NCBI GenBank assembly: GCA_963705725.1
Contig: CAVPKM010000007.1
Location: forward strand, 1 to 64,000
Reading direction: 5' to 3'
From: an uncultured Gammaproteobacteria bacterium
GTDB taxonomy: Bacteria; Pseudomonadota; Gammaproteobacteria; UBA6002
Length of the DNA: 64,000 nt
Shown: piece by piece, positions 1 through 64,000 of the stretch
Layout of the letters: each line of letters starts with the position of its first letter
Position numbering within the stretch: position 1 is the first letter of the stretch
Notes under the pieces: generated by a model
What the model was told of the DNA's origin: nothing
Database searches by the model: none
The model's input: only the letters and a program-made list of their open reading frames with translations
Program-made: the position numbers and the translations under genes

Positions 1-278
1 CCCGCCTCGCTCTTGGTCAGCCCGGCCTCGTTCACCAGCCACGCCGACATGGACCGCTGCCCCCAGGACTCGAAATCGCTGTTCTTATCGAAAGACCACA
101 CCAGGCGCGCCCGCGCGATCGTCTCCAGCGCGTCGGCGTGCTCGAGTTCCTTGAGGGTGCTGGCCTTGACCTGGGCGGGGATCAGGGAGCAGTCCGAGTC
201 AGCCAGGTACCGCATCCCGGACGTGATCGCCCCCACCGCCTCGCCCATGTTCCCGAACAGCAGCGCATCAGTTTCCAT
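1..278 (-). CDS. 5' part of a probable DUF222 / HNH-endonuclease-associated protein (runs off the window edge)
   Basis: Not in the ORF track. ATG at 278 with AAGGAGG upstream; open frame METDALLFGNMGEAVGAITSGMRYLADSDCSLIPAQVKASTLKELEHADALETIARARLVWSFDKNSDFESWGQRSMSAWLVNEAGLTKSEA resembles DUF222 N-termini. Confidence 0.6.
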   Translation of the reverse strand, partial: METDALLFGNMGEAVGAITSGMRYLADSDCSLIPAQVKASTLKELEHADALETIARARLVWSFDKNSDFESWGQRSMSAWLVNEAGLTKSEA

Positions 279-696
279 TAGCTTTTACACCTCCTTCCTG
301 CGACTCGCGGCCCGTCCCGCGCGGGCAGTGATCCGATCCCGTTCCTTGCGGCCGTCCCTCCGCGCGGCCCGCGGGTGCCTGGCCATTCTGGTCCGGTGGT
401 GCTCTCCGCCGGCCGCCCCTGCACTGAAAGCTCCGGCCCGTCTTTAGTTCGATTCTAACACGATAGCGCATTCGAGTCTACATAATAGATACCTATTTTC
501 ATCGTCTATCTGCCCGGATATGCCCGGATATGCGATAGTGGGGCCGACGGCAGAACGGGAGAAGCGGGGCGGGCGGCCCGTTGCGCCCGGGGACATGCAC
601 GCCGGCGATGTATGCGGAAGCCGTCTCGCCGAGCCTAACGCGGACACCGGCGGCTAACCCGGCAACGACACCGCGGGCAAGCGTCCGCCGCCTCAA

Positions 697-726
697 ATCT
701 GGTGTATCTGCACAGATACACCAGAT
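697..726. repeat. Perfect 14-bp inverted repeat
   Basis: ATCTGGTGTATCTG-CA-CAGATACACCAGAT. Confidence 0.9.
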
Positions 727-1076
727 GGCTCGTACCGGACGGCCGCCGACCGGGGTGACGTTGCCAGCGGACGGACGCGAGACGCCGGTGCGCCGGTCAC
801 GCCGATCGGCCAGGGCACAGAACCTGGCCCCGCGCTGCCGGATCGCCCAGGGCCGCGCCGACGGCAAGACCCGCCAGGAAGCCGCCGCCGTGCCGAGCAC
901 TCCACCAGGCCGACGCCAGACGAGCACCGCGGCAGCGTCAATCAGGGGTACCGCTACGGTCTCGCCGCCGCGCCGCGCAAGGCAACACCAATGCGCTCGC
1001 ATCACCAATCACCCAGCCGGCACCAGCACCGGCGCCTCCGCGACTGAACAGAGCGACATCGCGGCACGCGGGCCGC

Positions 1077-2057
1077 TCACGAGTATTTCGCTCGTATATC
1101 TCGTCGCCAGCGAGCCGGTGGCGTGCCATAGCGGTGCTTGAACGCCCGGCTGAATGCCGCCTCCGACGTGTAACCGACGTTTTCCGCGATGAGCGCGACC
1201 GGAAGGGAGGTGCCGCGGAGCAGGTCGGTGGCGGCGTCCAGGCGTACGTGCGCGAGATAGGTGGCTGGCGGCTTCCCGACGCGAGCGACGAAACGCGCAG
1301 CGAACGCCGAACGGGAAAGGCTGCACGCTCGGGCCAGCTCCTCGACTGTCCAGTCGTGGCCGGGGTCTCGATGGATAGCGCTCAAGGCCAGACCGATCTG
1401 CGGGTCGAGCGCACCGGCCAGCCAGTTCGGTTCCGCGTCCGTGCCAGCGGCCCAGGCGCGCAGAATCTGGATGAAGAGCAGATCGAGGATGCGGGCGACC
1501 ATCACCGCCGATCCTTGAGAGGGCGATTGCATCTCGAATACGAGCATCCTGCGGGCCACTTCGAGCCCTTCGAGCGCTGGCCCGCGGGCGCCGCGCAGGA
1601 TGATCACCGCCGGGAGGCTCGCGAGCAGATGGCTCGCCTGCGGGTCGCCGATCGTGAATGTTCCGCAGAGCCAGCGCGCCGGCTCGGGTGCGGGCGCGTC
1701 GTGCTCGGATGCGCCGGCGTGCACGGTCGCGTGCGCGCGCTTGCCTGCATCGCTGATGTGGTGCGGGTCGCCGCGTGGGAGCAGGACGACATCGCCGCGA
1801 CTCACGCGCTCGACGTGCGGGTCGCCGTCGATCCGAAGCACGAGTTCGCCCTCTTCGATGATGTGCAGGCTGCCGAGATCGGCGAAGCCTATCGAGAAAG
1901 TCCGCAGCGGAGCGTACGCGACGATCCGTTCTCCGCTCAGACGGACGCTCCGGAGCAGTTCCGAGAGCAAGTCGTGCGGCTGGCCATCTGCGTCGAGGCC
2001 GAGCGCGGCGTCCTCGGACCCTGGAGGATCGGCAAGATGTTCCGGCGGAGCGGTCAT
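1077..2057 (-). CDS. AraC family transcriptional regulator with N-terminal cupin domain
   Basis: DLLSELLRSVRL start, cupin GDVVLLPRGDPH, HTH WTVEELARACSLSRSAFAARF, VGYTSEAAFSRAFK; start trimmed to ATG 2057. Confidence 0.92.
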   Translation of the reverse strand: MTAPPEHLADPPGSEDAALGLDADGQPHDLLSELLRSVRLSGERIVAYAPLRTFSIGFADLGSLHIIEEGELVLRIDGDPHVERVSRGDVVLLPRGDPHHISDAGKRAHATVHAGASEHDAPAPEPARWLCGTFTIGDPQASHLLASLPAVIILRGARGPALEGLEVARRMLVFEMQSPSQGSAVMVARILDLLFIQILRAWAAGTDAEPNWLAGALDPQIGLALSAIHRDPGHDWTVEELARACSLSRSAFAARFVARVGKPPATYLAHVRLDAATDLLRGTSLPVALIAENVGYTSEAAFSRAFKHRYGTPPARWRRDIRAKYS

Positions 2058-2276
2058 TGTCCCTGCACATTCCTCGGAATACGCTCGACGAGCAGTGAGT
2101 GGAGCGACCAATCGGACGGCCTTGGGACGCTCTGCCGGGTGTCAACTTCCTCTATCGGCCATACAGCCGCGCCATCGGAAGTTCGCCCGGCATTCTCGTC
2201 CAGGTCTGGGTCCGCTCGCTCGCGTCAACTTATCGCACCGGGCAGACGTAACTCGACCAGGAAGGAAACAGAACCC

Positions 2277-2615
2277 ATGACATCGAGCGCTGGTGAAGCT
2301 AGGCAGGACAAGCCGACCAAGATCAGCTTCGTCTATTCCAATCCCACCGACCCGGCCGCCTTCGAGGCGGCTTACCCCGAGCAGCTTGCACTGGCGCGGA
2401 AGCTTCCCGGCCTGACTCGGTTGCAGACGTCGAAGGTCTGGCCCAAGGAAGACGGCAGCCCGACCCCGGCATACCGGCTGCTGGACCTGTACTTTGCCGA
2501 CTACGCGGCGGCCAGCGATGCCGCCGCAGAGGCGGGCGCCCTTGTCGGCGCTACCCTCGAGCACGCCACCGGAGGCGTAGTGATCGCATTCGCGGAGGTC
2601 CTCGACGACGCTTAG
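2277..2615 (+). CDS. EthD family reductase
   Basis: Real gene is the 3' end of ORF 1134..2615; AGGA upstream of ATG 2277; YSNPTDPAAFEAAYPEQLALARKLPGL...PAYRLLDLYFAD. Confidence 0.8.
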   Translation: MTSSAGEARQDKPTKISFVYSNPTDPAAFEAAYPEQLALARKLPGLTRLQTSKVWPKEDGSPTPAYRLLDLYFADYAAASDAAAEAGALVGATLEHATGGVVIAFAEVLDDA

Positions 2616-2663
2616 ACGGACACGAGACAGATTCCAGTCCCGCCGTCACTGCGGCACCAATTA

Positions 2664-2689
2664 GCGGGAGGGGACAGGTCCCCTCCCGC
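2664..2689 (+). terminator. GC-rich hairpin after ethD-like gene
   Basis: GCGGGAGGGGAC-AG-GTCCCCTCCCGC; no U tract, which is common in actinobacteria. Confidence 0.6.
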
Positions 2690-3117
2690 ACGCAAACCTG
2701 GTGGCTCGTGGGCCACACTCTTTGCACGCCGCCCAAACGAGTTCTACGGCGGCGGCGACGCTCCGCTGCGCGCCTGGAACACCGGCCACCACGGCTTGAG
2801 CAATGTCTCGCCGCCATCCGCCGACGCAGAGCGGATCTGGAGGGCCAGCAACCTCCATCTCCCATACTTGTCGGCCCGGTCGGGGCTGCCCTTCATCGCC
2901 CGCACGTGCAAGCTGTGCCCAGTCCCGCGGCCCCGCCGGCAAGTCATCCCGGAGGCAGGCTCGCAGCCCGTCGGGACGATTCGTGGGGAGCCGGCGAAGG
3001 AACAATCAGGGCGAGTGCCAGGCGTCACGCCGTGTGGTTACGGCTCATGCCGAGGTCCGACGCGTGCCCTTCTTTCGCCCACGGAGACGAGGAGCACGAG
3101 TCCGCGCACCGCCTCCT

Positions 3118-3143
3118 GGCCGGTCGACGGCCGTCGACCGGCC
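3118..3143. repeat. Perfect 26-bp palindrome
   Basis: GGCCGGTCGACGGCCGTCGACCGGCC is its own reverse complement. Confidence 0.9.
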
Positions 3144-3160
3144 TCTTTGCCGCCCAACTC

Positions 3161-3234
3161 CCACCTTGCCGCCCAAGTGGCGAAATTTTGTCCACTTCGT
3201 CCCGGATTATTCCGCCACTTCGACGGCAAGGTGG
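3161..3234. repeat. REP/MITE-like stem-loop with 26-bp arms
   Basis: CCACCTTGCCGCCCAAGTGGCGAAAT ... ATTCCGCCACTTCGACGGCAAGGTGG (23/26 complementary); partial extra arm copies on both flanks. Confidence 0.75.
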
Positions 3235-3294
3235 CCGAACGGCGGCAAGGTGAGCCGACCGCGGGAACCAGGACGCCGAGAGCAGCCTGGCAGC

Positions 3295-3395
3295 ATCGCA
3301 TACGTTGAGACCTCGGGGACGCCGGCGCGAATCATCACGTCCTTGTTCTCCTCGAAGGTGAGCTCCCGGTAGGTGATGAACCGGCCGTCGCGCAA
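3295..3395 (-). pseudogene. Possible remnant of an NmrA/SDR-type NAD(P)-binding protein
   Basis: GRFITYRELTFEENKDVMIRAGVPE resembles the C-terminal part of NmrA-like proteins; coding-like codons, no intact gene. Confidence 0.35.
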
Positions 3396-3416
3396 GCCGC
3401 CTCGTGACGGTGGTGA

Positions 3417-4217
3417 TCACCTGAAGAAGTGCGTTCGGGCGCCGGGCAGCCGCACGCAGTCCACGTCGATATCGGTCTTCTCGTTGTAGAAGGCGACCAG
3501 GCCCGCGATGGGCAGCAGCTGGCGGGTGGGAAAGTTGTAGGCCCAGGCGAGATCCTGGTGGCCGTCGCGCACTTCATCACCGGTGCGCACCGACCAGTAG
3601 GCGCTGGTGACGCCCTTGTACGGGCAGGCCGTCTGGGTGCTGGCGGGCACGAGATGACTGAAGTCGACATCGGCGCGATCGAAGTAGTAGCGGGTCGGCA
3701 GGCCGGTCTCGAACACCAGCACCGGCGTGGCACTCTCGGCGAGCGTGACCCCCTCCAACGAGACCCGGACACGCCGGTGCGAGCGAAGTGCGTCGACGCG
3801 GACGTAAGGGTTTCGGGGATGGACGAAGACCTGCTCCTCCTCCTCATACCAGGCATCCAGCGCGTCCCAGTCGAAACGAGCAGTGCCGGCCACCCCGCCG
3901 ATCGCTTCGTCGCCGAAGATACGCACGCTTCCCGGGCGGTCTTCGCCGCCGGCCCGCAGTCCGTGCCGGCGTGCCGTCCCCTCGCGGACGCGCTGCTCGT
4001 GGTGCTCATCCACGAGGAAACGCTCATCGACGTCCTCGACAGGGATGTAGTACTGGGGGTAGAACGCCCATTCCCACACGTACCGCGCCCGCGTGCTGTC
4101 GAAGATCAGCTCGCCGCCAAGCGTCGCCCGCACCCGCCGTGGCGCGGGTTCGGTATGGCCGGTCTCCACGATCATCTGCGGATAGTCGCGATCGGGCGCA
4201 ACAGGTGATATCGCCAT
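3417..4217 (-). CDS. Tandem DUF427 domain protein
   Basis: RRVRATLGGELIFDS..YPQYYIP; VFVHPRNPYVRVDAL; FETGLPTRYY; TACPYKG; VAFYNEK; start trimmed to ATG 4217. Confidence 0.9.
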   Translation of the reverse strand: MAISPVAPDRDYPQMIVETGHTEPAPRRVRATLGGELIFDSTRARYVWEWAFYPQYYIPVEDVDERFLVDEHHEQRVREGTARRHGLRAGGEDRPGSVRIFGDEAIGGVAGTARFDWDALDAWYEEEEQVFVHPRNPYVRVDALRSHRRVRVSLEGVTLAESATPVLVFETGLPTRYYFDRADVDFSHLVPASTQTACPYKGVTSAYWSVRTGDEVRDGHQDLAWAYNFPTRQLLPIAGLVAFYNEKTDIDVDCVRLPGARTHFFR

Positions 4218-4412
4218 AGTCCCTCGTTCCGTAAACCGGCAACTGAAGGCCAGGGTAACCGCCGTGACCGGTAGAACCGGCAACGCCGGGAAGCGCCGGG
4301 ACGGCGCGATCAAGGTGCGGGAGACCTCGCTCGTCGTGTCGCTAACGCGGATCTGCCGGCGTCTGTGGACTTCGGCGATGCGCGGCGTAAGGGTGGATGT
4401 CAGGAACAGGCC

Positions 4413-5066
4413 ATGACAATCAACGGGAATGGAGTCGGCATCGTGGACCAGAAGCTCGAGGTGGTCGTCATCCCGGTCTCTGACGCCGACCGCGCGAAGC
4501 AGTTCTACGCGGGTCTGGGATGGCGGCTCGACGCCGACTTCCCCTTCGACAACGGCTTCCGGATCATTCAGTTCACCCCGCCCGGCTCGGGGTGCTCCAT
4601 TCAGTTCGGCACGAACCTCACGTCGGCCGCACCCGGGTCGGCTCAGGGCCTGTACCTGATCGTGGACGACATCCAGGCCGCGCGCGACGCGCTCGCCGCG
4701 CGCAGTGTCGAGGTCAGCGACGTGTTCCACGAAGGAACGCCCGGCGCACGCTTCCAGTGCGGAGCCTCGGACGGCCGCATCGGCGGCCCAGCTGCCGAGG
4801 GCGGCAGCTACGGTTCGTTCGTCTCGTTCAGCGACCCCGACGGCAACAACTGGCTGTGCCAGGAGGTAACGACCCGGCTGCCCGGGCGAGTCGATCCCGC
4901 TGTGACTTCGTTTGGCTCCGCCAGTGATCTGGCGGACGCGATGCGGCGGGCTTCGGCCGCCCACGGCGAGCACGAGAAGCGCATCGGCAAGGCCGACCCG
5001 GACTGGCCCGACTGGTACGCCCAGTACATGGTGGCGGAGCGGGCAGGGACGGAGCTGCCGACGTGA
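4413..5066 (+). CDS. VOC/glyoxalase family protein
   Basis: KLEVVVIPVSDADRAKQFY, QFTPPGSGCSIQFG, SFSDPDGNNWLCQE. Confidence 0.9.
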   Translation: MTINGNGVGIVDQKLEVVVIPVSDADRAKQFYAGLGWRLDADFPFDNGFRIIQFTPPGSGCSIQFGTNLTSAAPGSAQGLYLIVDDIQAARDALAARSVEVSDVFHEGTPGARFQCGASDGRIGGPAAEGGSYGSFVSFSDPDGNNWLCQEVTTRLPGRVDPAVTSFGSASDLADAMRRASAAHGEHEKRIGKADPDWPDWYAQYMVAERAGTELPT

Positions 5067-6442
5067 GCGACTACGACGTAATCGTTCTCGGTGGCGGGGC
5101 GCCGGGCGAGCACTGCGCCGCGGCGCTGGCCGCGCGGGGGCTGCGCGTTGCCGTGGTGGAGCGGGAACTGGTCGGCGGGGAATGCTCGTACTGGGCGTGT
5201 ATCCCGTCGAAGTCGCTGCTGCGCCCCGGCGAGGCCGTGCAGGGCGCGCGCGAGGCGGCCGCGAGCGCGCGGGTCGACGTCGCGGCCGCGCTGGCCTGGC
5301 GGGACTTCATGGTCTCGGGCTATTCTGACGCCGGTCAGGAGCGCTGGCTGGCGAGCCGGGGTATCGGCCTGCTGCGCGGCACGGGCCGGCTGGGCGGCCC
5401 GGGCGTGGTCGAAGTCGGGGGCGTCCGCCACACCGCGGAGCACGTCGTCGTGGCGACCGGCTCAGATCCGGTCGTTCCGCCGGTCCCGGGACTTCGTGAG
5501 CTGGAGGGCGTCTGGGGTACCCGCGAGGCGACCAGCATGACCGCGGTCCCGCGCCGCCTGCTGGTGCTGGGCGGCGGGGCCGCGGGCGTCGAGCTTGCGC
5601 AGGTGGTGCGCCGCCTGGGCGGCGAGGCGGTGCTCGTCGAGGGCGCCGACCGAGTGCTGCCCCGCGAGCCCGCGCCGCTGGGCCACGCGCTCAGCGAGGC
5701 CCTGCGCCGGGACGGAATCGAGCTAGTGCTCGGAATGCACGCGGCCGCCGCCCGGCGTGACGGGGAGGAGTACGTCCTGGCCTTCGAGGACGGCACGGAG
5801 CTGCGGGGCGACCGGCTGCTGGTCGCCACCGGCCGGCGCCCGCGGGTGGCGGGCATCGGCCTGGAGACAGTCGGCGTCCAGGCCGGCCCGCACGGGATCC
5901 CGGTTGACGACCACCTGCGCGCGGGCGAGCGCCTCTGGGCGATCGGTGACGTCAACGGCATCTGGCCGCTGACCCACGTCGGCGAGTACGAGGGCGATGT
6001 GGTCGCGGCGAACATCGCCGGCGATCCGCGCCCGGCGAACTACGAAGCCGTCCCGCGCGTGACCTACACCGATCCGCAGGCCGCCGCTGTCGGCGCGGCA
6101 GAAGCGGCCTACAGCGGCACCGCCCAAATGTCGGAGGTACCGAAGACCGCCACCTACACCCACGCCTACGCCCTGTCGAACGGGTTCTTGACGCTGCTGT
6201 CCGACGGTGAGCGGCTGACCGGCGCCTACGCGCTCGGACCCGAAGCCGGCGAGTGGATGCAGCAGGCGACGCTTGCCATCCGCGCCCATGTCCCGCTCGA
6301 GGTACTCAGCGACACGATCCAGCCCTTCCCCAGCTTCTCGGGAATCTACGACACGGCACTGATGGCGCTTCGCATGCAGATCGCGGACAAGCCGCAGCCG
6401 ACCGGGCCGATGGAATCGCAGATGGCGAACCTCCCGGATTGA
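5063..6442 (+). CDS. NAD(P)/FAD-dependent pyridine nucleotide-disulfide oxidoreductase (dihydrolipoamide dehydrogenase/mercuric reductase-like)
   Basis: GGGAPG FAD motif, redox-active GGECSYWACIPSK, LGGGAAGVE, AIGDV, VPRVTYTDP; C-terminal QPFPS instead of the HPT motif. Confidence 0.9.
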   Translation: MSDYDVIVLGGGAPGEHCAAALAARGLRVAVVERELVGGECSYWACIPSKSLLRPGEAVQGAREAAASARVDVAAALAWRDFMVSGYSDAGQERWLASRGIGLLRGTGRLGGPGVVEVGGVRHTAEHVVVATGSDPVVPPVPGLRELEGVWGTREATSMTAVPRRLLVLGGGAAGVELAQVVRRLGGEAVLVEGADRVLPREPAPLGHALSEALRRDGIELVLGMHAAAARRDGEEYVLAFEDGTELRGDRLLVATGRRPRVAGIGLETVGVQAGPHGIPVDDHLRAGERLWAIGDVNGIWPLTHVGEYEGDVVAANIAGDPRPANYEAVPRVTYTDPQAAAVGAAEAAYSGTAQMSEVPKTATYTHAYALSNGFLTLLSDGERLTGAYALGPEAGEWMQQATLAIRAHVPLEVLSDTIQPFPSFSGIYDTALMALRMQIADKPQPTGPMESQMANLPD

Positions 6443-7938
6443 GCAGACGCTTGGCGAAAGTCTTGCGGGGTAGGCGCACCGGCATGTGGCACTTGCTCGA
6501 ACGCCTGGAGATGAAGCGCCTGTCCCGCGGCCGTGCGGCCGCACGGACCGGACCGCGGCCCCAGCCTGCCCTGCCTGCCGGGACTGATCTGCTGCCGCGG
6601 ATCAGGCACATCGTTGTGCTGATGATGGAGAACCACTCCTACGACAACTATCTCGGCATGCTGCGAGGCCGGGGTGAAGGCTTCCCGCTGGATTGCGACG
6701 GCAAGCCCGACGTGTCCAATATCGCGGCAGATGGCGAGGTCATCCGCGCCTTTCAGCAGCCGTCCACCGTCCAGCGTGCCGGGCTTCCGTCACAGAGCTG
6801 GCACGCTAGCCACCTTCAGTGCGGGGACGGTAAATGCGACGGATTCGTGACGAGCGCGCAGGACGCGCTGCCGGACGCTGATAGAGACGCCGCGGCCGCG
6901 GGCATGGGCTACTGGTCGGAAGGTGACCTGCCGTTCTACTACGGGCTGGCCAGGACCTTCCCGCTGGCCGATCACTGGTTCAGCTCGTGCCTTGGTCCGA
7001 CCTTTCCTAACCGGCGTTTTCTCATCGCGGGAACAGCGCACGGTCTCATCGACGACTCTCTGTACGACCTGCTTGACTACCCGCCGGCTGGGACCGTCTT
7101 CGACCTGCTCACCGAGCACGGGATCTCGTGGGCCAACTATCATCCGGTGGCCAGTCAGCAGAGCAGGTGGCGGCGTTATGCCCGGCACCGGCGGAAGATG
7201 GCCCGGCGTCACCTGATGTCCGCGGGCCGGTCTATCCGGGCTGTGACCCAGGCAAAGAAAGACATCAAGTTCACGGCCGATGTCTTCCCGCTCGGTATCG
7301 GCCGGTACATGCAGCATGTCCACGGCATGGAGCAGTTCTTCACCGACGCCGGTAACGGAACGCTGCCGGCTTTCAGCATCGTGGACCCGGACTTCGACAG
7401 CTATTCCGAGGAGAACCCGCAGGACATCAGGCATGGCGAGGGCTTCGCCGCCGAGGTTATCAACCGGGTCATGAACGGCGCCGGCTGGCCACACACCCTG
7501 CTGATCTGGCTCTACGACGAGCACGGCGGATATTACGACCACGTGCCGCCGCCGGCCGCGATCCCGCCCGACGACGTTGCGGGCCAGAGCGCGGTGGGGA
7601 GCCAGACCAGGCTGGAGGCGTTCCTGCGCCCGCTGCTCCCCGGCCTGATCAGGAGCGAAGAGAAGCGTGACGACGGGCCGCAGACATATGACCGGTACGG
7701 ATTCCGGGTCCCCGCTGTGATCGTGTCACCGTACGCACGGCCCGGTTACGTCAGCCCGGAGCTCTTCGACCACACGTCTGTGCTCAAGCTCGTCGAGGAG
7801 AAATGGAACCTGCCCGCGCTGACCGCACGGGATGCCGCGGCCACCGCGCCACTGGATGCGCTGGACCTGACCAGCGCTCCCGCCTTCCTGACGCCTCCGT
7901 CGCTGCCCGCACCCAGCCTCCCCTGGGGTACCTGGTAA
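6439..7938 (+). CDS. Phosphoesterase / phospholipase C family protein
   Basis: IRHIVVLMMENHSYDNYLG, GPTFPNR, YDEHGGYYDHVPPP, YGFRVPAVIVSPYA, FDHTSVLK; start uncertain (TTG 6439 overlapping the upstream stop, or ATG 6484). Confidence 0.88.
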   Translation: MSRRLAKVLRGRRTGMWHLLERLEMKRLSRGRAAARTGPRPQPALPAGTDLLPRIRHIVVLMMENHSYDNYLGMLRGRGEGFPLDCDGKPDVSNIAADGEVIRAFQQPSTVQRAGLPSQSWHASHLQCGDGKCDGFVTSAQDALPDADRDAAAAGMGYWSEGDLPFYYGLARTFPLADHWFSSCLGPTFPNRRFLIAGTAHGLIDDSLYDLLDYPPAGTVFDLLTEHGISWANYHPVASQQSRWRRYARHRRKMARRHLMSAGRSIRAVTQAKKDIKFTADVFPLGIGRYMQHVHGMEQFFTDAGNGTLPAFSIVDPDFDSYSEENPQDIRHGEGFAAEVINRVMNGAGWPHTLLIWLYDEHGGYYDHVPPPAAIPPDDVAGQSAVGSQTRLEAFLRPLLPGLIRSEEKRDDGPQTYDRYGFRVPAVIVSPYARPGYVSPELFDHTSVLKLVEEKWNLPALTARDAAATAPLDALDLTSAPAFLTPPSLPAPSLPWGTW

Positions 7939-7995
7939 CCGGCAGCTTGTTTCAGCGTCTGGGTTTGACCGGGCGCCGTGCAGGTAGTGACAAGT

Positions 7996-8816
7996 ATGCG
8001 ATCAACAGCTATGACGGGCGTGACAGGAAGGGCCAGGCGGGCTTCCAGAAGCCCGGCGGCACACGTGCTGGCCAGAGCAGGCCTAACCGCCCGCGGTGTC
8101 ATTTACATCCTGGTCGGCTGGGTCGCGTTGCTGGTCGCGCTCGGCCGCAGTTCGCGGGAGGCGGACCAGCAAGGTGCTCTGCAAATGCTGGCGGGCAAGC
8201 CCTACGGGCTGGCATCGCTCTGGCTGCTCGCCATCGGCTTCGCGGCCTATGCACTCTGGCGACTTGGCGAAGCGGCGTTCGGCGTCACCGCTGAGCCGGC
8301 GGGCGCCGCCCGCGACTGAAGTCACTTGGCCGGGCGGTGGTCTATGCCGGTTTCGCTTACCTCACATTCCGCGTGATCGCTGGCACGCAGGGCAGTCAGT
8401 CCCGGCAGCAGCAGGATTTCACGGCAACTGCCATGCGGCACAGCGACGGCCGCTGGCTGGTCGGCATCGCCGGTGCGATCGTTGTCATCATCGGTCTGAC
8501 GCTCGTCGCCCAGGGTGCCCGCCGCACGTTCATGAAGTACCTGCGGACATCGCAGCTGACGCGCAGGACACGCAAGGCCGTCGAACTGCTGGGCGTGATC
8601 GGGACCATTGCCCGTGGTCTGGTCTTCGCCTTGGCCGGGGTGCTCGTGGCCGTCGCGGCGATCACCCACAACGCGTCGGACTCCGGTGGCATCGACAAGG
8701 CGCTACTCACGCTTCGCAATCAGCCGTTGGGCGAAGTCCTGATGATCCTGACAGCGCTCGGCCTGGCCGTCTTCGGCATCTACGGGCTGTGCGAGGCCCG
8801 CTGGCGCAAGGTCTGA
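7996..8816 (+). pseudogene. DUF1206 membrane protein split by one frameshift near 8310 (probably a sequencing error)
   Basis: LARAGLTARGVIY...ADQQGAL...YALWRL (ORF 7978..8319) continues in another frame as RLKSLGRAVVYAG...GIDKAL...FGIYGLCEARWRKV (ORF 8337..8816). Confidence 0.8.
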
Positions 8817-8850
8817 AACCCGCGAGGCGCTGAGGAAAGGCGGGCCTGGC

Positions 8851-9180
8851 ATGACCGACGTCGCGGTGGTGGCGCACTCGCGCAAGAGCTTCGGCGGTGG
8901 TCTGCCGGAACTCCGGAAGGTGCTTGCGGCGGAAGGCGTCATCGATCCGAGCTGGTACGAGGTGACCAAGAGCCGTCATGCGCCGGAATACGCTCGTCGC
9001 GCGGTGGCGCAGGGCGCCGACGTGATGTTCGTCTGGGGCGGCGACGGTACAGTCCAGCGCTGCATTGACGCGGTGGCCGGGACGAACGTGGCCGTGGCGA
9101 TCCTGCCGGCCGGCACGGCGAACCTCCTCGCGATGAACCTGCGGATCCCTGATGACCTCGCCGAAGCCGTGCGGGTCGGT
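8851..9180 (+). CDS. Diacylglycerol/lipid kinase family protein, truncated at the junction
   Basis: VWGGDGTVQR and ILPAGTANLLA motifs; only about 110 codons before the sequence turns AT-rich. Confidence 0.85.
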
Positions 9181-9374
9181 ATACACAGGAAAAATCGAAA
9201 AAATGTTAATGTCTGAGCGATTTTCACTCTCTGTTCAGAAGAGTCAAGATATGACCTAATGAGGGCAATAAAAAAATTACATCCTTCATCCGGGTGGTTA
9301 TAAAAACCATCCTTTCCCAACTCTGTATTCATACTTTTTATTTTTATAAGTATTTCTTGAGAATTATCATACAT
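9181..9374 (-). CDS. Hypothetical protein, 3'-truncated at the junction
   Basis: AAAAGGGG upstream of ATG 9374 (MYDNSQEILIKIKSMNTELGKDGFYNHPDEGCNFF...); the frame runs with no stop into the GC-rich segment. Confidence 0.5.
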
Positions 9375-9644
9375 GTAGACGCCCCTTTTTCTACTGCTTA
9401 CATCAATCACTATGACCTCATAAAACCAAGTGATAAACATTGTACTTTTTTGTAAAGCATTCAGCAAACCTTCTTTAAGTTTGATAGGTTTGTTTCGCGA
9501 AGTTGCTTGTTACTTTAGAGAGGAGCTTTTTAATTGACTTCACTGGAAATTATTTTTAGAAGAAGTTTACTCGAAAGCAATGAGTTAGATAATATTTCAA
9601 ATGAACAAACAGGTTGTAAATTTTTAACTATTTAGGATAAATTT

Positions 9645-10433
9645 ATGTTCAAGACTAAAAACACTATTGAACTGTTAACGTTGATTGAAAGCGTTATTAA
9701 AAAGAAGTTTTTATACTTTCAAGGTAAATTAGCTAACATGGAAATTATTGAGAAAAATGGAATCACTATTATTAATAGCAATGAATTTACTGATATGTTT
9801 AATACCATATATTGTCAAGGCAGTGTCAATATTAGCCAAATCAATGATGCAATTAATTTTTTTTCTAACAAAAATCTACCGTTTTCCTGGTGGATGGGTT
9901 TTGAAAATGAGTCGACGAAACTGTCTAGCATGTTAGAACAATGCTCATTGCAAAAGACAGAAAATGAGCTGCTGATGGCTATTGATTTATGTGATTTTGC
10001 CGCGTCTAATTATCAACAGGATTTGATTTTTACTCGTGTAACAGATAGTCAAAAACTCAATGATCTAGTGAATATTATCACGAATATTATGCCAAATGAA
10101 TCTTCCGCAATCCGTCATTTTTTTGAACGATCTTCAGAGATGATACTCAAATCTGATTGTATTGAATATTATGTCGGCTATCATAATAATCAACCGATCA
10201 GTACATTATCATTATTTTATTTTCAAGGAGTGGCATCTATTTTTGATGTAATTGTATTGCCAGAAAATAGAGGAATGAAAATTGCCTCTACCATGGTAGT
10301 GGAATCACTTAAAATAGCGAGCAATAAACAATGTTCAATTGTGGCACTAACAGCAACTAATGATGCTAAGAATGTTTATGAAAAATTAGGATTTAACTCT
10401 CTCAAACCGATGTGGGTATACAATCTAAACTAA
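9645..10433 (+). CDS. GNAT family N-acetyltransferase
   Basis: C-terminal SIFDVIVLPENRGMKIAS...VALTATNDAKNVYEKLGF; N-terminal LPFSWW domain. Confidence 0.88.
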   Translation: MFKTKNTIELLTLIESVIKKKFLYFQGKLANMEIIEKNGITIINSNEFTDMFNTIYCQGSVNISQINDAINFFSNKNLPFSWWMGFENESTKLSSMLEQCSLQKTENELLMAIDLCDFAASNYQQDLIFTRVTDSQKLNDLVNIITNIMPNESSAIRHFFERSSEMILKSDCIEYYVGYHNNQPISTLSLFYFQGVASIFDVIVLPENRGMKIASTMVVESLKIASNKQCSIVALTATNDAKNVYEKLGFNSLKPMWVYNLN

Positions 10434-10455
10434 ACATAATTTTAAGGATGTTAAA

Positions 10456-12255
10456 ATGGAAAATAAATCTGAAAACAAATTTACCGTGCTTTCTCTTAGC
10501 GAAGCTGAGTTAACCGTTGCAGGAAAGCGTTTACTTTCTGTTGTATCATTTAAAGTAAACAATACGGATAGAATAGGAATTATTGGTAGAAATGGAGTGG
10601 GTAAAAGTCATCTTTTAAAAATATTAGCAGAAAAAGTTGCACTAGATGCCGGCGATTTAATCATTGCTCCTCAGGTAAAAATTCTTTTAGTTAAACAAGA
10701 ATTACCAAATGGTGATAAAACTCCAATGGATTACTTGCGAGAGAAAGATATAGATCTGAATAGACTTTATGTTAAATCAAAAAATATGGATGGCATCGAA
10801 TATAAGGAAGTACTGGAATTAATTAGACAAATAGAATTAGATCGTTACATTTTATTTGCGCCACAAGTATTAAAAGGGCTCGGGTTGACTCAAAGCCAGA
10901 TGGAGGAACCGATGCGGAATTTATCAGGAGGCATGCAAATGCGAATTGGAATAGCTTCAGCCTTGGTTCAAAACCCTGACTTACTATTGCTAGATGAACC
11001 AACTAATCATTTAGATTTAGAATCTGCACAATGGCTTATTCAATATCTCAGTACCTATAACAAGGCCTTTATCGTTGTTAGCCATGACGTTAAATTATTA
11101 AATACATTGACCACTAAGATAGTTCATCTAAAGAATGGTCAATTAAATCAATTTAATGCAAGCTATGGCGAATATCGCAAATACTTATCTATGAAAGAAA
11201 GTAAGATACAACAAAATAATAAAGATTTAGCACAAGAAACGGAAGATATCTATTTTAGGCTTCGAGGCGTTTCATCACGAGTTGCTCAAGCAGTTCAAAG
11301 AAAAAAACGTGCTGAAGAATTGAGAAATCAAATTGTTGAAATTATTCCGGAAGAACCAGTTATCCCCATTCGATTTCTTCAACCTCCTGAGACGCAAAGT
11401 CCCATGATAGAATTTGATGATGCGATGTTGGGTTATACACAAACGCCTGTGTTAAAAAGCGTGAATTTGCTGCTAAATTATGGAGATAAAATTGGGCTAA
11501 TTGGACGTAATGGAGAAGGGAAATCCACCTTAATTAAACAAATAGTCGAATCTATACAACTGATAAATGGGCTAATGAACAAAATACCAAAGTGTAAAAT
11601 TGGTTATTTTAGTCAAGATCTAACGGATGAATTGGATGTTACTTTAAGCGTTTATCAACAGTTTGCAAAAGCAACAAAATTGGTAAATGATGAGGAAATT
11701 TGTTCAGGCTTAGCAACCTATGGCTTTTCAAGAGATAAAGTCAATACTAACGTGGGGAATCTTTCAGGTGGAGAATTATCGCGATTAGCATTGGGCATAA
11801 TTTGTTCGTCAGGTTCAAATTTAATTATATTAGACGAACCAACTAATCATTTGGATGTTGAAACTCGTGAAGTATTAGTGAATGCAATAAAAGAATTTAC
11901 CGGGAGTGTGTTATTAGTTTCTCATGATTGGGATTTGCATGAGCAATGTATGAATCAATTTTGGTTGGCAGCTCAAGGAACGGTACAGCCTTATACCAGA
12001 GGTCTCGATCACTACCATAAATACATGAAACAATTAAGTTTAGCGCCTGCTCCTGCGAATACGACAATTTCAGAGGTGATGGACAATCAAGGGAAAGGTA
12101 AGCATAGTACGAATAGAAATAATGGCTCTCGAACTAGTATCACGGAAAATCCAAATGCTTTTACTGCAAATCCAAATGGTAAAAAGAGAAGTGGAAAGCA
12201 AATATCAGAACAAACGCCATCTTCTACTTATAGTAAAAGTCGACGTGGCAAATAG
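10456..12255 (+). CDS. ABC-F family ATP-binding cassette protein
   Basis: Two NBDs (GRNGVGKS/LSGG/LLLDEPTNHLD and GRNGEGKS/LSGG/ILDEPTNHLD), no transmembrane segments, low-complexity C-terminal tail. Confidence 0.93.
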   Translation: MENKSENKFTVLSLSEAELTVAGKRLLSVVSFKVNNTDRIGIIGRNGVGKSHLLKILAEKVALDAGDLIIAPQVKILLVKQELPNGDKTPMDYLREKDIDLNRLYVKSKNMDGIEYKEVLELIRQIELDRYILFAPQVLKGLGLTQSQMEEPMRNLSGGMQMRIGIASALVQNPDLLLLDEPTNHLDLESAQWLIQYLSTYNKAFIVVSHDVKLLNTLTTKIVHLKNGQLNQFNASYGEYRKYLSMKESKIQQNNKDLAQETEDIYFRLRGVSSRVAQAVQRKKRAEELRNQIVEIIPEEPVIPIRFLQPPETQSPMIEFDDAMLGYTQTPVLKSVNLLLNYGDKIGLIGRNGEGKSTLIKQIVESIQLINGLMNKIPKCKIGYFSQDLTDELDVTLSVYQQFAKATKLVNDEEICSGLATYGFSRDKVNTNVGNLSGGELSRLALGIICSSGSNLIILDEPTNHLDVETREVLVNAIKEFTGSVLLVSHDWDLHEQCMNQFWLAAQGTVQPYTRGLDHYHKYMKQLSLAPAPANTTISEVMDNQGKGKHSTNRNNGSRTSITENPNAFTANPNGKKRSGKQISEQTPSSTYSKSRRGK

Positions 12256-12324
12256 CTGCTAATTTGATTAATCAATTATTGCCATTTAATTCTCGTCTGC
12301 TTCCTTTCCAGCTGATTATATGCG

Positions 12325-13128
12325 CTACCATGCTGGAATGGCTTCTCCATGAAAAAGCTGTTCAGCCTTTACCCTCACCGCTTTAGAATGCAGTGCATTC
12401 ATCAACTTGATGAATTTAGGATCATTTTTATCAGCGGCACGAATGACAACAATATTTGCATAAGGTGAATTTTTATCTTCAATAAATAATGCATCGCGAG
12501 TGGGCATTAATCCTGCCAGCATGGCGTAATTGGTATTAATGACGGCTAGATCAACGTCCTGAATCATACGTGGCAATTGTGCGGCATCTAATTCCTTAAT
12601 ATTGATGTGTTTGGGATTTTGCAAGAGATCTTGTGGTGTGATTTTTAAAGAATCGGTTTTATTCAAGGTAAGCAAGCCGGCTTTTTCTAATAATAATAAC
12701 GCCCTGGTCCCATTGCTGGGATCGTTTGGAATCGCAACGGTAGCATTGGGGTGAAGTTCATTTAAATTTTTTATTTTTGTGGAATAAATACCCATGGGAT
12801 AAATAAAAGTTTTACCAATTGAGATGAGAGGATATCCTTTTGCTGTAATCATCGCTTCCAGGTAGGGGAGGTGCTGAAACATGTTTGCATCGATACTTCC
12901 ATCAGCAAGCGCTTGGTTGGGTAAGACATAGTCGGTGAAAGGGATGATTTCAATATTCAAATCATAATCTTTTTTTGCCACGTTTTTTGCTACTTCCATC
13001 AGTTCGGATTCAGGGCCAGCAATGGTGCCAATTTTAATTTCATTGTCTGCAGAATGATGCGCGCGTGAGCAACCAAAGCAAAGTAATATTGAAAAAAGTA
13101 GAAAAATAAAGGGATGCCACTTTTTCAC
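12325..13128 (-). CDS. metQ: Methionine ABC transporter substrate-binding lipoprotein
   Basis: Lipobox-like CFGC, FTDYVLPNQAL, DANMFQHLPYL, IPNDPSNGTRAL, SPYANI. Confidence 0.93.
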   Translation of the reverse strand: MKKWHPFIFLLFSILLCFGCSRAHHSADNEIKIGTIAGPESELMEVAKNVAKKDYDLNIEIIPFTDYVLPNQALADGSIDANMFQHLPYLEAMITAKGYPLISIGKTFIYPMGIYSTKIKNLNELHPNATVAIPNDPSNGTRALLLLEKAGLLTLNKTDSLKITPQDLLQNPKHINIKELDAAQLPRMIQDVDLAVINTNYAMLAGLMPTRDALFIEDKNSPYANIVVIRAADKNDPKFIKLMNALHSKAVRVKAEQLFHGEAIPAW

Positions 13129-13137
13129 GATAATCTC

Positions 13138-13788
13138 CTAATGAGTAAATTTTTTTGCTAAGTAATCCCCGATGAACTGAATTCCATAAACTAAAATAAT
13201 AAGAATAAAAATTGTACTTACCATGACAGGTAGATTAAATCGCTGATAACCATAATTAATGGCGACACTTCCTAAGCCCCCGCCTCCAATTGCTCCTGCC
13301 ATAGCAGAATAGCCAATGAGATTAATAAGCGTAATGGTGACACCATGAATAATTAGGGGTGAGGCTTCGGGGATCATTATTTTTCTGATTATCTGTAATG
13401 CTGAAGCTCCCATTGCAGTACCTGCCTCAACCAAACCCCTGCCAACTTTAACAAGTGCACTTTCCACCATTCTTGCCACAAAGGGGATGGCTGCAATACT
13501 GAGTGGAATGATGGCGGCGTTGGTTCCAATTGAAGTGCCAATTACAAATCGGGTAAATGGAATTAATGCGATGAGAAGGATGATAAAAGGGATAGCTCGA
13601 AGAATATTAACGATGGAAGACAAAATCTTATGGTAAAGTGGGTTTTCTAAAATTCCATTTTTATTAGTAGTAAAAAGAATAATGCCGAGGGGTAATCCAA
13701 ATAAAACAGCGATCAATCCCGATAGGGCAATCATGTAAAGGGTTTCAAGTGTGCCTTGCACCAGTAGGGGGATAAGATTATTTAGCAT
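13138..13788 (-). CDS. metI: Methionine ABC transporter permease
   Basis: RAIPFIILLIALIPFTR, YSAMAGAIGGGGLG..YGYQRF. Confidence 0.95.
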   Translation of the reverse strand: MLNNLIPLLVQGTLETLYMIALSGLIAVLFGLPLGIILFTTNKNGILENPLYHKILSSIVNILRAIPFIILLIALIPFTRFVIGTSIGTNAAIIPLSIAAIPFVARMVESALVKVGRGLVEAGTAMGASALQIIRKIMIPEASPLIIHGVTITLINLIGYSAMAGAIGGGGLGSVAINYGYQRFNLPVMVSTIFILIILVYGIQFIGDYLAKKFTH

Positions 13789-14803
13789 AATAGCCTATTT
13801 CCTCAACGAAAATTCCTTTTTCTCTTAAATAGTGAATAGATTGCTGCAATTTTTCTTTTTTGTTGGAAACCTGCACAATCATGACCCCGACAATTGTTTC
13901 GCGTATGATTTCAATTTTTGCTTGCAGAATATTAACCTCAACATGGTAATTCTGGATGACATGTGAGATTAAAGGTTCTTGAGCTACCTCTCCGATAAAA
14001 GAAAGGCGCAACAAGATATCATCATTACCATGATTTTCCTGACTCACCCGTTTTGCAAGAATGTCGGGGAGGGCGCGTTTTAAATCAGATCGTATGAATT
14101 GCTTTGCAACATGAGATTTGGGATTGCTGAAAAATTCCAATACCTCTGCTTGTTCAATAATGCTTCCTTGCTCTAAAATGGCTAATGAATGACAGATTTC
14201 TTTGACCACGTCCATTTCATGAGTAATCAATAGCATGGTTACTCCCATTTGCTCATTAATGTCTTTTAGTAATTTTAAAATGGCATGGGTGGTATAGGGG
14301 TCAAGTGAAGAAGTGGCTTCATCACAAAGTAGTACTTTTGGCTTTGTCACTAAAGCTCTTGCTATGGCAACGCGTTGTTTTTGTCCTCCACTCAAATCGA
14401 GCGGATAATAATCTTTTTTATCAAGAAGGCCAGTCAATTCAAGCAAGGGCATCACAGTCTTTTCGGATTCTTTTTTTGATGTATTCAAAAGTTCAAGTGG
14501 TAATACGATGTTATCGTAAACAGTGCGTGATGATAAAAGATTAAAATGTTGAAATATCATACCAATTTTTTTTCTTTCAAGTCTGAGCGCTTTTTCATTC
14601 AGGGAACTTAATGTCTTGCCATCTATGATTACCTTTCCAGAAGTAGGTTTTTCCAGTAGGTTAACACAACGGATTAAGGTGCTTTTCCCTGCACCACTTG
14701 GCCCAAGGATGCAAAATATCTGTCCTGCACTGACTTGTAAATTAATATCAACTAAAACATTTTGCTTGGCAAAAGTTTTGTTTAACTCAATAAGTTCGAT
14801 CAT
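13778..14803 (-). CDS. metN: Methionine ABC transporter ATPase
   Basis: GPSGAGKSTL, IGMIFQHFNLL, LSGGQKQRVAIARAL, LLCDEATS, C-terminal NIL domain. Confidence 0.95.
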   Translation of the reverse strand: MIELIELNKTFAKQNVLVDINLQVSAGQIFCILGPSGAGKSTLIRCVNLLEKPTSGKVIIDGKTLSSLNEKALRLERKKIGMIFQHFNLLSSRTVYDNIVLPLELLNTSKKESEKTVMPLLELTGLLDKKDYYPLDLSGGQKQRVAIARALVTKPKVLLCDEATSSLDPYTTHAILKLLKDINEQMGVTMLLITHEMDVVKEICHSLAILEQGSIIEQAEVLEFFSNPKSHVAKQFIRSDLKRALPDILAKRVSQENHGNDDILLRLSFIGEVAQEPLISHVIQNYHVEVNILQAKIEIIRETIVGVMIVQVSNKKEKLQQSIHYLREKGIFVEEIGYYAK

Positions 14804-14900
14804 GATTTATTCTTTTTTATCGAGAAGAAAATGGCTAGCTTGAGGAGTCTATATTAGCATTCAGAAATGCTGATGAAAATGACTAATTACGAGGTTGACT

Positions 14901-14915
14901 GATCTCATTATGTTC
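14901..14915 (+). promoter_or_regulatory. Candidate SOS box of the GTTC-N7-GTTC type upstream of lexA
   Basis: GATC-TCATTAT-GTTC, one mismatch to the alphaproteobacterial LexA direct repeat, ending 43 bp before the lexA ATG. Confidence 0.45.
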
Positions 14916-14958
14916 TCTATTCTAGTCTTGTTGTCTTTCAAAGGAGTTAGGAGAAAGC

Positions 14959-15555
14959 ATGTTAACCTTAAGCCAGAAAAAAGTTTTAGAATTTATTAAA
15001 ACCTATCTCGCAGAGCATGATCATTCCCCCAGCATCTCAGAAATTGCAAAGGGTATTGGCATTCAATCGCGAGGTGTGACTCATCGTTATGTAACCGCAT
15101 TAATTAAAGCTGGATATATTTGTATTTCTCCTGGTAAACGTCGCAGTATACAGTTGCTGAAATCGTCTGCCACACAATTACCGCTTTGGGGAAGGATTGC
15201 GGCGGGAAGTCCGATCGAAGCGATTTCTGATAATGAAACATTAGACATCATGAAAATTTTTTTAGGAGAAAATCGCTACGCCCTGATTGTTAAGGGAGAT
15301 TCAATGATCGACGAAGGTATTTTTGATGGGGATGTGGTGGTATGTGAATATAATGAGTCTCCTCCTGATGGTAAAATTGTTGTGGCATTAATAGATAACC
15401 AAGAGGCCACATTAAAAAAAGTCAAATACTTGCCAAATAATCAAGTGAGCTTAATTCCAGCAAATGCTAAGCTCATGCCTATGAACTACCCGCTTGAAAG
15501 AGTAAGTTTTCAAGGCATTTTTATCGGTTTATTACGATTCGAGGGTAGTAAATGA
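14959..15555 (+). CDS. lexA: SOS repressor LexA
   Basis: N-terminal winged HTH, Ala-Gly cleavage site (GRIAAGSP), catalytic Ser (KGDSMI) and Lys (EATLKK). Confidence 0.92.
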   Translation: MLTLSQKKVLEFIKTYLAEHDHSPSISEIAKGIGIQSRGVTHRYVTALIKAGYICISPGKRRSIQLLKSSATQLPLWGRIAAGSPIEAISDNETLDIMKIFLGENRYALIVKGDSMIDEGIFDGDVVVCEYNESPPDGKIVVALIDNQEATLKKVKYLPNNQVSLIPANAKLMPMNYPLERVSFQGIFIGLLRFEGSK

Positions 15556-16385
15556 AACGTATATTAGGCTGGAAGCCAAATTTTACAACCTTGCATCCGG
15601 CCTTTGAGTTGTTTCATCCTTCACCTATTTTTTCTTTTTCAGAGTGGCCATCACTCACTGATTACAACCAGTTATTACAAAATACACAGCCTTCTATACA
15701 AAATGAATCAGGATGCTTACTTCGGGTTGTTTCGCAATCTTTAAAAATTTCAAATTTTGAAGAACAGTATGAGCCGCGGATTTATTTAAAGGGTGAGTTA
15801 CAAACTCGTGAAAATTGCTGGCATGATTTTTTTAATTTAATCATGTGGTTGACTTTCCCTAAAATTAAAGGAATGTTAAATCGACTGCAATATCAATCGT
15901 TACAGCATCGGCAGGAGAAAAATCGTTCAGCCTTAGAAAATTTTTTAACCCTATTTGATGAAAATGGGTTGGTGATGGTAAGTGCTAATGAGAAATTACT
16001 TGAGCTAGTTAAGCAACGAGAATGGAAAAGTTTATTTTGGAATTATAAACATTTATTTAACCAGGAAATTGGTTGCTATATCCTAGGCCATTCAATTTAT
16101 GAGAAATTATTGAATCCTTATGTGGGAATGGTTGGGCATGCTTTATTGCTCTTAGTTGAAAAAGAATTTTTTTTGCTTTCTAGGGAGAAGCAGATTCTCG
16201 AAGTGGAAAGTAAAATTTATGAAAGATTAAGATCTCGAAATCATGACCACTCGTCATTTTGCTCTGATACGCCAAAAAGTTTATACCCGATTCCATTTCT
16301 CGGTTTTCCAAACTGGCATCCGTTAGCAGATAGGGAGTCCTTTTTTAATGATGAAAAGTATTTTAGGAATGTTGCTTCGTTTTAA
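15552..16385 (+). CDS. DUF3025 family protein
   Basis: YEPRIYLKGELQTRENCWHDFFN..WLTFPKIK, LTLFDENG, GHSIYEK, PIPFLGFPNW, YFR; ATGA overlap with lexA. Confidence 0.8.
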   Translation: MKRILGWKPNFTTLHPAFELFHPSPIFSFSEWPSLTDYNQLLQNTQPSIQNESGCLLRVVSQSLKISNFEEQYEPRIYLKGELQTRENCWHDFFNLIMWLTFPKIKGMLNRLQYQSLQHRQEKNRSALENFLTLFDENGLVMVSANEKLLELVKQREWKSLFWNYKHLFNQEIGCYILGHSIYEKLLNPYVGMVGHALLLLVEKEFFLLSREKQILEVESKIYERLRSRNHDHSSFCSDTPKSLYPIPFLGFPNWHPLADRESFFNDEKYFRNVASF

Positions 16386-16448
16386 AACAGAACGCCCAAT
16401 AAAATTATTTATTTACAACAGATTTTTTTTTAATATATTAGTAAACCA

Positions 16449-16495
16449 TGTAACTGCTCACGGGTAAGAGTCTGTTTAAGGCACAAATATTCATA
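16449..16495 (-). repeat. Dispersed intergenic repeat, copy 1
   Basis: Reverse complement TATGAATATTTGTGCCTTAAACAGACTCTTACCCGTGAGCAGTTACA matches the copies at 24.3 kb and 46.5 kb. Confidence 0.85.
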
Positions 16496-16501
16496 TTTGA
16501 G

Positions 16502-16524
16502 CCATATTTGATGGCCAAATATGG
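16502..16524. repeat. Perfect 9-bp inverted repeat upstream of the U-box gene
   Basis: CCATATTTG-ATGGC-CAAATATGG. Confidence 0.7.
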
Positions 16525-16582
16525 ACGTTTCCTTCCTGGGGCGAGTAGTTACCAGCTAATTTATTATTTTCTTGAGGTATAC

Positions 16583-18610
16583 ATGCACGATAAGATCGAA
16601 AAGTTCACGTTAACACTAGGAAAACTTTTTCCTGAAGAAATTATTAATATCATCGTGGAGTCTGAGACGTATTTCCTTTCGATTCTCGAAACTCTTGAAC
16701 TCAATTCAGAGTTGTGTTGTCCGATCACGCAAGAGCTTATTTTTGATCCCTATTGTTATAGTTTTGACGGAAAAATTAAATTTACTTTTGAGGAAGAAGC
16801 GATAAGACAATGGCAAAAGGAGCATTCTATCTGTCCGATTACGAGAAACAGTTTAAAGTCTGTATACATGCATTTTGATTCTCGTTTTCGAATTGAATTA
16901 CATCAGATCATTATCAAGGCGCTAAGTAAAGAAAATTGGTTATTAACACAATTGCGTCAAAAAGTTTCCGATGAAAGAATTTTTGCAATTGCTGTTAAAG
17001 GTGGCTACATAGATTTACTAAAACAATTATCCCCAGATCTCATTCAGCGATTAATGAATGAGGTAAATGAAGAAACTGATCGTTCTTGCTTTCTCGATGC
17101 TGTCAGCGATGGTCATTTCGAAGTTGTCCAGTATTTGCTAGAGCAAGGGGCAGACATTAATGTAAAAGCGCCTTCTGGTAAAGATATACTAGAATTAGCT
17201 ATCCAAAACAACGACCTTGATTTGATTAAACTCATTTTTGAGCAATACAGCGAGACTTTTAAATTTAAAAGTACCATAGAATATGTATTTCTTTCTGTAG
17301 ACAATGCATATTTCTGCAACGAGCGCCAAGAAATTATTCATTACCTAATCGAAAAACTGACAGAACAGGAGATTAATGCTCAAGATAGTCGAGGGGAGAC
17401 AGTACTTTATAAGCTCTGCAACAAACATAATGCAGAAGAAGCACTAATTACACATGTGCTAAATAAAGGAGCAGATATTAATCTCTGTAATTCTGCAGGT
17501 AATACCCCTTTACATGCTGCGGCGTTAACAAAATATAGCGCAAATATCGTTGCTTTATTAATTTCTCATCATTCCAACTTAACTCTGGAAAATAGCAACC
17601 AATTGACTCCTCTTAATGAAGCTTTATCTGAGTTTAATAAAGTATTTGGGGATATTTCTTCTTGGCACGAGAAAAAGGATATGGATCTTCTAATGGACTG
17701 TGGCCGCATTTCTGCCTATATTTTGCAAATACTTATTCTTAGAATAGCAGGAGCAAGCTATTCAGAAAATTTGGTGCCCACTTTTTTAAAATCTTTATTT
17801 ACCTCAAGCCAGGCAGTTAAAGCATTCCTCAGTAAACATGGCTGTAAAGAGCTAGTTGATCAAATTGAGCGAGATCAAATAGAAAAAAAAGATGTAAGAG
17901 AGATTAACTTTGCCAATAGAAATCTAGAGAATGTAGATTTAAGTAACATAGATTTAAATCAGAAGTCTATGCGCTCTACTAATTTAACTGGTGCAAATTT
18001 AACCGCTGTTAATCTGCAAAATGCAAACTTGATAGGTAGTATTCTGAAAGATACTAATTTAGCTAAAGCGCAATTAGTTAATGCTAAATTCGATAAAAAT
18101 CAATTACTTACTGCCTCTTCGTTATATCAGATTAAAATTGACCGAAAGACTTTGGTTAAAACAAATCGTTATAGTGATCAAGATGTATTCTTGCTTCAGA
18201 AAAAAATGGTTTCTGATTATAAAGAACGTTTTTCAGGGATGAATTTTCAAGAAGTACTGGTAGCGCTTCATGCTTTATTGATTGATGATAAGCACGTGCT
18301 TCGCATGGAAGGTGCGAAAAATTGGTTATCCAATTACGGCAAAACCGATGCATTTTCAGCAGTGATTGATTATGGCCGAAAAAGGCTGGTTGATTTGGCT
18401 AAGCATAACCAAATATCACCCTTAGCTGAAGATTGTAGAAGCAAGCTCAATCAAATTTTTAATCAAAATGTTTATAGTTTTTCTAGAGAAGTTGCCTTCT
18501 TTGGGATGTCGAATAATGCAAAGCAAGCTTTGCAATTTATCAACAATAAAATTGATAATATCGCGTCTGAAGAAGTGAGTTATTCTTTCATGGTATCAAA
18601 GCAGCAGTAG
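16583..18610 (+). CDS. U-box + ankyrin repeat + pentapeptide repeat protein (putative secreted effector / E3 ligase)
   Basis: U-box ELCCPITQELIFDP...TFEEEAIRQW...CPITR; ankyrins GHFEVVQYLLEQGADIN, GETVLY, GNTPLHAAA; pentapeptides NLTGANLTAVNLQNANL; GAGG before ATG 16583. Confidence 0.85.
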   Translation: MHDKIEKFTLTLGKLFPEEIINIIVESETYFLSILETLELNSELCCPITQELIFDPYCYSFDGKIKFTFEEEAIRQWQKEHSICPITRNSLKSVYMHFDSRFRIELHQIIIKALSKENWLLTQLRQKVSDERIFAIAVKGGYIDLLKQLSPDLIQRLMNEVNEETDRSCFLDAVSDGHFEVVQYLLEQGADINVKAPSGKDILELAIQNNDLDLIKLIFEQYSETFKFKSTIEYVFLSVDNAYFCNERQEIIHYLIEKLTEQEINAQDSRGETVLYKLCNKHNAEEALITHVLNKGADINLCNSAGNTPLHAAALTKYSANIVALLISHHSNLTLENSNQLTPLNEALSEFNKVFGDISSWHEKKDMDLLMDCGRISAYILQILILRIAGASYSENLVPTFLKSLFTSSQAVKAFLSKHGCKELVDQIERDQIEKKDVREINFANRNLENVDLSNIDLNQKSMRSTNLTGANLTAVNLQNANLIGSILKDTNLAKAQLVNAKFDKNQLLTASSLYQIKIDRKTLVKTNRYSDQDVFLLQKKMVSDYKERFSGMNFQEVLVALHALLIDDKHVLRMEGAKNWLSNYGKTDAFSAVIDYGRKRLVDLAKHNQISPLAEDCRSKLNQIFNQNVYSFSREVAFFGMSNNAKQALQFINNKIDNIASEEVSYSFMVSKQQ

Positions 18611-18629
18611 TTAAAGTAGCAAAAACGCG

Positions 18630-18660
18630 TTCAGACGTCATCCTCGGGATGACGTCTGAA
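18630..18660. terminator. Bidirectional terminator hairpin between the U-box gene and minE
   Basis: TTCAGACGTCATCC-TCG-GGATGACGTCTGAA, a perfect 14-bp stem between convergent genes. Confidence 0.8.
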
Positions 18661-18662
18661 AA

Positions 18663-18929
18663 TTAATCAATATGTTCAGGTAATACCACATTCAATTCCA
18701 ATATCGATCGATTATCATCCCGCTCTACCTCTACCGTCACTTCATGTTCATTAACGGGTAAGTAACGAGAAATGACCTCGACTAATTCTTTTTGAAGTTT
18801 ATCTAAATCTAATTTTCCAATTTTAGAGTGAATGCGTTGATCAACGATGAGCTGTAACAATCTATCTTTTGCAATATTGGCTGAAGATTTTTTAGTATTC
18901 TTAAATATTTTTAGAATGCTCATACTCAT
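18663..18929 (-). CDS. minE: Cell division topological specificity factor
   Basis: SANIAKDRL, LQKELVEVISRY, SILELNVVLP. Confidence 0.95.
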   Translation of the reverse strand: MSMSILKIFKNTKKSSANIAKDRLLQLIVDQRIHSKIGKLDLDKLQKELVEVISRYLPVNEHEVTVEVERDDNRSILELNVVLPEHID

Positions 18930-19756
18930 ACTATCATGGTATCCTTTTCTTTTGCGAAGAGTCTTTTCAGAAACCCTTTTTTCGGTGCATTTAAAAATCG
19001 ATGAGGAATGTTATTACCTAAAAACCGCTGCACGGCATCTGAATAAGCCTGACCCGCATCACTTTCTTGATCAAGAATAACAGGTATGCCGGAATTTGAT
19101 GCTCTTAACACAGCAGGGGATTCTGGAATCACACCAAGCAAGGGGATGGCTAGGATATCTTGAACATCTTTAACGCTGAGCATATCACCTCGTTCAACTC
19201 GATTAGGTGAGTAGCGTGTGACAAGTAGGCGTGGTGGTGGAGGCTCATGACCTTCTTCTGCACGTTTTGTCTTGCTAGCAATAATGCCAATAATCCGATC
19301 AGAATCCCTGACAGACGAAATTTCAGGATTCGTCACTATCAGCGCTTGATCAGCGAAATGCATTGCCAGTAACGCACCTTTTTCGATGCCGGCAGGGGAG
19401 TCGCAAACAATGTAATCAAATTCATTACGAAGCTCATTTAATACCTTTTCAACCCCTTCAGTAGTGAGTGCGTCCTTGTCACGGGTTTGAGAGGCAGGAA
19501 GTATAAAAAGATTTTCGTGGCGTTTGTCCTTAATCATGGCTTGCCGAAGCCTCGCTTCACCATTTACGACATTGATGAGATCATAAACGACACGACCTTC
19601 ACAGCCCATGGCGAGATCCAAGTTTCTTAGCCCTACATCAAAATCAATGAGAATTGTTTTATAGCCCTGAACCGCTAAGCCAGTGCCAAAAGCAGCAGTG
19701 GTAGTGGTTTTACCTACGCCGCCTTTTCCGGAAGTTACTACAATTATTTCAGCCAT
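18926..19756 (-). CDS. minD: Septum site-determining ATPase
   Basis: TSGKGGVGKTTT, DFDVGLRNLDL, DSPAGIE, C-terminal KKGFLKRLF membrane helix. Confidence 0.97.
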   Translation of the reverse strand: MAEIIVVTSGKGGVGKTTTTAAFGTGLAVQGYKTILIDFDVGLRNLDLAMGCEGRVVYDLINVVNGEARLRQAMIKDKRHENLFILPASQTRDKDALTTEGVEKVLNELRNEFDYIVCDSPAGIEKGALLAMHFADQALIVTNPEISSVRDSDRIIGIIASKTKRAEEGHEPPPPRLLVTRYSPNRVERGDMLSVKDVQDILAIPLLGVIPESPAVLRASNSGIPVILDQESDAGQAYSDAVQRFLGNNIPHRFLNAPKKGFLKRLFAKEKDTMIV

Positions 19757-19825
19757 TTTTCTCTCTTGATCTTGGAAATTTTAAGGGATTTTACTTTTTT
19801 TTGGGTTTGAACGCTAGGATTATTG

Positions 19826-20491
19826 TTAACTGTAAAGATTGGCAATCCTAAGCTGATCATTATCTAAAAAAATTTGTACGGGTTCAGTGTGATTGACGTC
19901 TATTTCTTCTTGAAGTTTGTAGTGTCCGGCTATCGCGATGAGTTCGGCTTCTAAGTGTTGACAAAAAATTCGAGCTTTGGGTTCACCGCTTGCGCCAGCA
20001 ATTGCACGCCCGCGCAAATTACCATATACGTGAATATTCCCATCTGCCAGTATTTCCGCTCCATTGCTGACGGAAGATAAGATGATTAGATCGCTATCCT
20101 TAGCATAAATCTGCTGACCTGAGCGAACAGGTTGAGTAATAATTTTTGCTGTTTCAATTTTATTTGTAATCTTTGGAATATCATGGGTTTTAGTATCAGG
20201 TAAAATACCTAAGCCTGCATCTATAGCCGCTTTCGTTTGTTTTTCATTAGCATTGATTACCCCAACTGGGATAAGTCCTTTTGCTTTTAATAAAGCACTT
20301 ACCTCTGAATAATTAATGCTCGAATGAGATGGAATTTTTTGCAAATCGATAATGACTGGCATATGCTCAAAAAATTGAGGAGTTTTTTTAGTTAATTCGA
20401 GTAACTGATTTTCAAGTGTTGAATAATCTAAGTTAAGAAGTTGTAAAACACTAACTGTTATGATGCTGCCTTTTAATTGAAATGCGGTCAC
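19826..20491 (-). CDS. minC: Septum site-determining protein
   Basis: PVRSGQQIYA, GAEILADGNIHVYGNLRGRAIAG. Confidence 0.95.
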   Translation of the reverse strand: MTAFQLKGSIITVSVLQLLNLDYSTLENQLLELTKKTPQFFEHMPVIIDLQKIPSHSSINYSEVSALLKAKGLIPVGVINANEKQTKAAIDAGLGILPDTKTHDIPKITNKIETAKIITQPVRSGQQIYAKDSDLIILSSVSNGAEILADGNIHVYGNLRGRAIAGASGEPKARIFCQHLEAELIAIAGHYKLQEEIDVNHTEPVQIFLDNDQLRIANLYS

Positions 20492-20580
20492 TGTATCAGT
20501 CCTCTTAGCCCTTATCGTACTATAGTTACCAAATCAGGATAGATGGGCTTTCAAGAGTGGTCAAGGAAAAAGGCAAATGT

Positions 20581-22251
20581 ATGGATAAGAGATGGTTAAA
20601 AAATTATCCCGTAGGCGTTCCTGCTTTAATTCACAATGATTGCTACGCCTCATTAACTGATTTATTGCAGCAAAGCTGCCATGAATTCGAGGATAAAACT
20701 GCATTTGAAAATATGGATTGTCAATTGAGCTATGGGGAATTGCTAAAAAAAAGTCTTGCCTTGTCTGCTTATTTTCAAAAGAATCTCCAATTAGTGAAGG
20801 GAGATCGATTTGCTATTATATTACCAAATATTTTGCAATATCCCATTGCATTATTGGCAGGGCTGCAATTAGGGCTCACTATTGTAAACATCAATCCGCT
20901 CTATACCGCTCGTGAGGTACTCATCCCACTGAGTGATTCTGGTGCTAAAGCGCTCATAGTATTAGCAAATGTTGCTGAAAATATCCTCCCCATTCTACCG
21001 CAAACCCAGGTTAAACATGTTTTAGTGACGGAACTGGGAGATGAGTTAAGACCCTTTAAAAGGATAATAATTAATGGTTATCTCAGATATATCAAACACG
21101 CGGCACCCAATCTAAAATTTCAAACACTCATTCCTTATACAGAAGCACTGACTCAAGGTAAAAAACTTGCCTTTGATAGCGTCGAAATTTTGGAAACTGA
21201 TATTGCCTTTCTGCAGTATACAGGAGGAACAACCGGTGTTCCGAAAGGGGCAATGTTGACGCAACATAATTTATTAGCGAATGTCTTACAGTGCACGGCC
21301 TGGGTTAGCAGTGCCTTAGTACAAGGAAAAGAAAAAATTATTCTTGCCTTGCCGCTTTACCATATTTTTTCACTGACGGTCTCTCTTGCTTTCTGGAAGT
21401 TAGGCGGGAGTTCGTTGCTCATCACGAATCCAAAACGTTTATCTCATTTCGTCAAAGAATTAAATAAAAAATCTTTTTCTGTTTTTATTGGAGTGAATAC
21501 GCTCTACCAAATGCTATTAACACATCCTAATTTTTATCGAGTGAATTTCGATTCTTTAAAATTATCATTAGCGGGTGGAATGCCAATTACGCAATCCATT
21601 GCAGAGCAATGGTATCGACTTACTGGTAACGTAATTGTTGCCGGGTATGGTTTGACGGAAGCAAGTCCCGTGGTTTCGATCAATCCACTGTCTGCTGCCG
21701 TGTCAAGTTCGAGTGTAGGCTTGCCACTACCCTCAACTGAGGTGGCAATCATTGATCAAGAGGAAAAAATTTTACCGATGAATGAGGCGGGAGAGCTAAT
21801 TGTTCGTGGTCCTCAAGTGATGTTAGGGTATTGGCATCAATCTGAAGAAACAAAAAAGGTGCTAACAAAAGCAGGGTGGTTAAAAACCGGGGATATGGCG
21901 CGAATAGATGAAGCAGGCTACATCTATCTTCTTAGTCGTAAAAAAGATATGATTTTAGTTTCAGGTTTTAATGTTTATCCCAGTGAAATTGAAGAGGTCA
22001 TTGCCAGCCACCCAGGGGTGGCGGAAGTTGCGGTAATTGGAGTGATGCATCCAGAGTCAGGTGAATGTGTCAAAGCATTTGTCGTTAAAAAAGATGCTGA
22101 ATTAACAGAAAAAGCGATACGACAATTTTGCCGAGAAAGGCTCACTGGCTATAAACAACCCAAATTTATCGAATTTTGCATGGAATTACCTAAAAGTCAT
22201 GTTGGTAAGATTTTAAAAACTACCCTTAGAAAGAGGAGTGCTGTGCTATGA
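20581..22251 (+). CDS. fadD: Long-chain fatty acid-CoA ligase
   Basis: FLQYTGGTTGVPKGA, GYGLTEASP, GWLKTGD, RKKDMILVSGFNVYP. Confidence 0.88.
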   Translation: MDKRWLKNYPVGVPALIHNDCYASLTDLLQQSCHEFEDKTAFENMDCQLSYGELLKKSLALSAYFQKNLQLVKGDRFAIILPNILQYPIALLAGLQLGLTIVNINPLYTAREVLIPLSDSGAKALIVLANVAENILPILPQTQVKHVLVTELGDELRPFKRIIINGYLRYIKHAAPNLKFQTLIPYTEALTQGKKLAFDSVEILETDIAFLQYTGGTTGVPKGAMLTQHNLLANVLQCTAWVSSALVQGKEKIILALPLYHIFSLTVSLAFWKLGGSSLLITNPKRLSHFVKELNKKSFSVFIGVNTLYQMLLTHPNFYRVNFDSLKLSLAGGMPITQSIAEQWYRLTGNVIVAGYGLTEASPVVSINPLSAAVSSSSVGLPLPSTEVAIIDQEEKILPMNEAGELIVRGPQVMLGYWHQSEETKKVLTKAGWLKTGDMARIDEAGYIYLLSRKKDMILVSGFNVYPSEIEEVIASHPGVAEVAVIGVMHPESGECVKAFVVKKDAELTEKAIRQFCRERLTGYKQPKFIEFCMELPKSHVGKILKTTLRKRSAVL

Positions 22252-22390
22252 CCCCTTCGCCAGGAGAAGCATTTCGTCTTGCATTAGCTAATGAAAAACC
22301 CTTACAAATTGCAGTGCTGTGCTATGACCCCTTCGCCAGGAGAAGCATTTCGTCTTGCATTAGCTAATGAAAAACCCTTACAAATTGCAG
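22237..22390 (+). repeat. Exact 76-bp tandem duplication spanning the fadD stop and prpB start
   Basis: AGTGCTGTGCTATGACCCCTTCGCC...CCCTTACAAATTGCAG begins at 22237 and again at 22313. Confidence 0.95.
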
Positions 22391-23187
22391 GTACAATCAA
22401 TGCTTATATGGGGTTGATGGCTGAGCAATGTGGTTTTCGTGCCATTTATTTATCTGGGGCAGGTGTTGCAAATGCAGCTTTTGGCTGGCCCGATCTAGGT
22501 GTCACAACACTAAACGACGTGGTGACGGAAGTTTGGCGAATTACTCAAGCCACAACGCTACCGCTCTTAGTTGATGCTGACACAGGATGGGGAAATACGC
22601 TCAATATTTGTCGAGCAGTGAAAGAAATTGAAAAAGCAGGTGCAGCAGGTTTCCATCTGGAAGATCAAATTGACATCAAGCGCTGTGGTCATCGTCCGGG
22701 AAAAAAGTTAGTGGATGCAAAATTGATGTGCGATCGCATTAAGGCTGCGGTCGATAATCGAGAAGATGCTAATTTTATTATTATGGCAAGGACCGATGCA
22801 TTGGCGAATGAGGGCATTGAGGCTGCGGTTGATCGAGCTGCTCAGTATGTTGAAAGCGGAGCAGACATGATTTTTGTTGAGGCAGTAGAAGAATTGAATC
22901 AATATCAACCTTTTGTTCAAACCCTGGATGTCCCAATTTTAGCGAATATCACTGAATTTGGTAAAACCCCGCTATTTACAAAAGAGGAATTGCACCGGGT
23001 TGGCGTGGCCATGGCACTTTATCCCCTCAGCGCTTTTCGAGCGATGAGTAAGACAGCAATGGAAGTTTATCGCACGATAAAACAGGAAGGAACGCAAAAA
23101 AATTTGATTGCTAAAATGCAAACACGTGATGAGCTTTATCAAATTTTAGATTATCTTAATTACGAAAAAATGGCAGATTCGCAATAG
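22324..23187 (+). CDS. prpB: 2-methylisocitrate lyase
   Basis: IYLSGAGVA, LLVDADTGWG, KRCGHRPGK, ARTDA, ANITEFGKTP. Confidence 0.95.
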   Translation: MTPSPGEAFRLALANEKPLQIAGTINAYMGLMAEQCGFRAIYLSGAGVANAAFGWPDLGVTTLNDVVTEVWRITQATTLPLLVDADTGWGNTLNICRAVKEIEKAGAAGFHLEDQIDIKRCGHRPGKKLVDAKLMCDRIKAAVDNREDANFIIMARTDALANEGIEAAVDRAAQYVESGADMIFVEAVEELNQYQPFVQTLDVPILANITEFGKTPLFTKEELHRVGVAMALYPLSAFRAMSKTAMEVYRTIKQEGTQKNLIAKMQTRDELYQILDYLNYEKMADSQ

Positions 23188-23198
23188 AAGGAAAGAGC

Positions 23199-24329
23199 AT
23201 GACAAATAAAATTGCAGCTGGATTAGCTGGAATAATAGCAGGGGAAACATCGATCAGTAGCGTAGGCAAGGAAGGGATGGGCTTAAATTATCGTGGCTAT
23301 TCGATTTACGAATTAGCAGAACACGCAAGTTTCGAGGAAGTGGTTTATCTCCTTATTCGTGGTAAATTACCGACCAGACAACAACTCAAAAGCTATATTA
23401 AACTGCTTGAATCACTCCGTTATTTGCCCGAAACTTTAAAAGAAGTGTTGGAATTGATACCAGCAAATGCACATCCCATGGACGTTTTAAGAACAGGCTG
23501 TTCCTTCTTGGGGACGATAGAGCAAGAATCAGATCAATACGATGAATATTATCTTGCCGATCGACTTATTGCTTCATTTCCCACTATGCTACTTTACTGG
23601 TATCACTATCATGACAGTGGTAAAAAAATTTCTTGTGAAGTCACCGATGAGTCAATTGGGAGTTATTTTTTGCATTTGCTTCATGGCAAAGCCCCTCAAG
23701 CATTACAAGTGCGAGCCATGAATGTTTCTCTTATCCTCTATGCAGAGCATGAATTTAACGCCTCTACCTTTGCAGCGCGTGTCAGCGCCTCGACGGGTGC
23801 AGACTTTTATTCTGCTATTTGCTCTGCAATTGGCACACTAAGAGGTCCACTGCATGGCGGAGCGAATGAACAATCTATGGAATTGCTTGAAAGTTTTACT
23901 TCACCTGAAGAAGCACAAATGCAAATTCATGAAATGTTACATAATAAAACCTTAATCATGGGGTTTGGACATCGTGTTTATAAAACTTCAGATCCTCGTT
24001 CGGATGTGATTAAAACTTGGTCTAAAACTTTGGCTGATGCAACAGGGGATAAGGCTTTATTTCAAATATCTGAGCGCATAGAAAAAGTCATGTGGGAAGA
24101 AAAACGCTTATTTCCAAATTTAGATTTCTATAGTGCCTCTGTCTACCATTTTTGTGGTATTCCCACCAACATGTTTACCCCTATTTTTGTTTTTGCACGT
24201 ACCGCAGGATGGGCTGCGCATATCATAGAGCAGAGAAAGAACAATAAATTGATCAGACCACTCGCAGAGTATACTGGTCCTTCGCCCAGACCCTATATTC
24301 CTTTAGAGCAGCGGGTGGTTGCAGGGTGA
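23199..24329 (+). CDS. prpC: 2-methylcitrate synthase
   Basis: LYAEHEFNASTF, GPLHGGANE, GFGHRVY, FPNLDFYSA; follows prpB. Confidence 0.93.
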   Translation: MTNKIAAGLAGIIAGETSISSVGKEGMGLNYRGYSIYELAEHASFEEVVYLLIRGKLPTRQQLKSYIKLLESLRYLPETLKEVLELIPANAHPMDVLRTGCSFLGTIEQESDQYDEYYLADRLIASFPTMLLYWYHYHDSGKKISCEVTDESIGSYFLHLLHGKAPQALQVRAMNVSLILYAEHEFNASTFAARVSASTGADFYSAICSAIGTLRGPLHGGANEQSMELLESFTSPEEAQMQIHEMLHNKTLIMGFGHRVYKTSDPRSDVIKTWSKTLADATGDKALFQISERIEKVMWEEKRLFPNLDFYSASVYHFCGIPTNMFTPIFVFARTAGWAAHIIEQRKNNKLIRPLAEYTGPSPRPYIPLEQRVVAG

Positions 24330-24334
24330 CTTGC

Positions 24335-24392
24335 CCCAGGTATGAACATTTGTGCGTTGAACAGACTCTTACCCCGTGAGCATACGTTGCAG
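24335..24392 (+). repeat. Dispersed intergenic repeat, copy 2
   Basis: CCCAGGTATGAACATTTGTGCGTTGAACAGACTCTTACCCCGTGAGCA. Confidence 0.85.
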
Positions 24393-24424
24393 GTTTTTAG
24401 CACCTTAGTTAAAGGAAAAAATGA

Positions 24425-25654
24425 ATGAGTTATCAAAGACATAATAGCATTGCGGTTAAGGTTGGAAATGTCGTAATAGGCGGCAAAGCACCTATTGCAA
24501 TTCAATGCATGACAGATACCGATACGGCAAATGTAGGAGCAACGGTTAATCAAATATTGGAATGCGTTAATGCGGGATCTGAGCTAGTACGCTTTACTGT
24601 CAATAATGAGGAGGCAGCAAAAGCTGTTCCTTATATTCGAGATCAACTTCACCAGCAAGGTTGCTTTGTGCCATTGATTGGAGACTTCCATTATAATGGC
24701 CATACTTTGTTAACGGAATATCCTGAATGTGCAAGTGCGCTCGATAAGTATCGCATTAATCCTGGCAATGTGGGATTCGGTGAAAAACGAGATAAGCAAT
24801 TTGCTACCATGATCGAAGTCGCTTTGAAGTATGATAAACCCGTAAGAATTGGCGTAAATTGGGGTAGTCTTGATAAAGCGCTGGTTGTGGAATTAATGGA
24901 TAAAAATGCAAAAATAGCCAATCCCAAAAGTGCTCGAGAAGTCACGCACGAAGCTTTAATTTTATCAGCGATTAATAGTGCTAAATTTGCGGAAACATTA
25001 GGATTATCTGCGGATAAAATTATTCTTTCGTGCAAAGTGAGCGCAGTACAAGACTTAATTGCCGTTTATACAGAGCTAGCAAGAAGGTGTAACTATGCAT
25101 TACACCTTGGCTTGACTGAAGCAGGAATGGGTTCAAAAAGTATTGTAGCCTCAAGCATTGCCATGGGTGTGCTATTGCAACAAGGAATTGGCGATACGAT
25201 TCGAACTTCGTTAACCCCAGAACCAGGTGCAAAGCGCTCAAAAGAAGTGGTGGTCTCACAAGAAATTTTACAGACAATGGGGTTGCGTCATTTCAATCCA
25301 ATGGTAACAGCTTGTCCGGGTTGTGGTAGAACCACCAGTTCATTTTTTCGTGAATTAGCGCAAGAAATTCAAACTTACCTCAAAGAACAAATGCCAAAAT
25401 GGCGAGAACAATATTCAGGTGCCGAAAATATGACGGTGGCAGTCATGGGCTGTATAGTTAATGGTCCAGGTGAAAGCAAACATGCAAATATTGGGATTAG
25501 CTTGCCTGGAACAGGCGAGGAGCCATCAGCGCCCATCTTTATTGATGGTAAAAAATTCACAACATTGCGTGGAGCGAACATTTCTGCAGAATTTAAGCAG
25601 ATTATTGATGACTATGTTTCAAAAACCTATTCCCGTATTGTTGCTGTTCAATAG
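24425..25654 (+). CDS. ispG: HMBPP synthase (MEP pathway)
   Basis: [56 protein letters not shown]. Confidence 0.96.
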
Positions 25655-25662
25655 GGCTCTCT

Positions 25663-27099
25663 ATGTCAAATATTAATTTCCGTCCTGCTTTTGATAATGA
25701 AATCATAAAAATTGCGGATTATGTTGCAAATTACGAGATTAATTCAAGTTTAGCATTTGAAACCGCTTATTATGCTTTAATGGATACAATTGGCTGTGCA
25801 TTGCTTGCCTATCGCTTTCCAGAATGTGTCAACCTGCTTGGCCCAGTTACGCCAGATGAAATCGCTTTGCGGGGGGCAAAAGTACTAGGCAGCCAATTTC
25901 AACTCAATCCAGTACAAGCTGCCTTTAATACTGGCATCCTGATACGCTGGCTGGATTATAATGATACCTGGTTGGCGGCAGAGTGGGGTCACCCCTCTGA
26001 TAACTTAGGTGGTATTTTAGCGGTAAGTGATTATCTTTGCAGGCAATCTCTATCAATTGGAAAGGCGCCACTTCGTATTCATGATCTCTTAATAGCCATG
26101 ATCAAGGCTTATGAAATTCAAGGAATCCTTGCCTTAGAAAATAGTTTTAATCGCGTGGGCTTAGATCATGTGTTATTAGTAAAATTAGCCACAACCAGTG
26201 TAGTAACGCATTTACTCGGCGGTAATCATGAAACACTAATGAACGCAATTTCGTTAGTCTGGGTAGATGGTCAGAGTTTGCGTACCTATCGGCATGCGCC
26301 AAATACTGGCACGCGAAAATCTTGGGCGGCGGGAGATGCAACGAGTCGTGGTGTGTTTCTTGCCATGCTGGCCATTAAAGGTGAAATGGGGTATCCCAGT
26401 GCATTATCCGCCAAAGAATGGGGATTTTGTGATGTTTATTTGGGTGGACAACCGTTGGTATTAGCGCGAGATTTCGGATCCTATGTAATGGAAAATATTT
26501 TATTTAAGATAGCTTTTCCTGCTGAATTTCATGGGCAAACTGCCGTTGAATGTGCATTGCAGTTACATAACCAAGTTAAAAATAAACTAGATAAGATTGA
26601 AAAAATTATTATTCGAACACAAGAATCTGCCACACGTATTATTAATAAACAAGGACCCTTATATAACGCAGCAGATCGTGATCATTCCCTACAATATATG
26701 GTCGCAATTGCGCTGATTTATGGTGAACTGACAGCGGATCATTATCAGGAAGCAATTGCCAAGACTCCTTTGATCGATCAACTACGAGATAAAATGATGG
26801 TGCTGGAAGATAGCGAATTTAGTAGAGATTATCTCAACCCAGAAAAGCGATCCATTGCCAATGCCCTGCAAATTCAGTTCAACGATAATACCGAAACAGA
26901 GGAAGTGATGATTGAATATCCTTTAGGTCATCGGCAACGTCGAAATGAAGGGATTCCTTTACTGATTGAAAAGTTTAAAAATAATGTGGCAAGTCGTTTT
27001 CCAAAAGATCGGGCTAAATCCATTGAGTTAATTTTTGAAGATAAAACAAAACTTGCTGATATGGCGGTAAGCGATTTAATCAATTTATTTATTATTTAA
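25663..27099 (+). CDS. prpD: 2-methylcitrate dehydratase
   Basis: RWLDYNDTWLAAEWGHPSDNLG, RTYRHAPNTGTRKSWAAGDA, FPAEFHGQTAVE, EYPLGH. Confidence 0.95.
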   Translation: MSNINFRPAFDNEIIKIADYVANYEINSSLAFETAYYALMDTIGCALLAYRFPECVNLLGPVTPDEIALRGAKVLGSQFQLNPVQAAFNTGILIRWLDYNDTWLAAEWGHPSDNLGGILAVSDYLCRQSLSIGKAPLRIHDLLIAMIKAYEIQGILALENSFNRVGLDHVLLVKLATTSVVTHLLGGNHETLMNAISLVWVDGQSLRTYRHAPNTGTRKSWAAGDATSRGVFLAMLAIKGEMGYPSALSAKEWGFCDVYLGGQPLVLARDFGSYVMENILFKIAFPAEFHGQTAVECALQLHNQVKNKLDKIEKIIIRTQESATRIINKQGPLYNAADRDHSLQYMVAIALIYGELTADHYQEAIAKTPLIDQLRDKMMVLEDSEFSRDYLNPEKRSIANALQIQFNDNTETEEVMIEYPLGHRQRRNEGIPLLIEKFKNNVASRFPKDRAKSIELIFEDKTKLADMAVSDLINLFII

Positions 27100-27102
27100 T
27101 TC

Positions 27103-27840
27103 ATGCATTTTATTTTTGGTAATTATGGTAATAATACCATTGCGCTCATTCAATGGGCTTGGGTTAATCGACTTTCTTCTGTGACAGTTCTTCATGTCGA
27201 CACAAATTGGGGGGCGGCAATTTGGCAGCAACGTGTTACAGATGGCCAGGCTCTTGCCAAGAAATATCACTTTGATTTTATCACACTCAAACCTATCCAG
27301 GATTTTTCGAGTTTAATCCTAGATAGAAAGGCTTTTCCCACGGCAAAATTTCAATGGTGTCCAACTTTTCTAAAAGCCTTGCCCTTTTTATCCTGGTTAG
27401 ATGAAAACGATCCTGCTGCCCTTAGTACTATTTTATTAGGTAGTACGCGTCAAGATTCCGCGACAAAAGCAAATTTGCCTGAATTTGTCGAAGAACATGA
27501 ACATTATAACGATCGAAAAGTTTGGTATCCGCTATGCCATATTTCGGAGGAAGAGCGAAATCAATTGATCATTGATGCTGGCTTTTCAGTATTGCCTCAT
27601 CGCAGTCTAGAGTGTTTACCGTGTATCCATAGCCAATTGGTTGACTTGAAACATTTAGACACAGAGCAGCTCGCTAGAGTCAGTCAATTAGAAAATACGT
27701 TAAAGGATAATTGGTTCCAAGGTCGTTATCCAAAACAATCCATTACTGCCCTTTATCAACGAGCTCAGAATATTGAAGACTCCTCAATTCACCAACCCAT
27801 TGAGATGGGGTGTGGCTCTTTTTACGTTTGTGGTGAATAA
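27103..27840 (+). CDS. PAPS-reductase-like (PP-loop fold) protein with degenerate P-loop
   Basis: GNYGNNTIAL in the SGGKDS position, VDTNW, QWCPTFLK, ECLPCI, C-terminal GCGSFYVCG. Confidence 0.6.
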   Translation: MHFIFGNYGNNTIALIQWAWVNRLSSVTVLHVDTNWGAAIWQQRVTDGQALAKKYHFDFITLKPIQDFSSLILDRKAFPTAKFQWCPTFLKALPFLSWLDENDPAALSTILLGSTRQDSATKANLPEFVEEHEHYNDRKVWYPLCHISEEERNQLIIDAGFSVLPHRSLECLPCIHSQLVDLKHLDTEQLARVSQLENTLKDNWFQGRYPKQSITALYQRAQNIEDSSIHQPIEMGCGSFYVCGE

Positions 27841-27980
27841 AATTTGTAGCGATACTTCACTTCTAACGACAAATATTAATTAAAAATACTATAATTTTAA
27901 TGAATTCATTTATAAAATGATTAAATGAAGGGCTACATATTAACAATCAAGGACTGATTAATTACCTCCTGGGAGGAATT

Positions 27981-29759
27981 ATGCAGTCAAGAAATTTGTT
28001 TGCAGCACAATTTTTTTCCCCTGCTAGCGGATCAAAAATAAGAGTGGCAGATTTGATGCCCTCCCAAAATTTAGATGCTTGGAAATATCATATTAATTTT
28101 TACGATAAAAGCTTAAGCGTAATTTTAACTTTTTTGGCATATGAAAAAGCATTAAAAGGATCTACTGAGAGCAGCTTGGGTGCAATCCGTGAAAAGATGG
28201 CTGGTTACTTGCAAGAAGCAGCCAACCTCTATGCCAGTCAGTTTGAAAAATCACCGCGAAGAGAAGAGTTTCAACCATTTTTTGATCAGTTAAAAAAAGA
28301 AATTAACGAATTAGCACCCCACCAAATCTCTCCTGAATTATTAGAAGTGGCTTACTTTAAAATGGCATTATTAACGGATCTTGCTTTTGATATTGAGCCA
28401 GTTGCATTGACAAAAAAAGATGTAAAAAAAATATTAAGTTTATCTATTACAGAAATTAAACCAATTAAACAAACCATTGGTGGAAATATCTCCACTCCCA
28501 ACCCCCATCCAAACTACCCTAATATCACGAATATCTTTCCTGTTTTTTCTAGAAACGGTAGCATGGGTTTTAACACTATTCTTTATACTATTTTTAATGG
28601 TTATTTGCCGGTGGGATATGGCTCAGAACCTTACCCAGTGCATGTTAATTATCATCAATCAGAAAGAGTATTCACCGCACAACATGATAATGGGCATGCT
28701 TTAAATCGAGTCAATATACTGAAGATTAAATATCCAGATGTATTTAAAACCTATGAAGCGGTTTATTTTAAACTATTTGCTGATCAAAATAAGCTTCAAG
28801 TAGAAAATAATGAAACAAGATTTCTCGAATTTAAAAAAGATTTACTTTTTTTATTTTTCTTAACCTATGAATTAGGATATGCGCCTGAGCGGCATAAACA
28901 ATCGGTTAAAGGTTTCATTATAGAGAGAACCCAAGCTCCTCGAAATGTGGGATATAAGCTAGATCATTCACAATTAACGCTTAGAGAAGAAGATAGATTA
29001 AAGCAGTTGGTGTTAGAGGTTTTTGATTTTGTTAAACCTCTGCAAGAATTAGGTTATGCTATTCCCTATAATCCGGAAAAACCTTGGGAAAGTGCAGATG
29101 CTTTGCGAGCGGCTTTTTTAGATCTAAAAAAGGGTTTTAAAAAACGCCATCCCGAAATTACTTTAGCCTCTCCTTATGAATTGATGGAAGAGGTGAAGTC
29201 CGCACGCCGAGCCTTTGATAAAATTTGTAGAAGAGAAAAAGTTCCCGATGCTTTATGCCATATTGTTTATGTTTTAGAACAGAGGAAACTTCTAAATAAT
29301 GACCTCTTAGCATTATTGATAAACCAAGATCCGCAGTTATATGAAGCAGTAGAAAAATTAATTGTTTTTGAAGGAATATCGCTAATAGAGAAGCGGAGCG
29401 ATCTATTTACTCTAGAGAATATTGAGTTGATTGCTAGCCGTTTTGAACAGCAACCTGATTTATCTCTTCACCTTCTCAAGTGTCATCAAGCGCTGAATCA
29501 TTTCATTAAGTTAGCGATGAACAAGTGGGAGGTGCATTATGATGATTCAGATGAGCCACTGGCTTCAGTTTGTCAAAAAATTAACAGATATTTAGCAGAC
29601 AGAAGTAATCAACCTTCTGACGAAGAAATTTCTTTATTTAAAGAAAACATACATCGGTTTGGAAATGAAGAAACTCAGCACCTTATTACTGAAACATTAG
29701 AAGCTTTTGATCTCATTTCACCAAGTCAAAATTATGCTGCCAGTACTGAAAGACCTTAG
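27981..29759 (+). CDS. Hypothetical protein, effector-like
   Basis: 592-aa ORF with GGAGG RBS, stand-alone with AT-rich promoter; VH...HDNGH cluster; no family recognised. Confidence 0.75.
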   Translation: MQSRNLFAAQFFSPASGSKIRVADLMPSQNLDAWKYHINFYDKSLSVILTFLAYEKALKGSTESSLGAIREKMAGYLQEAANLYASQFEKSPRREEFQPFFDQLKKEINELAPHQISPELLEVAYFKMALLTDLAFDIEPVALTKKDVKKILSLSITEIKPIKQTIGGNISTPNPHPNYPNITNIFPVFSRNGSMGFNTILYTIFNGYLPVGYGSEPYPVHVNYHQSERVFTAQHDNGHALNRVNILKIKYPDVFKTYEAVYFKLFADQNKLQVENNETRFLEFKKDLLFLFFLTYELGYAPERHKQSVKGFIIERTQAPRNVGYKLDHSQLTLREEDRLKQLVLEVFDFVKPLQELGYAIPYNPEKPWESADALRAAFLDLKKGFKKRHPEITLASPYELMEEVKSARRAFDKICRREKVPDALCHIVYVLEQRKLLNNDLLALLINQDPQLYEAVEKLIVFEGISLIEKRSDLFTLENIELIASRFEQQPDLSLHLLKCHQALNHFIKLAMNKWEVHYDDSDEPLASVCQKINRYLADRSNQPSDEEISLFKENIHRFGNEETQHLITETLEAFDLISPSQNYAASTERP

Positions 29760-29815
29760 AGATACTATGCAGAGATCAAGCTTAGAGACCATTGAATTCC
29801 CATTCCACGTAAATT

Positions 29816-31739
29816 TTATTTTAAATCTAATTTTTTAAAATAATTTAAGCTTTCGGGGTTGGCAAGCGCAGAGAGGTTTTTGACCGGTCTGCCATGAATA
29901 ACGTCTCGCACTGCCAATTCAACAATTTTGCCGCTTAATGTTCTTGGTATATCCGGTACAGCGAAAATTTTGGCAGGGACGTGTCTTGGGGAGCAATGCT
30001 CTCTTAATATTGTATTGATTTTTTCCACTAATGTTTCTGTTAAGGCCAAGTGAGGGGCGAGGATAATAAATAATAAAATTCGATTATCTGATTCCCATTC
30101 TTGACTGACTGCTAGCGCTTCGATAACTTCCGGAAGTTGTTCAACTTGGCGGTAAATTTCTGCGGTTCCAATTCGAACACCGCCAGGATTTAGTGTGGCA
30201 TCAGAGCGCCCATAAATAATCATTGTTTCTCTTGCTGTGATTTCTGCATAATCGCCATGCGCCCAAACTCCTGGAAACTTATTGAAATAGGCTTGTTGAT
30301 ATTTTTGTCCATTTTCATCATTCCAGAAACAAATGGGCATGCTGGGAAAAGGCGCGGTACATACCAGCTCCCCCTTTTGATTCACGACAGGCTGCCCCTT
30401 GTCATTATAAATTTGAACCGCCATGCCCAAACCTAAACATTGCAACTCACCGCGATAGACGGGCAAGATTGGATTGCCGAGTGCAAAGCAAGAAATAATA
30501 TCTGTTCCTCCTGAAATAGAGGATAAACAAACGTCTTTTTTAATCATTTGATAGACATAGTCATAATTTTTGCCGACCAATGGAGAGCCGGTGGATAAAA
30601 TAGTGCGTAAAGCATCCAATTTGTGAGTCATCTTGGGATTGAGTTTTGTTTGCTCCATTGCGCTTAAGTATTTAGCGCTGGTGCCGAAAACGGTCACCTC
30701 TTCATGATCAATAAGATCCCACAAACGAGAAGGCGTAGGTTTAAGTGGGGAGCCATCATATTGCACAACGGTTGCGCCAACAAAAAGACTGCTGATATAC
30801 CAATTCCACATCATCCATCCACAGGTGGTATAGTAGAAAATTTTGTCAGTTTGTTGCAGATTAGTATGAAGAACTAATTCTTTTGCGTGCTGAAGCAAGG
30901 TTCCACCTGCGCCATGAACAATGCACTTCGGTTCACCTGTGGTGCCGGAAGAATACAAAATGTAGATGGGGTGATTAAAAGGTAATGAAACAAATTTTAT
31001 TGCTTCCCGCTTATCAAGCAGCAATGTGCTTAGAGAGTTGTGGGTTTCTTTTTCAAGATTATTATTGATAATCCAATGTTTGACAGAATCTAAACGCGCC
31101 TTTAGCCAATCGAGTTTTTTGATATTAGAGAACGGTTTGCCATTGTAAATAAAGCCATCACAAGCAATGACTATTTTGGGTTGAATTTGATGAAAACGAT
31201 CAAACAAGGCTTCTTGCCCAAATTCTGGCGAACAGGATGACCAAACGGCGCCTAATGCAGTGGTGGCTAACATAGCAATGACAGCTTCTGGCTCGATTGG
31301 GCAAAATTGCTGCCACTCTATCACCTACGCTAAGACCCATTGCCTCAAAATGCTTCGCTAAGCTTGCAACAGCGGTATAAAGTTCTTGATAAGTATACTG
31401 TTTTCGGCAATTTCTTTCGTCATTAAAAATTAAGGCAATTTGATCGCTACGTTGCTTGAGTAAATTTTCAGCAAAATTCAGTTCAGCTGAAAAAAACCAA
31501 GTGGCATCTTGCATCTTTTCTCCAACCCTCAAAATTTGTTTTGCTGGCGTGGAAAATTTAATACCGACAAATTGCGCTAGCAAACCCCAAAACTTTTCTT
31601 TCTCCCTGATTGACCAGTGATAAAGTTCGCTATAATTTTGAATTTTGATCGCATATTGTTTTTCTACTTCTCGCATGAAGCGCATTATTTGGCTGGTAGC
31701 AATGGCTTGAGGACTGGGTTGCCACAGTATTTCAGCCAT
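29816..31739 (-). pseudogene. Acetoacetyl-CoA synthetase, split by a frameshift near 31293 (probably a sequencing error)
   Basis: ILWQPS...LNFAENLL...GDRVAAILPN then PEAVIAMLAT..WSSCSPEFG, YSSGTTGEPKCIVH, TTCGWMMWNW, SISGGTD, GRSDATLNPGGVRIGTAEIY. Confidence 0.88.
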
Positions 31740-32640
31740 GCTGGTTACCTGTCAGCACTTTGGCGACTTTCGATTGAGTATCACGTTTGAGATAGTCAGA
31801 AATAAAAATTCCTATTTGAGATAAGCGCAAAAGATCGATCCCTGTATCCACACCTAATCCTTCAAGCAGGTAAACGACATCTTCCGTTGCAACATTGCCA
31901 GTTGCACCTTTTGCGTAAGGGCAACCCCCAAGACCGGCCACAGAGGCATCAATAATATGAATTCCTTCAAGTAAGGCGGCGTAGATGTTGGCAATGGCTT
32001 GACCATAAGTGTCATGAAAGTGAACGGCAAGAATTTCTAGCGGAACCTGCTGTTTCACGATGTGAATTAACTCTTTCACATAATTGGGCGTCCCAATGCC
32101 AATCGTATCCCCTAAAGAAATTTCATCGCAACCCATTTGATGCAGTGTTTGGCACAACTTTGCGACGGTTTGTGGCATTACCTTGCCTTCATAGGGACAA
32201 CCGAGGACGCAAGATAAATAACCTCTTACTCTAATCTGATTGTTAATTGCTTCTTGCACCACATTGCGATAATTTTTTAAACTTTCCGCAATCGAACAAT
32301 TGATATTTTTTTGAGAAAAACTTTCAGAAGATGATGCAAAAATAGCGATTTCTTTGACACCAGCTTCCATTGCTCTGGCTAAACCTTTGAGATTAGGCAC
32401 TAACGCGGAGTAATGTACGGCATTTTTTTTATGGATTTGCGTAAAGACTTCAAAAGCATCTGCTGTTTGTGGGATTTTTTTTGGTGATACAAAACTCGTT
32501 ACTTCAATATTTTTTAACCCGGTTTCTGATAACTGATTGATTAGTGCTACCTTAACAGACGTAGGTATCTGCTGGTTTTCGTTTTGTAGTCCATCGCGTG
32601 GGCTGACTTCAACCAGCTTAATGGAAGTGGGTAGCATCAT
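31732..32640 (-). CDS. hmgL: Hydroxymethylglutaryl-CoA lyase
   Basis: EVSPRDGLQNE, ISLGDTIG, HFHDTYGQA, GLGGCPYAKGATGNVATED. Confidence 0.95.
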   Translation of the reverse strand: MMLPTSIKLVEVSPRDGLQNENQQIPTSVKVALINQLSETGLKNIEVTSFVSPKKIPQTADAFEVFTQIHKKNAVHYSALVPNLKGLARAMEAGVKEIAIFASSSESFSQKNINCSIAESLKNYRNVVQEAINNQIRVRGYLSCVLGCPYEGKVMPQTVAKLCQTLHQMGCDEISLGDTIGIGTPNYVKELIHIVKQQVPLEILAVHFHDTYGQAIANIYAALLEGIHIIDASVAGLGGCPYAKGATGNVATEDVVYLLEGLGVDTGIDLLRLSQIGIFISDYLKRDTQSKVAKVLTGNQHG

Positions 32641-32655
32641 TTTTTAACCACTTAT

Positions 32656-33973
32656 CTAAAGTGTGACGATTCGTTTTTGCCATTTTGCTGCAATGGCCTT
32701 TAGTGCTTCAAAATCAAAGGTAACAAGATTGCCATTGCGTAACAATTGTTTACCTGCTACCCATGAATCCGTGATTTGATGATTCGCTGCCGCATATACG
32801 ATTTGAGAGATAGGATGATAAACAGGTAGGGTATTGACCTGCTCTAAATCAATGGCAATGAGGTCTGCTGCTTTCCCGAGTTCTATTGAGCCAATTTCCC
32901 GGTCAAGTCCCATTGCTTTGGCGCCATTAATTGTCGCCATTTCTAGTGCTTGGATAGCAGGGACAGCGGTCGCGTTATTTGCAATAGTTTTTCCGATTAA
33001 GGCAGCTGTTCTCATTTCACTTAGCATATCCAGATCATTGTTACTTGCTGCCCCATCCGTCCCCAACGCAATGTTGATTTGATTTTGTTTCAGTTCTTCA
33101 ATTGGGCAATAACCGCTTGCGAGTTTTAAATCAGATTCGGGGCAATGGGTAATATGGATGCCCGTTTCTTGCATAATAGCCATGTCTTCTTCATTAATTT
33201 GTGTCATATGAACGGCTTGAAATCGGTTAGAGAGTAGACCAAGTGCGTAAAGACGTCGAAGAGGTCTTAGATTAAATTGTTTAATGCTTTCTTGGACTTC
33301 GTTTGCCGTTTCATGTAAGTGCATGTGGATAGGTAACTGATATTTTTCAGAATAATTTGCAATTTTTTCCAAAATCGCATTCGTTGTGCCGTAAGGGCTA
33401 TGCGGGGCAAGACTCCAGGTTAACAGCGGATGATGAGTAAACTGGTCTCTTGCTATCAAAAATTTATCAAAAGCCTCCGCTTCATGCTGAGACCAGCTAT
33501 TTGGAAAATTAATGATAGTGGAGCCGATGCAAGCGCGAATGCCATGCTGTAAGGCCGCCTTGGCAATAACCTCTGGGTAAAAAAAATGCTCGTTAAAACA
33601 AGTGGTCCCGGTTTTTAACATTTCCGCAATAGCAATTTGAGTGCCATCTTCAATAAATTCCTCACTGAGCCATTTCCGCTCTGCTGGCCAAATATGATTG
33701 TTCAGCCATTCCATCAGCGGTAAAATCATCCGCTAACCCTCTAAATAGTGTCATGGGGCTATGGGTATGTGCATTAATAAAACCCGGCAGCAACGCATGA
33801 GTGGGGAGGTGAATTTCCTGATCAGTTGTGAAGATTTCCTTCGCTTGCCTTTGTGGCAGAATCGCTTGGATTCGACCATCTTGGATAACGATGGCCTGAT
33901 GTTCATAAACACTGGCGCGAGGGATGATGGGAATGAGCCACCGACAATAAATAATGCTATCCGTTTCTTGCAT
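32656..33973 (-). pseudogene. TRZ/ATZ family amidohydrolase (MTA/SAH deaminase-like), frameshifted at about 33722-33725 (probably a sequencing error)
   Basis: LLPGFINAHTHSPMTLFRGLADD then LPLMEWL; APHSPY, HMHLHET, AVHMTQ, GTDGAASNNDLDM; one extra base in a 4-nt homopolymer. Confidence 0.88.
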
Positions 33974-34106
33974 CAAATAATTCCTAAGTTTCTGTAATTT
34001 GTTAGAAGTAATATACCCTTCGCGAAAGGTATATTTTGAGGTCATTCTTTCTCTTTTGGACTAGGTGCTGTCAATAGAATAATCCATGAATGGGTAGAGG
34101 GAGCGA

Positions 34107-34131
34107 TTGGAGGCAGCTTAGCTACCTCCAA
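34107..34131 (-). terminator. Hairpin after the Spy/CpxP-like gene
   Basis: On the minus strand TTGGAGGTAGC-TAA-GCTGCCTCCAA directly follows the stop codon. Confidence 0.6.
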
Positions 34132-34135
34132 ACGA

Positions 34136-34577
34136 TTAGTCACGTGCACAAGATTTAAATTTTGCTTCCATTTTGTCATCTGCATCTTTAATTTTTTTCT
34201 GTAGCATCGTTTTTTGATCAGGATTCAGGATAGTAGAGAATTTGATTCTCTGCCATCAATCGCATTTTCATTACATCACCAATTAGCTTGGTTTTTTGAT
34301 CAACCAATCCTTGTAACTTTCCTTCGTCCATGTTAGGGGAGTTAACTGCTTGCTTGATTTGAGGCTCAAGCGAATTCATCTGCTCTCCAGCAGATTTTAA
34401 GCCGGTTTTTAGTTTGTCTAAGATAGGTTGTATTTTAGATTTTTCTGTATCATCAAGCTTGATGGATTTCACCATATCACTCAAACTTTGTTTACAAAAA
34501 CTGCTGTCAGCAGAAGCTACTTGATTTAATAGCAAAGAAGAGGCGAGTGCCGCTATTGCTAGAAGTTGCTTTTTCAT
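34136..34577 (-). CDS. Spy/CpxP-like periplasmic protein (frameshift near 34238 hides the true C-terminus)
   Basis: Signal peptide MKKQLLAIAALASSLLLNQVASA, helical body; shifted frame continues TILNPDQKTMLQKKIKDADDKMEAKFKSCARD* with an LTxxQ-like motif. Confidence 0.7.
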
Positions 34578-34757
34578 GAGTACCTCCAAAATAAATCTAA
34601 CGAATAACAAGTATAGCAATGATTTTACATTGAATTGGAAACCCGCTTACGTTCAGTTTGGCGCTAGGACTGTAATGTGGTAAAATCCCTTGTTCAGCAC
34701 TGAATAGTTACGAAATTTCCAAATCACCTCTTACCTCTTATTAAAGTTGAGCAGTAT

Positions 34758-37327
34758 ATGACAGAATTTGCCGGAGAAGTCATTTCCGTAAATATAGAAG
34801 AAGAGCTAAAGCACTCTTATCTTGATTATGCAATGAGTGTCATTGTGGGTAGGGCATTGCCAGACGTTAGAGATGGCTTAAAGCCCGTTCACAGACGCGT
34901 GCTTTTTGCGATGAGCGAGTTGAATAATGACTGGAATAAACCTTATAAAAAATCAGCTCGTATCGTGGGGGATGTAATTGGTAAATATCATCCGCATGGA
35001 GACTCGGCCGTCTATGATACCATCGTGCGTATGGCTCAACCTTTCTCATTGCGCTATTTGTTGATTGATGGTCAAGGAAATTTCGGATCTGTTGATGGTG
35101 ATGCGCCTGCTGCGATGCGGTATACCGAAATTAGGATGTCTAAATTTGCACATCGACTGCTTGCTGATCTCGATAAAGAAACAGTTGAATTTGTCCCCAA
35201 CTATGACGAAACTGAGCATGTTCCAACAGTCTTGCCCACACGCATTCCAAATTTGCTCGTCAATGGCGCATCAGGCATTGCAGTTGGTATGGCGACAAAT
35301 ATCCCCCTCATAATTTAACTGAAGTCATCAATGCTTGCATGGCGCTAATTGAGCAACCAGATCTGGAAATCAATGAATTAATGCAATATATCCCTGGCCC
35401 AGATTTTCCTACTGCTGCAATTATTAATGGTCGAGCAGGAATTCAAGAGGCTTATAAAACAGGGCGAGGTCGAATTTATTTGCGTGCGCGCACCTCAATT
35501 GAAACAGATGAAAATGCCAACAAGCAGACCATTTTAATTCATGAGCTACCTTATCAAGTTAATAAAGCTCGATTACTGGAAAAAATTGGAGAGCTCGTTA
35601 AAGAGAAAAAAATTGAGGGGATTACCGCAATTCGAGATGAATCCGATAAAGATGGGATGCGTGTTGTTATTGAACTCAGGCGTGCTGAAAATGGCGAAGT
35701 GGTGTTGAATAATCTTTATGCTCACACACAAATGGAGACAGTATTCGGCATCAATATTGTTGCGCTTGATCGGGGTCAGCCAAAGGTACTCAATCTAAAA
35801 GAATTATTGGATGCTTTTTTACAGCATCGACGAGAAGTGGTGACTCGGAGAACTATCTATGAACTTAGAAAGGCAAGAGAAAGAGCGCATATTTTAGAGG
35901 GTTTAGGCATTGCCTTAGTGAATATTGATAAAATGATTGCCCTTATTAAAGCCGCTCCCAATCCTGCTCATGCAAAAGAAGCGTTACTTGAAGAAGCTTG
36001 GCAAATTAAAGAAATCGCCACATTACTCGAACGAACAGAAAGTCTAATCACTCGACCGATTGATTTAGACAGTAAATATGGGCTCAAAGATCAAGGCTAT
36101 TATCTTTCACCTGCTCAAGCTCAGGCTATTTTGGAATTACGGTTACATCGCCTCACCGGATTAGAACAAGAAAAAATTTTTACAGAATACCAAAATCTCA
36201 TTGAATTAATTCATGACCTTCTGGATATTTTAGAAAACCCTGCTCGATTGATGCAGGTAATTCGCGAAGAATTAGACGAAATTAGAGCCGAATTTGGTGA
36301 TGGGAGACGAACAGAGATCATAGATAGCAAGGAAGAGCTTTCTTTGGAAGATCTGATTACTGAAGAAGAGGTAGTGGTGACAATATCTCATCATGGTTAT
36401 GCCAAGACCCAATCATTGGATGCTTATCAAGCACAGCGTCGAGGTGGTCGTGGTAAGTCTGCGACTCATGTCAAAGAAGAAGATTATGTTACCACACTTC
36501 TCATCGCTAATACCCATGATACGATTTTATGCTTTTCTAATTCAGGAAAGGTCTATTGGCTAAAAGTTTATCAAATTCCACAAGCTAGCCGCATATCATT
36601 AGGTCGTCCCTTAGTGAATTTGCTTCCTTTAGGCTCTGAAGAGCGAATTAGCGCAATTTTATCTGTCAAGGAATTTTCTGAAGACCAATACATTATGATG
36701 GTGACGAGTCAAGGGGTAATAAAGAAGGTATCTCTCGAGCAATTTTCTCGTCCAAGATCAAATGGCATTATTGCGTTAGATATGCTGCCAGGTGATGATT
36801 TAGTTGGCGTTCAGTTAACCGATGGACATCAAGATGTCATGCTGTTTTCAAATAACGGAAAGGTTATTCGATTTAAAGAAGATGAAGTTAGAGCTATGGG
36901 TAGGGTAGCGCGTGGTGTAAGAGGAATGCGCTTGTCAGAAGACCAACGAGTGATTGCTTTAATTGTGGCGAAACGAGAAGGAGCCATTCTAACTGCAACG
37001 GAAAATGGTTATGGTAAACGGACGGATATTAGCGAATACAGATGCACCGGACGAGGAGGTCAAGGTGTGATCTCCATTCAAGTAAATGAGCGAAATGGTG
37101 GGGTAGTAGGAGCGGTTCAAGTGAGTGATGAAGATGAAATTTTGCTTATTAGTGATCAAGGAACAATGGTTCGAACAAGGGTAAGTGAAGTTTCTTTATT
37201 AAGCCGTAATACACAAGGTGTACGTTTAATTAATTTAGCAAATGATGAAAAACTTGTTGGCATTCAACCTGTTATTGAAAAATTGGAACAAGATGTAGCG
37301 GATGATGCGGATGATGCGGATGATTAG
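34758..37327 (+). CDS. gyrA: DNA gyrase subunit A (apparent 1-base deletion in the C run at 35303-35307)
   Basis: [29 protein letters not shown] then (P)HNLTEV in the shifted frame; GyrA box QRRGGRG; essential gene, so the shift is probably an error. Confidence 0.95.
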
Positions 37328-37336
37328 GATATAACC

Positions 37337-38422
37337 ATGGAAAATCGTATTTTTAATTTTAGCGCCGGGCCTGCTAGCCTGCCTTTTGAAGTCATGCAAC
37401 AAGCAAAAGATGAATTCATGAATTGGAATGGGACAGGGATGGGGGTGATGGAAATCAGTCATCGTAGTCCGGAATACCTGGTAGTTGCAGAGGAAGCTGA
37501 ATTTGATCTACGTGAATTGTTAACCATTCCCAAAAACTACAAAGTACTTTTTTTGCAAGGCGGAGCGCGTAGTCAATTTTCAATGGTTCCTCTTAACCTA
37601 CTACGTGGCAAAACGACAGCTGACTATCTCGATACCGGTATTTGGTCCACGCTTGCAATGAAGGAGGGGGCGAGATATTGTGAAGTTAACCTTGTGGCTT
37701 CAAGTCGAGAAGAAAATTATTGTACGATTCCTCCCGAAAGTCAGTGGCATGTAAATGAAAAAGCGGCCTACTTTCACTATGTAGATAATGAAACAGTCAA
37801 CGGCGTCGAATTTAAAGCCATCCCACCCATCCGTCATGCGCCATTAGTTTCAGATATGTCTTCAAATTTTTTAACCAGACCTTTTGATATTACTCAGTTT
37901 GGATTAATTTATGCCGGAGCTCAAAAAAATATCGCTCCAGCGGGATTAACTCTGGTTGTTGTTCGAGAAGATTTAATCGGTCAAGCGTTACCCATTACAC
38001 CAACGATGTTTAATTATGAAGTCCATGCAAAAGAAAACTCAATGTATAACACCCCTCCCACCTTTGCTTGGTATATGGCAGGACTAACTTTTAAGTGGTT
38101 AAAAAAATTAGGTGGACTCAAGGCCATAGCTAGGCAAAATCTAGAAAAATCGAACTTATTGTACCAAGCAATCGATCAAAATGATTTTTATATTAACGAG
38201 ATCGATCCACAGTATCGATCCCGGGTGAATGTTGTATTTAAATTAAAAGATGAAAAGTTGAATGAACTATTTTTAAAGCAGGCAGACCAAGCAGGACTAG
38301 CTTATTTAAAAGGTCATAAGCTAGTAGGAGGAATGCGAGCCAGTCTTTACAATGCGATGCCCTTGGAAGGAGTAAAAGGTTTGGTTGCGTTCATGCATGA
38401 TTTTTCAAGGCAATATGGGTAA
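37337..38422 (+). CDS. serC: Phosphoserine aminotransferase
   Basis: FNFSAGPA, MEISHRS, YAGAQKN, YNTPPTF, GGMRASLYNA. Confidence 0.97.
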   Translation: MENRIFNFSAGPASLPFEVMQQAKDEFMNWNGTGMGVMEISHRSPEYLVVAEEAEFDLRELLTIPKNYKVLFLQGGARSQFSMVPLNLLRGKTTADYLDTGIWSTLAMKEGARYCEVNLVASSREENYCTIPPESQWHVNEKAAYFHYVDNETVNGVEFKAIPPIRHAPLVSDMSSNFLTRPFDITQFGLIYAGAQKNIAPAGLTLVVVREDLIGQALPITPTMFNYEVHAKENSMYNTPPTFAWYMAGLTFKWLKKLGGLKAIARQNLEKSNLLYQAIDQNDFYINEIDPQYRSRVNVVFKLKDEKLNELFLKQADQAGLAYLKGHKLVGGMRASLYNAMPLEGVKGLVAFMHDFSRQYG

Positions 38423-38427
38423 GCTTA

Positions 38428-39747
38428 ATGACAAATAGCCTTTCTTATCAAGTCAGTCCAGCTAGGTCACTTCAAGGTGAAATTTGGGTGCCAGGCGATA
38501 AATCCATTTCTCATCGTGCTGCAATTTTGGGAGCATTGTCAGAGGGAACAACGGTTATTAAAGGATTTTTGCAATCAAAAGATACGCTAGCCACACTTAA
38601 TGCCATTAAAATCTTGGGTATCAAGATTGACTCCAATGAAGAGGAAACAATTATTCAAGGTAAGGGCTTGCATGGGCTTGAGGCGCCACGCCAAGCGCTA
38701 GATTGCGGAAACTCAGGCACATCGATGCGACTTTTAACCGGTGTCCTAGCAGGTCAACATTTTGATAGCGAACTGACAGGTGATTTATCATTACAAAAAA
38801 GACCGATGCAGCGTATTATTGACCCCTTAGTAGCGATGGGAGCGCAGATTGCAAGCGAATCCGGTTTGGCTCCGCTTTTTATTCATGGTACTAAAAAATT
38901 AAATCCCTTGACCTATATAATGCCGGTTGCCAGTGCTCAAGTAAAATCTTGCTTATTGCTGGCCGGTCTTTATGTCGAAGGAGAAGTGACGATTGTTTCT
39001 CCTATTGCTACTCGTGATCATACCGAAAGAATGTTAGCGGCTTTTCAGTATGAGGTTTATTCTTCAGGTCACAAAGTCCGAATTAAAGGTGCTGGGAAGC
39101 TGCATCCCACTTACATTGAAGTTCCTTGTGATATTTCTTCAGCAGCATTTTTTATTGTCGCAGCAACGCTGGTTCCAGGTTCTGACATTCTGCTGAAAAA
39201 TATAGGCATTAATCCTTATCGAATCGGCATTATACATATTTTGCGATTAATGGGCGCTAACATTACTTTTGAGCAAGAAACAAACATTGGTGATGAATAT
39301 GTAGCAGATATCCGAGTCCGCTCAGCTTCCCTACACGGGATTGATATTCCACTCGATCACGTGCCTTTAGCAATTGACGAGTTTCCAGTAATTTTCATCG
39401 CAGCGGCTTTTGCTCACGGTGTCACAATTTTGCGTGGAGCAGAAGAGCTACATGTCAAAGAATCAGATCGTATTCATGTGATGGCAAAAGGTTTAAACAA
39501 TTTGGGTATTCATGTAGATGAGAATCCTGACGGCATGACGATTAGCGGTGGTAAACTACGTGGCGGGACAGTAGATAGTGATGGTGATCATCGTGTTGCC
39601 ATGTCTTTTGCGATAGCAGGCTTGGTTGCAAAAGATGAAGTAGTGGTGAAAAATTGTGCCAATGTGGTGACTTCATTTCCTAATTTTGTGCAGCTATTAC
39701 AATCACTAGGCGTTCAGATCTCAGTCTGCCATGCTCACTTGTGCTAA
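38428..39747 (+). CDS. aroA: 3-phosphoshikimate 1-carboxyvinyltransferase
   Basis: PGDKSISHR, GNSGTSMRL, SAQVKS, RDHTERML, KESDRI, DHRVAM. Confidence 0.97.
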   Translation: MTNSLSYQVSPARSLQGEIWVPGDKSISHRAAILGALSEGTTVIKGFLQSKDTLATLNAIKILGIKIDSNEEETIIQGKGLHGLEAPRQALDCGNSGTSMRLLTGVLAGQHFDSELTGDLSLQKRPMQRIIDPLVAMGAQIASESGLAPLFIHGTKKLNPLTYIMPVASAQVKSCLLLAGLYVEGEVTIVSPIATRDHTERMLAAFQYEVYSSGHKVRIKGAGKLHPTYIEVPCDISSAAFFIVAATLVPGSDILLKNIGINPYRIGIIHILRLMGANITFEQETNIGDEYVADIRVRSASLHGIDIPLDHVPLAIDEFPVIFIAAAFAHGVTILRGAEELHVKESDRIHVMAKGLNNLGIHVDENPDGMTISGGKLRGGTVDSDGDHRVAMSFAIAGLVAKDEVVVKNCANVVTSFPNFVQLLQSLGVQISVCHAHLC

Positions 39748-40474
39748 TAGTTACCCAAAAATAATTGAGAAGTTTGTGATATATCATTCCCACGTAATTA
39801 CGATTGATGGTCCGAGTGGTTCTGGAAAAGGAACAATGGCGAAGCTCATTGCAAAGACTTTAGGATGGCATTATCTAGAAAGCGGCGCATTATATAGAGT
39901 ACTGGCTTTTGCAGCGATCAAAAAAGACATTAAGCTCGATGATGTTGATGCTTTGGCTCATGAAGCGAGTTTATTGCCAGTGAGGTTTGACCCAAAAGAC
40001 GAGAGTAAAATCTATTGGGAAAATCATGAAGTCACTGATGAAATCCATACCGAATTTTATGGAAATCTTGCGTCTCAAATCGCTGCAATTCCCACTGTTC
40101 GAGAAGCGCTGCTTGCTAGACAACGTATTTTTAAAGCCTCTCCTGGCCTAGTAACAGATGGCAGGGATATGGGTACCATGGTTTTTCCTGATGCAGAATT
40201 AAAATTTTTTCTGACAGCAGGGCGAGAGGAAAGAGCGAAAAGGCGATACGCGCAGTTGAAACAAAAAGGGATTAATGTTAGCCTCGAGAGCGTAATAAAC
40301 GAATTGACCGAACGTGACTATCGAGATGAAAATCGAATTGCTTCGCCGCTAAAACCTGCTGCAGACGCAATATTGATCGATTCAACCTCACTTAATGTTG
40401 AGCAGACATTTATAGAAATTATCAGTCGTGTTCGTGAAACATTTGGGACCTCTACTGACTTATATCCTTCATGA
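39731..40474 (+). CDS. cmk: Cytidylate kinase
   Basis: ITIDGPSGSGKGT, SGALYR, DGRDMGT; the true start may be slightly downstream. Confidence 0.95.
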   Translation: MLTCANSYPKIIEKFVIYHSHVITIDGPSGSGKGTMAKLIAKTLGWHYLESGALYRVLAFAAIKKDIKLDDVDALAHEASLLPVRFDPKDESKIYWENHEVTDEIHTEFYGNLASQIAAIPTVREALLARQRIFKASPGLVTDGRDMGTMVFPDAELKFFLTAGREERAKRRYAQLKQKGINVSLESVINELTERDYRDENRIASPLKPAADAILIDSTSLNVEQTFIEIISRVRETFGTSTDLYPS

Positions 40475-40564
40475 AGGGAAGGGTCTATATCGTAGAGGCT
40501 TGTTAATTAACTATCATGCTAGGAGCATGATCCATCTAGAAATGGATTTTGTTAAGGTTATTAT

Positions 40565-42238
40565 ATGTCAGAAAATTTTGCGCAATTACTTAAAGAAAGC
40601 TTAGAGCAAATCGATCTACGTCCCGGTTCTGTTATTACTGCCACCATCACACAGATTGGTCAAGATGCAGTGATCGTTAATGCCGGTCTTAAATCAGACG
40701 CGATTATTTCCATTGATGAATTTCTAGATGATCATGGTAAACTTCAAGTTAAACCAGGCGAAAAAGTTAAGGTTGTCGTTGAAACTATTGAGGATGGGTT
40801 TGGTGAAACCCGTTTATCCCGCGAGAAAGCAAAGCGTGCAGAGGCATGGCGAATTCTCGAAAATGCTTATGAAAAAAAGGAAACCGTACAAGGCGTGATC
40901 ACAGAGCGCGTAAAAGGCGGATTTACCGTTTCTGTCAATTCTATTCGCGCGTTTTTACCTGGATCACTTGTTGACGTCAGGCCGGTGCGTGATCCTTCAT
41001 TCCTTGAAGGCAAAGAGCTTGGTTTCAAAATTATTAAAATGGACAAAAAACGCAGCAACATCGTTGTTTCTCGTCGAGCAGTGGTTGAAGAGGAATCCGG
41101 ATCAGAACGCGAAGCATTGCTTGAAAACCTTCAAGAAGGTCAAGTTGTCACAGGTGTAGTAAAAAATATTACCGATTATGGTGCCTTTGTTGATTTAGGC
41201 GGAGTAGATGGCTTATTGCATATCACCGATATGTCTTGGAAGCGTGTTAAACATCCTAGTGAGATGTTAACGGTAGGGGAAGAAATTACCGTTAAAGTCT
41301 TGAAGTATGATCGAGATAAAAAGCGTGTTTCATTAGGCTTAAAACAATTAGGTGAAGATCCTTGGTCAAATATTGCAAGACGATATCCAGTTGGTACGCG
41401 TTTATTTGGTAATGTGACAAATCTTGCAGATTATGGTTGCTTTGTGGAAATTGAAAATGGCATAGAAGGTTTAGTCCATATGTCAGAAATGGATTGGACG
41501 AATAAAAACATCCACCCAGCTAAAGTTGTACAAATTGGCGATGAAGTTGAAGTAATGGTGTTAGATATTGATGAAGAAAGACGCCGAATTTCGCTTGGTA
41601 TCAAACAGTGTCAACCTAATCCTTGGAAAGAATTTTCAGAGCATCATGAAAAAGATGAAGTGGTTAAGGGAAGCATCAAATCTATTACAGATTTTGGTAT
41701 ATTCATTGGGCTAGAAGGTGGAATTGATGGCTTAGTTCATTTATCAGATATTTCTTGGAAAGAATCTGGAGAGGAAGCGGTTCGTCGTTACAAAAAAGGC
41801 CAAGAAGTTGAGGCAATCATTCTTGCAATTGATCCAGAACGCGAACGAATTTCACTGGGTATTAAACAATTGGAACATGATCCTTTTGGTAAGTTCGCGG
41901 ACGAACATGAAAGAGGCGATGCCATTAAAGGAAAAGTAATTGAAGTTGAAGCTAAACACGCGGTGATTGCAATTACAGACGATGTGCAAGGCCAGCTACG
42001 TGCTGTAGATTTAGTAGATGAGCGAGTTAAAGATGTTAGAGAACACCTAAAAGAAGGTGATGAAATCGAAACAAAAATCGCAAATATTGATCGAAAAAAT
42101 CGTGTTATTAATTTAACTATGCGTGAAATTGAGCAACAACCAGCACCAACAGTCAAGCGTAGTAAACCTGAAGCTCCTACCGCTACCACACTTGGAGATC
42201 TCTTAAAAGAGCAGATCGAAGCTAAAAAAGAGGAGTAG
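40565..42238 (+). CDS. rpsA: 30S ribosomal protein S1
   Basis: Repeated S1 domains ([40 protein letters not shown]). Confidence 0.98.
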
Positions 42239-42278
42239 TTACCAACTACTTCAGCACAGATGCGAGTGCCGGTCCTTT

Positions 42279-42304
42279 GTCGTCCCGCGGCTTGTCCGCG
42301 GGAT
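42279..42304 (+). repeat. RPE-like palindromic element, copy 1
   Basis: GTCGTCCCGCGG-CTTGT-CCGCGGGAT, a GC-rich hairpin in an AT-rich genome. Confidence 0.7.
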
Positions 42305-42367
42305 GATATCTGAACGTTTTAGTTGTCTAGTTCAACGCCATTGCTTACTAAAATAGCTGGGATTTTT

Positions 42368-42640
42368 ATGAAAATTTTCACCTATGTGATTGCCATCATT
42401 TTAATACTTTTCGGTTTATCCTTCGCGCTGTTAAATGCAAATGCCGTTAAATTGGATTATTATTTTGGTTCTGTGGATATCTCATTATCTTTATTGCTTA
42501 TCCTGACGGTCGGTCTTGGTATCTTGATTGGATTAATGTTTTCTCTTGCACCCTTATTAAAACTCAAGCGCAAAAACTATCAGCTGCGTTCACGGATCAA
42601 ACAGCTTGAGAATGAAATATTGGCTGACAAATCAACCTAA
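42368..42640 (+). CDS. lapA: LPS assembly protein A
   Basis: Two transmembrane segments, FALLNANAVKLDYYFG, basic coiled tail; upstream of lapB. Confidence 0.85.
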   Translation: MKIFTYVIAIILILFGLSFALLNANAVKLDYYFGSVDISLSLLLILTVGLGILIGLMFSLAPLLKLKRKNYQLRSRIKQLENEILADKST

Positions 42641-42656
42641 ATAATTCCCCCAAGCC

Positions 42657-42682
42657 TTCCTGCGGCTTGTTCGCGGGATCCA
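42657..42682 (+). repeat. RPE-like palindromic element, copy 2 (degenerate)
   Basis: TTCCTGCGG-CTTGT-TCGCGGGATCCA. Confidence 0.65.
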
Positions 42683-42744
42683 AGTAAATTTTCTATAACC
42701 AAGGGCATAGGGTATAGGGCATAGTTACCTAAAGGATTAGTTAC

Positions 42745-43908
42745 ATGATAGAACTTTTACTACTTTTACTTCCAGTTGCCTCTGTTTCTGGATGGTACAT
42801 GGGTAGGAGAAGTCAACAGGTTCCAGAAAATTTAACGAATATTTTACATCGCGACTATTTTATCGGTCTGAATTACTTAATTAATGAACAACCAGATAAA
42901 GCAGTAGATATTTTTATTAAGCTGCTAGCGGTAGATCGGGATACAATTGATACACACTTAGCCTTGGGCAGTCTTTTTCGAAAAAGAGGGGAGGTGGATA
43001 GAGCAATTCGCATACATCAAAATCTAATTACACGACCTCAGCTCGAACAGGCGCAAAGAATAGAAGCGATTCATGAACTCGCTCAAGATTATCTTCGCGC
43101 TGGCGTTTTAGATCAAGCCGAAAGGCTTTTTTTGGAATTAATAAATAAAAATCAGCAAATGTCTTCTAGCCTTCGCTTTTTATTGAGCATTTATCAACAA
43201 CAAAAAGATTGGCATCAAGCAATCAAAACAGCAACCCTCCTCCAAAAAGAGGCGGGTGAAAAAATGCAAGCTACTATTGCACATTACTATTGTGAGCTTG
43301 CTGAAAATGACCGTTCTGAAGCAGAAGCTGATAAAATTTTAATGTATTTAAATCATGCCCTTTCAATTGATCCCAATTGCGTGCGAGCAAGCTTTGCTTT
43401 AGCAGAAGTTGCAATTAGAATTGGAGATTATGAAGCTGCAATTGTTCATTATAAAACTATACCTTCGCAAGATCTTGATTATCTTTCAGAAACCATGGTT
43501 CCACTGCGTTTTTGTTATGAAAAACTCAAGCAAGAAGAAGAATATATTAATTATCTCTGGTCACATTTAACAAAAAATCCGCGAACAACGATTGTGATTG
43601 CTATATCTGAATACATTAAGAAACAAGAGGGGATTAGAGCGGCAATTAACTTTCTTGCGGAACAGATCCGAAAGTCTCCTTCATTAAGAGGATTAAATCA
43701 CTTAATCCAACTTTATCTCGATATCTCAACAGGAGATGCAAAGGATAAACTCCGATTGCTACAGGACCTGGTCGTCACCTTAATAACAGACAAACCGACT
43801 TATCGTTGTAATGATTGTGGTTTTGCTACTTCTACCCTATATTGGTACTGTCCAGGCTGTAAGCATTGGAGCACCGTTCGTCCTTTGACCGGGGTAGTCG
43901 GGACTTAA
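42745..43908 (+). CDS. lapB: LPS assembly protein B
   Basis: GLNYLINEQPDKA, RGEVDRAIRIHQNL, TPRs, rubredoxin-like CNDCG...WYCPGCKHW. Confidence 0.95.
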   Translation: MIELLLLLLPVASVSGWYMGRRSQQVPENLTNILHRDYFIGLNYLINEQPDKAVDIFIKLLAVDRDTIDTHLALGSLFRKRGEVDRAIRIHQNLITRPQLEQAQRIEAIHELAQDYLRAGVLDQAERLFLELINKNQQMSSSLRFLLSIYQQQKDWHQAIKTATLLQKEAGEKMQATIAHYYCELAENDRSEAEADKILMYLNHALSIDPNCVRASFALAEVAIRIGDYEAAIVHYKTIPSQDLDYLSETMVPLRFCYEKLKQEEEYINYLWSHLTKNPRTTIVIAISEYIKKQEGIRAAINFLAEQIRKSPSLRGLNHLIQLYLDISTGDAKDKLRLLQDLVVTLITDKPTYRCNDCGFATSTLYWYCPGCKHWSTVRPLTGVVGT

Positions 43909-43958
43909 AAAACAAGGTACGCTATACACAAAGTGACTGGATAAAAAATAGTTTGACT

Positions 43959-44297
43959 ATGTTAAAATTTTTAACATTATTCTTGATCTTAATTGCTTTA
44001 AATTGCAGAGCTGCACCAGTTTATTGGGAGCAGGTATTACATTATCGATCAATCCATACCGCACCCAATCGAGTGTTGATCGTTCCTTTAAAAGTCAATT
44101 TAAATACAGCAGATAAAAAAACACTCATGCAACTAAGCGGCATTGGTGATAAAAAAGCTGAGGCTATTATTCATTACCGAGAACAAAAGGGTCCCTTTAA
44201 AAATGTTCAAGAGCTCAGTAAGGTTCAAGGAATAACAAAAAAAATCTTTAAACAAATTATTGAAAATAATAAAAATCTTTTTGAAGACTTGATGTGA
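43959..44297 (+). CDS. ComEA-like helix-hairpin-helix DNA-binding protein
   Basis: VNLNTADKKTLMQLSGIGDKKAEAIIHYREQKGPFKNVQELSKVQGI, with N-terminal signal-like segment. Confidence 0.88.
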   Translation: MLKFLTLFLILIALNCRAAPVYWEQVLHYRSIHTAPNRVLIVPLKVNLNTADKKTLMQLSGIGDKKAEAIIHYREQKGPFKNVQELSKVQGITKKIFKQIIENNKNLFEDLM

Positions 44298-44306
44298 GCA
44301 AATAAT

Positions 44307-45164
44307 ATGTTAGTAAAAAAAGCGGTTTTTCCTGTTGCAGGTCTTGGCACTCGTTTTTTGCCAGCAACAAAAGCTAATCCTAAAGAGATGTTACCTATTG
44401 TAGACAAACCGTTGATTCAATATGCGGTTGAAGAAGCAATTGTGGCAGGCATCACAGAACTTATTTTTGTAACCAGTATTAGTAAACGGGCAATAGAGGA
44501 TCACTTTGATTCAAATTTTGAATTAGAGTCAAAATTGGCAGAAAGGGGTAAGGCAGAGCTTTTGGCCATTGTCCAAAATATTCTTCCACCTGGAATTTCA
44601 TGTATTTATATTCGACAAACTCATCCATTAGGATTAGGGCATGCAGTGCTATGTGCAAAAAATATTGTGGGTAATGAGCCTTTTGCGGTGTTATTGGCTG
44701 ATGATTTAATTGATTGCGGTGATGCGCAGTGTTTGTCTAAAATGGTAGAAGTTTATGAAAATACCAAATGTGCTGTCATTGCTGCCGAAGAAGTCTTGCC
44801 GAGTGAATCAGATAAGTACGGAATGATAAAATTAAGTCAACAGAATACAATCGAAGCGATTATCGAAAAACCGCCCACCCATGAAGCACCCTCAACGCTT
44901 GCGGCCGTTGGACGTTACATCCTCCCTGCAAGAATTTTTGCACTGCTAGAAACATTAGAGAGAGGAAAGGGCGATGAAATTCAGTTGACTGATGCCATCT
45001 CACTGCTGCTTGAAGAACAAAGCGTGCACGTATTTCAGTTTGAAGGAATTCGTTATGATTGTGGAACAAAACTTGGATATCTTCAGGCAATGGTAGCGCA
45101 GGCATGTAAACATCCAGAAGTTGCTGAAGAATTTAAACAATATTTACGATCATTAAATTTTTAA
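44307..45164 (+). CDS. galU: UTP-glucose-1-phosphate uridylyltransferase
   Basis: KAVFPVAGLGTRFLPATKANPKEMLPIVDKP, LGLGHAV, EIQLTDAI. Confidence 0.96.
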   Translation: MLVKKAVFPVAGLGTRFLPATKANPKEMLPIVDKPLIQYAVEEAIVAGITELIFVTSISKRAIEDHFDSNFELESKLAERGKAELLAIVQNILPPGISCIYIRQTHPLGLGHAVLCAKNIVGNEPFAVLLADDLIDCGDAQCLSKMVEVYENTKCAVIAAEEVLPSESDKYGMIKLSQQNTIEAIIEKPPTHEAPSTLAAVGRYILPARIFALLETLERGKGDEIQLTDAISLLLEEQSVHVFQFEGIRYDCGTKLGYLQAMVAQACKHPEVAEEFKQYLRSLNF

Positions 45165-45174
45165 GCACGAATCG

Positions 45175-45807
45175 ATGAGCGCTCCTTTTTTAGAAGTGAT
45201 TAATGTCACCTGTACCCGTCATTTTCAACCATTATTCATGCCCATTTCCTTTAGGCTATATCCAGGTGAAGCATTACATATTTGTGGGGAAAATGGTGTG
45301 GGTAAAAGTACTTTTTTACGTACACTCTCGGGACTTTATACGCAATATGTAGGAAAAATTTTTTGGCAAGAGATGGCGATTGAAGAAGCAGCACATCAAA
45401 AAAAAATTTTTTATTTAGGTCATAAAAACACGATTAAATTAAACTTAACAGTTATCGAAAATCTTAGTCTATCTGCCTCATTGCAAAAAAAAGTCACAAA
45501 GAGAAAAGTGATCAGTACGCTCGATCAAATGGGTTTAACACATAAACAGCTAACCTTAGCAAGTATGCTATCTGCCGGACAAAAACAGCGATTAGCGCTT
45601 GCCAAGTTGTTGCTGACAAAAGCAAAGTTTTGGATTTTAGATGAACCATTTGTTTCTCTCGATCAAGCAGGGATAGCATGCATTCGGCAGATATTAAATT
45701 CCCATCTTGCAGCGGGTGGAATTTGTCTATTTACCTGTCACCAGGTAACGGATGAATTTAGTTATCCTTATCTACAGTTAATAACTCAACAAAGTCGTGA
45801 GTGGTAG
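45175..45807 (+). CDS. ccmA: Cytochrome c biogenesis ATPase
   Basis: GENGVGKST, YLGH, LSAGQKQR, WILDEPF. Confidence 0.92.
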   Translation: MSAPFLEVINVTCTRHFQPLFMPISFRLYPGEALHICGENGVGKSTFLRTLSGLYTQYVGKIFWQEMAIEEAAHQKKIFYLGHKNTIKLNLTVIENLSLSASLQKKVTKRKVISTLDQMGLTHKQLTLASMLSAGQKQRLALAKLLLTKAKFWILDEPFVSLDQAGIACIRQILNSHLAAGGICLFTCHQVTDEFSYPYLQLITQQSREW

Positions 45808-45810
45808 CGC

Positions 45811-46476
45811 GTGGTTTCATTTTTTATCACAATAAAAAGAGAGATAACTATTGCATTAAGACGAAAAATTGACTACCTCAATCCGCTAGGTTTTTTTCTT
45901 TTAATTATTTTGCTTTTCCCCTTGGCGATTACTTCAGATATAAAAATGCTGGCACTAATTGGTCCTGGGGTAATTTGGATAGGCTTGTTATTTGCCAATT
46001 TATTATCGGTTGAAAATCTTTTTAGCGTAGATTTTGAAGATGGTACTTTAGAGCAGATGTGGCTTAATTCTAATTCATTTATATTAGTGATTTTAGGGAA
46101 ATTAATAGTCTATTGGATATTGACTGCCTTCCCGCTAATTGGGATAAGTGTCTTGGCCGGAATCCTCTATGAGCTAAATATTAAAATTATCTACTTATTA
46201 TTATCAAGTCTGCTGTTAGGATCACCGGTACTTGTCCTATTATCAGCGCTAGGGTCTGCGTTAACCTTGGGGCTTAGAAATAGAGGGTTAGTGCTTATTT
46301 TATTAGTTATCCCACTTTTTATTCCGATTTTAATATTTGGGGCAGGCGCAGTAAATCATGCTGCGCAAGCTATGGCGTTTGAAAGTCAACTATATTTTCT
46401 AGGCGCATTATTAATTTTGGCTCTAACCTTTCTTCCGCTGGCCATTACGTCGGCATTAAAAATCAGTTTAGAGTGA
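45811..46476 (+). CDS. ccmB: Heme exporter protein B
   Basis: GPGVIW, DFEDGTLEQ, PLFIPILIFG. Confidence 0.93.
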   Translation: MVSFFITIKREITIALRRKIDYLNPLGFFLLIILLFPLAITSDIKMLALIGPGVIWIGLLFANLLSVENLFSVDFEDGTLEQMWLNSNSFILVILGKLIVYWILTAFPLIGISVLAGILYELNIKIIYLLLSSLLLGSPVLVLLSALGSALTLGLRNRGLVLILLVIPLFIPILIFGAGAVNHAAQAMAFESQLYFLGALLILALTFLPLAITSALKISLE

Positions 46477-46491
46477 AAGGTCACTACTCGT

Positions 46492-46543
46492 CCCAGGAAG
46501 GAAACGGTGCGTTGAACAGACTCTTACCCTGTGAGCAGTCACA
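46492..46543 (+). repeat. Dispersed intergenic repeat, copy 3
   Basis: CCCAGGAAGGAAACGGTGCGTTGAACAGACTCTTACCCTGTGAGCAGTCACA. Confidence 0.85.
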
Positions 46544-46735
46544 ATGAAAGAATGAAATTCGGAAAGGTTTGTAAGCTAGACTAGCAAACTGATGTAAGTA
46601 ACTTCACTGGTATCCGCTGTAATTAATTGTAAATTAAGAAAAATTTATAACTCGCGCCTTTTTAATCAATGCATTTTTCCAAGCTATTTTACACTCCTTA
46701 ACTATAATTACGCCATTAAATTTAGGGGAAGCAAT

Positions 46736-48010
46736 ATGGCGACATACAGCGTATATGATAATATTTTGATTAAATTAGAAAATGTGTTTATGAAAGTAGA
46801 GATGGATGTGGATAAGGAACAGTCAGAGCTATTATCAGAACACTTGAGGTTAAATTTTCAACTATCTGATTTAAAAAGCAAAATTGATATCTTAAATTCA
46901 TTGAAGCGCAGTTATGATCTTCACTCTGAAGATAGTGGTGAAATTGAAAAACTGCGTAAAAATATATTTAAAGCTTTATGTGATAAACAGTTGCAACTGC
47001 GCTTTATTCAAGAAAAAGAATTGCTTCTAACCTATTATTCACGGTCACAGTTGTTACAAGATTTGCCGACTGTTATTCAAATAAACCGAGAATTTCGATT
47101 AAGAAAAAGTTTGCTAGAAATTGAGTTATTAGCAAAATTTTTGGCAGATGATAAACGTTTTGCTGAATTTTATCATGAACTGGAAAGGGCAAATGAAATA
47201 TTTGATTTAGCGGTTGAATCCGGGGCAAATGATAAATTAGAAAATGCCCTCTCGCTATTCCAACGTTTTTTTGAAAAAGTCTGTCACTTTTTTAATTTAG
47301 AGTCCTCCTTAGTGGAGGAATTTAAACAGTTTAAAACTCAGATCTCTTTGCAAGCAAATTCAGTTTTAGGATTAACTGCTAAAGATTTGGACAGTCTGGA
47401 AGCTTTTTCTTATGTTTATCAAGATATCGCAAATAAACGAATCAGCTTGGAACTTGAAACAGATAAATTATTTTATCAATACAGCATGTTTCAAAATGGT
47501 AAAAGCATTATTCAAGCGGAGATAAAAAATACGCATGGAGAGCTTGAAAGTATTTTATTCAAAGAATATGCGATTAAGCAAAAAATGAAAGAGCTTAAGC
47601 AGTATAAAATAGAACTAAATCATCAAAAAGAAGATTTCATGAAAGATCCTACTGTCGATGGCTATGCCGAGGCCATGCGCCAACTGGAGCAGGTTGAAAC
47701 GCGTTTCAGAAGACTGATGATGCACAAAAACTTTGAAAAACCTTCGCTAGTATCAAGATTTTTTGCAGTGAATAGAACGAAAAAAATTAAAAAAAATGAA
47801 AGAACTTATTATAACAAAAATCTCTTCCAAATACTGCATAACAGCCGCGTGACCACTCAAGATAAAATGATTATCTTGAGACTTTCAAAACCCTCTAAAG
47901 TGATTAATACCTCAACGGGTAAGCTTTTTTATCAACGCACGAACAAGTTAAGATCGCTAAAAAGCTTAGAACAAACTATTTCTAGCCTTCAATCAAAAAA
48001 TTTACATTAG
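46736..48010 (+). CDS. Hypothetical coiled-coil protein, effector-like
   Basis: 424-aa L/K/E-rich helical ORF, AGGGG RBS, own terminator; no family recognised. Confidence 0.7.
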   Translation: MATYSVYDNILIKLENVFMKVEMDVDKEQSELLSEHLRLNFQLSDLKSKIDILNSLKRSYDLHSEDSGEIEKLRKNIFKALCDKQLQLRFIQEKELLLTYYSRSQLLQDLPTVIQINREFRLRKSLLEIELLAKFLADDKRFAEFYHELERANEIFDLAVESGANDKLENALSLFQRFFEKVCHFFNLESSLVEEFKQFKTQISLQANSVLGLTAKDLDSLEAFSYVYQDIANKRISLELETDKLFYQYSMFQNGKSIIQAEIKNTHGELESILFKEYAIKQKMKELKQYKIELNHQKEDFMKDPTVDGYAEAMRQLEQVETRFRRLMMHKNFEKPSLVSRFFAVNRTKKIKKNERTYYNKNLFQILHNSRVTTQDKMIILRLSKPSKVINTSTGKLFYQRTNKLRSLKSLEQTISSLQSKNLH

Positions 48011-48018
48011 CCAATAAG

Positions 48019-48040
48019 GCGGTAAATGAAAATTTACCGC
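48019..48040. terminator. Hairpin between convergent genes
   Basis: GCGGTAAAT-GAAA-ATTTACCGC. Confidence 0.75.
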
Positions 48041-48045
48041 TGAGC

Positions 48046-48198
48046 CTAAATCCTTCCTGATAAGAGAAGTATCAATAATATAATAAAAATAACTCCTAAA
48101 ATACCAGTCGGATAATAACCCCAACCTCGACTATGAGGCCAAGCAGGAAAGGCGCCTATTGCTAATATAATTAGAATAATCAATAATATAGTAATCAT
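48046..48198 (-). CDS. DUF3309 family small membrane protein (50 aa, missed by the ORF track)
   Basis: MITILLIILIILAIGAFPAWPHSRGWGYYPTGILGVIFIILLILLLSGRI; signature GAxPxWPHSRxWGYYP; GGAG RBS. Confidence 0.9.
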   Translation of the reverse strand: MITILLIILIILAIGAFPAWPHSRGWGYYPTGILGVIFIILLILLLSGRI

Positions 48199-48259
48199 AT
48201 TTAATGCTCCTATTTTAAAAAAATTATAGTACTTTTTATCTAGTATTATTAGTTTTTTT
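48135..48259 (+). repeat. Direct repeat A (5' part and upstream region of the DUF3309 gene)
   Basis: Aligns along its length with 55823..55945; its first 20 bp match 54106..54125 at 18/20. Confidence 0.9.
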
Positions 48260-48260
48260 A

Positions 48261-49358
48261 TTAAGAAGCCGCAAATCTAGCAACCCTATCAAGCTGCGCA
48301 ACAACCTTGTTTCCCATCTCACAGGTGGATAACAACATTCCCTCAGCAGTCATCATATCTTTTGTTCTAAATCCTTCATCCAAAATAGTCGTCACTGCCG
48401 TTTGAATCATTTGCGCTTCTTGATCCAGTTTAAACGAGTATTTGAACATCATGGCGACACTTAATATGGCAGCCAGTGGATTGGCGATATTTAGTCCTGC
48501 AATATCAGGAGCACTGCCGTGGATCGGTTCGTACAAGGAGTAATGCTCGCCGAAAGAAGCCGATGGCAGCATGCCGAGTGATCCGGTCAACATTGATGCT
48601 TCATCTGATAAAATATCACCGAACAAATTTGCCGTAAGCATGACATCAAATTGTTTTGGATTACGGATCAACTGCATGGCCGCATTATCCACATACATAT
48701 TTGAAAGACTGATATCTGGATAGTCATGATCTCGTATCGCTTGCACCGTATTTCGCCACAACATCGAGGTTTCCAGTACGTTCGCTTTATCAACCGAGCA
48801 CACCTGATTATTCCGAAGTCTCGCCAATTCAAAGGCAACACGGGCTATTCGCTCAATTTCAGATTTCGAATAGCGCATGGTGTTAATACCAACCTCTTGG
48901 CCGTCAACAAGGCTAATACCGCGCGGTTCACCAAAATACACATCTCCGGTCAACTCGCGAACAATCATTAAATCCAGACCATTAATACACGCTGATTTTA
49001 ATGGCGATGATTCTGCCAGTGCTTGAAAAACAATGACAGGTCTTAAATTGGCAAAAAGACCCAATCCCTGACGGATACCCAGCAATCCCTTCTCGGGTTT
49101 ATGTGTATTTTCAACATGATCCCATTTCGGCCCGCCAACGGCACCCAACAAAATGCTATCCGATTTTTTGGCAGTTGCCATGGTCTCTTTATCTAACGGT
49201 TCGCCGCTATGATCAATCGATGCTCCACCGATTAAGCCATGAATTAAATTAAAGTGGTGCGCTGAATTTTGGTTAAACCACTGCAAAACCTTAACACCTT
49301 CTGCAGTCACTTCCGGGCCAATGCCATCACCGGGTAAAACCAGAATGGTTTTATTCAT
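48261..49358 (-). CDS. leuB: 3-isopropylmalate dehydrogenase
   Basis: LPGDGIGPEV, GAVGGPKW, LFANLRP, SVDKANVL, NLFGDILSDEA, YEPIHGSAPDIAG. Confidence 0.97.
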   Translation of the reverse strand: MNKTILVLPGDGIGPEVTAEGVKVLQWFNQNSAHHFNLIHGLIGGASIDHSGEPLDKETMATAKKSDSILLGAVGGPKWDHVENTHKPEKGLLGIRQGLGLFANLRPVIVFQALAESSPLKSACINGLDLMIVRELTGDVYFGEPRGISLVDGQEVGINTMRYSKSEIERIARVAFELARLRNNQVCSVDKANVLETSMLWRNTVQAIRDHDYPDISLSNMYVDNAAMQLIRNPKQFDVMLTANLFGDILSDEASMLTGSLGMLPSASFGEHYSLYEPIHGSAPDIAGLNIANPLAAILSVAMMFKYSFKLDQEAQMIQTAVTTILDEGFRTKDMMTAEGMLLSTCEMGNKVVAQLDRVARFAAS

Positions 49359-49965
49359 GAATAACTCCTTCAAACAGCCAGGGTTGCGCTATTTTTTGTT
49401 GGTTTTCAAACACCGATATCACCTCTTCATAGGCCAATGTTTCGCCAATTTCATCCAATCCCTTGAGCAAGGTTTCCCGGCGCCAGGCATCAATACAAAA
49501 AGGTATTTCCAGTGTATCAACACGGATGATTTGAGATTCCAAATCGACTGTCACCAGGTTATTGTTTCGCTCAACAAGCCGTTGGATGTGCGCTTTTGGC
49601 AGGACAACAGGCAGCAAGCCGTTTTTAAAACAATTACTATAAAATATATCAGCAAAGCTTGGGGCTATGATCACCTGAATTCCGAAATCAAGTAAAGACC
49701 ACACAGCATGCTCGCGACTTGAGCCACAGCCAAAATTTTCCTCAGCCAACAAAATCCTCGTCTGTTGGAAGTTTGGCTGATTCAAAATGAAATCGCGTTT
49801 TGGCTGATTCGCTTCATCGTAACGCATTTCAGCAAATAACCAAGTTCCCAATCCCGTGCGTTTTATCGTTTTAAGGTATTGCTTGGGTATAATCATATCG
49901 GTATCAATATTTGCAACGGGCAAATAAGCCATAACACTTGTGATTGTTTTAAATGCTTGCATCAT
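49351..49965 (-). CDS. leuD: 3-isopropylmalate dehydratase small subunit
   Basis: [38 protein letters not shown]. Confidence 0.97.
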
Positions 49966-51368
49966 CGACCTCCTTTTATCGTTCTGACATCGGTTAACTT
50001 TCCTGTAATTGCCGCGGCGGCGGCCATTGCTGGACTCATCAAATGCGTACGACCCCCGCGTCCTTGACGACCTTCAAAATTACGATTGGACGTTGATGCG
50101 CAACGCTCCCCTGGGTTTAAGCGGTCTGCATTCATGGCTAAACACATGGAACAACCAGGCTCTCGCCAATCAAAACCTGCGGCAATAAAAATTTTATCCA
50201 GCCCTTCTGCTTCGGCTTGCTCTTTCACAAGTCCTGAGCCAGGTACAACCATGGCATCAACCCTTTCGGCAACGGTGTGGCCTTGAATAACCAGGGCTGC
50301 CGCACGCAAATCCTCGATACGCGCATTGGTGCAGGAGCCGATAAATACCTTGTTTATTTTAATAGCTTGCAAAGGCATGCCAGGCGTCAAGCCCATGTAA
50401 TCTAGGGCACGCACCATGGAATCTCGTCTGATGGGATCAGATTCTTTCGATGGGTAGGGCACATGGCCATCAATTGGCAATGCTGTTTCAGGACTGGTTC
50501 CCCACGTTACATAAGGGGTAAGCATATCGGCTTGCAGCGAGATGTCTTTATCATATTTCGCATCAATATCTGCATGGAGAGTTCGCCAGAAATCAGTAGC
50601 TTTATCCCACAATACGCCTTGAGGCGAATAAGGTTTACCACGCAAGTAATCACAAGTTACCTGATCCGGGGCTATCAAACCGGCTCGTGCTCCGGCTTCT
50701 ATGGCCATATTACAAATGGTCATTCTGGCTTCCATTGACAGTGCCTTGATTGCAGAACCCGTGAATTCAATGACATGCCCGGTGCCACCTGCCGTCCCGA
50801 TCTTTGCGATGATCGCCAGAATGATATCTTTTGCCGTCACACCAAAAGGTATATTTCCCTCAACACAGACGCGCATGTTTTTTGATTTTTTTAATACCAG
50901 GGTTTGTGTTGCAAAAACATGCTCTACTTCGCTTGTTCCAATACCAAATGCCAAAGCACCAAAGGCACCGTGCGTTGAAGTATGGCTATCACCGCACACA
51001 ATAGTGGTACCTGGCAATGTAAAACCCTGCTCTGGCCCAATGATATGAACAATCCCTTGTCGTTTATCCAAAAGCTCAATGTAGTGGATCCCGTGTTGGT
51101 TACAATTGTCTTGCAACAGGCTAACTTGTACCCGAGACTCATCATCGATTATGCCCATGCGGCGATTGTGAGTAGGTACATTGTGGTCGCTAACAGCTAA
51201 AATGGTCTCCGGGCGCCGAATTTTTCGACCAGCAACGGCCAAGCCTTCAAACGCTTGTGGGCTGGTGACTTCATGAATCAAGTGTCTGTCAATATAAATA
51301 ATCGACGTGCAATCAGGTTTATCGCACACTTGATGTTGCTCCCAAATCTTGTCATATAACGTTTTCAT
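49962..51368 (-). CDS. leuC: 3-isopropylmalate dehydratase large subunit
   Basis: [58 protein letters not shown]. Confidence 0.97.
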
Positions 51369-53418
51369 CGTCACTCCCATTTTCCCTAACCAAATGTTCA
51401 TAGGCTTGAATAATGATTTTGGTTATCTTTCCTATCTCAAAACATCGATCGCCAATCTGTGAAACTGGTGTAACTTCAACCGCACTTCCCGTAATGAATA
51501 CCTCATTCGCATCCAGCACTTCATCAGGATATATATGACGTTCAATAACAGGGATATGATAGCATCGCGCAATCGCGATAACTGTCTGTCGCGTAATGCC
51601 ATTCAAAAAACAATCAGCAATGGGCGTGTGAATTACGCCGTTCTTAACCATAAAGAAATTAGCCCCCGTGCATTCAGCAACGTAGCCGCGATAATCCAGC
51701 ATCAAGGCGTCATGAAAACCGGCCTGTTCGGCTTTGTTCTTGCTCAAAGAACCAATCATATACAGCCCAGCTGCCTTTGCCGTGACCGGCGCCGTTGAAG
51801 GAGAGGGACGGGTCCAGTCGGACCACATTAGTTTCAATCCATGTTTCATGCTATTTTCATCGGAAAAATAGGATGTCCATTGCCAAGCTGCAATCGCCAC
51901 ATGGACGTTACACGAATGAGATGCAACACTCATGGTTTCCTCACCGCACCAGGCAATCGGTCGAATGTAAGCATCCTGCAAGTTATTTTTACGAATTATT
52001 TCTTCCGTAATGGCATTTAATTCAGCAACGGAATAAGGAATGTTAAATCCCAACTCATTGGCTGAATGATGCAAGCGTTCATTATGCTGATTCAACTTGA
52101 AGACCTTACCATTGTATGCGCGTGCACCTTCAAAAACCGCGCTAGCATAATGCAACCCATGAGTCAAAACAGAAACCTGTGCATCATTCCACGGGATGAA
52201 TTCACCGTCCATCCAGATCACGCCTTTTTGCTGATGAGTGATACTTTTAACCGGTGAGGTTTGTCCATCAATCAAAGCCATAATGTCAGCATCTGAAATA
52301 TCTTTCTGGGCATCGCCCAATGCTTTGAATTGTTTAAACAGCTTACTAAAAGCCTCGTCTTCAACATTGATTTTCAAGGTCGTTAATTTATTCCGAAATG
52401 CAGCGCGTCCTGAATGTTTGCCCATGCTCAATGTAGATTGCGTGATGCCAACGGATTCGGGCGTCATGATTTCATACGTTTCACGACACTTCAGCATGCC
52501 ATCCTGGTGAATACCAGATTCATGCGCAAATGCATTTGCACCGACAATAGCCTTGTTTTTTTGCACCACAAACCCACTCGCCGCTGAAACCAGTTTGGAA
52601 ATTTCAGCGATGTAGGTTGGATCAATGTTTATCGTGAAAGGAAACTGATCCTGTCTGGTTTTAATGGCCATGACAATTTCTTCCAGCGCAGCATTCCCTG
52701 CGCGTTCTCCAATGCCATTAATAGTGCATTCAATTTGCCGGGCACCCGCACTGATTGCAGCCAGTGAATTGGCAACAGCCATCCCCAGATCATTATGACA
52801 ATGGACAGACAGAATGGCTTTATCGATATTTGGCACCTTATTTTTGATTACTTTGATCAAATCACTGTATTCAATTGGAGTAGAATATCCAACCGTATCT
52901 GGAATATTGATGGTTCTTGCCCCAGCCTGAATGGCAATTTCAACAGCGCGCGTTAGAAAATCGATGTTTGACCGCGTTGCATCCATTGCAGACCACTCAA
53001 CGTCATCACAATAATGTCGTGCTGCACGAACTGATGTCTGAATTGCGTCCAATGCCTCATCATGGGTCATTCTGAACTGATGTTTCAAATGCATATCGGA
53101 TGTGGAAATGAACGTATGAATTCTCGGCCGCGCAGCTGATTTAACAGCGTGACCAGCAGCTTCAATATCCGCAATTTTTGCCCTTGCCAAGCTACTCACC
53201 GTTGCATTTTTTACCATCTTGCAAATCTGTTCAATGCATTGAAAATCACCCGTTGATGCGGCAGCAAACCCAGCTTCAATCACATCGACACCCATGCAAT
53301 CCAATGCACTAGCAATTTCAATTTTCTGACTCATCGTCATCGTGGCGCCAGGAGCTTGTTCTCCATCCCTCAATGTTGTATCCAGTATCATAATTTTATT
53401 TTGTGTATTCTGTTTCAT
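51352..53418 (-). CDS. leuA: Fusion of 2-isopropylmalate synthase (no C-terminal regulatory domain) and branched-chain aminotransferase (LeuA-IlvE)
   Basis: [41 protein letters not shown], then in frame [28 protein letters not shown] (PLP Lys), LNGITR, EVFITGS; GAGG before ATG 53418. Confidence 0.9.
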
Positions 53419-53597
53419 GCTATTTACCTCTTTTCGAAGATAAAAAACCATTTTAACAAATTATGATTGAAAGATGGTTGCGATCATTGCTTGAAAATGG
53501 GGGATAAAGGAAATATAATTTCAATTATAATTGTTTATTTGAAATTAAATTCTAAATAACTGATTTTTCAAAGAAAGGGCAGGGGTGGCATTTTTTT

Positions 53598-54080
53598 ATG
53601 GATCGCATTGACAAAAAAATTTTAGAGCTATTGCAAGCAAATGGTCGCATCAGTAATCAGGAATTAGCAGATCAGGTGGCACTATCACCCTCACCCTGTT
53701 TACGTCGTGTTAAACAACTGGAAGAAGACGGTTACATCCGTGGCTATGTTGCATTACTCGACCCCGCTAAAATAGGGTTGCAATTGACAATTATAGTCTC
53801 GGTGACCCTGGTTAACCATGATCCAAAAGTAATGAAGCACTTTGAGGCTACAGTCGCCGCCTTCCCAGAAGTAATACAATGCTATCTCATTACAGGACAA
53901 TCTGCCGATTACCTTATAAAGGTGGTAGTCGCTAATCTGAACGAATATCAATCTTTTTTATTAAAAAAGCTAACAATTATTGATGGTGTCAATCAGGTGC
54001 ACTCCAGTTTTGTTTTGCAACGCATCGTTGATAGAACATCACTCCCACTGGATCATTTGAATGAGCAGCCTGGTAACTAA
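53598..54080 (+). CDS. Lrp/AsnC family transcriptional regulator
   Basis: DRIDKKILELLQANGRISNQELADQVALSPSPCLRRVKQLEEDGYI; divergent from the leu operon. Confidence 0.95.
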   Translation: MDRIDKKILELLQANGRISNQELADQVALSPSPCLRRVKQLEEDGYIRGYVALLDPAKIGLQLTIIVSVTLVNHDPKVMKHFEATVAAFPEVIQCYLITGQSADYLIKVVVANLNEYQSFLLKKLTIIDGVNQVHSSFVLQRIVDRTSLPLDHLNEQPGN

Positions 54081-54084
54081 CGAA

Positions 54085-54125
54085 TGGTTTTTTAGGACCA
54101 TAGCGGAGGCTAAGCGGGAAAGGCG
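54085..54125 (+). repeat. Direct repeat B (left boundary of hipBA)
   Basis: 39/41 identical to 55802..55842, including the exact 29-mer ACCATAGCGGAGGCTAAGCGGGAAAGGCG. Confidence 0.92.
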
Positions 54126-54148
54126 AAAAAACTTTAATGAGAAGGTGC

Positions 54149-55477
54149 TTATGCTTCAAGCTTTTTCTTTACTTCGAGCATGCCTTCAAAAATCGGTTGG
54201 TAAATTTGTGTAGGAAAGGTACTTGGTAGTTGTGATTCTACCTTACTAATTACTTGATCAACCCTTGCGAGCAGGCTATCGATGAGAACTGAGGCAGTAG
54301 CCATTGAATAATTTGCAGCTTTTGCTGTCATTAAGAAATGACGGCGTTGTAGAGTATGCCAAGAATAATGGTTATTATTTCCTTTTAGTGCCATTGCCAT
54401 TTTTAATTTTTGTTTCGCTAGTTGCTTCTTTGCAACTAATGGGTAGGCAGATATGATGTCGTATAAGGGGGTGAGGCGGTATCTCCCGCCAGCTTCTAAA
54501 AAAATGCTGAAATTTTTTGCGTGACCATCAATTGCCCCGAGTAACCAAAATAATATTTGAGATTTAAAAAATATTTCACGATCATCATTGGAGTTATCTG
54601 ACCCTAGCAAGGTATCCATTATTTGAGATATTCCCGGACCTCCTTCAGATTGATATTTTATGCTAGGAGAGATGCCCTGCGTTTGGCACATGTCCTCTTG
54701 AGGTAATCGCATTATCCAGCTTTTATCGCTTGATAATCCGCGGTCAAATCGTTCGACGATTAATACTTTTACCTCTTCAAATTTACGTATACTAGTTTTT
54801 GCAACGGGCAAATCAAATGCTTCTGCAATTTTAGAGCATAACCACTCATTTTCACAGCTATCGCCTAGGTCCATTTGCTGATGCTGAAGATATCCAATTG
54901 GCAATTTAAAGATATGTGTTGTTGGTGTGGTATTAAGGGGCCGACACCATTCTTTTTTATAGAAAAGAAATGCTGTTTTTTCTTGTGCTCCCGCAATTGA
55001 AATACGAAATGCGTCATTTTTACCCTTCATACCAAGAGGGTAGAGCTGGTGATTTCTAAGTAATGCGGCTATTTGCGCTTCTGTCAATACTTCATATTGT
55101 ATTTCTCTTTTAAAGCTTTGAACTTCTTCCGTAACCATTTGAATAGCGCCTACACAATCTTTCCCTATGCTTGCTAATAAATCAAAAGGATGTGTCGTTG
55201 CCGTTTGAAATTCAGCCTGTATTCTTGCTCGTACTTGTGGATTTTCAGGAAGTAAATTATCAAAAAAATTATAAACAATATCCCCTGAAAAAACCTTGTT
55301 ACTGAGTGGGAGAGATAAGGATATAGAGCGCGCCGCTGATGTTTCCAGCCATTCTTGAGTATATTGATATATCAGTGCGCCTTTTGAAGTTTTTGTTAGC
55401 CTGCCGATTAATTTCCCATTCATTAATATATAAAGTATTCTGGTCTTATTTTTATTTGCTACCACTCTTCTTTCCAT
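54149..55477 (-). CDS. hipA: HipA family Ser/Thr kinase toxin
   Basis: SLSLPL..FFDNLLPE, ISIAGAQEKTA, THIFKLP, ENEW, DGHAKNFS, LTPLYD; start may be GTG 55465. Confidence 0.95.
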   Translation of the reverse strand: MERRVVANKNKTRILYILMNGKLIGRLTKTSKGALIYQYTQEWLETSAARSISLSLPLSNKVFSGDIVYNFFDNLLPENPQVRARIQAEFQTATTHPFDLLASIGKDCVGAIQMVTEEVQSFKREIQYEVLTEAQIAALLRNHQLYPLGMKGKNDAFRISIAGAQEKTAFLFYKKEWCRPLNTTPTTHIFKLPIGYLQHQQMDLGDSCENEWLCSKIAEAFDLPVAKTSIRKFEEVKVLIVERFDRGLSSDKSWIMRLPQEDMCQTQGISPSIKYQSEGGPGISQIMDTLLGSDNSNDDREIFFKSQILFWLLGAIDGHAKNFSIFLEAGGRYRLTPLYDIISAYPLVAKKQLAKQKLKMAMALKGNNNHYSWHTLQRRHFLMTAKAANYSMATASVLIDSLLARVDQVISKVESQLPSTFPTQIYQPIFEGMLEVKKKLEA

Positions 55478-55716
55478 TCTGTTTTATCATGCCCCTCTTT
55501 TGCTTCTTTTGGTAAGATTTGAATGTCAAGATCTAAAGCGGAAAGTATTCTAAAAAAAGTAGCCAGCTCTGTCCTTTGTGGTTTTACTTCAAACTGAGAA
55601 ACAGTTTGCTGCTTTAGGCCAACTCTTTGGCCTAATTCTGTCTGGCTTAACTTAAGTTTTTTACGTCTGTCCGTTAAATAAACGGCCAAGTCATTAGGTG
55701 AATGAACAAACATCAT
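55459..55716 (-). CDS. hipB: HipB-like HTH antitoxin
   Basis: SPNDLAVYLTDRRKKLKLSQTELGQRVGLKQQTVSQFE; ends in Trp like E. coli HipB; overlaps hipA. Confidence 0.92.
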   Translation of the reverse strand: MMFVHSPNDLAVYLTDRRKKLKLSQTELGQRVGLKQQTVSQFEVKPQRTELATFFRILSALDLDIQILPKEAKEGHDKTEWKEEW

Positions 55717-55730
55717 TTCTCTCCATAAAT

Positions 55731-55803
55731 TACCCTTTATAGCATGTATTTTTAATTTTACCCCTTATAAAGGGTAATTTCAACTTACCCTTTATAAGGG
55801 GTG
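55731..55803. promoter_or_regulatory. Three candidate HipB operators TACCC-N8-GGGTA
   Basis: 55731 TACCCtttatagcATGTA; 55759 TACCCcttataaaGGGTA; 55786 TACCCtttataagGGGTG; same geometry as E. coli TATCC-N8-GGATA. Confidence 0.8.
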
Positions 55804-55945
55804 GTTTTTTGGTACCATAGCGGAGGCTAAGCGGGAAAGGCGCTATTGCTAATATAATTAGAATAATCAATAATATAGCAATCATATTAAACGCGCATTT
55901 TTTATAAAATAATAGTATTTTTCATCTCGTATTATTAGTTTTTTT
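55802..55945 (+). repeat. Direct repeat C (right boundary of the island)
   Basis: First 41 bp match repeat B; 55823..55945 match repeat A. Confidence 0.9.
55823..55885 (-). pseudogene. Truncated, frameshifted second copy of the DUF3309 gene
   Basis: MIAILLIILIILAI, then a 1-base deletion (GGCGC vs GGCGCC); RBS degenerated. Confidence 0.8.
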
Positions 55946-56011
55946 GTTTATTTCTGTTAGCAGAACCCTAGCTGACGAGTTGTGAGGTTTTTTAATGAAG
56001 AGTGAGCACAG

Positions 56012-56740
56012 ATGTTGACCTTGCTGTATAAATTCGCTGCACCCAAGTACTTTTTTACTGCTTCGGCTAAGTTATTGCCTCTATTAATAGTCATGTGCTG
56101 TATAACACTTGGATATGGTTTAGTCGGAGGATTATATCTCGCTCCGGCGGACTATCAGCAAGGTGAAGTATTTCGAATTATCTATGTTCATGTGCCAAGT
56201 GCCGTACTATCATTAGCGATTTATCTGATAATGGCAATTTTTGCAGGAATTGGCCTGATTTGGCGCATTAAAATTGCAAAGATCATTTTTACAGAAAGTG
56301 CACCAATTGGGATATCTTTTACTTTTTTGGCGCTGTTAACTGGTGCGTTATGGGGGCAGCCAACATGGGGGACGTGGTGGTTGTGGGATGCGCGGCTCAC
56401 ATCAGAATTAATTCTGCTTTTACTGTATTTTGCCATTCTTACGCTTCAATCAGCAATTGAGGATAAAGATAAAGCGATAAAAGCAAGTAGTTTGTTAGCG
56501 TTGGTGGGAGTGGTAGATCTGCCGATTATCCATTATTCAGTATATTGGTGGAACACCCTTCATCAGAAAGCCACCATTTTGAAACTGCATGCACCTTCTA
56601 TGGATTTGTCAATGCTATATCCATTATTATCAATGATATTGGCTTTTTTCTTATTTTATATTATTGTGTTGCTACTTCGTTCACGCAATGCGCTCCTTGT
56701 GCATGAAAAACAAGCGCAATGGATTAAACAAACGTTATAA
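56012..56740 (+). CDS. ccmC: Heme exporter protein C
   Basis: RIIYVHVP, WGQPTWGTWWLWDARLTS, IIHYSVYWWNTLHQ. Confidence 0.96.
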   Translation: MLTLLYKFAAPKYFFTASAKLLPLLIVMCCITLGYGLVGGLYLAPADYQQGEVFRIIYVHVPSAVLSLAIYLIMAIFAGIGLIWRIKIAKIIFTESAPIGISFTFLALLTGALWGQPTWGTWWLWDARLTSELILLLLYFAILTLQSAIEDKDKAIKASSLLALVGVVDLPIIHYSVYWWNTLHQKATILKLHAPSMDLSMLYPLLSMILAFFLFYIIVLLLRSRNALLVHEKQAQWIKQTL

Positions 56741-56743
56741 ATA

Positions 56744-56896
56744 ATGAAAACAATAGTTTCTTTTCTATCAATGAATGGTTATGGGTTTTTTGTCTGGACA
56801 TCTTATTCCCTCATGGCTGTTATTTTAATTTTTAATTTAACTGTGCCGTTATATAAATTTAAACAATTAAAAAACGAACTACGAGGCAAGTGTTGA
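56744..56896 (+). CDS. ccmD: Heme exporter protein D (50 aa, missed by the ORF track)
   Basis: MKTIVSFLSMNGYGFFVWTSYSLMAVILIFNLTVPLYKFKQLKNELRGKC; MxGYxxFVWxSY motif; between ccmC and ccmE. Confidence 0.88.
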   Translation: MKTIVSFLSMNGYGFFVWTSYSLMAVILIFNLTVPLYKFKQLKNELRGKC

Positions 56897-57291
56897 ATAT
56901 AAAGCGAAGGAGGCGCTTAATATTAATCGTCTTGATGGTTCTAGGAGTAGGTTGTTCTACCAGCTTAGTCTTAGTCGCCTTGAATAAAAATATTAATTTA
57001 TATTATACTCCAAGCCAAATAAATCAAAAAAACCTTCCTAAAACGCGTTTGCGCCTAGGTGGATTAGTGAAAAATGGCAGTATCCATAGAGCAGGTGACA
57101 CGCTCAAAATTAATTTTATTGTTACTGATAATAAGCATGAAATTTCTGTCGTCTATGTGGGTATCCTTCCTGCTTTATTTCGAGAAGGACAGGGTGTGGT
57201 GGTCGAGGGTGAGTTCCTCAATCAGCACTTTATTGCCAAGCAAGTGTTGGCAAAACATGATGAAAACTATCGGCCGCCAGGCTTAAAATAG
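56890..57291 (+). CDS. ccmE: Cytochrome c maturation heme chaperone
   Basis: RLGGLV, LPALFREGQGVVVEG, LAKHDENY. Confidence 0.95.
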   Translation: MLNIKRRRRLILIVLMVLGVGCSTSLVLVALNKNINLYYTPSQINQKNLPKTRLRLGGLVKNGSIHRAGDTLKINFIVTDNKHEISVVYVGILPALFREGQGVVVEGEFLNQHFIAKQVLAKHDENYRPPGLK

Positions 57292-57301
57292 TGATGTAAA
57301 T

Positions 57302-59203
57302 ATGATTCCAGAAATAGGCCATTTTTGTTTAATCCTTGCTCTTTGCTTGGCAGTGATTCAAGCAATTTTGTCGATGACGGGAACAATTAAATCTCAGCCA
57401 TTGTGGGTTAAAATTGGCAAATCAGCCGCATTTGGCCAACTCTTTTTTTTAATTTCCTGCTTTTTTCTTCTCACTTATTCCTTCATAACCAATGATTTTT
57501 CAGTTGCTTATGTGGCACAAAATTCAAATAGCGCTCTGCCTTGGTTTTATCGGCTTTGTGCTAGCTGGGGAGCGCATGAGGGTTCTTTGCTGCTTTGGGT
57601 ATTGGTTCTTGCAGGCTGGACTGTCTCGTTTTGCCTGTTTGGATCAAAAAAAATAGATCAATTAAGCGGGTTAGTCGTTTCCATTCTAGGATTCGTCAGT
57701 ATAGGATTTTTACTTTTTTTACTGTTGACTTCCAACCCATTTCTTCGCTTATTACCAGATGCGCCGATTAATGGCAGAGATTTGAATCCACTTTTACAAG
57801 ATCCTGGGTTAATTATTCATCCTCCTATTTTATATATGGGATATGTAGGATTTGCCATTGCTTTTGCCTTTGCGCTTTCTGCCTTAATTAGCGGCAAGTT
57901 TGATGCAAACTGGGCAAGACAGGCAAGACCTTGGACATTAGTGGCTTGGAGTTTCTTAACATTGGGCATCACGCTTGGCAGTTGGTGGGCCTATCGTGTC
58001 CTTGGTTGGGGCGGGTGGTGGTTTTGGGACCCGGTCGAAAATGCTTCCTTCTTACCTTGGTTATCTGGCACTGCCTTGTTTCATTCCTTGCTCGTTGTCG
58101 AAAAACGAGAGACCTTTAAGGCCTGGGCAATCTTGTTAGCGGTGTGCACTTTTTCTCTTAGCCTAATTGGAACATTTTTAGTTCGATCCGGTATATTAGT
58201 TTCAGTTCATGCCTTTGCAGTCGACCCCACACGTGGTACCTTTGTGCTTTATTTCTTAGCAATTGTCATCGGGGGTTCCTTGCTTTTGTATGCCTTGCGT
58301 GGAAATAAAATTATTAATAGCGGGATATTTGGATGGTGGTCGAAAGAAACATTCTTATTGACGAATAATATTTTATTTACCGTTGCCATGTTAACAGTGC
58401 TTCTTGGCACAATTTATCCACTTATTATTGATGGTCTGGGTCTTGGGAAGTTATCAGTCGGGCCGCCTTATTTTAATACAGTTTTTGTTCCACTTATGAT
58501 ACCTGTTTTGTTTTTGATGGCATTTGCACCTGCAATTCATTGGGAAACGGCCAAACCAATACTGATCATTAAGCGGTTTAAATATTCACTGTTGGTTTCA
58601 ATCCTCCTTTCTATTAGCTTGCCGGTGATTATCACAAGGAAAATTCATTTAACGCTTGCGATCGGTCTTTTTTTAGCATTTTGGGTAGTGTTAGCGTCCC
58701 TGCAAAATCAAATACATGCCAACAAAAAAATAATGACACGTCGTTATGGAATGTTATTGGCGCATCTGGGTTTTGCGGTTTGTACGATAGGCGTCATCCT
58801 AACTTCTGCATATAGTGATCAACGTGATTTAAGCATGCAGTTAAAAGATTCGACAAGAATCGGTCCTTATCTGATTTCCTTCAATAGAATGGAAGAATAC
58901 CGTGGACCTAATTATTCTGCCTATCGGGGAGAATTTATAGCAACGCAGGGACATCAAATCTATCGGTTATTGCCGGAATTGCGGTTATTTCACGCACAAC
59001 AAATAAGTCTGCCAAAGGCGGCTATTCACAAACAATTATTTCATGATCTTTATATTTCATTAGGAGAACCTCTGCAAAATCAAGCTTGGTCAATGCGAAT
59101 TTATTATAAGCCATTTGTTCGCTGGATTTGGGTAGGAGGGATAATGATGATGTTGGGCGGAGTCGTGAGTGCATGGCAACTACGTAAAGTAAAAGGTCCA
59201 TGA
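57302..59203 (+). CDS. ccmF: Heme lyase
   Basis: WGAHEGSLLLW, LNPLLQDPG..HPP, WGGWWFWDPVENAS, SVHAFA. Confidence 0.97.
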   Translation: MIPEIGHFCLILALCLAVIQAILSMTGTIKSQPLWVKIGKSAAFGQLFFLISCFFLLTYSFITNDFSVAYVAQNSNSALPWFYRLCASWGAHEGSLLLWVLVLAGWTVSFCLFGSKKIDQLSGLVVSILGFVSIGFLLFLLLTSNPFLRLLPDAPINGRDLNPLLQDPGLIIHPPILYMGYVGFAIAFAFALSALISGKFDANWARQARPWTLVAWSFLTLGITLGSWWAYRVLGWGGWWFWDPVENASFLPWLSGTALFHSLLVVEKRETFKAWAILLAVCTFSLSLIGTFLVRSGILVSVHAFAVDPTRGTFVLYFLAIVIGGSLLLYALRGNKIINSGIFGWWSKETFLLTNNILFTVAMLTVLLGTIYPLIIDGLGLGKLSVGPPYFNTVFVPLMIPVLFLMAFAPAIHWETAKPILIIKRFKYSLLVSILLSISLPVIITRKIHLTLAIGLFLAFWVVLASLQNQIHANKKIMTRRYGMLLAHLGFAVCTIGVILTSAYSDQRDLSMQLKDSTRIGPYLISFNRMEEYRGPNYSAYRGEFIATQGHQIYRLLPELRLFHAQQISLPKAAIHKQLFHDLYISLGEPLQNQAWSMRIYYKPFVRWIWVGGIMMMLGGVVSAWQLRKVKGP

Positions 59204-59745
59204 AAAAATTACAATACCTCTTACCCTTCATTTTTTTTGTTGGATTAATTATTTTATTCAAATATGGATTAATGCAAGATCCTAATTATTTACCTTCCGT
59301 AATGATTGGGAAACCGGTTCCTGCTTTCAGTGCAGAAACATTGGATCAAAAAAAAACGCAAATAACTGAAAATATATTTAAAGGAGACATCACTTTATTA
59401 AATGTTTGGGCTTCTTGGTGTCAAAATTGTCAAATGGAGCATCCTCTTCTCATTGATCTTGCTAAAAGTGGCCGGCTCAAATTATACAGTTTGAATTATA
59501 AAGATAAGCGTATTGCAGCAACTTCTTTCTTGCTCGAAATGGGCAATCCCTATCAAGCAACGATTTTTGATCCGGAAGCTAAGGTCTCCATGCAATTAGG
59601 TGTTTATGGTACTCCCGAAACATTTTTAATTGATAAACAAGGGATGATTCGCTATCGCTATGTCGGTCCGCTTACCCTTGCTAAAATAGAAAATGATTTG
59701 TTGCCGCGTATTAAACAACTTGAAGAGGAAGGCAGAAAAAAATGA
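59200..59745 (+). CDS. ccmG: Thiol:disulfide interchange protein DsbE/CcmG
   Basis: LLNVWASWCQNC, GVYGTPETFLID. Confidence 0.94.
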   Translation: MKKLQYLLPFIFFVGLIILFKYGLMQDPNYLPSVMIGKPVPAFSAETLDQKKTQITENIFKGDITLLNVWASWCQNCQMEHPLLIDLAKSGRLKLYSLNYKDKRIAATSFLLEMGNPYQATIFDPEAKVSMQLGVYGTPETFLIDKQGMIRYRYVGPLTLAKIENDLLPRIKQLEEEGRKK

Positions 59746-60164
59746 ATCTAAATAAAAATCTAATTAAAAGATTATTACTTTTATTTTATTTCTTTTTTAT
59801 TGCGCCTTCCAGTTTAGCGGCTGTTCAATATCCTTATTATTTTACTTCTCCAGTTCAGCAGCAACGCTTCGAAAAACTTATTAGTGAATTACGATGTTTA
59901 GTTTGTCAAAATCAAAGCTTGGCAGAATCAAATGCACCACTTGCCCTTGATCTGAAAAGAGAGGTCTACCACAAAGTAGTGGCGGGTGCTTCTACGGCAG
60001 AAATAAAAACTTATTTAATTTCTCGCTATGGTGAATACATTTTATTCAAGCCTAATATAAATACAAATACCTACTTACTTTGGTTTGGGCCATTAATTTT
60101 TTTGTTGGGTGCTTCATCCATTATGTTTTTAAGTATCTATCGTCAAAGTAAAATAACTAATTAG
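59742..60164 (+). CDS. ccmH: Cytochrome c biogenesis protein
   Basis: LRCLVCQNQSLAESNAPLA, RYGEYILFKP. Confidence 0.94.
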   Translation: MNLNKNLIKRLLLLFYFFFIAPSSLAAVQYPYYFTSPVQQQRFEKLISELRCLVCQNQSLAESNAPLALDLKREVYHKVVAGASTAEIKTYLISRYGEYILFKPNINTNTYLLWFGPLIFLLGASSIMFLSIYRQSKITN

Positions 60165-60171
60165 GAAGGAC

Positions 60172-60867
60172 ATGCTATTATTTTGGGCAACGCTTTTCAG
60201 TGTTTTGTTAATTAGTCTGGTTATTTTGTCGCAGCCTTTTTTCTATTCATTTAATCGCAACCAATTAATTAAACAAAAAAGTCATTTTTATTTGTTGGCA
60301 GGCATTATTTTGTTCATGTCTTTAGGTAGTGTTTCTTTATATCTTTATTTGGGAAAAAGCCAAGCGGTTATCGAAAAGCGAAATACCCTTAAACATGCAA
60401 ATGAAATAAAAGCAGAAATCAAAAAAATGGGGTCACGCCAAAATATTATTCATGCCTTAAAATCAAAATTATTACAGATGCCAGAAAATAAAGAAAATGC
60501 GCGAGGCTGGTTCATACTTGGAAAACTTTATTTCAATGAAAATAAAATTCAAGATTCGAATGCCTGCTTTCAGAAAGCAGCGAAACTCAATCCAAGTTCA
60601 GAATATCAACTGCAGTCAGTAATCGTGAAATTTTATTTGAATAAACACTTGGATAAAAATGATAAACAAACGATTACTCAATTATTACGACGCTCAGCAA
60701 ATGATCCTAATTTGCTTAATCTGTTAGCTTTAGATGCTTACCAAGATAAAAAATATCAAATAGCGATTCGGTATTGGGAGAGGCTGCTCATGTATTTTCC
60801 ACCTCAATCAGAAGATTTTAATCACTTAATGACCATGATTAAACAAGCCCAAAGAGAAACTTCTTAA
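60172..60867 (+). CDS. CcmI/CycH-like TPR protein
   Basis: Two N-terminal transmembrane segments, LYLYLG, GWFILGKLY, AIRYWERLL; follows ccmH. Confidence 0.8.
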   Translation: MLLFWATLFSVLLISLVILSQPFFYSFNRNQLIKQKSHFYLLAGIILFMSLGSVSLYLYLGKSQAVIEKRNTLKHANEIKAEIKKMGSRQNIIHALKSKLLQMPENKENARGWFILGKLYFNENKIQDSNACFQKAAKLNPSSEYQLQSVIVKFYLNKHLDKNDKQTITQLLRRSANDPNLLNLLALDAYQDKKYQIAIRYWERLLMYFPPQSEDFNHLMTMIKQAQRETS

Positions 60868-60883
60868 ATGAATTTAGAAGGCA

Positions 60884-62059
60884 ATGAAGATTTTATATAT
60901 AAATGGAATTATTTTATTATTTATTTTTCTTCCCAATTTTTTTCTCTATGCAGCCAATAAGAACGCTAACGAAGAGGTAACTTTTGGTTTTTTTGTGCAA
61001 GGTGATGGCCTTGTTTTCTCCGGAGATAAAAAAGATCTAGTCGATAATAAAAATAATTTTATAAATGAATTTAATATTCCACGTGCTCGATTTTATATGA
61101 CGGGTAAAAAATGGGACTGGCATTATCAACTTACTTATGATGCAGCTCAAAAAACGCCGCGAGATTTTTTTATTCGTTATATAAAATATGAAAAATTTCG
61201 CGTGATGATTGGACAATATAAGGTTCCATTTAGTTTGCGTTTTGCAACAAAACAATCGCATGATATTTATTTAGAGCAAGCCTTGCCGACAATTGCATTT
61301 TTGCCTGGTTTCAAAATTGGAATGCAAACACAGTTTTATCCTGATCCATTCTCTATCACCCTTGGCCTCTATTCAATGGAAACGAATCGAAGATTTCGAG
61401 CCCATACCGTCCATGGAGAGGCACCACTTGGTTATAATGCACGAATTACTTATTCTCCCATCCATAAAGAGAGGTTGCTCATTCACCTTGGTATTGCTGC
61501 TGTCTACGAAGTGCCTGATTCCACCCACCGTTTTGTATTTGAAACTTTTCCTGAGGTACTAACTAAAAAACACGCTAGGCTAGTCAATACAGGACGCCTT
61601 GAAAACTGTCAATATCATATGGGTCAAGAATATGAAGCCGCGTTAATGTTGGGCGCTTTTTTTATAGAAGGGGAAGGTTACACAAATCATATCAACCGTT
61701 TGGCAACAAGTGAGAATGTAAATTTTAACGGATTTTTATTAGGGGCAGATTATTTTTTAACAGGTGAACATCATGGATATAATTTTAAAGACGGCAGCCT
61801 ACAAGAGTTTGATAAAATTAATCACCGTTTTGGTGCTTGGCAATTAGCTTTTCGTTACTCTTGGGTTGATCTTATGGATCGAACTGTGAAGGGCGGGAAA
61901 GAAAAAAATTATACGCTTGGTTTAAATTGGATTGCTAACCGGCATGTAAAGCTGATGTTAAATTACATTATTGCTGAGGCAAAACCTTCAGAGAATGGCT
62001 TGAACAGACATTTACATATTTTAGGATTGAGGTGTCAGTTAAGTGCAGAAAGCTGGTGA
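60884..62059 (+). CDS. OprO/OprP-like phosphate-selective porin
   Basis: Signal peptide, IGQYKVPFSL, YFLTGEH, GAWQLAFRYS, TLGLNW..VKLMLNY. Confidence 0.8.
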   Translation: MKILYINGIILLFIFLPNFFLYAANKNANEEVTFGFFVQGDGLVFSGDKKDLVDNKNNFINEFNIPRARFYMTGKKWDWHYQLTYDAAQKTPRDFFIRYIKYEKFRVMIGQYKVPFSLRFATKQSHDIYLEQALPTIAFLPGFKIGMQTQFYPDPFSITLGLYSMETNRRFRAHTVHGEAPLGYNARITYSPIHKERLLIHLGIAAVYEVPDSTHRFVFETFPEVLTKKHARLVNTGRLENCQYHMGQEYEAALMLGAFFIEGEGYTNHINRLATSENVNFNGFLLGADYFLTGEHHGYNFKDGSLQEFDKINHRFGAWQLAFRYSWVDLMDRTVKGGKEKNYTLGLNWIANRHVKLMLNYIIAEAKPSENGLNRHLHILGLRCQLSAESW

Positions 62060-62096
62060 AAGTTTTTTACCCAGTTTTACATGATCTTTTTCATGG

Positions 62097-64000
62097 TTAC
62101 TCGCTTTGTAATAAAATCTCTTGTAGCCCTTTTATTTCATCACGAAGCTTCGCGGCTTCTTCAAATTCCAGATTTTTAGCATGAGTAAACATTTTTTCTT
62201 CTAAAATTTTTATTTCACGAGAAAGTTGGGTGGATGAAAGATGATGATAGCTGCCAGCCTTTTCAGAAATTATTTTTTCAGCATAACTTCCTGCAGTAGG
62301 GGAGGCGGTGTCCAAAATATCTTTAACAGCTTTTTGAATGCTTTTTGGAACAATGCCATGTTCGCGGTTATATTCTTTTTGTAAAATACGTCTTCTATCT
62401 GTTTCATCAATAGCTTTTTTCATCGAGTTGGTGATGGTGTCTGCATACATAATTACTCTTCCATGTACATTACGTGCGGCCCGCCCAATGGTTTGAATTA
62501 AAGAGCGTTCTGAACGTAAAAAACCTTCTTTATCTGCATCCAAAATTGCTACCAGGGACACTTCTGGTAAATCTAAGCCTTCACGCAAAAGATTAATTCC
62601 AACTAAAACATCGAAAACGCCCAACCGTAAATCACGTAAGATTTCCACGCGCTCAATGGTATCGATATCAGAATGCAGATAGCGAACTTTAATGCCATTC
62701 TCGAGTAAGTAGTCGGTTAAGTCTTCTGACATGCGCTTAGTTAAGGTAGTAATTAACACGCGTTCATGTAATTTAACTTTTTGCCGTATCTCCGATAAAA
62801 CGTCATCTACTTGAGTTCTGACAGGTCTAACCTCAATTTCTGGATCAACCAATCCAGTTGGCCTGACCACGAGCTGTGTCACGTGATCGCAATGCTGAAG
62901 TTCATAGGCACCAGGCGTTGCCGAAACATAGAGGGTTTGTGGCGACAAATGGGTGAATTCATCAAAGTGCAGCGGCCGGTTATCTAGCGCAGAGGGTAAT
63001 CGAAACCCATATTCGACTAACGTCGTTTTGCGAGAACGATCTCCATTATACATCGCTGAAAGTTGAGGCACGGTTACGTGAGATTCATCAATCACCAAAA
63101 GCGCATTGTTAGGTAAGTAATCCATTAAAGTAGGAGGGGGTTCGCCTGGATTTCTTCCCGAAAGATATCTCGAATAATTTTCAATCCCCGAGCAGTAGCC
63201 CATCTCCAAAATCATTTCAATATCATAAAGTGTACGTTGTTCAAGGCGTTGTGCCTCCACTAATTTATCGTTTTCACGTAAAATTGCTAACCTTTCTTTG
63301 AGTTCTTCTTTAATTAAATCAATCATGTCAAGCAGTTTTTGTCTGGGTGTGACGTAATGAGTTTTGGGGAAAATTGTCACTCTAGGGGTTTTTGATAAGA
63401 TCTCACCCGTTAACGGATCGAACAAACAAATTGACTCCACTTCCTCATCAAATAGCGAGACTCTCACTGCTTCATATTCAGATTCAGCTGGATAAATATC
63501 AATAATATCTCCTCGTACTCGATAGGTCGCACGCCGAAAATCCATATCGTTACGTGTATACTGGAGCTCTGCCAAGCGGCGTAAAATAGCGCGTTGGTCG
63601 ATAGCTTCCCCCACATTAATATGTAACACCATGCTGAGATAAGACTGAGGATCGCCTAATCCATAGATGGCTGAAACAGTTGCGACGATAATGGTATCTT
63701 TGCGTTCTAATAATGCTTTAGTAGCCGATAAGCGCATTTGCTCAATTTGATCATTGATTGAAGCGTCTTTTTCTATATAGGTATCAGACGATGGCACATA
63801 GGCTTCTGGTTGATAATAATCATAATAAGAAACAAAGTAGGCCACCGCATTTTTGGGGAAAAAAGTTTTCATTTCACTATAAAGTTGTGCGGCGAGTGTC
63901 TTGTTGGGCGCGATAATGAGCGTGGGTCTTTGAACCTTTTCAATGACGTTGGCAATGGTATAGGTTTTGCCTGATCCCGTTACACCTAATAATGTTTGGC
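62097..64000 (-). CDS. uvrB: Excinuclease ABC subunit B (5' end outside the window)
   Basis: Frame extends to the window end with [12 protein letters not shown]; [28 protein letters not shown]-terminal [13 protein letters not shown]. Confidence 0.97.

What the first reader, a model, noticed from the sequence alone, without database searches (positions are those of the whole stretch)
46477..56011. Island splitting the ccm operon, bounded by nested repeats derived from a tiny DUF3309 gene
Seen: ccmAB and ccmCDEFGH are separated by ~9.5 kb. A ~125-bp direct repeat (48135-48259 and 55823-55945) consists of the 5' part and upstream region of an unannotated 50-codon DUF3309 gene and brackets leuBDC-leuA/ilvE-lrp-hipAB. 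The left copy belongs to the intact gene; the right copy is a frameshifted stub. A third, short copy of the same core lies at 54085-54125. Known: one intact target gene plus a displaced partial duplicate is the footprint of site-specific integration. Inference: the DUF3309 gene is an integration hot spot used at least twice, collecting a metabolic cassette and a toxin-antitoxin module. No integrase or transposase is present, so the recombinase was lost or acts in trans.
Basis: partly seen in the sequence, partly recalled or inferred. Interest (0 to 1): 0.8.

Follow-up and report, generated by a model that had tools for sequence, protein, structure and literature searches.

The report
Two gene cassettes stacked at one repeat
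An uncultured Legionella-like bacterium carries a borrowed leucine-synthesis cassette and a toxin-antitoxin pair, both without an integrase, stacked side by side at one short repeated sequence taken from a tiny membrane-protein gene; this looks like an ordinary decayed genomic islet.

Summary
The repeats are real. There is a 125-nt direct repeat (48135-48259 / 55823-55945, 88%). There is also a 41-nt junction repeat (54085-54125 / 55802-55842, 95%). All three copies share only a 20-nt core from the 5' part of a DUF3309 gene. The left copy is the intact gene. The right copy has lost its ribosome-binding site and carries a frameshift and a stop codon.

Comparison corrects the framing. The three closest relatives already have orf424 between ccmB and ccmC, so the variable slot is only orf424-ccmC (48011-56011).

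The leuB-leuD-leuC-leuA::ilvE-lrp block is clearly foreign. Its GC3 is 0.38-0.43 against 0.31 for the backbone. LeuA-IlvE homologs reach 87-93% identity (some named Legionellaceae), while the backbone protein CcmF finds nothing above 69%. The block ends within 1-4 nt of the repeats.

The best reading is two integrase-less modules (leu-lrp 5,971 nt; hipBA 1,717 nt) laid down in tandem at one core, like decayed "cis-mobilizable" elements.

This is unproven. I found no recombinase and no empty site, and DUF3309 is absent from this slot in 80 of 80 relatives. RecA-driven insertion fits equally well. The contig looks chimeric at about 9.18 kb. Interest is modest.

The parts
45175..46476 (+). ccmA (45175-45807) and ccmB (45811-46476), the left half of the ccm cluster
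   Evidence: Pfam ABC_tran E 7e-30 and CcmB E 7e-55
46736..48010 (+). orf424, a lineage-specific gene of unknown function. It belongs to the backbone, not the island.
   Evidence: Homologs at 51-64% identity lie between ccmB and ccmC in L001 (192-aa short form), L002 and L003. The C-terminus is intact. No Pfam, NCBIfam or Atlas match.
48018..48041 (.). hairpin between the converging stops of orf424 and DUF3309, probably a two-way terminator
   Evidence: RNA fold -14 kcal/mol, z = -3.4, 0 of 200 shuffles fold as well
48046..48198 (-). intact DUF3309 gene (50 codons)
   Evidence: PF11752 E 2.8e-22, positions 1-50 of 50. 2,152 family members found, the best at 80-82% identity. GC3 0.216.
48135..48259 (.). 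left copy of the 125-nt repeat: core 48135-48154 plus R 48155-48259 (first 21 codons, ribosome-binding site and upstream DNA of DUF3309). It ends 1 nt from the leuB stop codon.
48261..53451 (-). leuB (48261-49373), leuD (49351-49965), leuC (49962-51401) and the leuA::ilvE fusion (51352-53451)
   Evidence: NCBIfam leuB, leuD, leuC, 2-isopropylmalate synthase plus branched-chain aminotransferase. Pfam HMGL-like + HCS_D2 + Aminotran_4, with no LeuA_dimer domain. GC3 0.41-0.43 against backbone 0.312 +/- 0.036. Homologs at 87-93% identity.
53598..54080 (+). lrp-family regulator, divergent from the leu operon. A promoter-like site lies at 53491-53519.
   Evidence: Pfam HTH_24 + AsnC_trans_reg. NCBIfam Lrp E 6e-39, below the family cut-off. 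Promoter scan 11 of 12. GC3 0.379.
54085..54125 (.). third (internal) copy: E 54085-54105 plus core 54106-54125. It starts 4 nt after the lrp stop and ends 23 nt before the hipA stop.
   Evidence: 95% over 41 nt to 55802-55842, E 1.3e-13; 29-nt exact block. No significant RNA structure (z 0.2-0.3).
54149..55716 (-). hipA (54149-55477) and hipB (55459-55716), a type II toxin-antitoxin pair with overlapping genes
   Evidence: Pfam Couple_hipA + HipA_C; HTH_3. NCBIfam HipB E 9e-18, below the family cut-off. About 50% identical HipA genes on 1,722 plasmid records. GC3 0.29-0.31.
55755..55802 (-). hipBA promoter-like site (-35 at 55783-55778, -10 at 55760-55755) with two ACCC-N8-GGGT palindromes (55760-55775, 55787-55802). 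Together they form inverted repeat I1.
   Evidence: The operator role is inferred by analogy with HipB operators (recalled).
55802..55945 (.). right copy: E' 55802-55822, core 55823-55842 and R' 55843-55945. This is the dead DUF3309 stub plus its upstream DNA, 66 nt before ccmC.
   Evidence: The 51-codon ORF 55730-55885 has no Pfam hit.
56012..60867 (+). ccmC, ccmD, ccmE, ccmF, ccmG, ccmH and a TPR CcmH/I-type gene, the right half of the ccm cluster
   Evidence: Pfam

Best explanation
Between orf424 and ccmC lies a slot whose content differs between lineages. In this genome the slot once held only a small DUF3309 gene, reading away from ccmC. Two compact modules without an integrase were then inserted one after the other at the same 20-bp core in the gene's first 21 codons.

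Module 1 is 5,971 nt from core to core. It carries leuB-leuD-leuC-leuA::ilvE and a divergent lrp. Its joint reads E-core-R, so it brings its own copy of the DUF3309 start and upstream DNA. This keeps the target gene whole on the left and leaves the old 5' end as a stub on the right.

Module 2 is 1,717 nt. It carries hipBA with its own promoter and operators, and its joint reads E'-core.

The most likely mechanism is conservative site-specific recombination by a recombinase encoded elsewhere or since lost. That would make this a tandem accretion of decayed, 'cis-mobilizable'-type elements.

What is shown: the repeats, their sharp common boundaries, the foreign origin of leu-lrp, and the variable slot. 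What is inferred: the circular intermediates, the crossover point (right half of the core) and the recombinase.

Likely cargo functions are also inferred. The leu module could turn 2-oxoisovalerate, and hence valine through the IlvE half, into leucine under Lrp control. hipBA could stabilise the segment.
For: (1) Three copies share one 20-nt core with sharp edges. The core occurs 3 times against 0.02 expected.
(2) The structure unwinds in two steps, of 1,717 nt and then 5,971 nt, to an intact gene next to ccmC.
(3) E + core is identical at core positions 1-20 in the third and right copies. The left core differs at 2 positions that keep the Trp codon. This fits element-derived left halves and a host-derived left core.
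(4) The foreign block is flush with the repeats: the leuB stop is 1 nt from the repeat end and the lrp stop is 4 nt from E.
(5) GC3 is 0.379-0.431 for leuB through lrp, against 0.312 +/- 0.036 (maximum 0.381, n=39) for the backbone.
(6) LeuA-IlvE has independent homologs at 93, 92, 90, 89, 88 and 87% identity; named ones are Legionellaceae or Legionella. CcmF in the same 5.8-billion-protein set has a best non-self hit of 69%.
(7) The closest relatives hold other cargo in the same slot: a 500-aa LRR protein in L002 and L003, and nothing in L001.
(8) The coding part of the repeat is better conserved than the upstream part (60 of 64 against 50 of 61). This is expected if the two copies diverged as working genes in different genomes.
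(9) Tandem accretion of elements that kept their att sites but lost integration genes is a described process (PMC5704250, passages read).
Against: - No integrase, transposase or resolvase was found in 58 window ORFs.
- None was found in 119 ORFs upstream of ccmC from 34 relatives at E<=1e-8.
- 0 of 80 relatives have DUF3309 or the core near ccmC. The 'target gene' is therefore not shown to be ancestral here, and no empty site is documented.
- The LRR cargo of L002 and L003 has no flanking direct repeats, so the slot also varies by other routes.
- hipBA has backbone-like GC3 of 0.29-0.31, so there is no independent sign that it is foreign.
- E-core has no significant fold, and I saw no clear dyad symmetry of the kind core-type recombinase sites usually show (by eye only).
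- DUF3309 was not found on plasmids.
- The contig has a probable chimeric join at about 9.18 kb.
Confidence: 0.5

Rival explanations
1. The map is the same but no dedicated recombinase was involved. Circular or linear incoming DNA that already carried a DUF3309 5' fragment recombined with the resident gene by RecA-type homologous single crossover (Campbell-type insertion). The E-core duplication around hipBA arose the same way, or in the donor before transfer of the whole 7.7-kb composite.
For: Exact shared blocks of 36 nt (48156-48191 / 55843-55878) and 29 nt (54097-54125 / 55814-55842) exist. They are long enough in principle for homologous exchange (the minimum length is recalled, not tested). 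No recombinase gene was found anywhere in the window or in relatives' slots. The product topology is identical to that of the site-specific model.
Against: This model does not explain how the precise E|core junction arose in the first place, or why two unrelated cargoes both carry it. Identity of 88% over 125 nt, and a stretch of only 41 nt, are poor substrates. The sharp edges of the core on both sides in the third copy are more typical of an att core.
Confidence: 0.25
2. There is no mobile-element logic. Two or more DUF3309 paralogs once lay here. Local duplication, illegitimate recombination and decay produced the stub and the 41-nt duplicate. The leu-lrp and hipBA genes arrived by unrelated events, such as transformation with flanking homology.
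For: DUF3309 is a large family: 2,152 hits, in very diverse bacteria. The slot upstream of ccmC varies in many relatives without repeats or integrases. hipA also sits 1.5 kb upstream of ccmC in the distant relative L043 (54% identity).
Against: The third copy carries only 20 nt of DUF3309 plus the same 21-nt non-DUF3309 sequence as the right copy, so it is a copy of a junction and not a decayed paralog. The foreign block ends within 1-4 nt of the repeats. That coincidence would have to be chance.
Confidence: 0.15
3. Assembly artefact. A separate circular element, or DNA of another Legionellales strain that shares the short repeat, was threaded into this chromosome contig by the assembler.
For: The contig has an abrupt 67% to 38% GC switch inside a truncated gene at about 9,180. 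Two genes are split, gyrA and an acs-like gene. Both suggest an imperfect assembly. The leu block has much closer relatives elsewhere than the backbone has.
Against: Exact shared runs are only 36 and 29 nt, shorter than the usual final k-mers or any long read. Three separate joins would all have to be wrong. The left copy is a coherent intact gene, while the right copy carries decay mutations typical of a real, old duplicate.
Confidence: 0.07

Closest known systems
CIMEs (cis-mobilizable elements) and tandem accretion of ICE/IME-derived islands, for example ICESt1-related elements of Streptococcus thermophilus (PMC5704250, passages read; the primary papers cited there were not read)
   Same: Adjacent modules are bounded by three direct att-like repeats (left, internal, right). 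No integration or transfer genes remain. One end regenerates the target gene and the other holds a displaced partial copy. A second element has inserted at an att site of the first.
   Different: No cognate ICE, IME or integrase is known here. The modules are very small (6.0 and 1.7 kb). The target is the 5' end and promoter of a tiny protein-coding gene rather than the 3' end of a tRNA or housekeeping gene. Mobility is untested.
Phage or island integration into protein-coding genes with a replacement segment, for example lambdoid phage 21 and e14 in icd (recalled; not checked in any call)
   Same: The element carries a diverged copy of the part of the target gene that it displaces, so the gene stays intact and a partial duplicate marks the far end.
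   Different: In those cases the 3' end is replaced and an integrase is encoded next to attP. Here the 5' end and upstream region are replaced and no integrase is present.
Integron gene cassettes
   Same: Compact cargo units without a recombinase, stacked head to tail at one site, with toxin-antitoxin modules among the cargo.
   Different: There is no intI. There is no attC-like folded site (E-core folds no better than shuffles). The cargo includes a whole divergently regulated operon with its own promoters.
Leucine plasmids of Buchnera (pLeu)
   Same: A small self-contained leuABCD unit that moves or amplifies as a block. Buchnera plasmids gave 64 of 304 matching records in the plasmid search.
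   Different: DNA identity is only 65-70%, which is ordinary leu-gene conservation. There is no repA here. leuA is fused to ilvE and an lrp gene is attached.

Membership tests
Site-specific integrative genomic island | Direct repeats (attL/attR) at both ends that share a core | tested here: met
   125-nt repeat at 88% and 41-nt repeat at 95%, with a common 20-nt core
Site-specific integrative genomic island | Integrase or recombinase gene at one end | tested here: not met
   0 of 58 window ORFs match one. The slot is 92% coding with known genes.
Site-specific integrative genomic island | Foreign origin of the cargo (composition, phylogenetic discordance) | tested here: met
   Met for leuB through lrp: GC3 0.38-0.43 against 0.31; LeuA-IlvE 87-93% against CcmF <=69%. 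Not shown for hipBA.
Site-specific integrative genomic island | Presence/absence polymorphism with an identifiable empty target site | tested here: inconclusive
   The slot content differs in L001, L002 and L003. However, 0 of 80 relatives have DUF3309 or the core there, and the closest relative is only 67-70% identical in CcmC.
CIME / tandem accretion | Internal att copy between two adjacent modules, with all integration and transfer genes missing | tested here: met
   The third copy 54085-54125 lies between leu-lrp and hipBA. No such genes were found.
CIME / tandem accretion | A cognate element in the same or related genomes whose integrase acts on the same att site | not testable with these tools
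   Only 64 kb of the genome is held.
Integron cassette array | intI gene and attC sites with a conserved folded structure | tested here: not met
   No integrase was found. E-core regions fold no better than shuffles, z -0.6 to +0.7.
Composite transposon / IS-mediated insertion | Transposase, terminal inverted repeats and a short target duplication | tested here: not met
   No transposase was found. The repeats are direct and 41-125 nt long. The only strong inverted repeat is the hipBA operator pair.
Xer-dependent element (IMEX / dif module) | Flanking dif-like 28-bp XerC/XerD sites | not tested
   No reference dif sequence was available from a tool. Nothing dif-like was evident by eye.
DUF3309 (PF11752) | Full-length match above the Pfam gathering score | tested here: met
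   Left gene: 79 bits against a cut-off of 22.3, positions 1-50 of 50. The right stub has no match.
HipBA type II toxin-antitoxin | HipA N-terminal and C-terminal kinase domains, an upstream overlapping HTH antitoxin, and palindromic operators in the promoter | tested here: met
   Couple_hipA E 3e-26, HipA_C E 5e-50, HTH_3 E 6e-10, 19-nt gene overlap. Two ACCC-N8-GGGT palindromes flank a -35/-10 match. Activity was not tested.

The most novel reading that the evidence does not exclude
The conserved Ala-Phe-Pro-Ala-Trp-Pro coding core of DUF3309 genes may be the attachment site of an undescribed family of tiny, recombinase-less cassettes in Legionellales. These would be metabolic operons and toxin-antitoxin pairs of about 2-6 kb, each with a roughly 150-nt E-core joint, captured and stacked by a recombinase acting in trans. 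This would be an integron-like gene-capture platform that rebuilds the 5' end and promoter of its target gene. The leu-lrp cassette, with 87-93% relatives in Legionellaceae, would be one circulating member.
Probability: 0.12. Interest if true: 0.65.

Novelty: new member of a known kind. Interest (0 to 1): 0.35.

Why it matters
If the reading holds, amino-acid prototrophy genes move among intracellular Legionellales as small self-contained cassettes. These bacteria usually depend on host amino acids. It would also show that a tiny, often unannotated membrane-protein gene can serve as a landing pad.

In practice, this is a worked example of how nested repeats can order insertion events. It also cautions that 'operon split by an island' has to be checked against relatives. 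Here the split is older than the island.

The LeuA-IlvE fusion lacks the leucine-binding regulatory domain, and I found no paper describing it. It deserves a biochemical look in its own right.

Tried and rejected
- Core in relatives. An exact search for the core in 80 relatives' loci gave 0 matches. A short-word blastn of the repeats, the hipBA operator region and the slot flanks against those loci gave only chance-level hits, E >= 0.03.
- DUF3309 in relatives. A phmmer run of DUF3309 against all six-frame ORFs of the loci gave nothing below E 0.6.
- Intergenic alignment. DNA next to orf424 and ccmC does not align between the window and L001-L003 beyond shuffle level, so the ancestral joint cannot be reconstructed.
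- Plasmids. DUF3309 protein gave no match. The 8-kb slot gave only 65-70% leu-gene conservation, and no record covered 80% or more. LeuA-IlvE gave no fused form and at most 60% identity. HipA gave about 50% identity on many plasmids, including one Legionella adelaidensis plasmid at 49%.
- Phages. Only leu genes in mislabelled or host-derived records matched.
- RNA. Rfam and tRNA scans of the window found nothing. E-core is therefore not a tRNA-type target or a known RNA, and it has no significant fold.
- orf424. The protein Atlas gave no usable hit.
- Taxon names for the closest DUF3309 homologs. None is given by the sources. Matching contig lengths between DUF3309 and LeuA-IlvE hits found no shared contig among the rows listed. 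This is weak evidence because tiny ORFs are often not called.
- Literature. 'DUF3309' occurs in 2 papers, and going by their titles and abstract starts in the listing neither concerns integration. No paper holds Legionella + isopropylmalate synthase + aminotransferase + fusion. A broader Legionella/leucine/horizontal search listed nothing relevant.
- Composite transposon, integron and prophage readings were rejected for lack of their defining parts (see Membership tests).

Full report
OBSERVATION

ccmA and ccmB end at 46476 and ccmC starts at 56012.

Between them, in order, lie:
- orf424 (46736-48010, + strand);
- an intact 50-codon DUF3309 gene (48046-48198, - strand; PF11752 E 2.8e-22);
- leuB, leuD, leuC and a 699-codon leuA::ilvE fusion (all - strand);
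- lrp (+ strand);
- hipA and hipB (- strand).

A 125-nt direct repeat joins 48135-48259 to 55823-55945 (88%, E 5e-28). A 41-nt repeat joins 54085-54125 to 55802-55842 (95%, E 1.3e-13). The only stretch common to all three is a 20-nt core, found 3 times against 0.02 expected by chance.

The left copy is the first 21 codons, ribosome-binding site and upstream DNA of the intact gene. The right copy has a 1-nt deletion, a TGG-to-TAG change and a destroyed ribosome-binding site.

The third copy is not simply a 'short copy of the gene'. It is 21 nt of unrelated sequence (E) plus the core, and the same E-core junction sits at the inner edge of the right copy.

No integrase, transposase or resolvase family matched in 58 window ORFs. 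The slot is 92% coding.

WHAT THE RELATIVES SAY

A CcmC-based scan of one genome per species returned 80 loci. The best were only 67-70% identical: uncultured Gammaproteobacteria and Coxiellaceae MAGs. Named Legionella species were at 51-53%. The organism is therefore an undescribed member of the Legionellales.

All three closest relatives (L001-L003) have galU-ccmA-ccmB-orf424 homolog-...-ccmC. The split of the ccm cluster, and orf424 itself, are thus older than the island. The orf424 C-terminus in the window is intact.

The stretch between orf424 and ccmC differs in each lineage:
- a 500-aa leucine-rich-repeat protein in L002 and L003;
- nothing in L001;
- the 8-kb segment here.

More widely:
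- 45 of 80 loci have ccmB within 209 nt of ccmC;
- 9 have gaps of 483-5,979 nt;
- 26 show no co-oriented ccmB in the DNA held. Of these, 16 have at least 5 kb of upstream DNA and 10 have less, so those 10 are undetermined.

The DNA upstream of ccmC in these loci carries LRR, U-box and ankyrin proteins, efflux genes, an AbiEii toxin and, in L043, a HipA 54% identical to this one. No recombinase was found in 119 ORFs at E<=1e-8.

None of the 80 loci holds a DUF3309 gene or the core. The LRR cargo of L002 and L003 has no flanking repeats.

THE CARGO IS FOREIGN, AND ITS EDGES MEET THE REPEATS

GC3 of 39 backbone genes is 0.312 +/- 0.036, with a maximum of 0.381. The values for the slot genes are:

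| gene | GC3 |
|---|---|
| leuB | 0.426 |
| leuD | 0.415 |
| leuC | 0.431 |
| leuA::ilvE | 0.406 |
| lrp | 0.379 |
| hipA | 0.293 |
| hipB | 0.314 |
| DUF3309 | 0.216 |

In a set of 5.8 billion protein clusters, the fusion protein has relatives at 93, 92, 90, 89, 88 and 87% identity. Two of them are named Legionellaceae or Legionella, and named Legionella species lie at 69-79%. The window's own copy is a member of the 92% cluster, recognisable by its 157,567-nt contig.

The backbone protein CcmF, searched in the same set, finds itself and then nothing above 69%. A recent transfer of the leu block within the Legionellales is the plain reading.

The block's coding DNA sits flush with the repeats. 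The leuB stop codon is 1 nt from the end of the left repeat, and the lrp stop is 4 nt before E.

ANATOMY AND MECHANISM

Write B for the 3' part of DUF3309, R and R' for its 5' part plus upstream DNA, and H for the 23 nt before the hipA stop. The map is then:

B-core-R | leuB...lrp | E-core-H hipA hipB operators | E'-core-R' | ccmC

Removing one core-to-core unit of 1,717 nt and then one of 5,971 nt (spacings) leaves B-core-R'. This is an intact gene whose upstream region faces ccmC.

Closed into a circle, each unit would have about 150 nt of non-coding DNA holding the joint.

The third and right cores are identical. The left core differs at two positions that preserve the Trp codon. This fits a host-derived left half of the left core, with crossovers in the right half.

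The inverted repeat at 55760-55802 is two ACCC-N8-GGGT palindromes around a -35/-10 match for hipB. I read it as the hipBA operator region, by analogy with known HipB operators (recalled). E-core itself has no significant fold.

This is the pattern described for tandem accretion of elements that kept their att sites but lost their integration genes (CIMEs; PMC5704250, passages read).

I put 0.5 on site-specific recombination by an enzyme acting in trans or since lost. I put 0.25 on RecA-type single crossovers through the 36-nt and 29-nt exact blocks. That model gives the same map but does not explain the origin of the shared E|core junction. I put 0.15 on local duplication and decay with unrelated insertions, and 0.07 on an assembly artefact.

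CAUTIONS

- The window's first ~9,180 nt are 66-76% GC, and the switch to 38% falls inside a truncated gene.
- gyrA and an acs-like gene are each split into two ORFs. The contig is therefore not flawless, although three concordant joins with decay mutations are hard to produce by misassembly.
- The contexts of the close LeuA-IlvE homologs could not be fetched.
- The rest of the genome was not available.

COMPARISON AND VERDICT

The segment works like a small, decayed integrative islet stacked in tandem. It meets the repeat, foreign-cargo and internal-att features of that kind. It fails the integrase feature, and the empty-site feature is inconclusive. It is not an integron array, a transposon or a prophage.

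What is new is limited to three things:
- the target, which is the 5' end and promoter of a DUF3309 gene. The two papers that mention DUF3309 are not about integration, going by their titles and abstract starts in the listing;
- the very small size of the modules;
- the cargo, a self-contained leu cassette with a LeuA-IlvE fusion lacking the regulatory domain, for which I found no paper.

I score interest at 0.35 and classify the finding as a new member of a known kind.

Noticed in passing
window 1-9180: This stretch is 66-76% GC against about 38% for the rest of the window. The switch is abrupt, at about 9,180, inside a truncated high-GC ORF. It is probably a chimeric join in the 157,567-nt source contig.
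   Followed up: partly
window 34758-37327 and 29816-31739: gyrA is split into two ORFs (34758-35318 and 35339-37327). An acs-like AMP-binding gene is also split in two (31200-31739 and 29816-31324). These are either frameshift pseudogenes or indel errors of the assembly.
   Followed up: no
window 51352-53451 (-): LeuA is fused to IlvE, and the leucine-binding LeuA_dimer domain (PF08502) is missing. 42 of the 120 listed homologs share this three-domain form, and 2 more also keep PF08502. Named examples are Legionella species. No paper was found. The enzyme may be insensitive to leucine feedback, and the cassette could convert valine to leucine (inference).
   Followed up: partly
window 46736-48010 (+); L001 9332-9910, L002 7069-8349, L003 3165-4445: orf424 is a conserved gene of unknown function lodged between ccmB and ccmC in this lineage only. 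L001 has a 192-aa short form. It has no Pfam, NCBIfam or Atlas match.
   Followed up: partly
L043 99-1409 (-); L021, L022, L052, L074, L075 upstream of ccmC: The DNA just upstream of ccmC in Legionellales relatives repeatedly carries effector-like genes (U-box, LRR, ankyrin) and toxin genes (HipA at 54% identity in L043; AbiEii in L075). No recombinase was found among them.
   Followed up: partly
L001 7279-7479, 8406-8434, 9037-9113 and 7536-7656 / 8590-8709: Short dispersed repeats resembling miniature inverted-repeat elements flank ccmB in the closest relative. They lie between ccmA and ccmB and again before the short orf424.
   Followed up: no
window 16508-18610 (+): A 700-aa protein with ankyrin and pentapeptide repeats. 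It resembles a eukaryote-like effector candidate, in keeping with an intracellular lifestyle.
   Followed up: no
window 22291-27099 (+): In the methylcitrate-cycle cluster prpB-prpC-prpD, ispG (24425-25654) sits between prpC and prpD.
   Followed up: no

Follow-up and report, generated by a model that had tools for sequence, protein, structure and literature searches.

The best solved relative of the protein described here is a bacterial LeuA, the 2-isopropylmalate synthase (IPMS) of Neisseria meningitidis (3rmj; PRK00915/TIGR00973), to which its N-terminal part aligns over the full length of barrel and accessory domain (E 9.9e-126). The two share the LRDGEQ, HxHxD, and GxGERxG stretches, which we take to be the metal and substrate motifs of the LeuA barrel. 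Bacterial LeuA continues into a C-terminal leucine-binding and dimerisation domain of ~122 amino acids, whereas our protein has an aminotransferase in that place. The aminotransferase has the same full-length class IV fold as IlvE (3u0g, 4whx, 6nst, 1i1k; PRK07544, TIGR01122), but IlvE is a free protein, whereas the IlvE of the fusion is tied by 10 residues to an enzyme that would consume one of its products. Like the LeuA half of the fusion, homocitrate synthase of the NifV/LYS20 type has nothing beyond its catalytic and accessory domains, and it is active in that form, according to the accessible part of one study (PMC9860122). It differs in substrate and pathway, and its model TIGR02660 scores 321 bits on the fusion against a cut-off of 463.

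Plants offer a parallel of another kind. In the Brassicaceae, the accounts accessible in part describe a methionine chain elongation (BCAT4, MAM synthase, IPMI, IPMDH, and BCAT3) of like logic: deamination, one-carbon addition by an enzyme without the allosteric domain, isomerisation, oxidation with decarboxylation, and re-amination. The same partial accounts present isobutylmalate synthase of plants and citramalate synthase of apple as IPMS-derived and likewise without the regulatory domain. All of these are separate proteins with changed substrates that serve specialised metabolism, whereas the fusion is bacterial, lies in one operon, and probably uses valine and leucine substrates; the likeness is one of working principle, not of membership.

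Auxotrophy for valine, leucine, and isoleucine is a textbook trait of Legionella-type intracellular bacteria. Legionella pneumophila requires all three and needs phtJ for valine uptake, as stated in the accessible portion of PMC3920079. Here we describe a leuA::ilvE fusion gene of Legionellaceae origin in the window (the whole 64,000-nucleotide stretch of DNA analysed), which belongs to a 1.58-Mb, 92.3% complete genome (G000). We found no description of this fusion in the literature; it is new as a combination, and its component parts are known.

Architecture of the fusion protein

The fusion lies on the minus strand in a single open frame of 699 amino acids (51352..53451, ORF analysis). Translation likely starts at the ATG at 53418, since a GAGG lies 8 nt upstream and homologues open with MKQNT; the resulting gene of 688 codons has the coordinates given in an earlier note on this DNA.

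51352..53418, minus strand: leuA::ilvE fused coding sequence (ORF, Pfam, NCBIfam; same architecture in 40 clusters)
52588..53394, minus strand: HMGL-like TIM-barrel catalytic domain of 2-isopropylmalate synthase, residues 20-288 (PF00682, 309 bits; LRDGEQ, HCHND, GIGERAGN)
52303..52548, minus strand: accessory domain HCS_D2, residues 302-383, kept whole (PF22617, 99 bits, profile positions 1-82)
52237..52266, minus strand: 10-residue linker, residues 396-405 (alignment; gap-free in relatives' contigs)
51379..52236, minus strand: complete IlvE domain (residues 406-691; NF005726 at 439.1 bits, cut-off 396); lysine motif TAKAAGLY at 557-564

Similarity to LeuA stops at residues 387-395 (nt 52267-52293), and LeuA_dimer (PF08502) has no match in the fusion protein or anywhere in the window's genome. 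Both results agree with the earlier note, which had LeuA ending near 52270 without its regulatory domain. The NCBIfam LeuA models (~516 positions) align only through ~386-390. On this protein, which is without a quarter of the profile, the LeuA equivalogs score 598.1 against a cut-off of 532 (NF002086), 568.5 against 598.7 (TIGR00973), and 622.1 against 729 (NF002087), the latter two falling under their cut-offs, as expected with the regulatory part absent. The linker stands where full-length LeuA, and the 800-amino-acid fusions described below, carry the ~122-residue LeuA_dimer domain. That it leads in frame into a complete aminotransferase had been recognised before, with a length of ~15 residues; in the alignment it has 10. 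The IlvE part opens with HQQKGVIW, and IlvE models match it end to end at residues 406-691, above cut-off for NF005726 (listed above), NF005146 (331.7 against 279), and TIGR01122 (301.4 against 245.55). Aminotran_4 (PF01063) covers residues 439-666 at 172.6 bits, and the fusion is the sole carrier of this class IV domain in the window's genome.

The LeuA half shares 70% identity with a full-length LeuA of 514 amino acids (P0055), which, together with an operon containing leuCDB, suggests that it condenses 2-ketoisovalerate with acetyl-CoA. Family membership points to an IlvE half that would transaminate valine/ketoisovalerate and leucine/ketoisocaproate. An AlphaFold2 monomer built on the 40-sequence alignment reached a mean pLDDT of 74.8 and a pTM of 0.50, with low confidence in the accessory region (285-337) and the linker (386-397) and no confident placement of the LeuA half against the IlvE half; substrate channelling therefore draws no support from the model.

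Distribution and integrity of the fused frame

The architecture of three domains, with an HMGL-like domain and Aminotran_4 but no LeuA_dimer, for which the earlier note had proposed a search, is common to 40 protein clusters of 674 to 719 amino acids. Both halves stand in one open frame in 10 of 203 scored Legionellaceae genomes and in one other gammaproteobacterium, and carriers include isolates with genomes of 3.6 to 4.4 Mb (L. massiliensis, L. drozanskii, and L. brunensis). L. fallonii and L. feeleii are further carriers known by name. The frame is retained across fusions of 64 to 93% identity, and 252 alignment columns are invariant over the 40 fusion proteins, including HxH, GIGERAGN, and the AKAxGLY lysine. 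The LeuA motifs (residues 27-32, 217-221, and 246-253) are unchanged in 40/40 fusions, as are A547, K548, A549, G551, L552, and Y553 (688-residue numbering); the lysine of this stretch is presumably the PLP-binding catalytic lysine, after E. coli IlvE. When 1.84 billion 50%-identity representatives were searched, P0010 alone matched both halves among the 150 matches listed, which suggests that the fusions are one family of narrow descent. One further genome (G009) has a fusion locus with stops inside the LeuA part, which may reflect gene decay or long-read error; it also has ilvC, ilvD, and a separate ilvE. Public databases name the fusion proteins automatically, as "2-isopropylmalate synthase" or as "branched-chain-amino-acid aminotransferase," and such single-enzyme names conceal the architecture.

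An indel in the assembly could in principle have merged leuA with ilvE, or a Legionellaceae fragment could have been joined chimerically to this contig. The assembly does contain split genes (gyrA, acetoacetate-CoA ligase, and a TRZ/ATZ hydrolase), and the contig has a 9-kb end of 66 to 71% GC. Against this, a 2613-nt contig from an independent metagenome run (X2), which is a relative's contig and not source reads, aligns to 51384-53447 with 133 substitutions and 0 gaps. Two other relatives' contigs (X4 and X5, again not source reads) span 52092-52338 with 0 gaps, and no insertions or deletions are listed. Among sequencing runs searched for the source reads, none matched more than 14% of the sampled words, and no RNA run was listed. 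The 40 clusters, 11 other genomes (10 of them Legionellaceae), and gap-free independent contigs uphold the in-frame fusion originally claimed and rule out assembly error as its source. A chimeric join is opposed by the setting of the locus, described next, and we consider an artefact of either kind very improbable.

A leucine cassette transferred from Legionellaceae

On the same strand, leuC, leuD, and leuB lie downstream of the fusion, as previously described for this DNA, and a regulator gene diverges from it. Three copies of a direct repeat core lie around the transferred region and the adjoining hipBA.

49962..51401, minus strand: leuC, 3-isopropylmalate dehydratase large subunit (ORF, Pfam, relatives' loci)
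49351..49965, minus strand: leuD (ORF, Pfam, relatives' loci)
48261..49373, minus strand: leuB, 3-isopropylmalate dehydrogenase (ORF, Pfam, relatives' loci)
53598..54080, plus strand: divergent Lrp/AsnC-family regulator, in the transferred cassette (Pfam)
48287..54084, unstranded: transferred cassette, DNA-level match of 84-88% to Legionellaceae MAG loci (DNA comparison, GC)
48134..48154, plus strand: 21-nt direct repeat core, copy 1, with 3 mismatches, at the left cassette edge in the 5' part of a DUF3309 gene
54105..54125, plus strand: 21-nt core, copy 2, between the leu/lrp cassette and hipBA
55822..55842, plus strand: 21-nt core, copy 3, past hipBA

The real start of leuC is probably near 51368, overlapping the 3' end of the fusion gene. 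The order leuA::ilvE-leuC-leuD-leuB is kept in 8 of 11 relatives' loci; of the exceptions, L011 reaches the contig edge in leuD, and L012 and L017 have no leu genes past the fusion. The lrp gene adjoins the fusion in 7 of the 11 loci, and its product is 88 to 92% identical to its counterparts in L011 to L013, which also adjoin the fusion. An E-value-based Rfam scan of 46000-57000 returned no match, and thus no known leader or T-box, and a promoter and terminator scan gave no signal (12 and 6 sites against 14.6 and 6.2 expected).

Together, lrp and leuA::ilvE-leuC-leuD-leuB are a 5.8-kb foreign cassette from the Legionellaceae gene pool. GC content is 44.0% in 48261-54080 compared to 37.4 to 37.9% in the flanks, and the fusion protein is 88 to 91% identical to those of two Legionellaceae genomes (G082 and G005). 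Housekeeping proteins tell otherwise: CcmF and RpsA are only 47 to 50% and 60 to 63% identical to those of the same Legionellaceae, but 64% and 87 to 88% identical to those of two members of the window's own genus (G001 and G002). We conclude that the cassette is foreign because its DNA matches Legionellaceae at 84 to 88%, compared to 47 to 63% for these proteins. A further clue to horizontal transfer is that no close homologue of the fusion occurs in five genomes of the window's own family or order. The relatives' loci and the transfer comparison show the operon moving as a unit into genomes without ilvCD.

The host of the cassette has a small genome and belongs to a different order from the Legionellaceae; the cassette lies between its ccmB and ccmC genes. 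The DNA on either side is collinear with that of two sister genomes, G001 and G002. In G002, the arrangement rpsA...ccmB-unk424-ccmC has a 158-nt spacer where the window's genome has 8 kb, and G001 has a different insert at the ccmB-ccmC site, a 500-amino-acid LRR gene; this interval is a variable spot. The direct repeats that bracket the cassette are diverged (86 to 90%) and are host sequence; these repeats, the collinear flanks, and the empty site in G002 argue against a chimeric join. Past copy 3 and up to 55948, the 5' end of the DUF3309 gene and its upstream region occur a second time, in decayed form. The 21-nt core is missing from every donor-side locus examined; it is therefore host sequence, and we rejected it as the cassette end. 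Among the ORFs of 46.7 to 56.0 kb there is no integrase or transposase, the flanking direct repeats being all that was found.

Proposed function: from valine to leucine

The valine pathway upstream of 2-ketoisovalerate appears incomplete in the window's genome. Neither ilvC nor the ilvD/edd family was found across the whole of G000, though one of them may have been missed in a genome that is 92.3% complete. The 10 Legionellaceae genomes in which the fusion is intact also lack both genes, and ilvC was not found in the carrier G211; control searches recovered the two families in every one of 14 reference genomes. This absence is a background state and not a specific association with the fusion, since it is nearly universal in Legionellaceae with or without it (above cut-off: ilvC, 2 of 204 genomes; ilvD, 1 of 203). 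The earlier note had seen no ilvBCD genes; genome-wide, this holds for ilvC and ilvD but not for the remainder, as an acetolactate-synthase large-subunit homologue lies on contig 4 (659.6 bits with NF006187, cut-off 509), solitary among unannotated neighbours. On contig 18, a homologue of leucine dehydrogenase, whose best match among solved structures is 6acf (E 8.2e-94), leads a bkd-like operon (leucine-dehydrogenase/E1alpha/E1beta, 2-oxoacid dehydrogenase), offering a second possible route from valine to ketoisovalerate.

We propose, with a probability of roughly 0.6, that the bifunctional LeuA-IlvE protein, LeuCD, and LeuB form a feedback-free valine-to-leucine salvage module on a 5.8-kb cassette derived from Legionellaceae. 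In the proposed cycle, imported valine would be converted to 2-ketoisovalerate by the IlvE part. The N-terminal part, a putative 2-isopropylmalate synthase that keeps its barrel and accessory domain and has lost the leucine-binding domain, would condense this product with acetyl-CoA, and LeuCD and LeuB would carry it on to 2-ketoisocaproate. The same IlvE part would then aminate 2-ketoisocaproate to leucine, possibly returning valine's amino group to the product, for a predicted net reaction of Val + acetyl-CoA + NAD+ -> Leu + CoA + CO2 + NADH. With the allosteric domain absent, control would be transcriptional, and the co-transferred Lrp-type regulator is its probable agent. From sequence we infer both activities, the substrate, the insensitivity to leucine, the source of valine, the amino-group shuttle, and the role of Lrp.

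The proposal assumes that the natural short form of LeuA is active. In the accessible part of PMC9860122, truncations of bacterial IPMS that reach into the accessory domain abolish activity; because some bacterial IPMS are inactive when truncated, the case for the short form rests on its conservation. A plant IPMS without the regulatory domain is described, in the available part of the source, as still active and free of leucine feedback (10.1101/2024.06.14.598950). The converter reading put forward in the earlier note, which did not include the horizontal transfer of the operon with its own Lrp-type regulator, is supported in part: it is strengthened by the fusion itself, the domain loss, the sole class IV domain, the absence of ilvC and ilvD, and the transfer of the operon, and it is qualified by the acetolactate-synthase-like gene, the alternative deamination of valine by leucine dehydrogenase, and the non-specific nature of the ilvCD absence.

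A more far-reaching version, which we advance only tentatively and consider rather doubtful, would have the amino group circulate in a closed loop, from valine to the ketoisocaproate that comes back from LeuCD and LeuB, with the aminotransferase in the structural place of the allosteric domain. The result would be a glutamate-independent, feedback-free converter of valine to leucine, with Lrp sensing supply, that moves between orders of intracellular bacteria as a 5.8-kb cure for leucine auxotrophy and derives from a full-length LeuA-IlvE fusion by at least one clean excision.

Alternative readings of the operon

The operon might instead serve ordinary leucine biosynthesis, with ketoisovalerate made from pyruvate by the acetolactate-synthase-like enzyme and by ilvC and ilvD products that are unassembled or non-orthologous, the fusion being a neutral accident of neighbouring genes. 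The large-subunit homologue itself, the incompleteness of G000, and the co-occurrence of ilvC, ilvD, and a fusion locus in G009 would fit such a pathway. However, the absence of ilvC and ilvD from 10/10 intact-fusion Legionellaceae extends to the isolates of 3.6 to 4.4 Mb, and that of ilvC to G211, in searches whose controls performed fully; the acetolactate-synthase-like gene has no annotated company; and a frame preserved over 64 to 93% identity is hard to reconcile with a neutral accident. We therefore regard this explanation as unlikely. Legionellae are rich in branched fatty acids, and a supply of branched keto acids is another conceivable purpose: ketoisocaproate derived from valine would either be turned by a 2-oxoacid dehydrogenase into isovaleryl-CoA, priming iso-odd fatty acids, or be broken down by way of HMG-CoA into acetoacetate and acetyl-CoA. 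The operon on contig 18 and genes for HMG-CoA lyase and acetoacetate-CoA ligase in the window (29816-32640) are in keeping with this. Yet mere export of keto acids does not need a transaminase fused to the synthase, the bkd-type operon has its own deaminating enzyme and so could provide primers independently of IlvE, and passing from valine through leucine to degradation spends acetyl-CoA for no evident gain, all of which leaves this use of the operon with a low probability.

Chain elongation of a new 2-oxo acid, from methionine, leucine, isoleucine, or pyruvate-derived acids to a non-protein amino acid, would require that the fusion has been neofunctionalised. The second-best solved relative is indeed the Brassica MAM synthase (6e1j, E 2.3e-103), and plant enzymes without the regulatory domain have new substrates on record in the accessible parts of two sources (10.1101/2021.09.28.462264; PMC7826400). 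The identity of the LeuA half to P0055 and its place within a 99%-supported clade of full-length LeuAs speak against a new substrate, as does its score above one IPMS equivalog cut-off (NF002086), two others not being reached; no tailoring or export genes lie beside the operon in the window or the relatives' loci. We judge this elongation improbable and retain valine-to-leucine salvage as the preferred reading. If salvage is true, leucine dependence would not be uniform in Legionella-type bacteria and could be cured by one 5.8-kb transfer of a compact, probably feedback-free module. The fusion is also a natural protein-engineering experiment, in which an allosteric domain was cleanly removed, an entry-and-exit transaminase inserted, and rare intermediates with both domains persist, and a test case, with the first and last steps of a pathway fused, for channelling versus mere co-expression.

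Origin of the fusion

Two rare metagenome proteins of 800 amino acids (P0041 and P0044) still have the regulatory domain between LeuA and IlvE. They match the window's fusion in the two enzymes, in their order, and in a homologous junction to IlvE, and differ from it in keeping LeuA_dimer; the linker of P0044 is nearly identical to that of a short fusion (P0043). In the trees of both halves their branches arise at the base of the fusion clade or close to it, and no such form occurs among 203 Legionellaceae genomes. The LeuA-half and IlvE-half trees conflict as to a single loss of the regulatory domain; in the IlvE-half tree the outgroups sit on very long branches, of which one is misplaced. 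A simple derivation from adjacent genes in alphaproteobacterial relatives is unsupported, as the only one of 69 non-Legionellaceae loci with both halves within 8-kb flanks (L033) is itself a fusion.

An unfused counterpart exists in the window's genus. Genome G004, in which ilvC was not found, has an operon of five separate genes: a short leuA-like gene (421 amino acids, no regulatory domain), leuC, leuD, leuB, and ilvE. Because the separate proteins are just 36 to 40% identical to the halves of the fusion, this operon is an independent assembly of the same parts.

A LeuA-IlvE fusion without the leucine-binding domain

The gene heading the leucine operon joins a LeuA part to a transaminase (IlvE) part in one reading frame, followed on the same strand by leuC, leuD, and leuB; a divergent Lrp/AsnC regulator gene lies upstream.

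51352..53451, minus strand, leuA::ilvE open reading frame, 699 aa, a single open frame
Residues 20-288, HMGL-like domain (Pfam)
Residues 302-383, HCS_D2 accessory domain, whole (Pfam)
Residues 439-666, Aminotran_4 domain (Pfam)
52237-52266, minus strand, 10-residue linker into the IlvE N terminus (from the alignment)

The likely start is ATG 53418, giving 688 aa and the same coordinates as the earlier note; GAGG lies 8 nt upstream of this ATG, and homologues all begin at the corresponding MKQNT. A Pfam search of the fusion protein found no match to LeuA_dimer, the leucine-binding regulatory domain of 2-isopropylmalate synthase (IPMS), and the NCBIfam LeuA profiles (∼516 positions) are covered only to position ∼386 to 390, the last LeuA-part residues (...DADIMALID) being 387 to 395. 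The NCBIfam IlvE profiles are covered end to end by residues 406 to 691, and the protein passes the curated equivalog cutoffs of one LeuA and three IlvE profiles (NCBIfam). The Pfam and NCBIfam matches thus bear out the earlier note's description of a LeuA that lacks its regulatory domain and is fused in frame to a complete IlvE, and the leuC, leuD, and leuB genes that it placed after the fusion are there.

The fusion is supported from outside the window's assembly

Three genes in the window (gyrA, acetoacetate-CoA ligase, and a TRZ/ATZ hydrolase) are broken in two by frame errors, which points to indels in the assembly. Each split gene consists of two adjacent ORFs (window 34758-37327, 29816-31739, and 32656-34045, respectively). 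Independent data confirm that the leuA::ilvE fusion is genuine. A search of 5.8 billion protein clusters returned 40 with the HMGL-like, HCS_D2, and Aminotran_4 domains of the fusion (674 to 719 aa, 64 to 93% identity), some of them named for Legionella fallonii, L. feeleii, or “Legionellaceae bacterium.” Both halves occupy one open frame (682 to 722 aa) in 10 of the 203 scored Legionellaceae species genomes, and a further carrier is a gammaproteobacterial MAG (G211). A 2,613-nt contig from an unrelated freshwater run aligns over 51384 to 53447 with 133 substitutions and no gaps, and contigs of two more runs cross the linker gap-free. Only one representative (P0010) matched both halves among 150 matches listed from 1.84 billion representatives (50% identity), so the fusions make up a single narrow family. 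Its proteins are already public under automatic names only; we found no description of a leuA::ilvE fusion, or of a leu operon in Legionella, in the largely open-access full texts searched.

Proposed function and branched-chain pathway genes

Textbook enzymology suggests how the module most likely works. The IlvE part would convert imported valine to ketoisovalerate, which the tethered LeuA part would take with acetyl-CoA into the commitment step; LeuCD and LeuB would lead on to ketoisocaproate, and the IlvE part would act again to give leucine. Because transaminases have a ping-pong mechanism, valine's amino group could be handed to ketoisocaproate, and the module would therefore run without a net input of glutamate. 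With the leucine site lost, the allosteric brake would be gone as well, and the obvious candidate for control is the Lrp-type regulator transferred along with the operon. L. pneumophila is reported to be an auxotroph for Val, Leu, and Ile that needs its phtJ to acquire valine (PMC3920079), which is consistent with a valine-scavenging lifestyle. A 700-aa protein at window 16508-18610 has a weak partial match to the model of the Dot/Icm effector AnkY/LegA9 (53 bits versus a cutoff of 600), offering only a hint of an intracellular lifestyle.

Neither ilvC (TIGR00465) nor the ILVD_EDD family was found in the window's own genome (G000; 1.58 Mb, 20 contigs, 92.3% complete) by searches that were positive in 14 of 14 control genomes. 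No LeuA_dimer occurs anywhere in this genome, and its sole Aminotran_4 domain is the one in the fusion. The earlier note saw no ilvBCD genes in the window; genome-wide the same holds for ilvC and the ilvD family but not for acetolactate synthase, a large-subunit homologue of which lies on contig 4 (NF006187, 659.6 bits versus a cutoff of 509) among neighbors without annotation. Contig 18 holds a bkd-like operon (C18:4225-7832, L096) in which a leucine dehydrogenase homologue precedes the E1alpha and E1beta genes and one more ORF of a 2-oxoacid dehydrogenase. The first of these (closest solved match 6acf, E = 8.2e-94) could provide a second route from valine to ketoisovalerate, and the operon may serve branched acyl-CoA supply without IlvE. 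Both the synthase homologue and this operon count against a neat picture of valine-to-leucine conversion. Another ketoisovalerate consumer, panB, is also present.

The missing ilvC and ilvD have no special association with the fusion; they are the Legionellaceae background state, since ilvC exceeds the cutoff in 2 of 204 genomes of that family and ilvD in 1 of 203, with none among the 10 intact-fusion carriers. What the counts do indicate is that the operon would operate in genomes unable to derive ketoisovalerate from pyruvate. The exception is a Legionellaceae genome (G009) with ilvC, ilvD, and a separate ilvE, whose fusion locus is interrupted by stops in the LeuA part that could be decay or long-read error. 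Elsewhere in the window are the methylcitrate-cycle genes prpB, prpC, and prpD (22291-27099), with ispG between prpC and prpD, and near them HMG-CoA lyase and acetoacetate-CoA ligase (29816-32640).

An unfused counterpart occurs in G004, which belongs to the same genus as the window's genome and in which ilvC was not found: a row (L010, L006; C8:42096-50325) of a short leuA-like gene (421 aa, no LeuA_dimer), leuC, leuD, leuB, and ilvE. Its leuA-like and ilvE genes are only 36 to 40% identical to the fusion halves, which suggests that one solution was put together twice. The component parts of the fusion are ordinary: published accounts already describe IPMS-like synthases without a regulatory domain (homocitrate synthase and the plant MAM, isobutylmalate, and citramalate synthases), and the deaminate-elongate-reaminate logic proposed here is also that of methionine chain elongation in plants.

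Foreign origin and insertion site of the cassette

The 5.8-kb cassette (lrp plus leuA::ilvE-leuC-leuD-leuB), between ccmB and ccmC, is foreign, a probable acquisition from Legionellaceae. The fusion is 88 to 91% identical to those of two Legionellaceae genomes (G082 and G005), far above the Legionellaceae identity of CcmF, whose gene is 4 kb away from the operon (47 to 50% to three genomes, versus 64% to G001 and G002 of the window's genus), or of RpsA (60 to 63%, versus 87 to 88% to the same two congeners). DNA identity to the G082 and G005 loci is 84 to 88% over 48287 to 54084 (leuB to lrp), and GC content is 44.0% in the cassette versus ∼37.5% in its flanks. G002 is collinear with the window from rpsA to ccmG, and its spacer between a lineage-specific 424-aa gene (unk424) and ccmC is 158 nt versus 8 kb in G000. 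No close fusion homologue was found in the only five genomes available from the window's own family and order.

The unk424-ccmC spacer (window 48011-56011; L101 in G002, L102 in G001) is a variable spot, occupied in G001 by a different gene encoding a 500-aa leucine-rich-repeat protein. In the window it holds repeat regions with a 21-nt core/DUF3309 duplicate.

48134-48262, repeat region
54085-54126, repeat region
55802-55948, repeat region

The core has three copies in the whole genome, all here (48134, 54105, and 55822), flanking two tandem blocks, leu/lrp and then hipBA, and ∼128 nt spanning the 5′ end of a DUF3309 gene and the sequence upstream of it is duplicated on either side at 86 to 90% identity. 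All donor-side loci lack the core, and no integrase was seen among the ORFs around the cassette. Operon order is kept in 8 of the relatives' 11 loci and lrp adjoins in 7; no ccm or hip genes lie near any of them. At L013 (4224-5499) and L016 (6797-8074), ∼1.27 kb separates the fusion gene from leuC; the window has no such stretch. We consider the insertion very probably genuine, with residual doubt because the same contig has a 9-kb end of 66 to 71% GC. Elsewhere the genome averages ∼39% GC; NCBIfam models match few ORFs of this end (window 1-9000, with a block also in contig C9), which must be foreign DNA or a chimeric join.

Probable history of the regulatory domain loss

Two rare long fusions (P0041 and P0044, 800 and 803 aa) combine HMGL-like, HCS_D2, LeuA_dimer, and Aminotran_4 domains. 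Protein alignment A1 puts the ∼122-residue regulatory domain of both precisely at the join of ...DIIAL... and the IlvE N terminus, a position at which the short fusions have a clean gap, and linkers are nearly alike (short P0043, PSIIQSHKKADYIW; long P0044, PSIITSSKKAEYIW). A LeuA-half tree (121 rows, quick search, midpoint root) places all 40 short fusions, 15 stand-alone short LeuAs, 5 odd-length proteins, both long fusions, and 3 full-length LeuAs in one clade (99% SH-aLRT), with the long fusions near its base. The IlvE-half tree, whose outgroup branches are very long, joins P0044 with short P0042 and P0043 (96%) and leaves P0041 in a basal polytomy. Our reading is that LeuA and IlvE probably fused first and that the regulatory domain was excised afterwards, one or more times. 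The long form occurs in 0 of 203 Legionellaceae genomes.

One source reports that bacterial IPMS is crippled when truncation also takes part of the accessory domain and that homocitrate synthase functions with barrel and accessory domain alone (PMC9860122); in the fusion the accessory domain is intact. According to another (10.1101/2024.06.14.598950), plant IPMS stays active when it lacks the regulatory domain and is then free of feedback by leucine. Two proteins, P0057 (860 aa) and P0208 (894 aa), couple a short LeuA that lacks the regulatory domain directly to LeuC (HMGL-like, HCS_D2, and Aconitase domains), and P0057 falls inside the LeuA::IlvE clade. In L. brunensis (G008, C3:54107-55264 and C3:62902-64941; locus L019), the fusion gene is accompanied 8 kb upstream by another short LeuA gene that stands alone (73% identity, about 390 to 402 aa).
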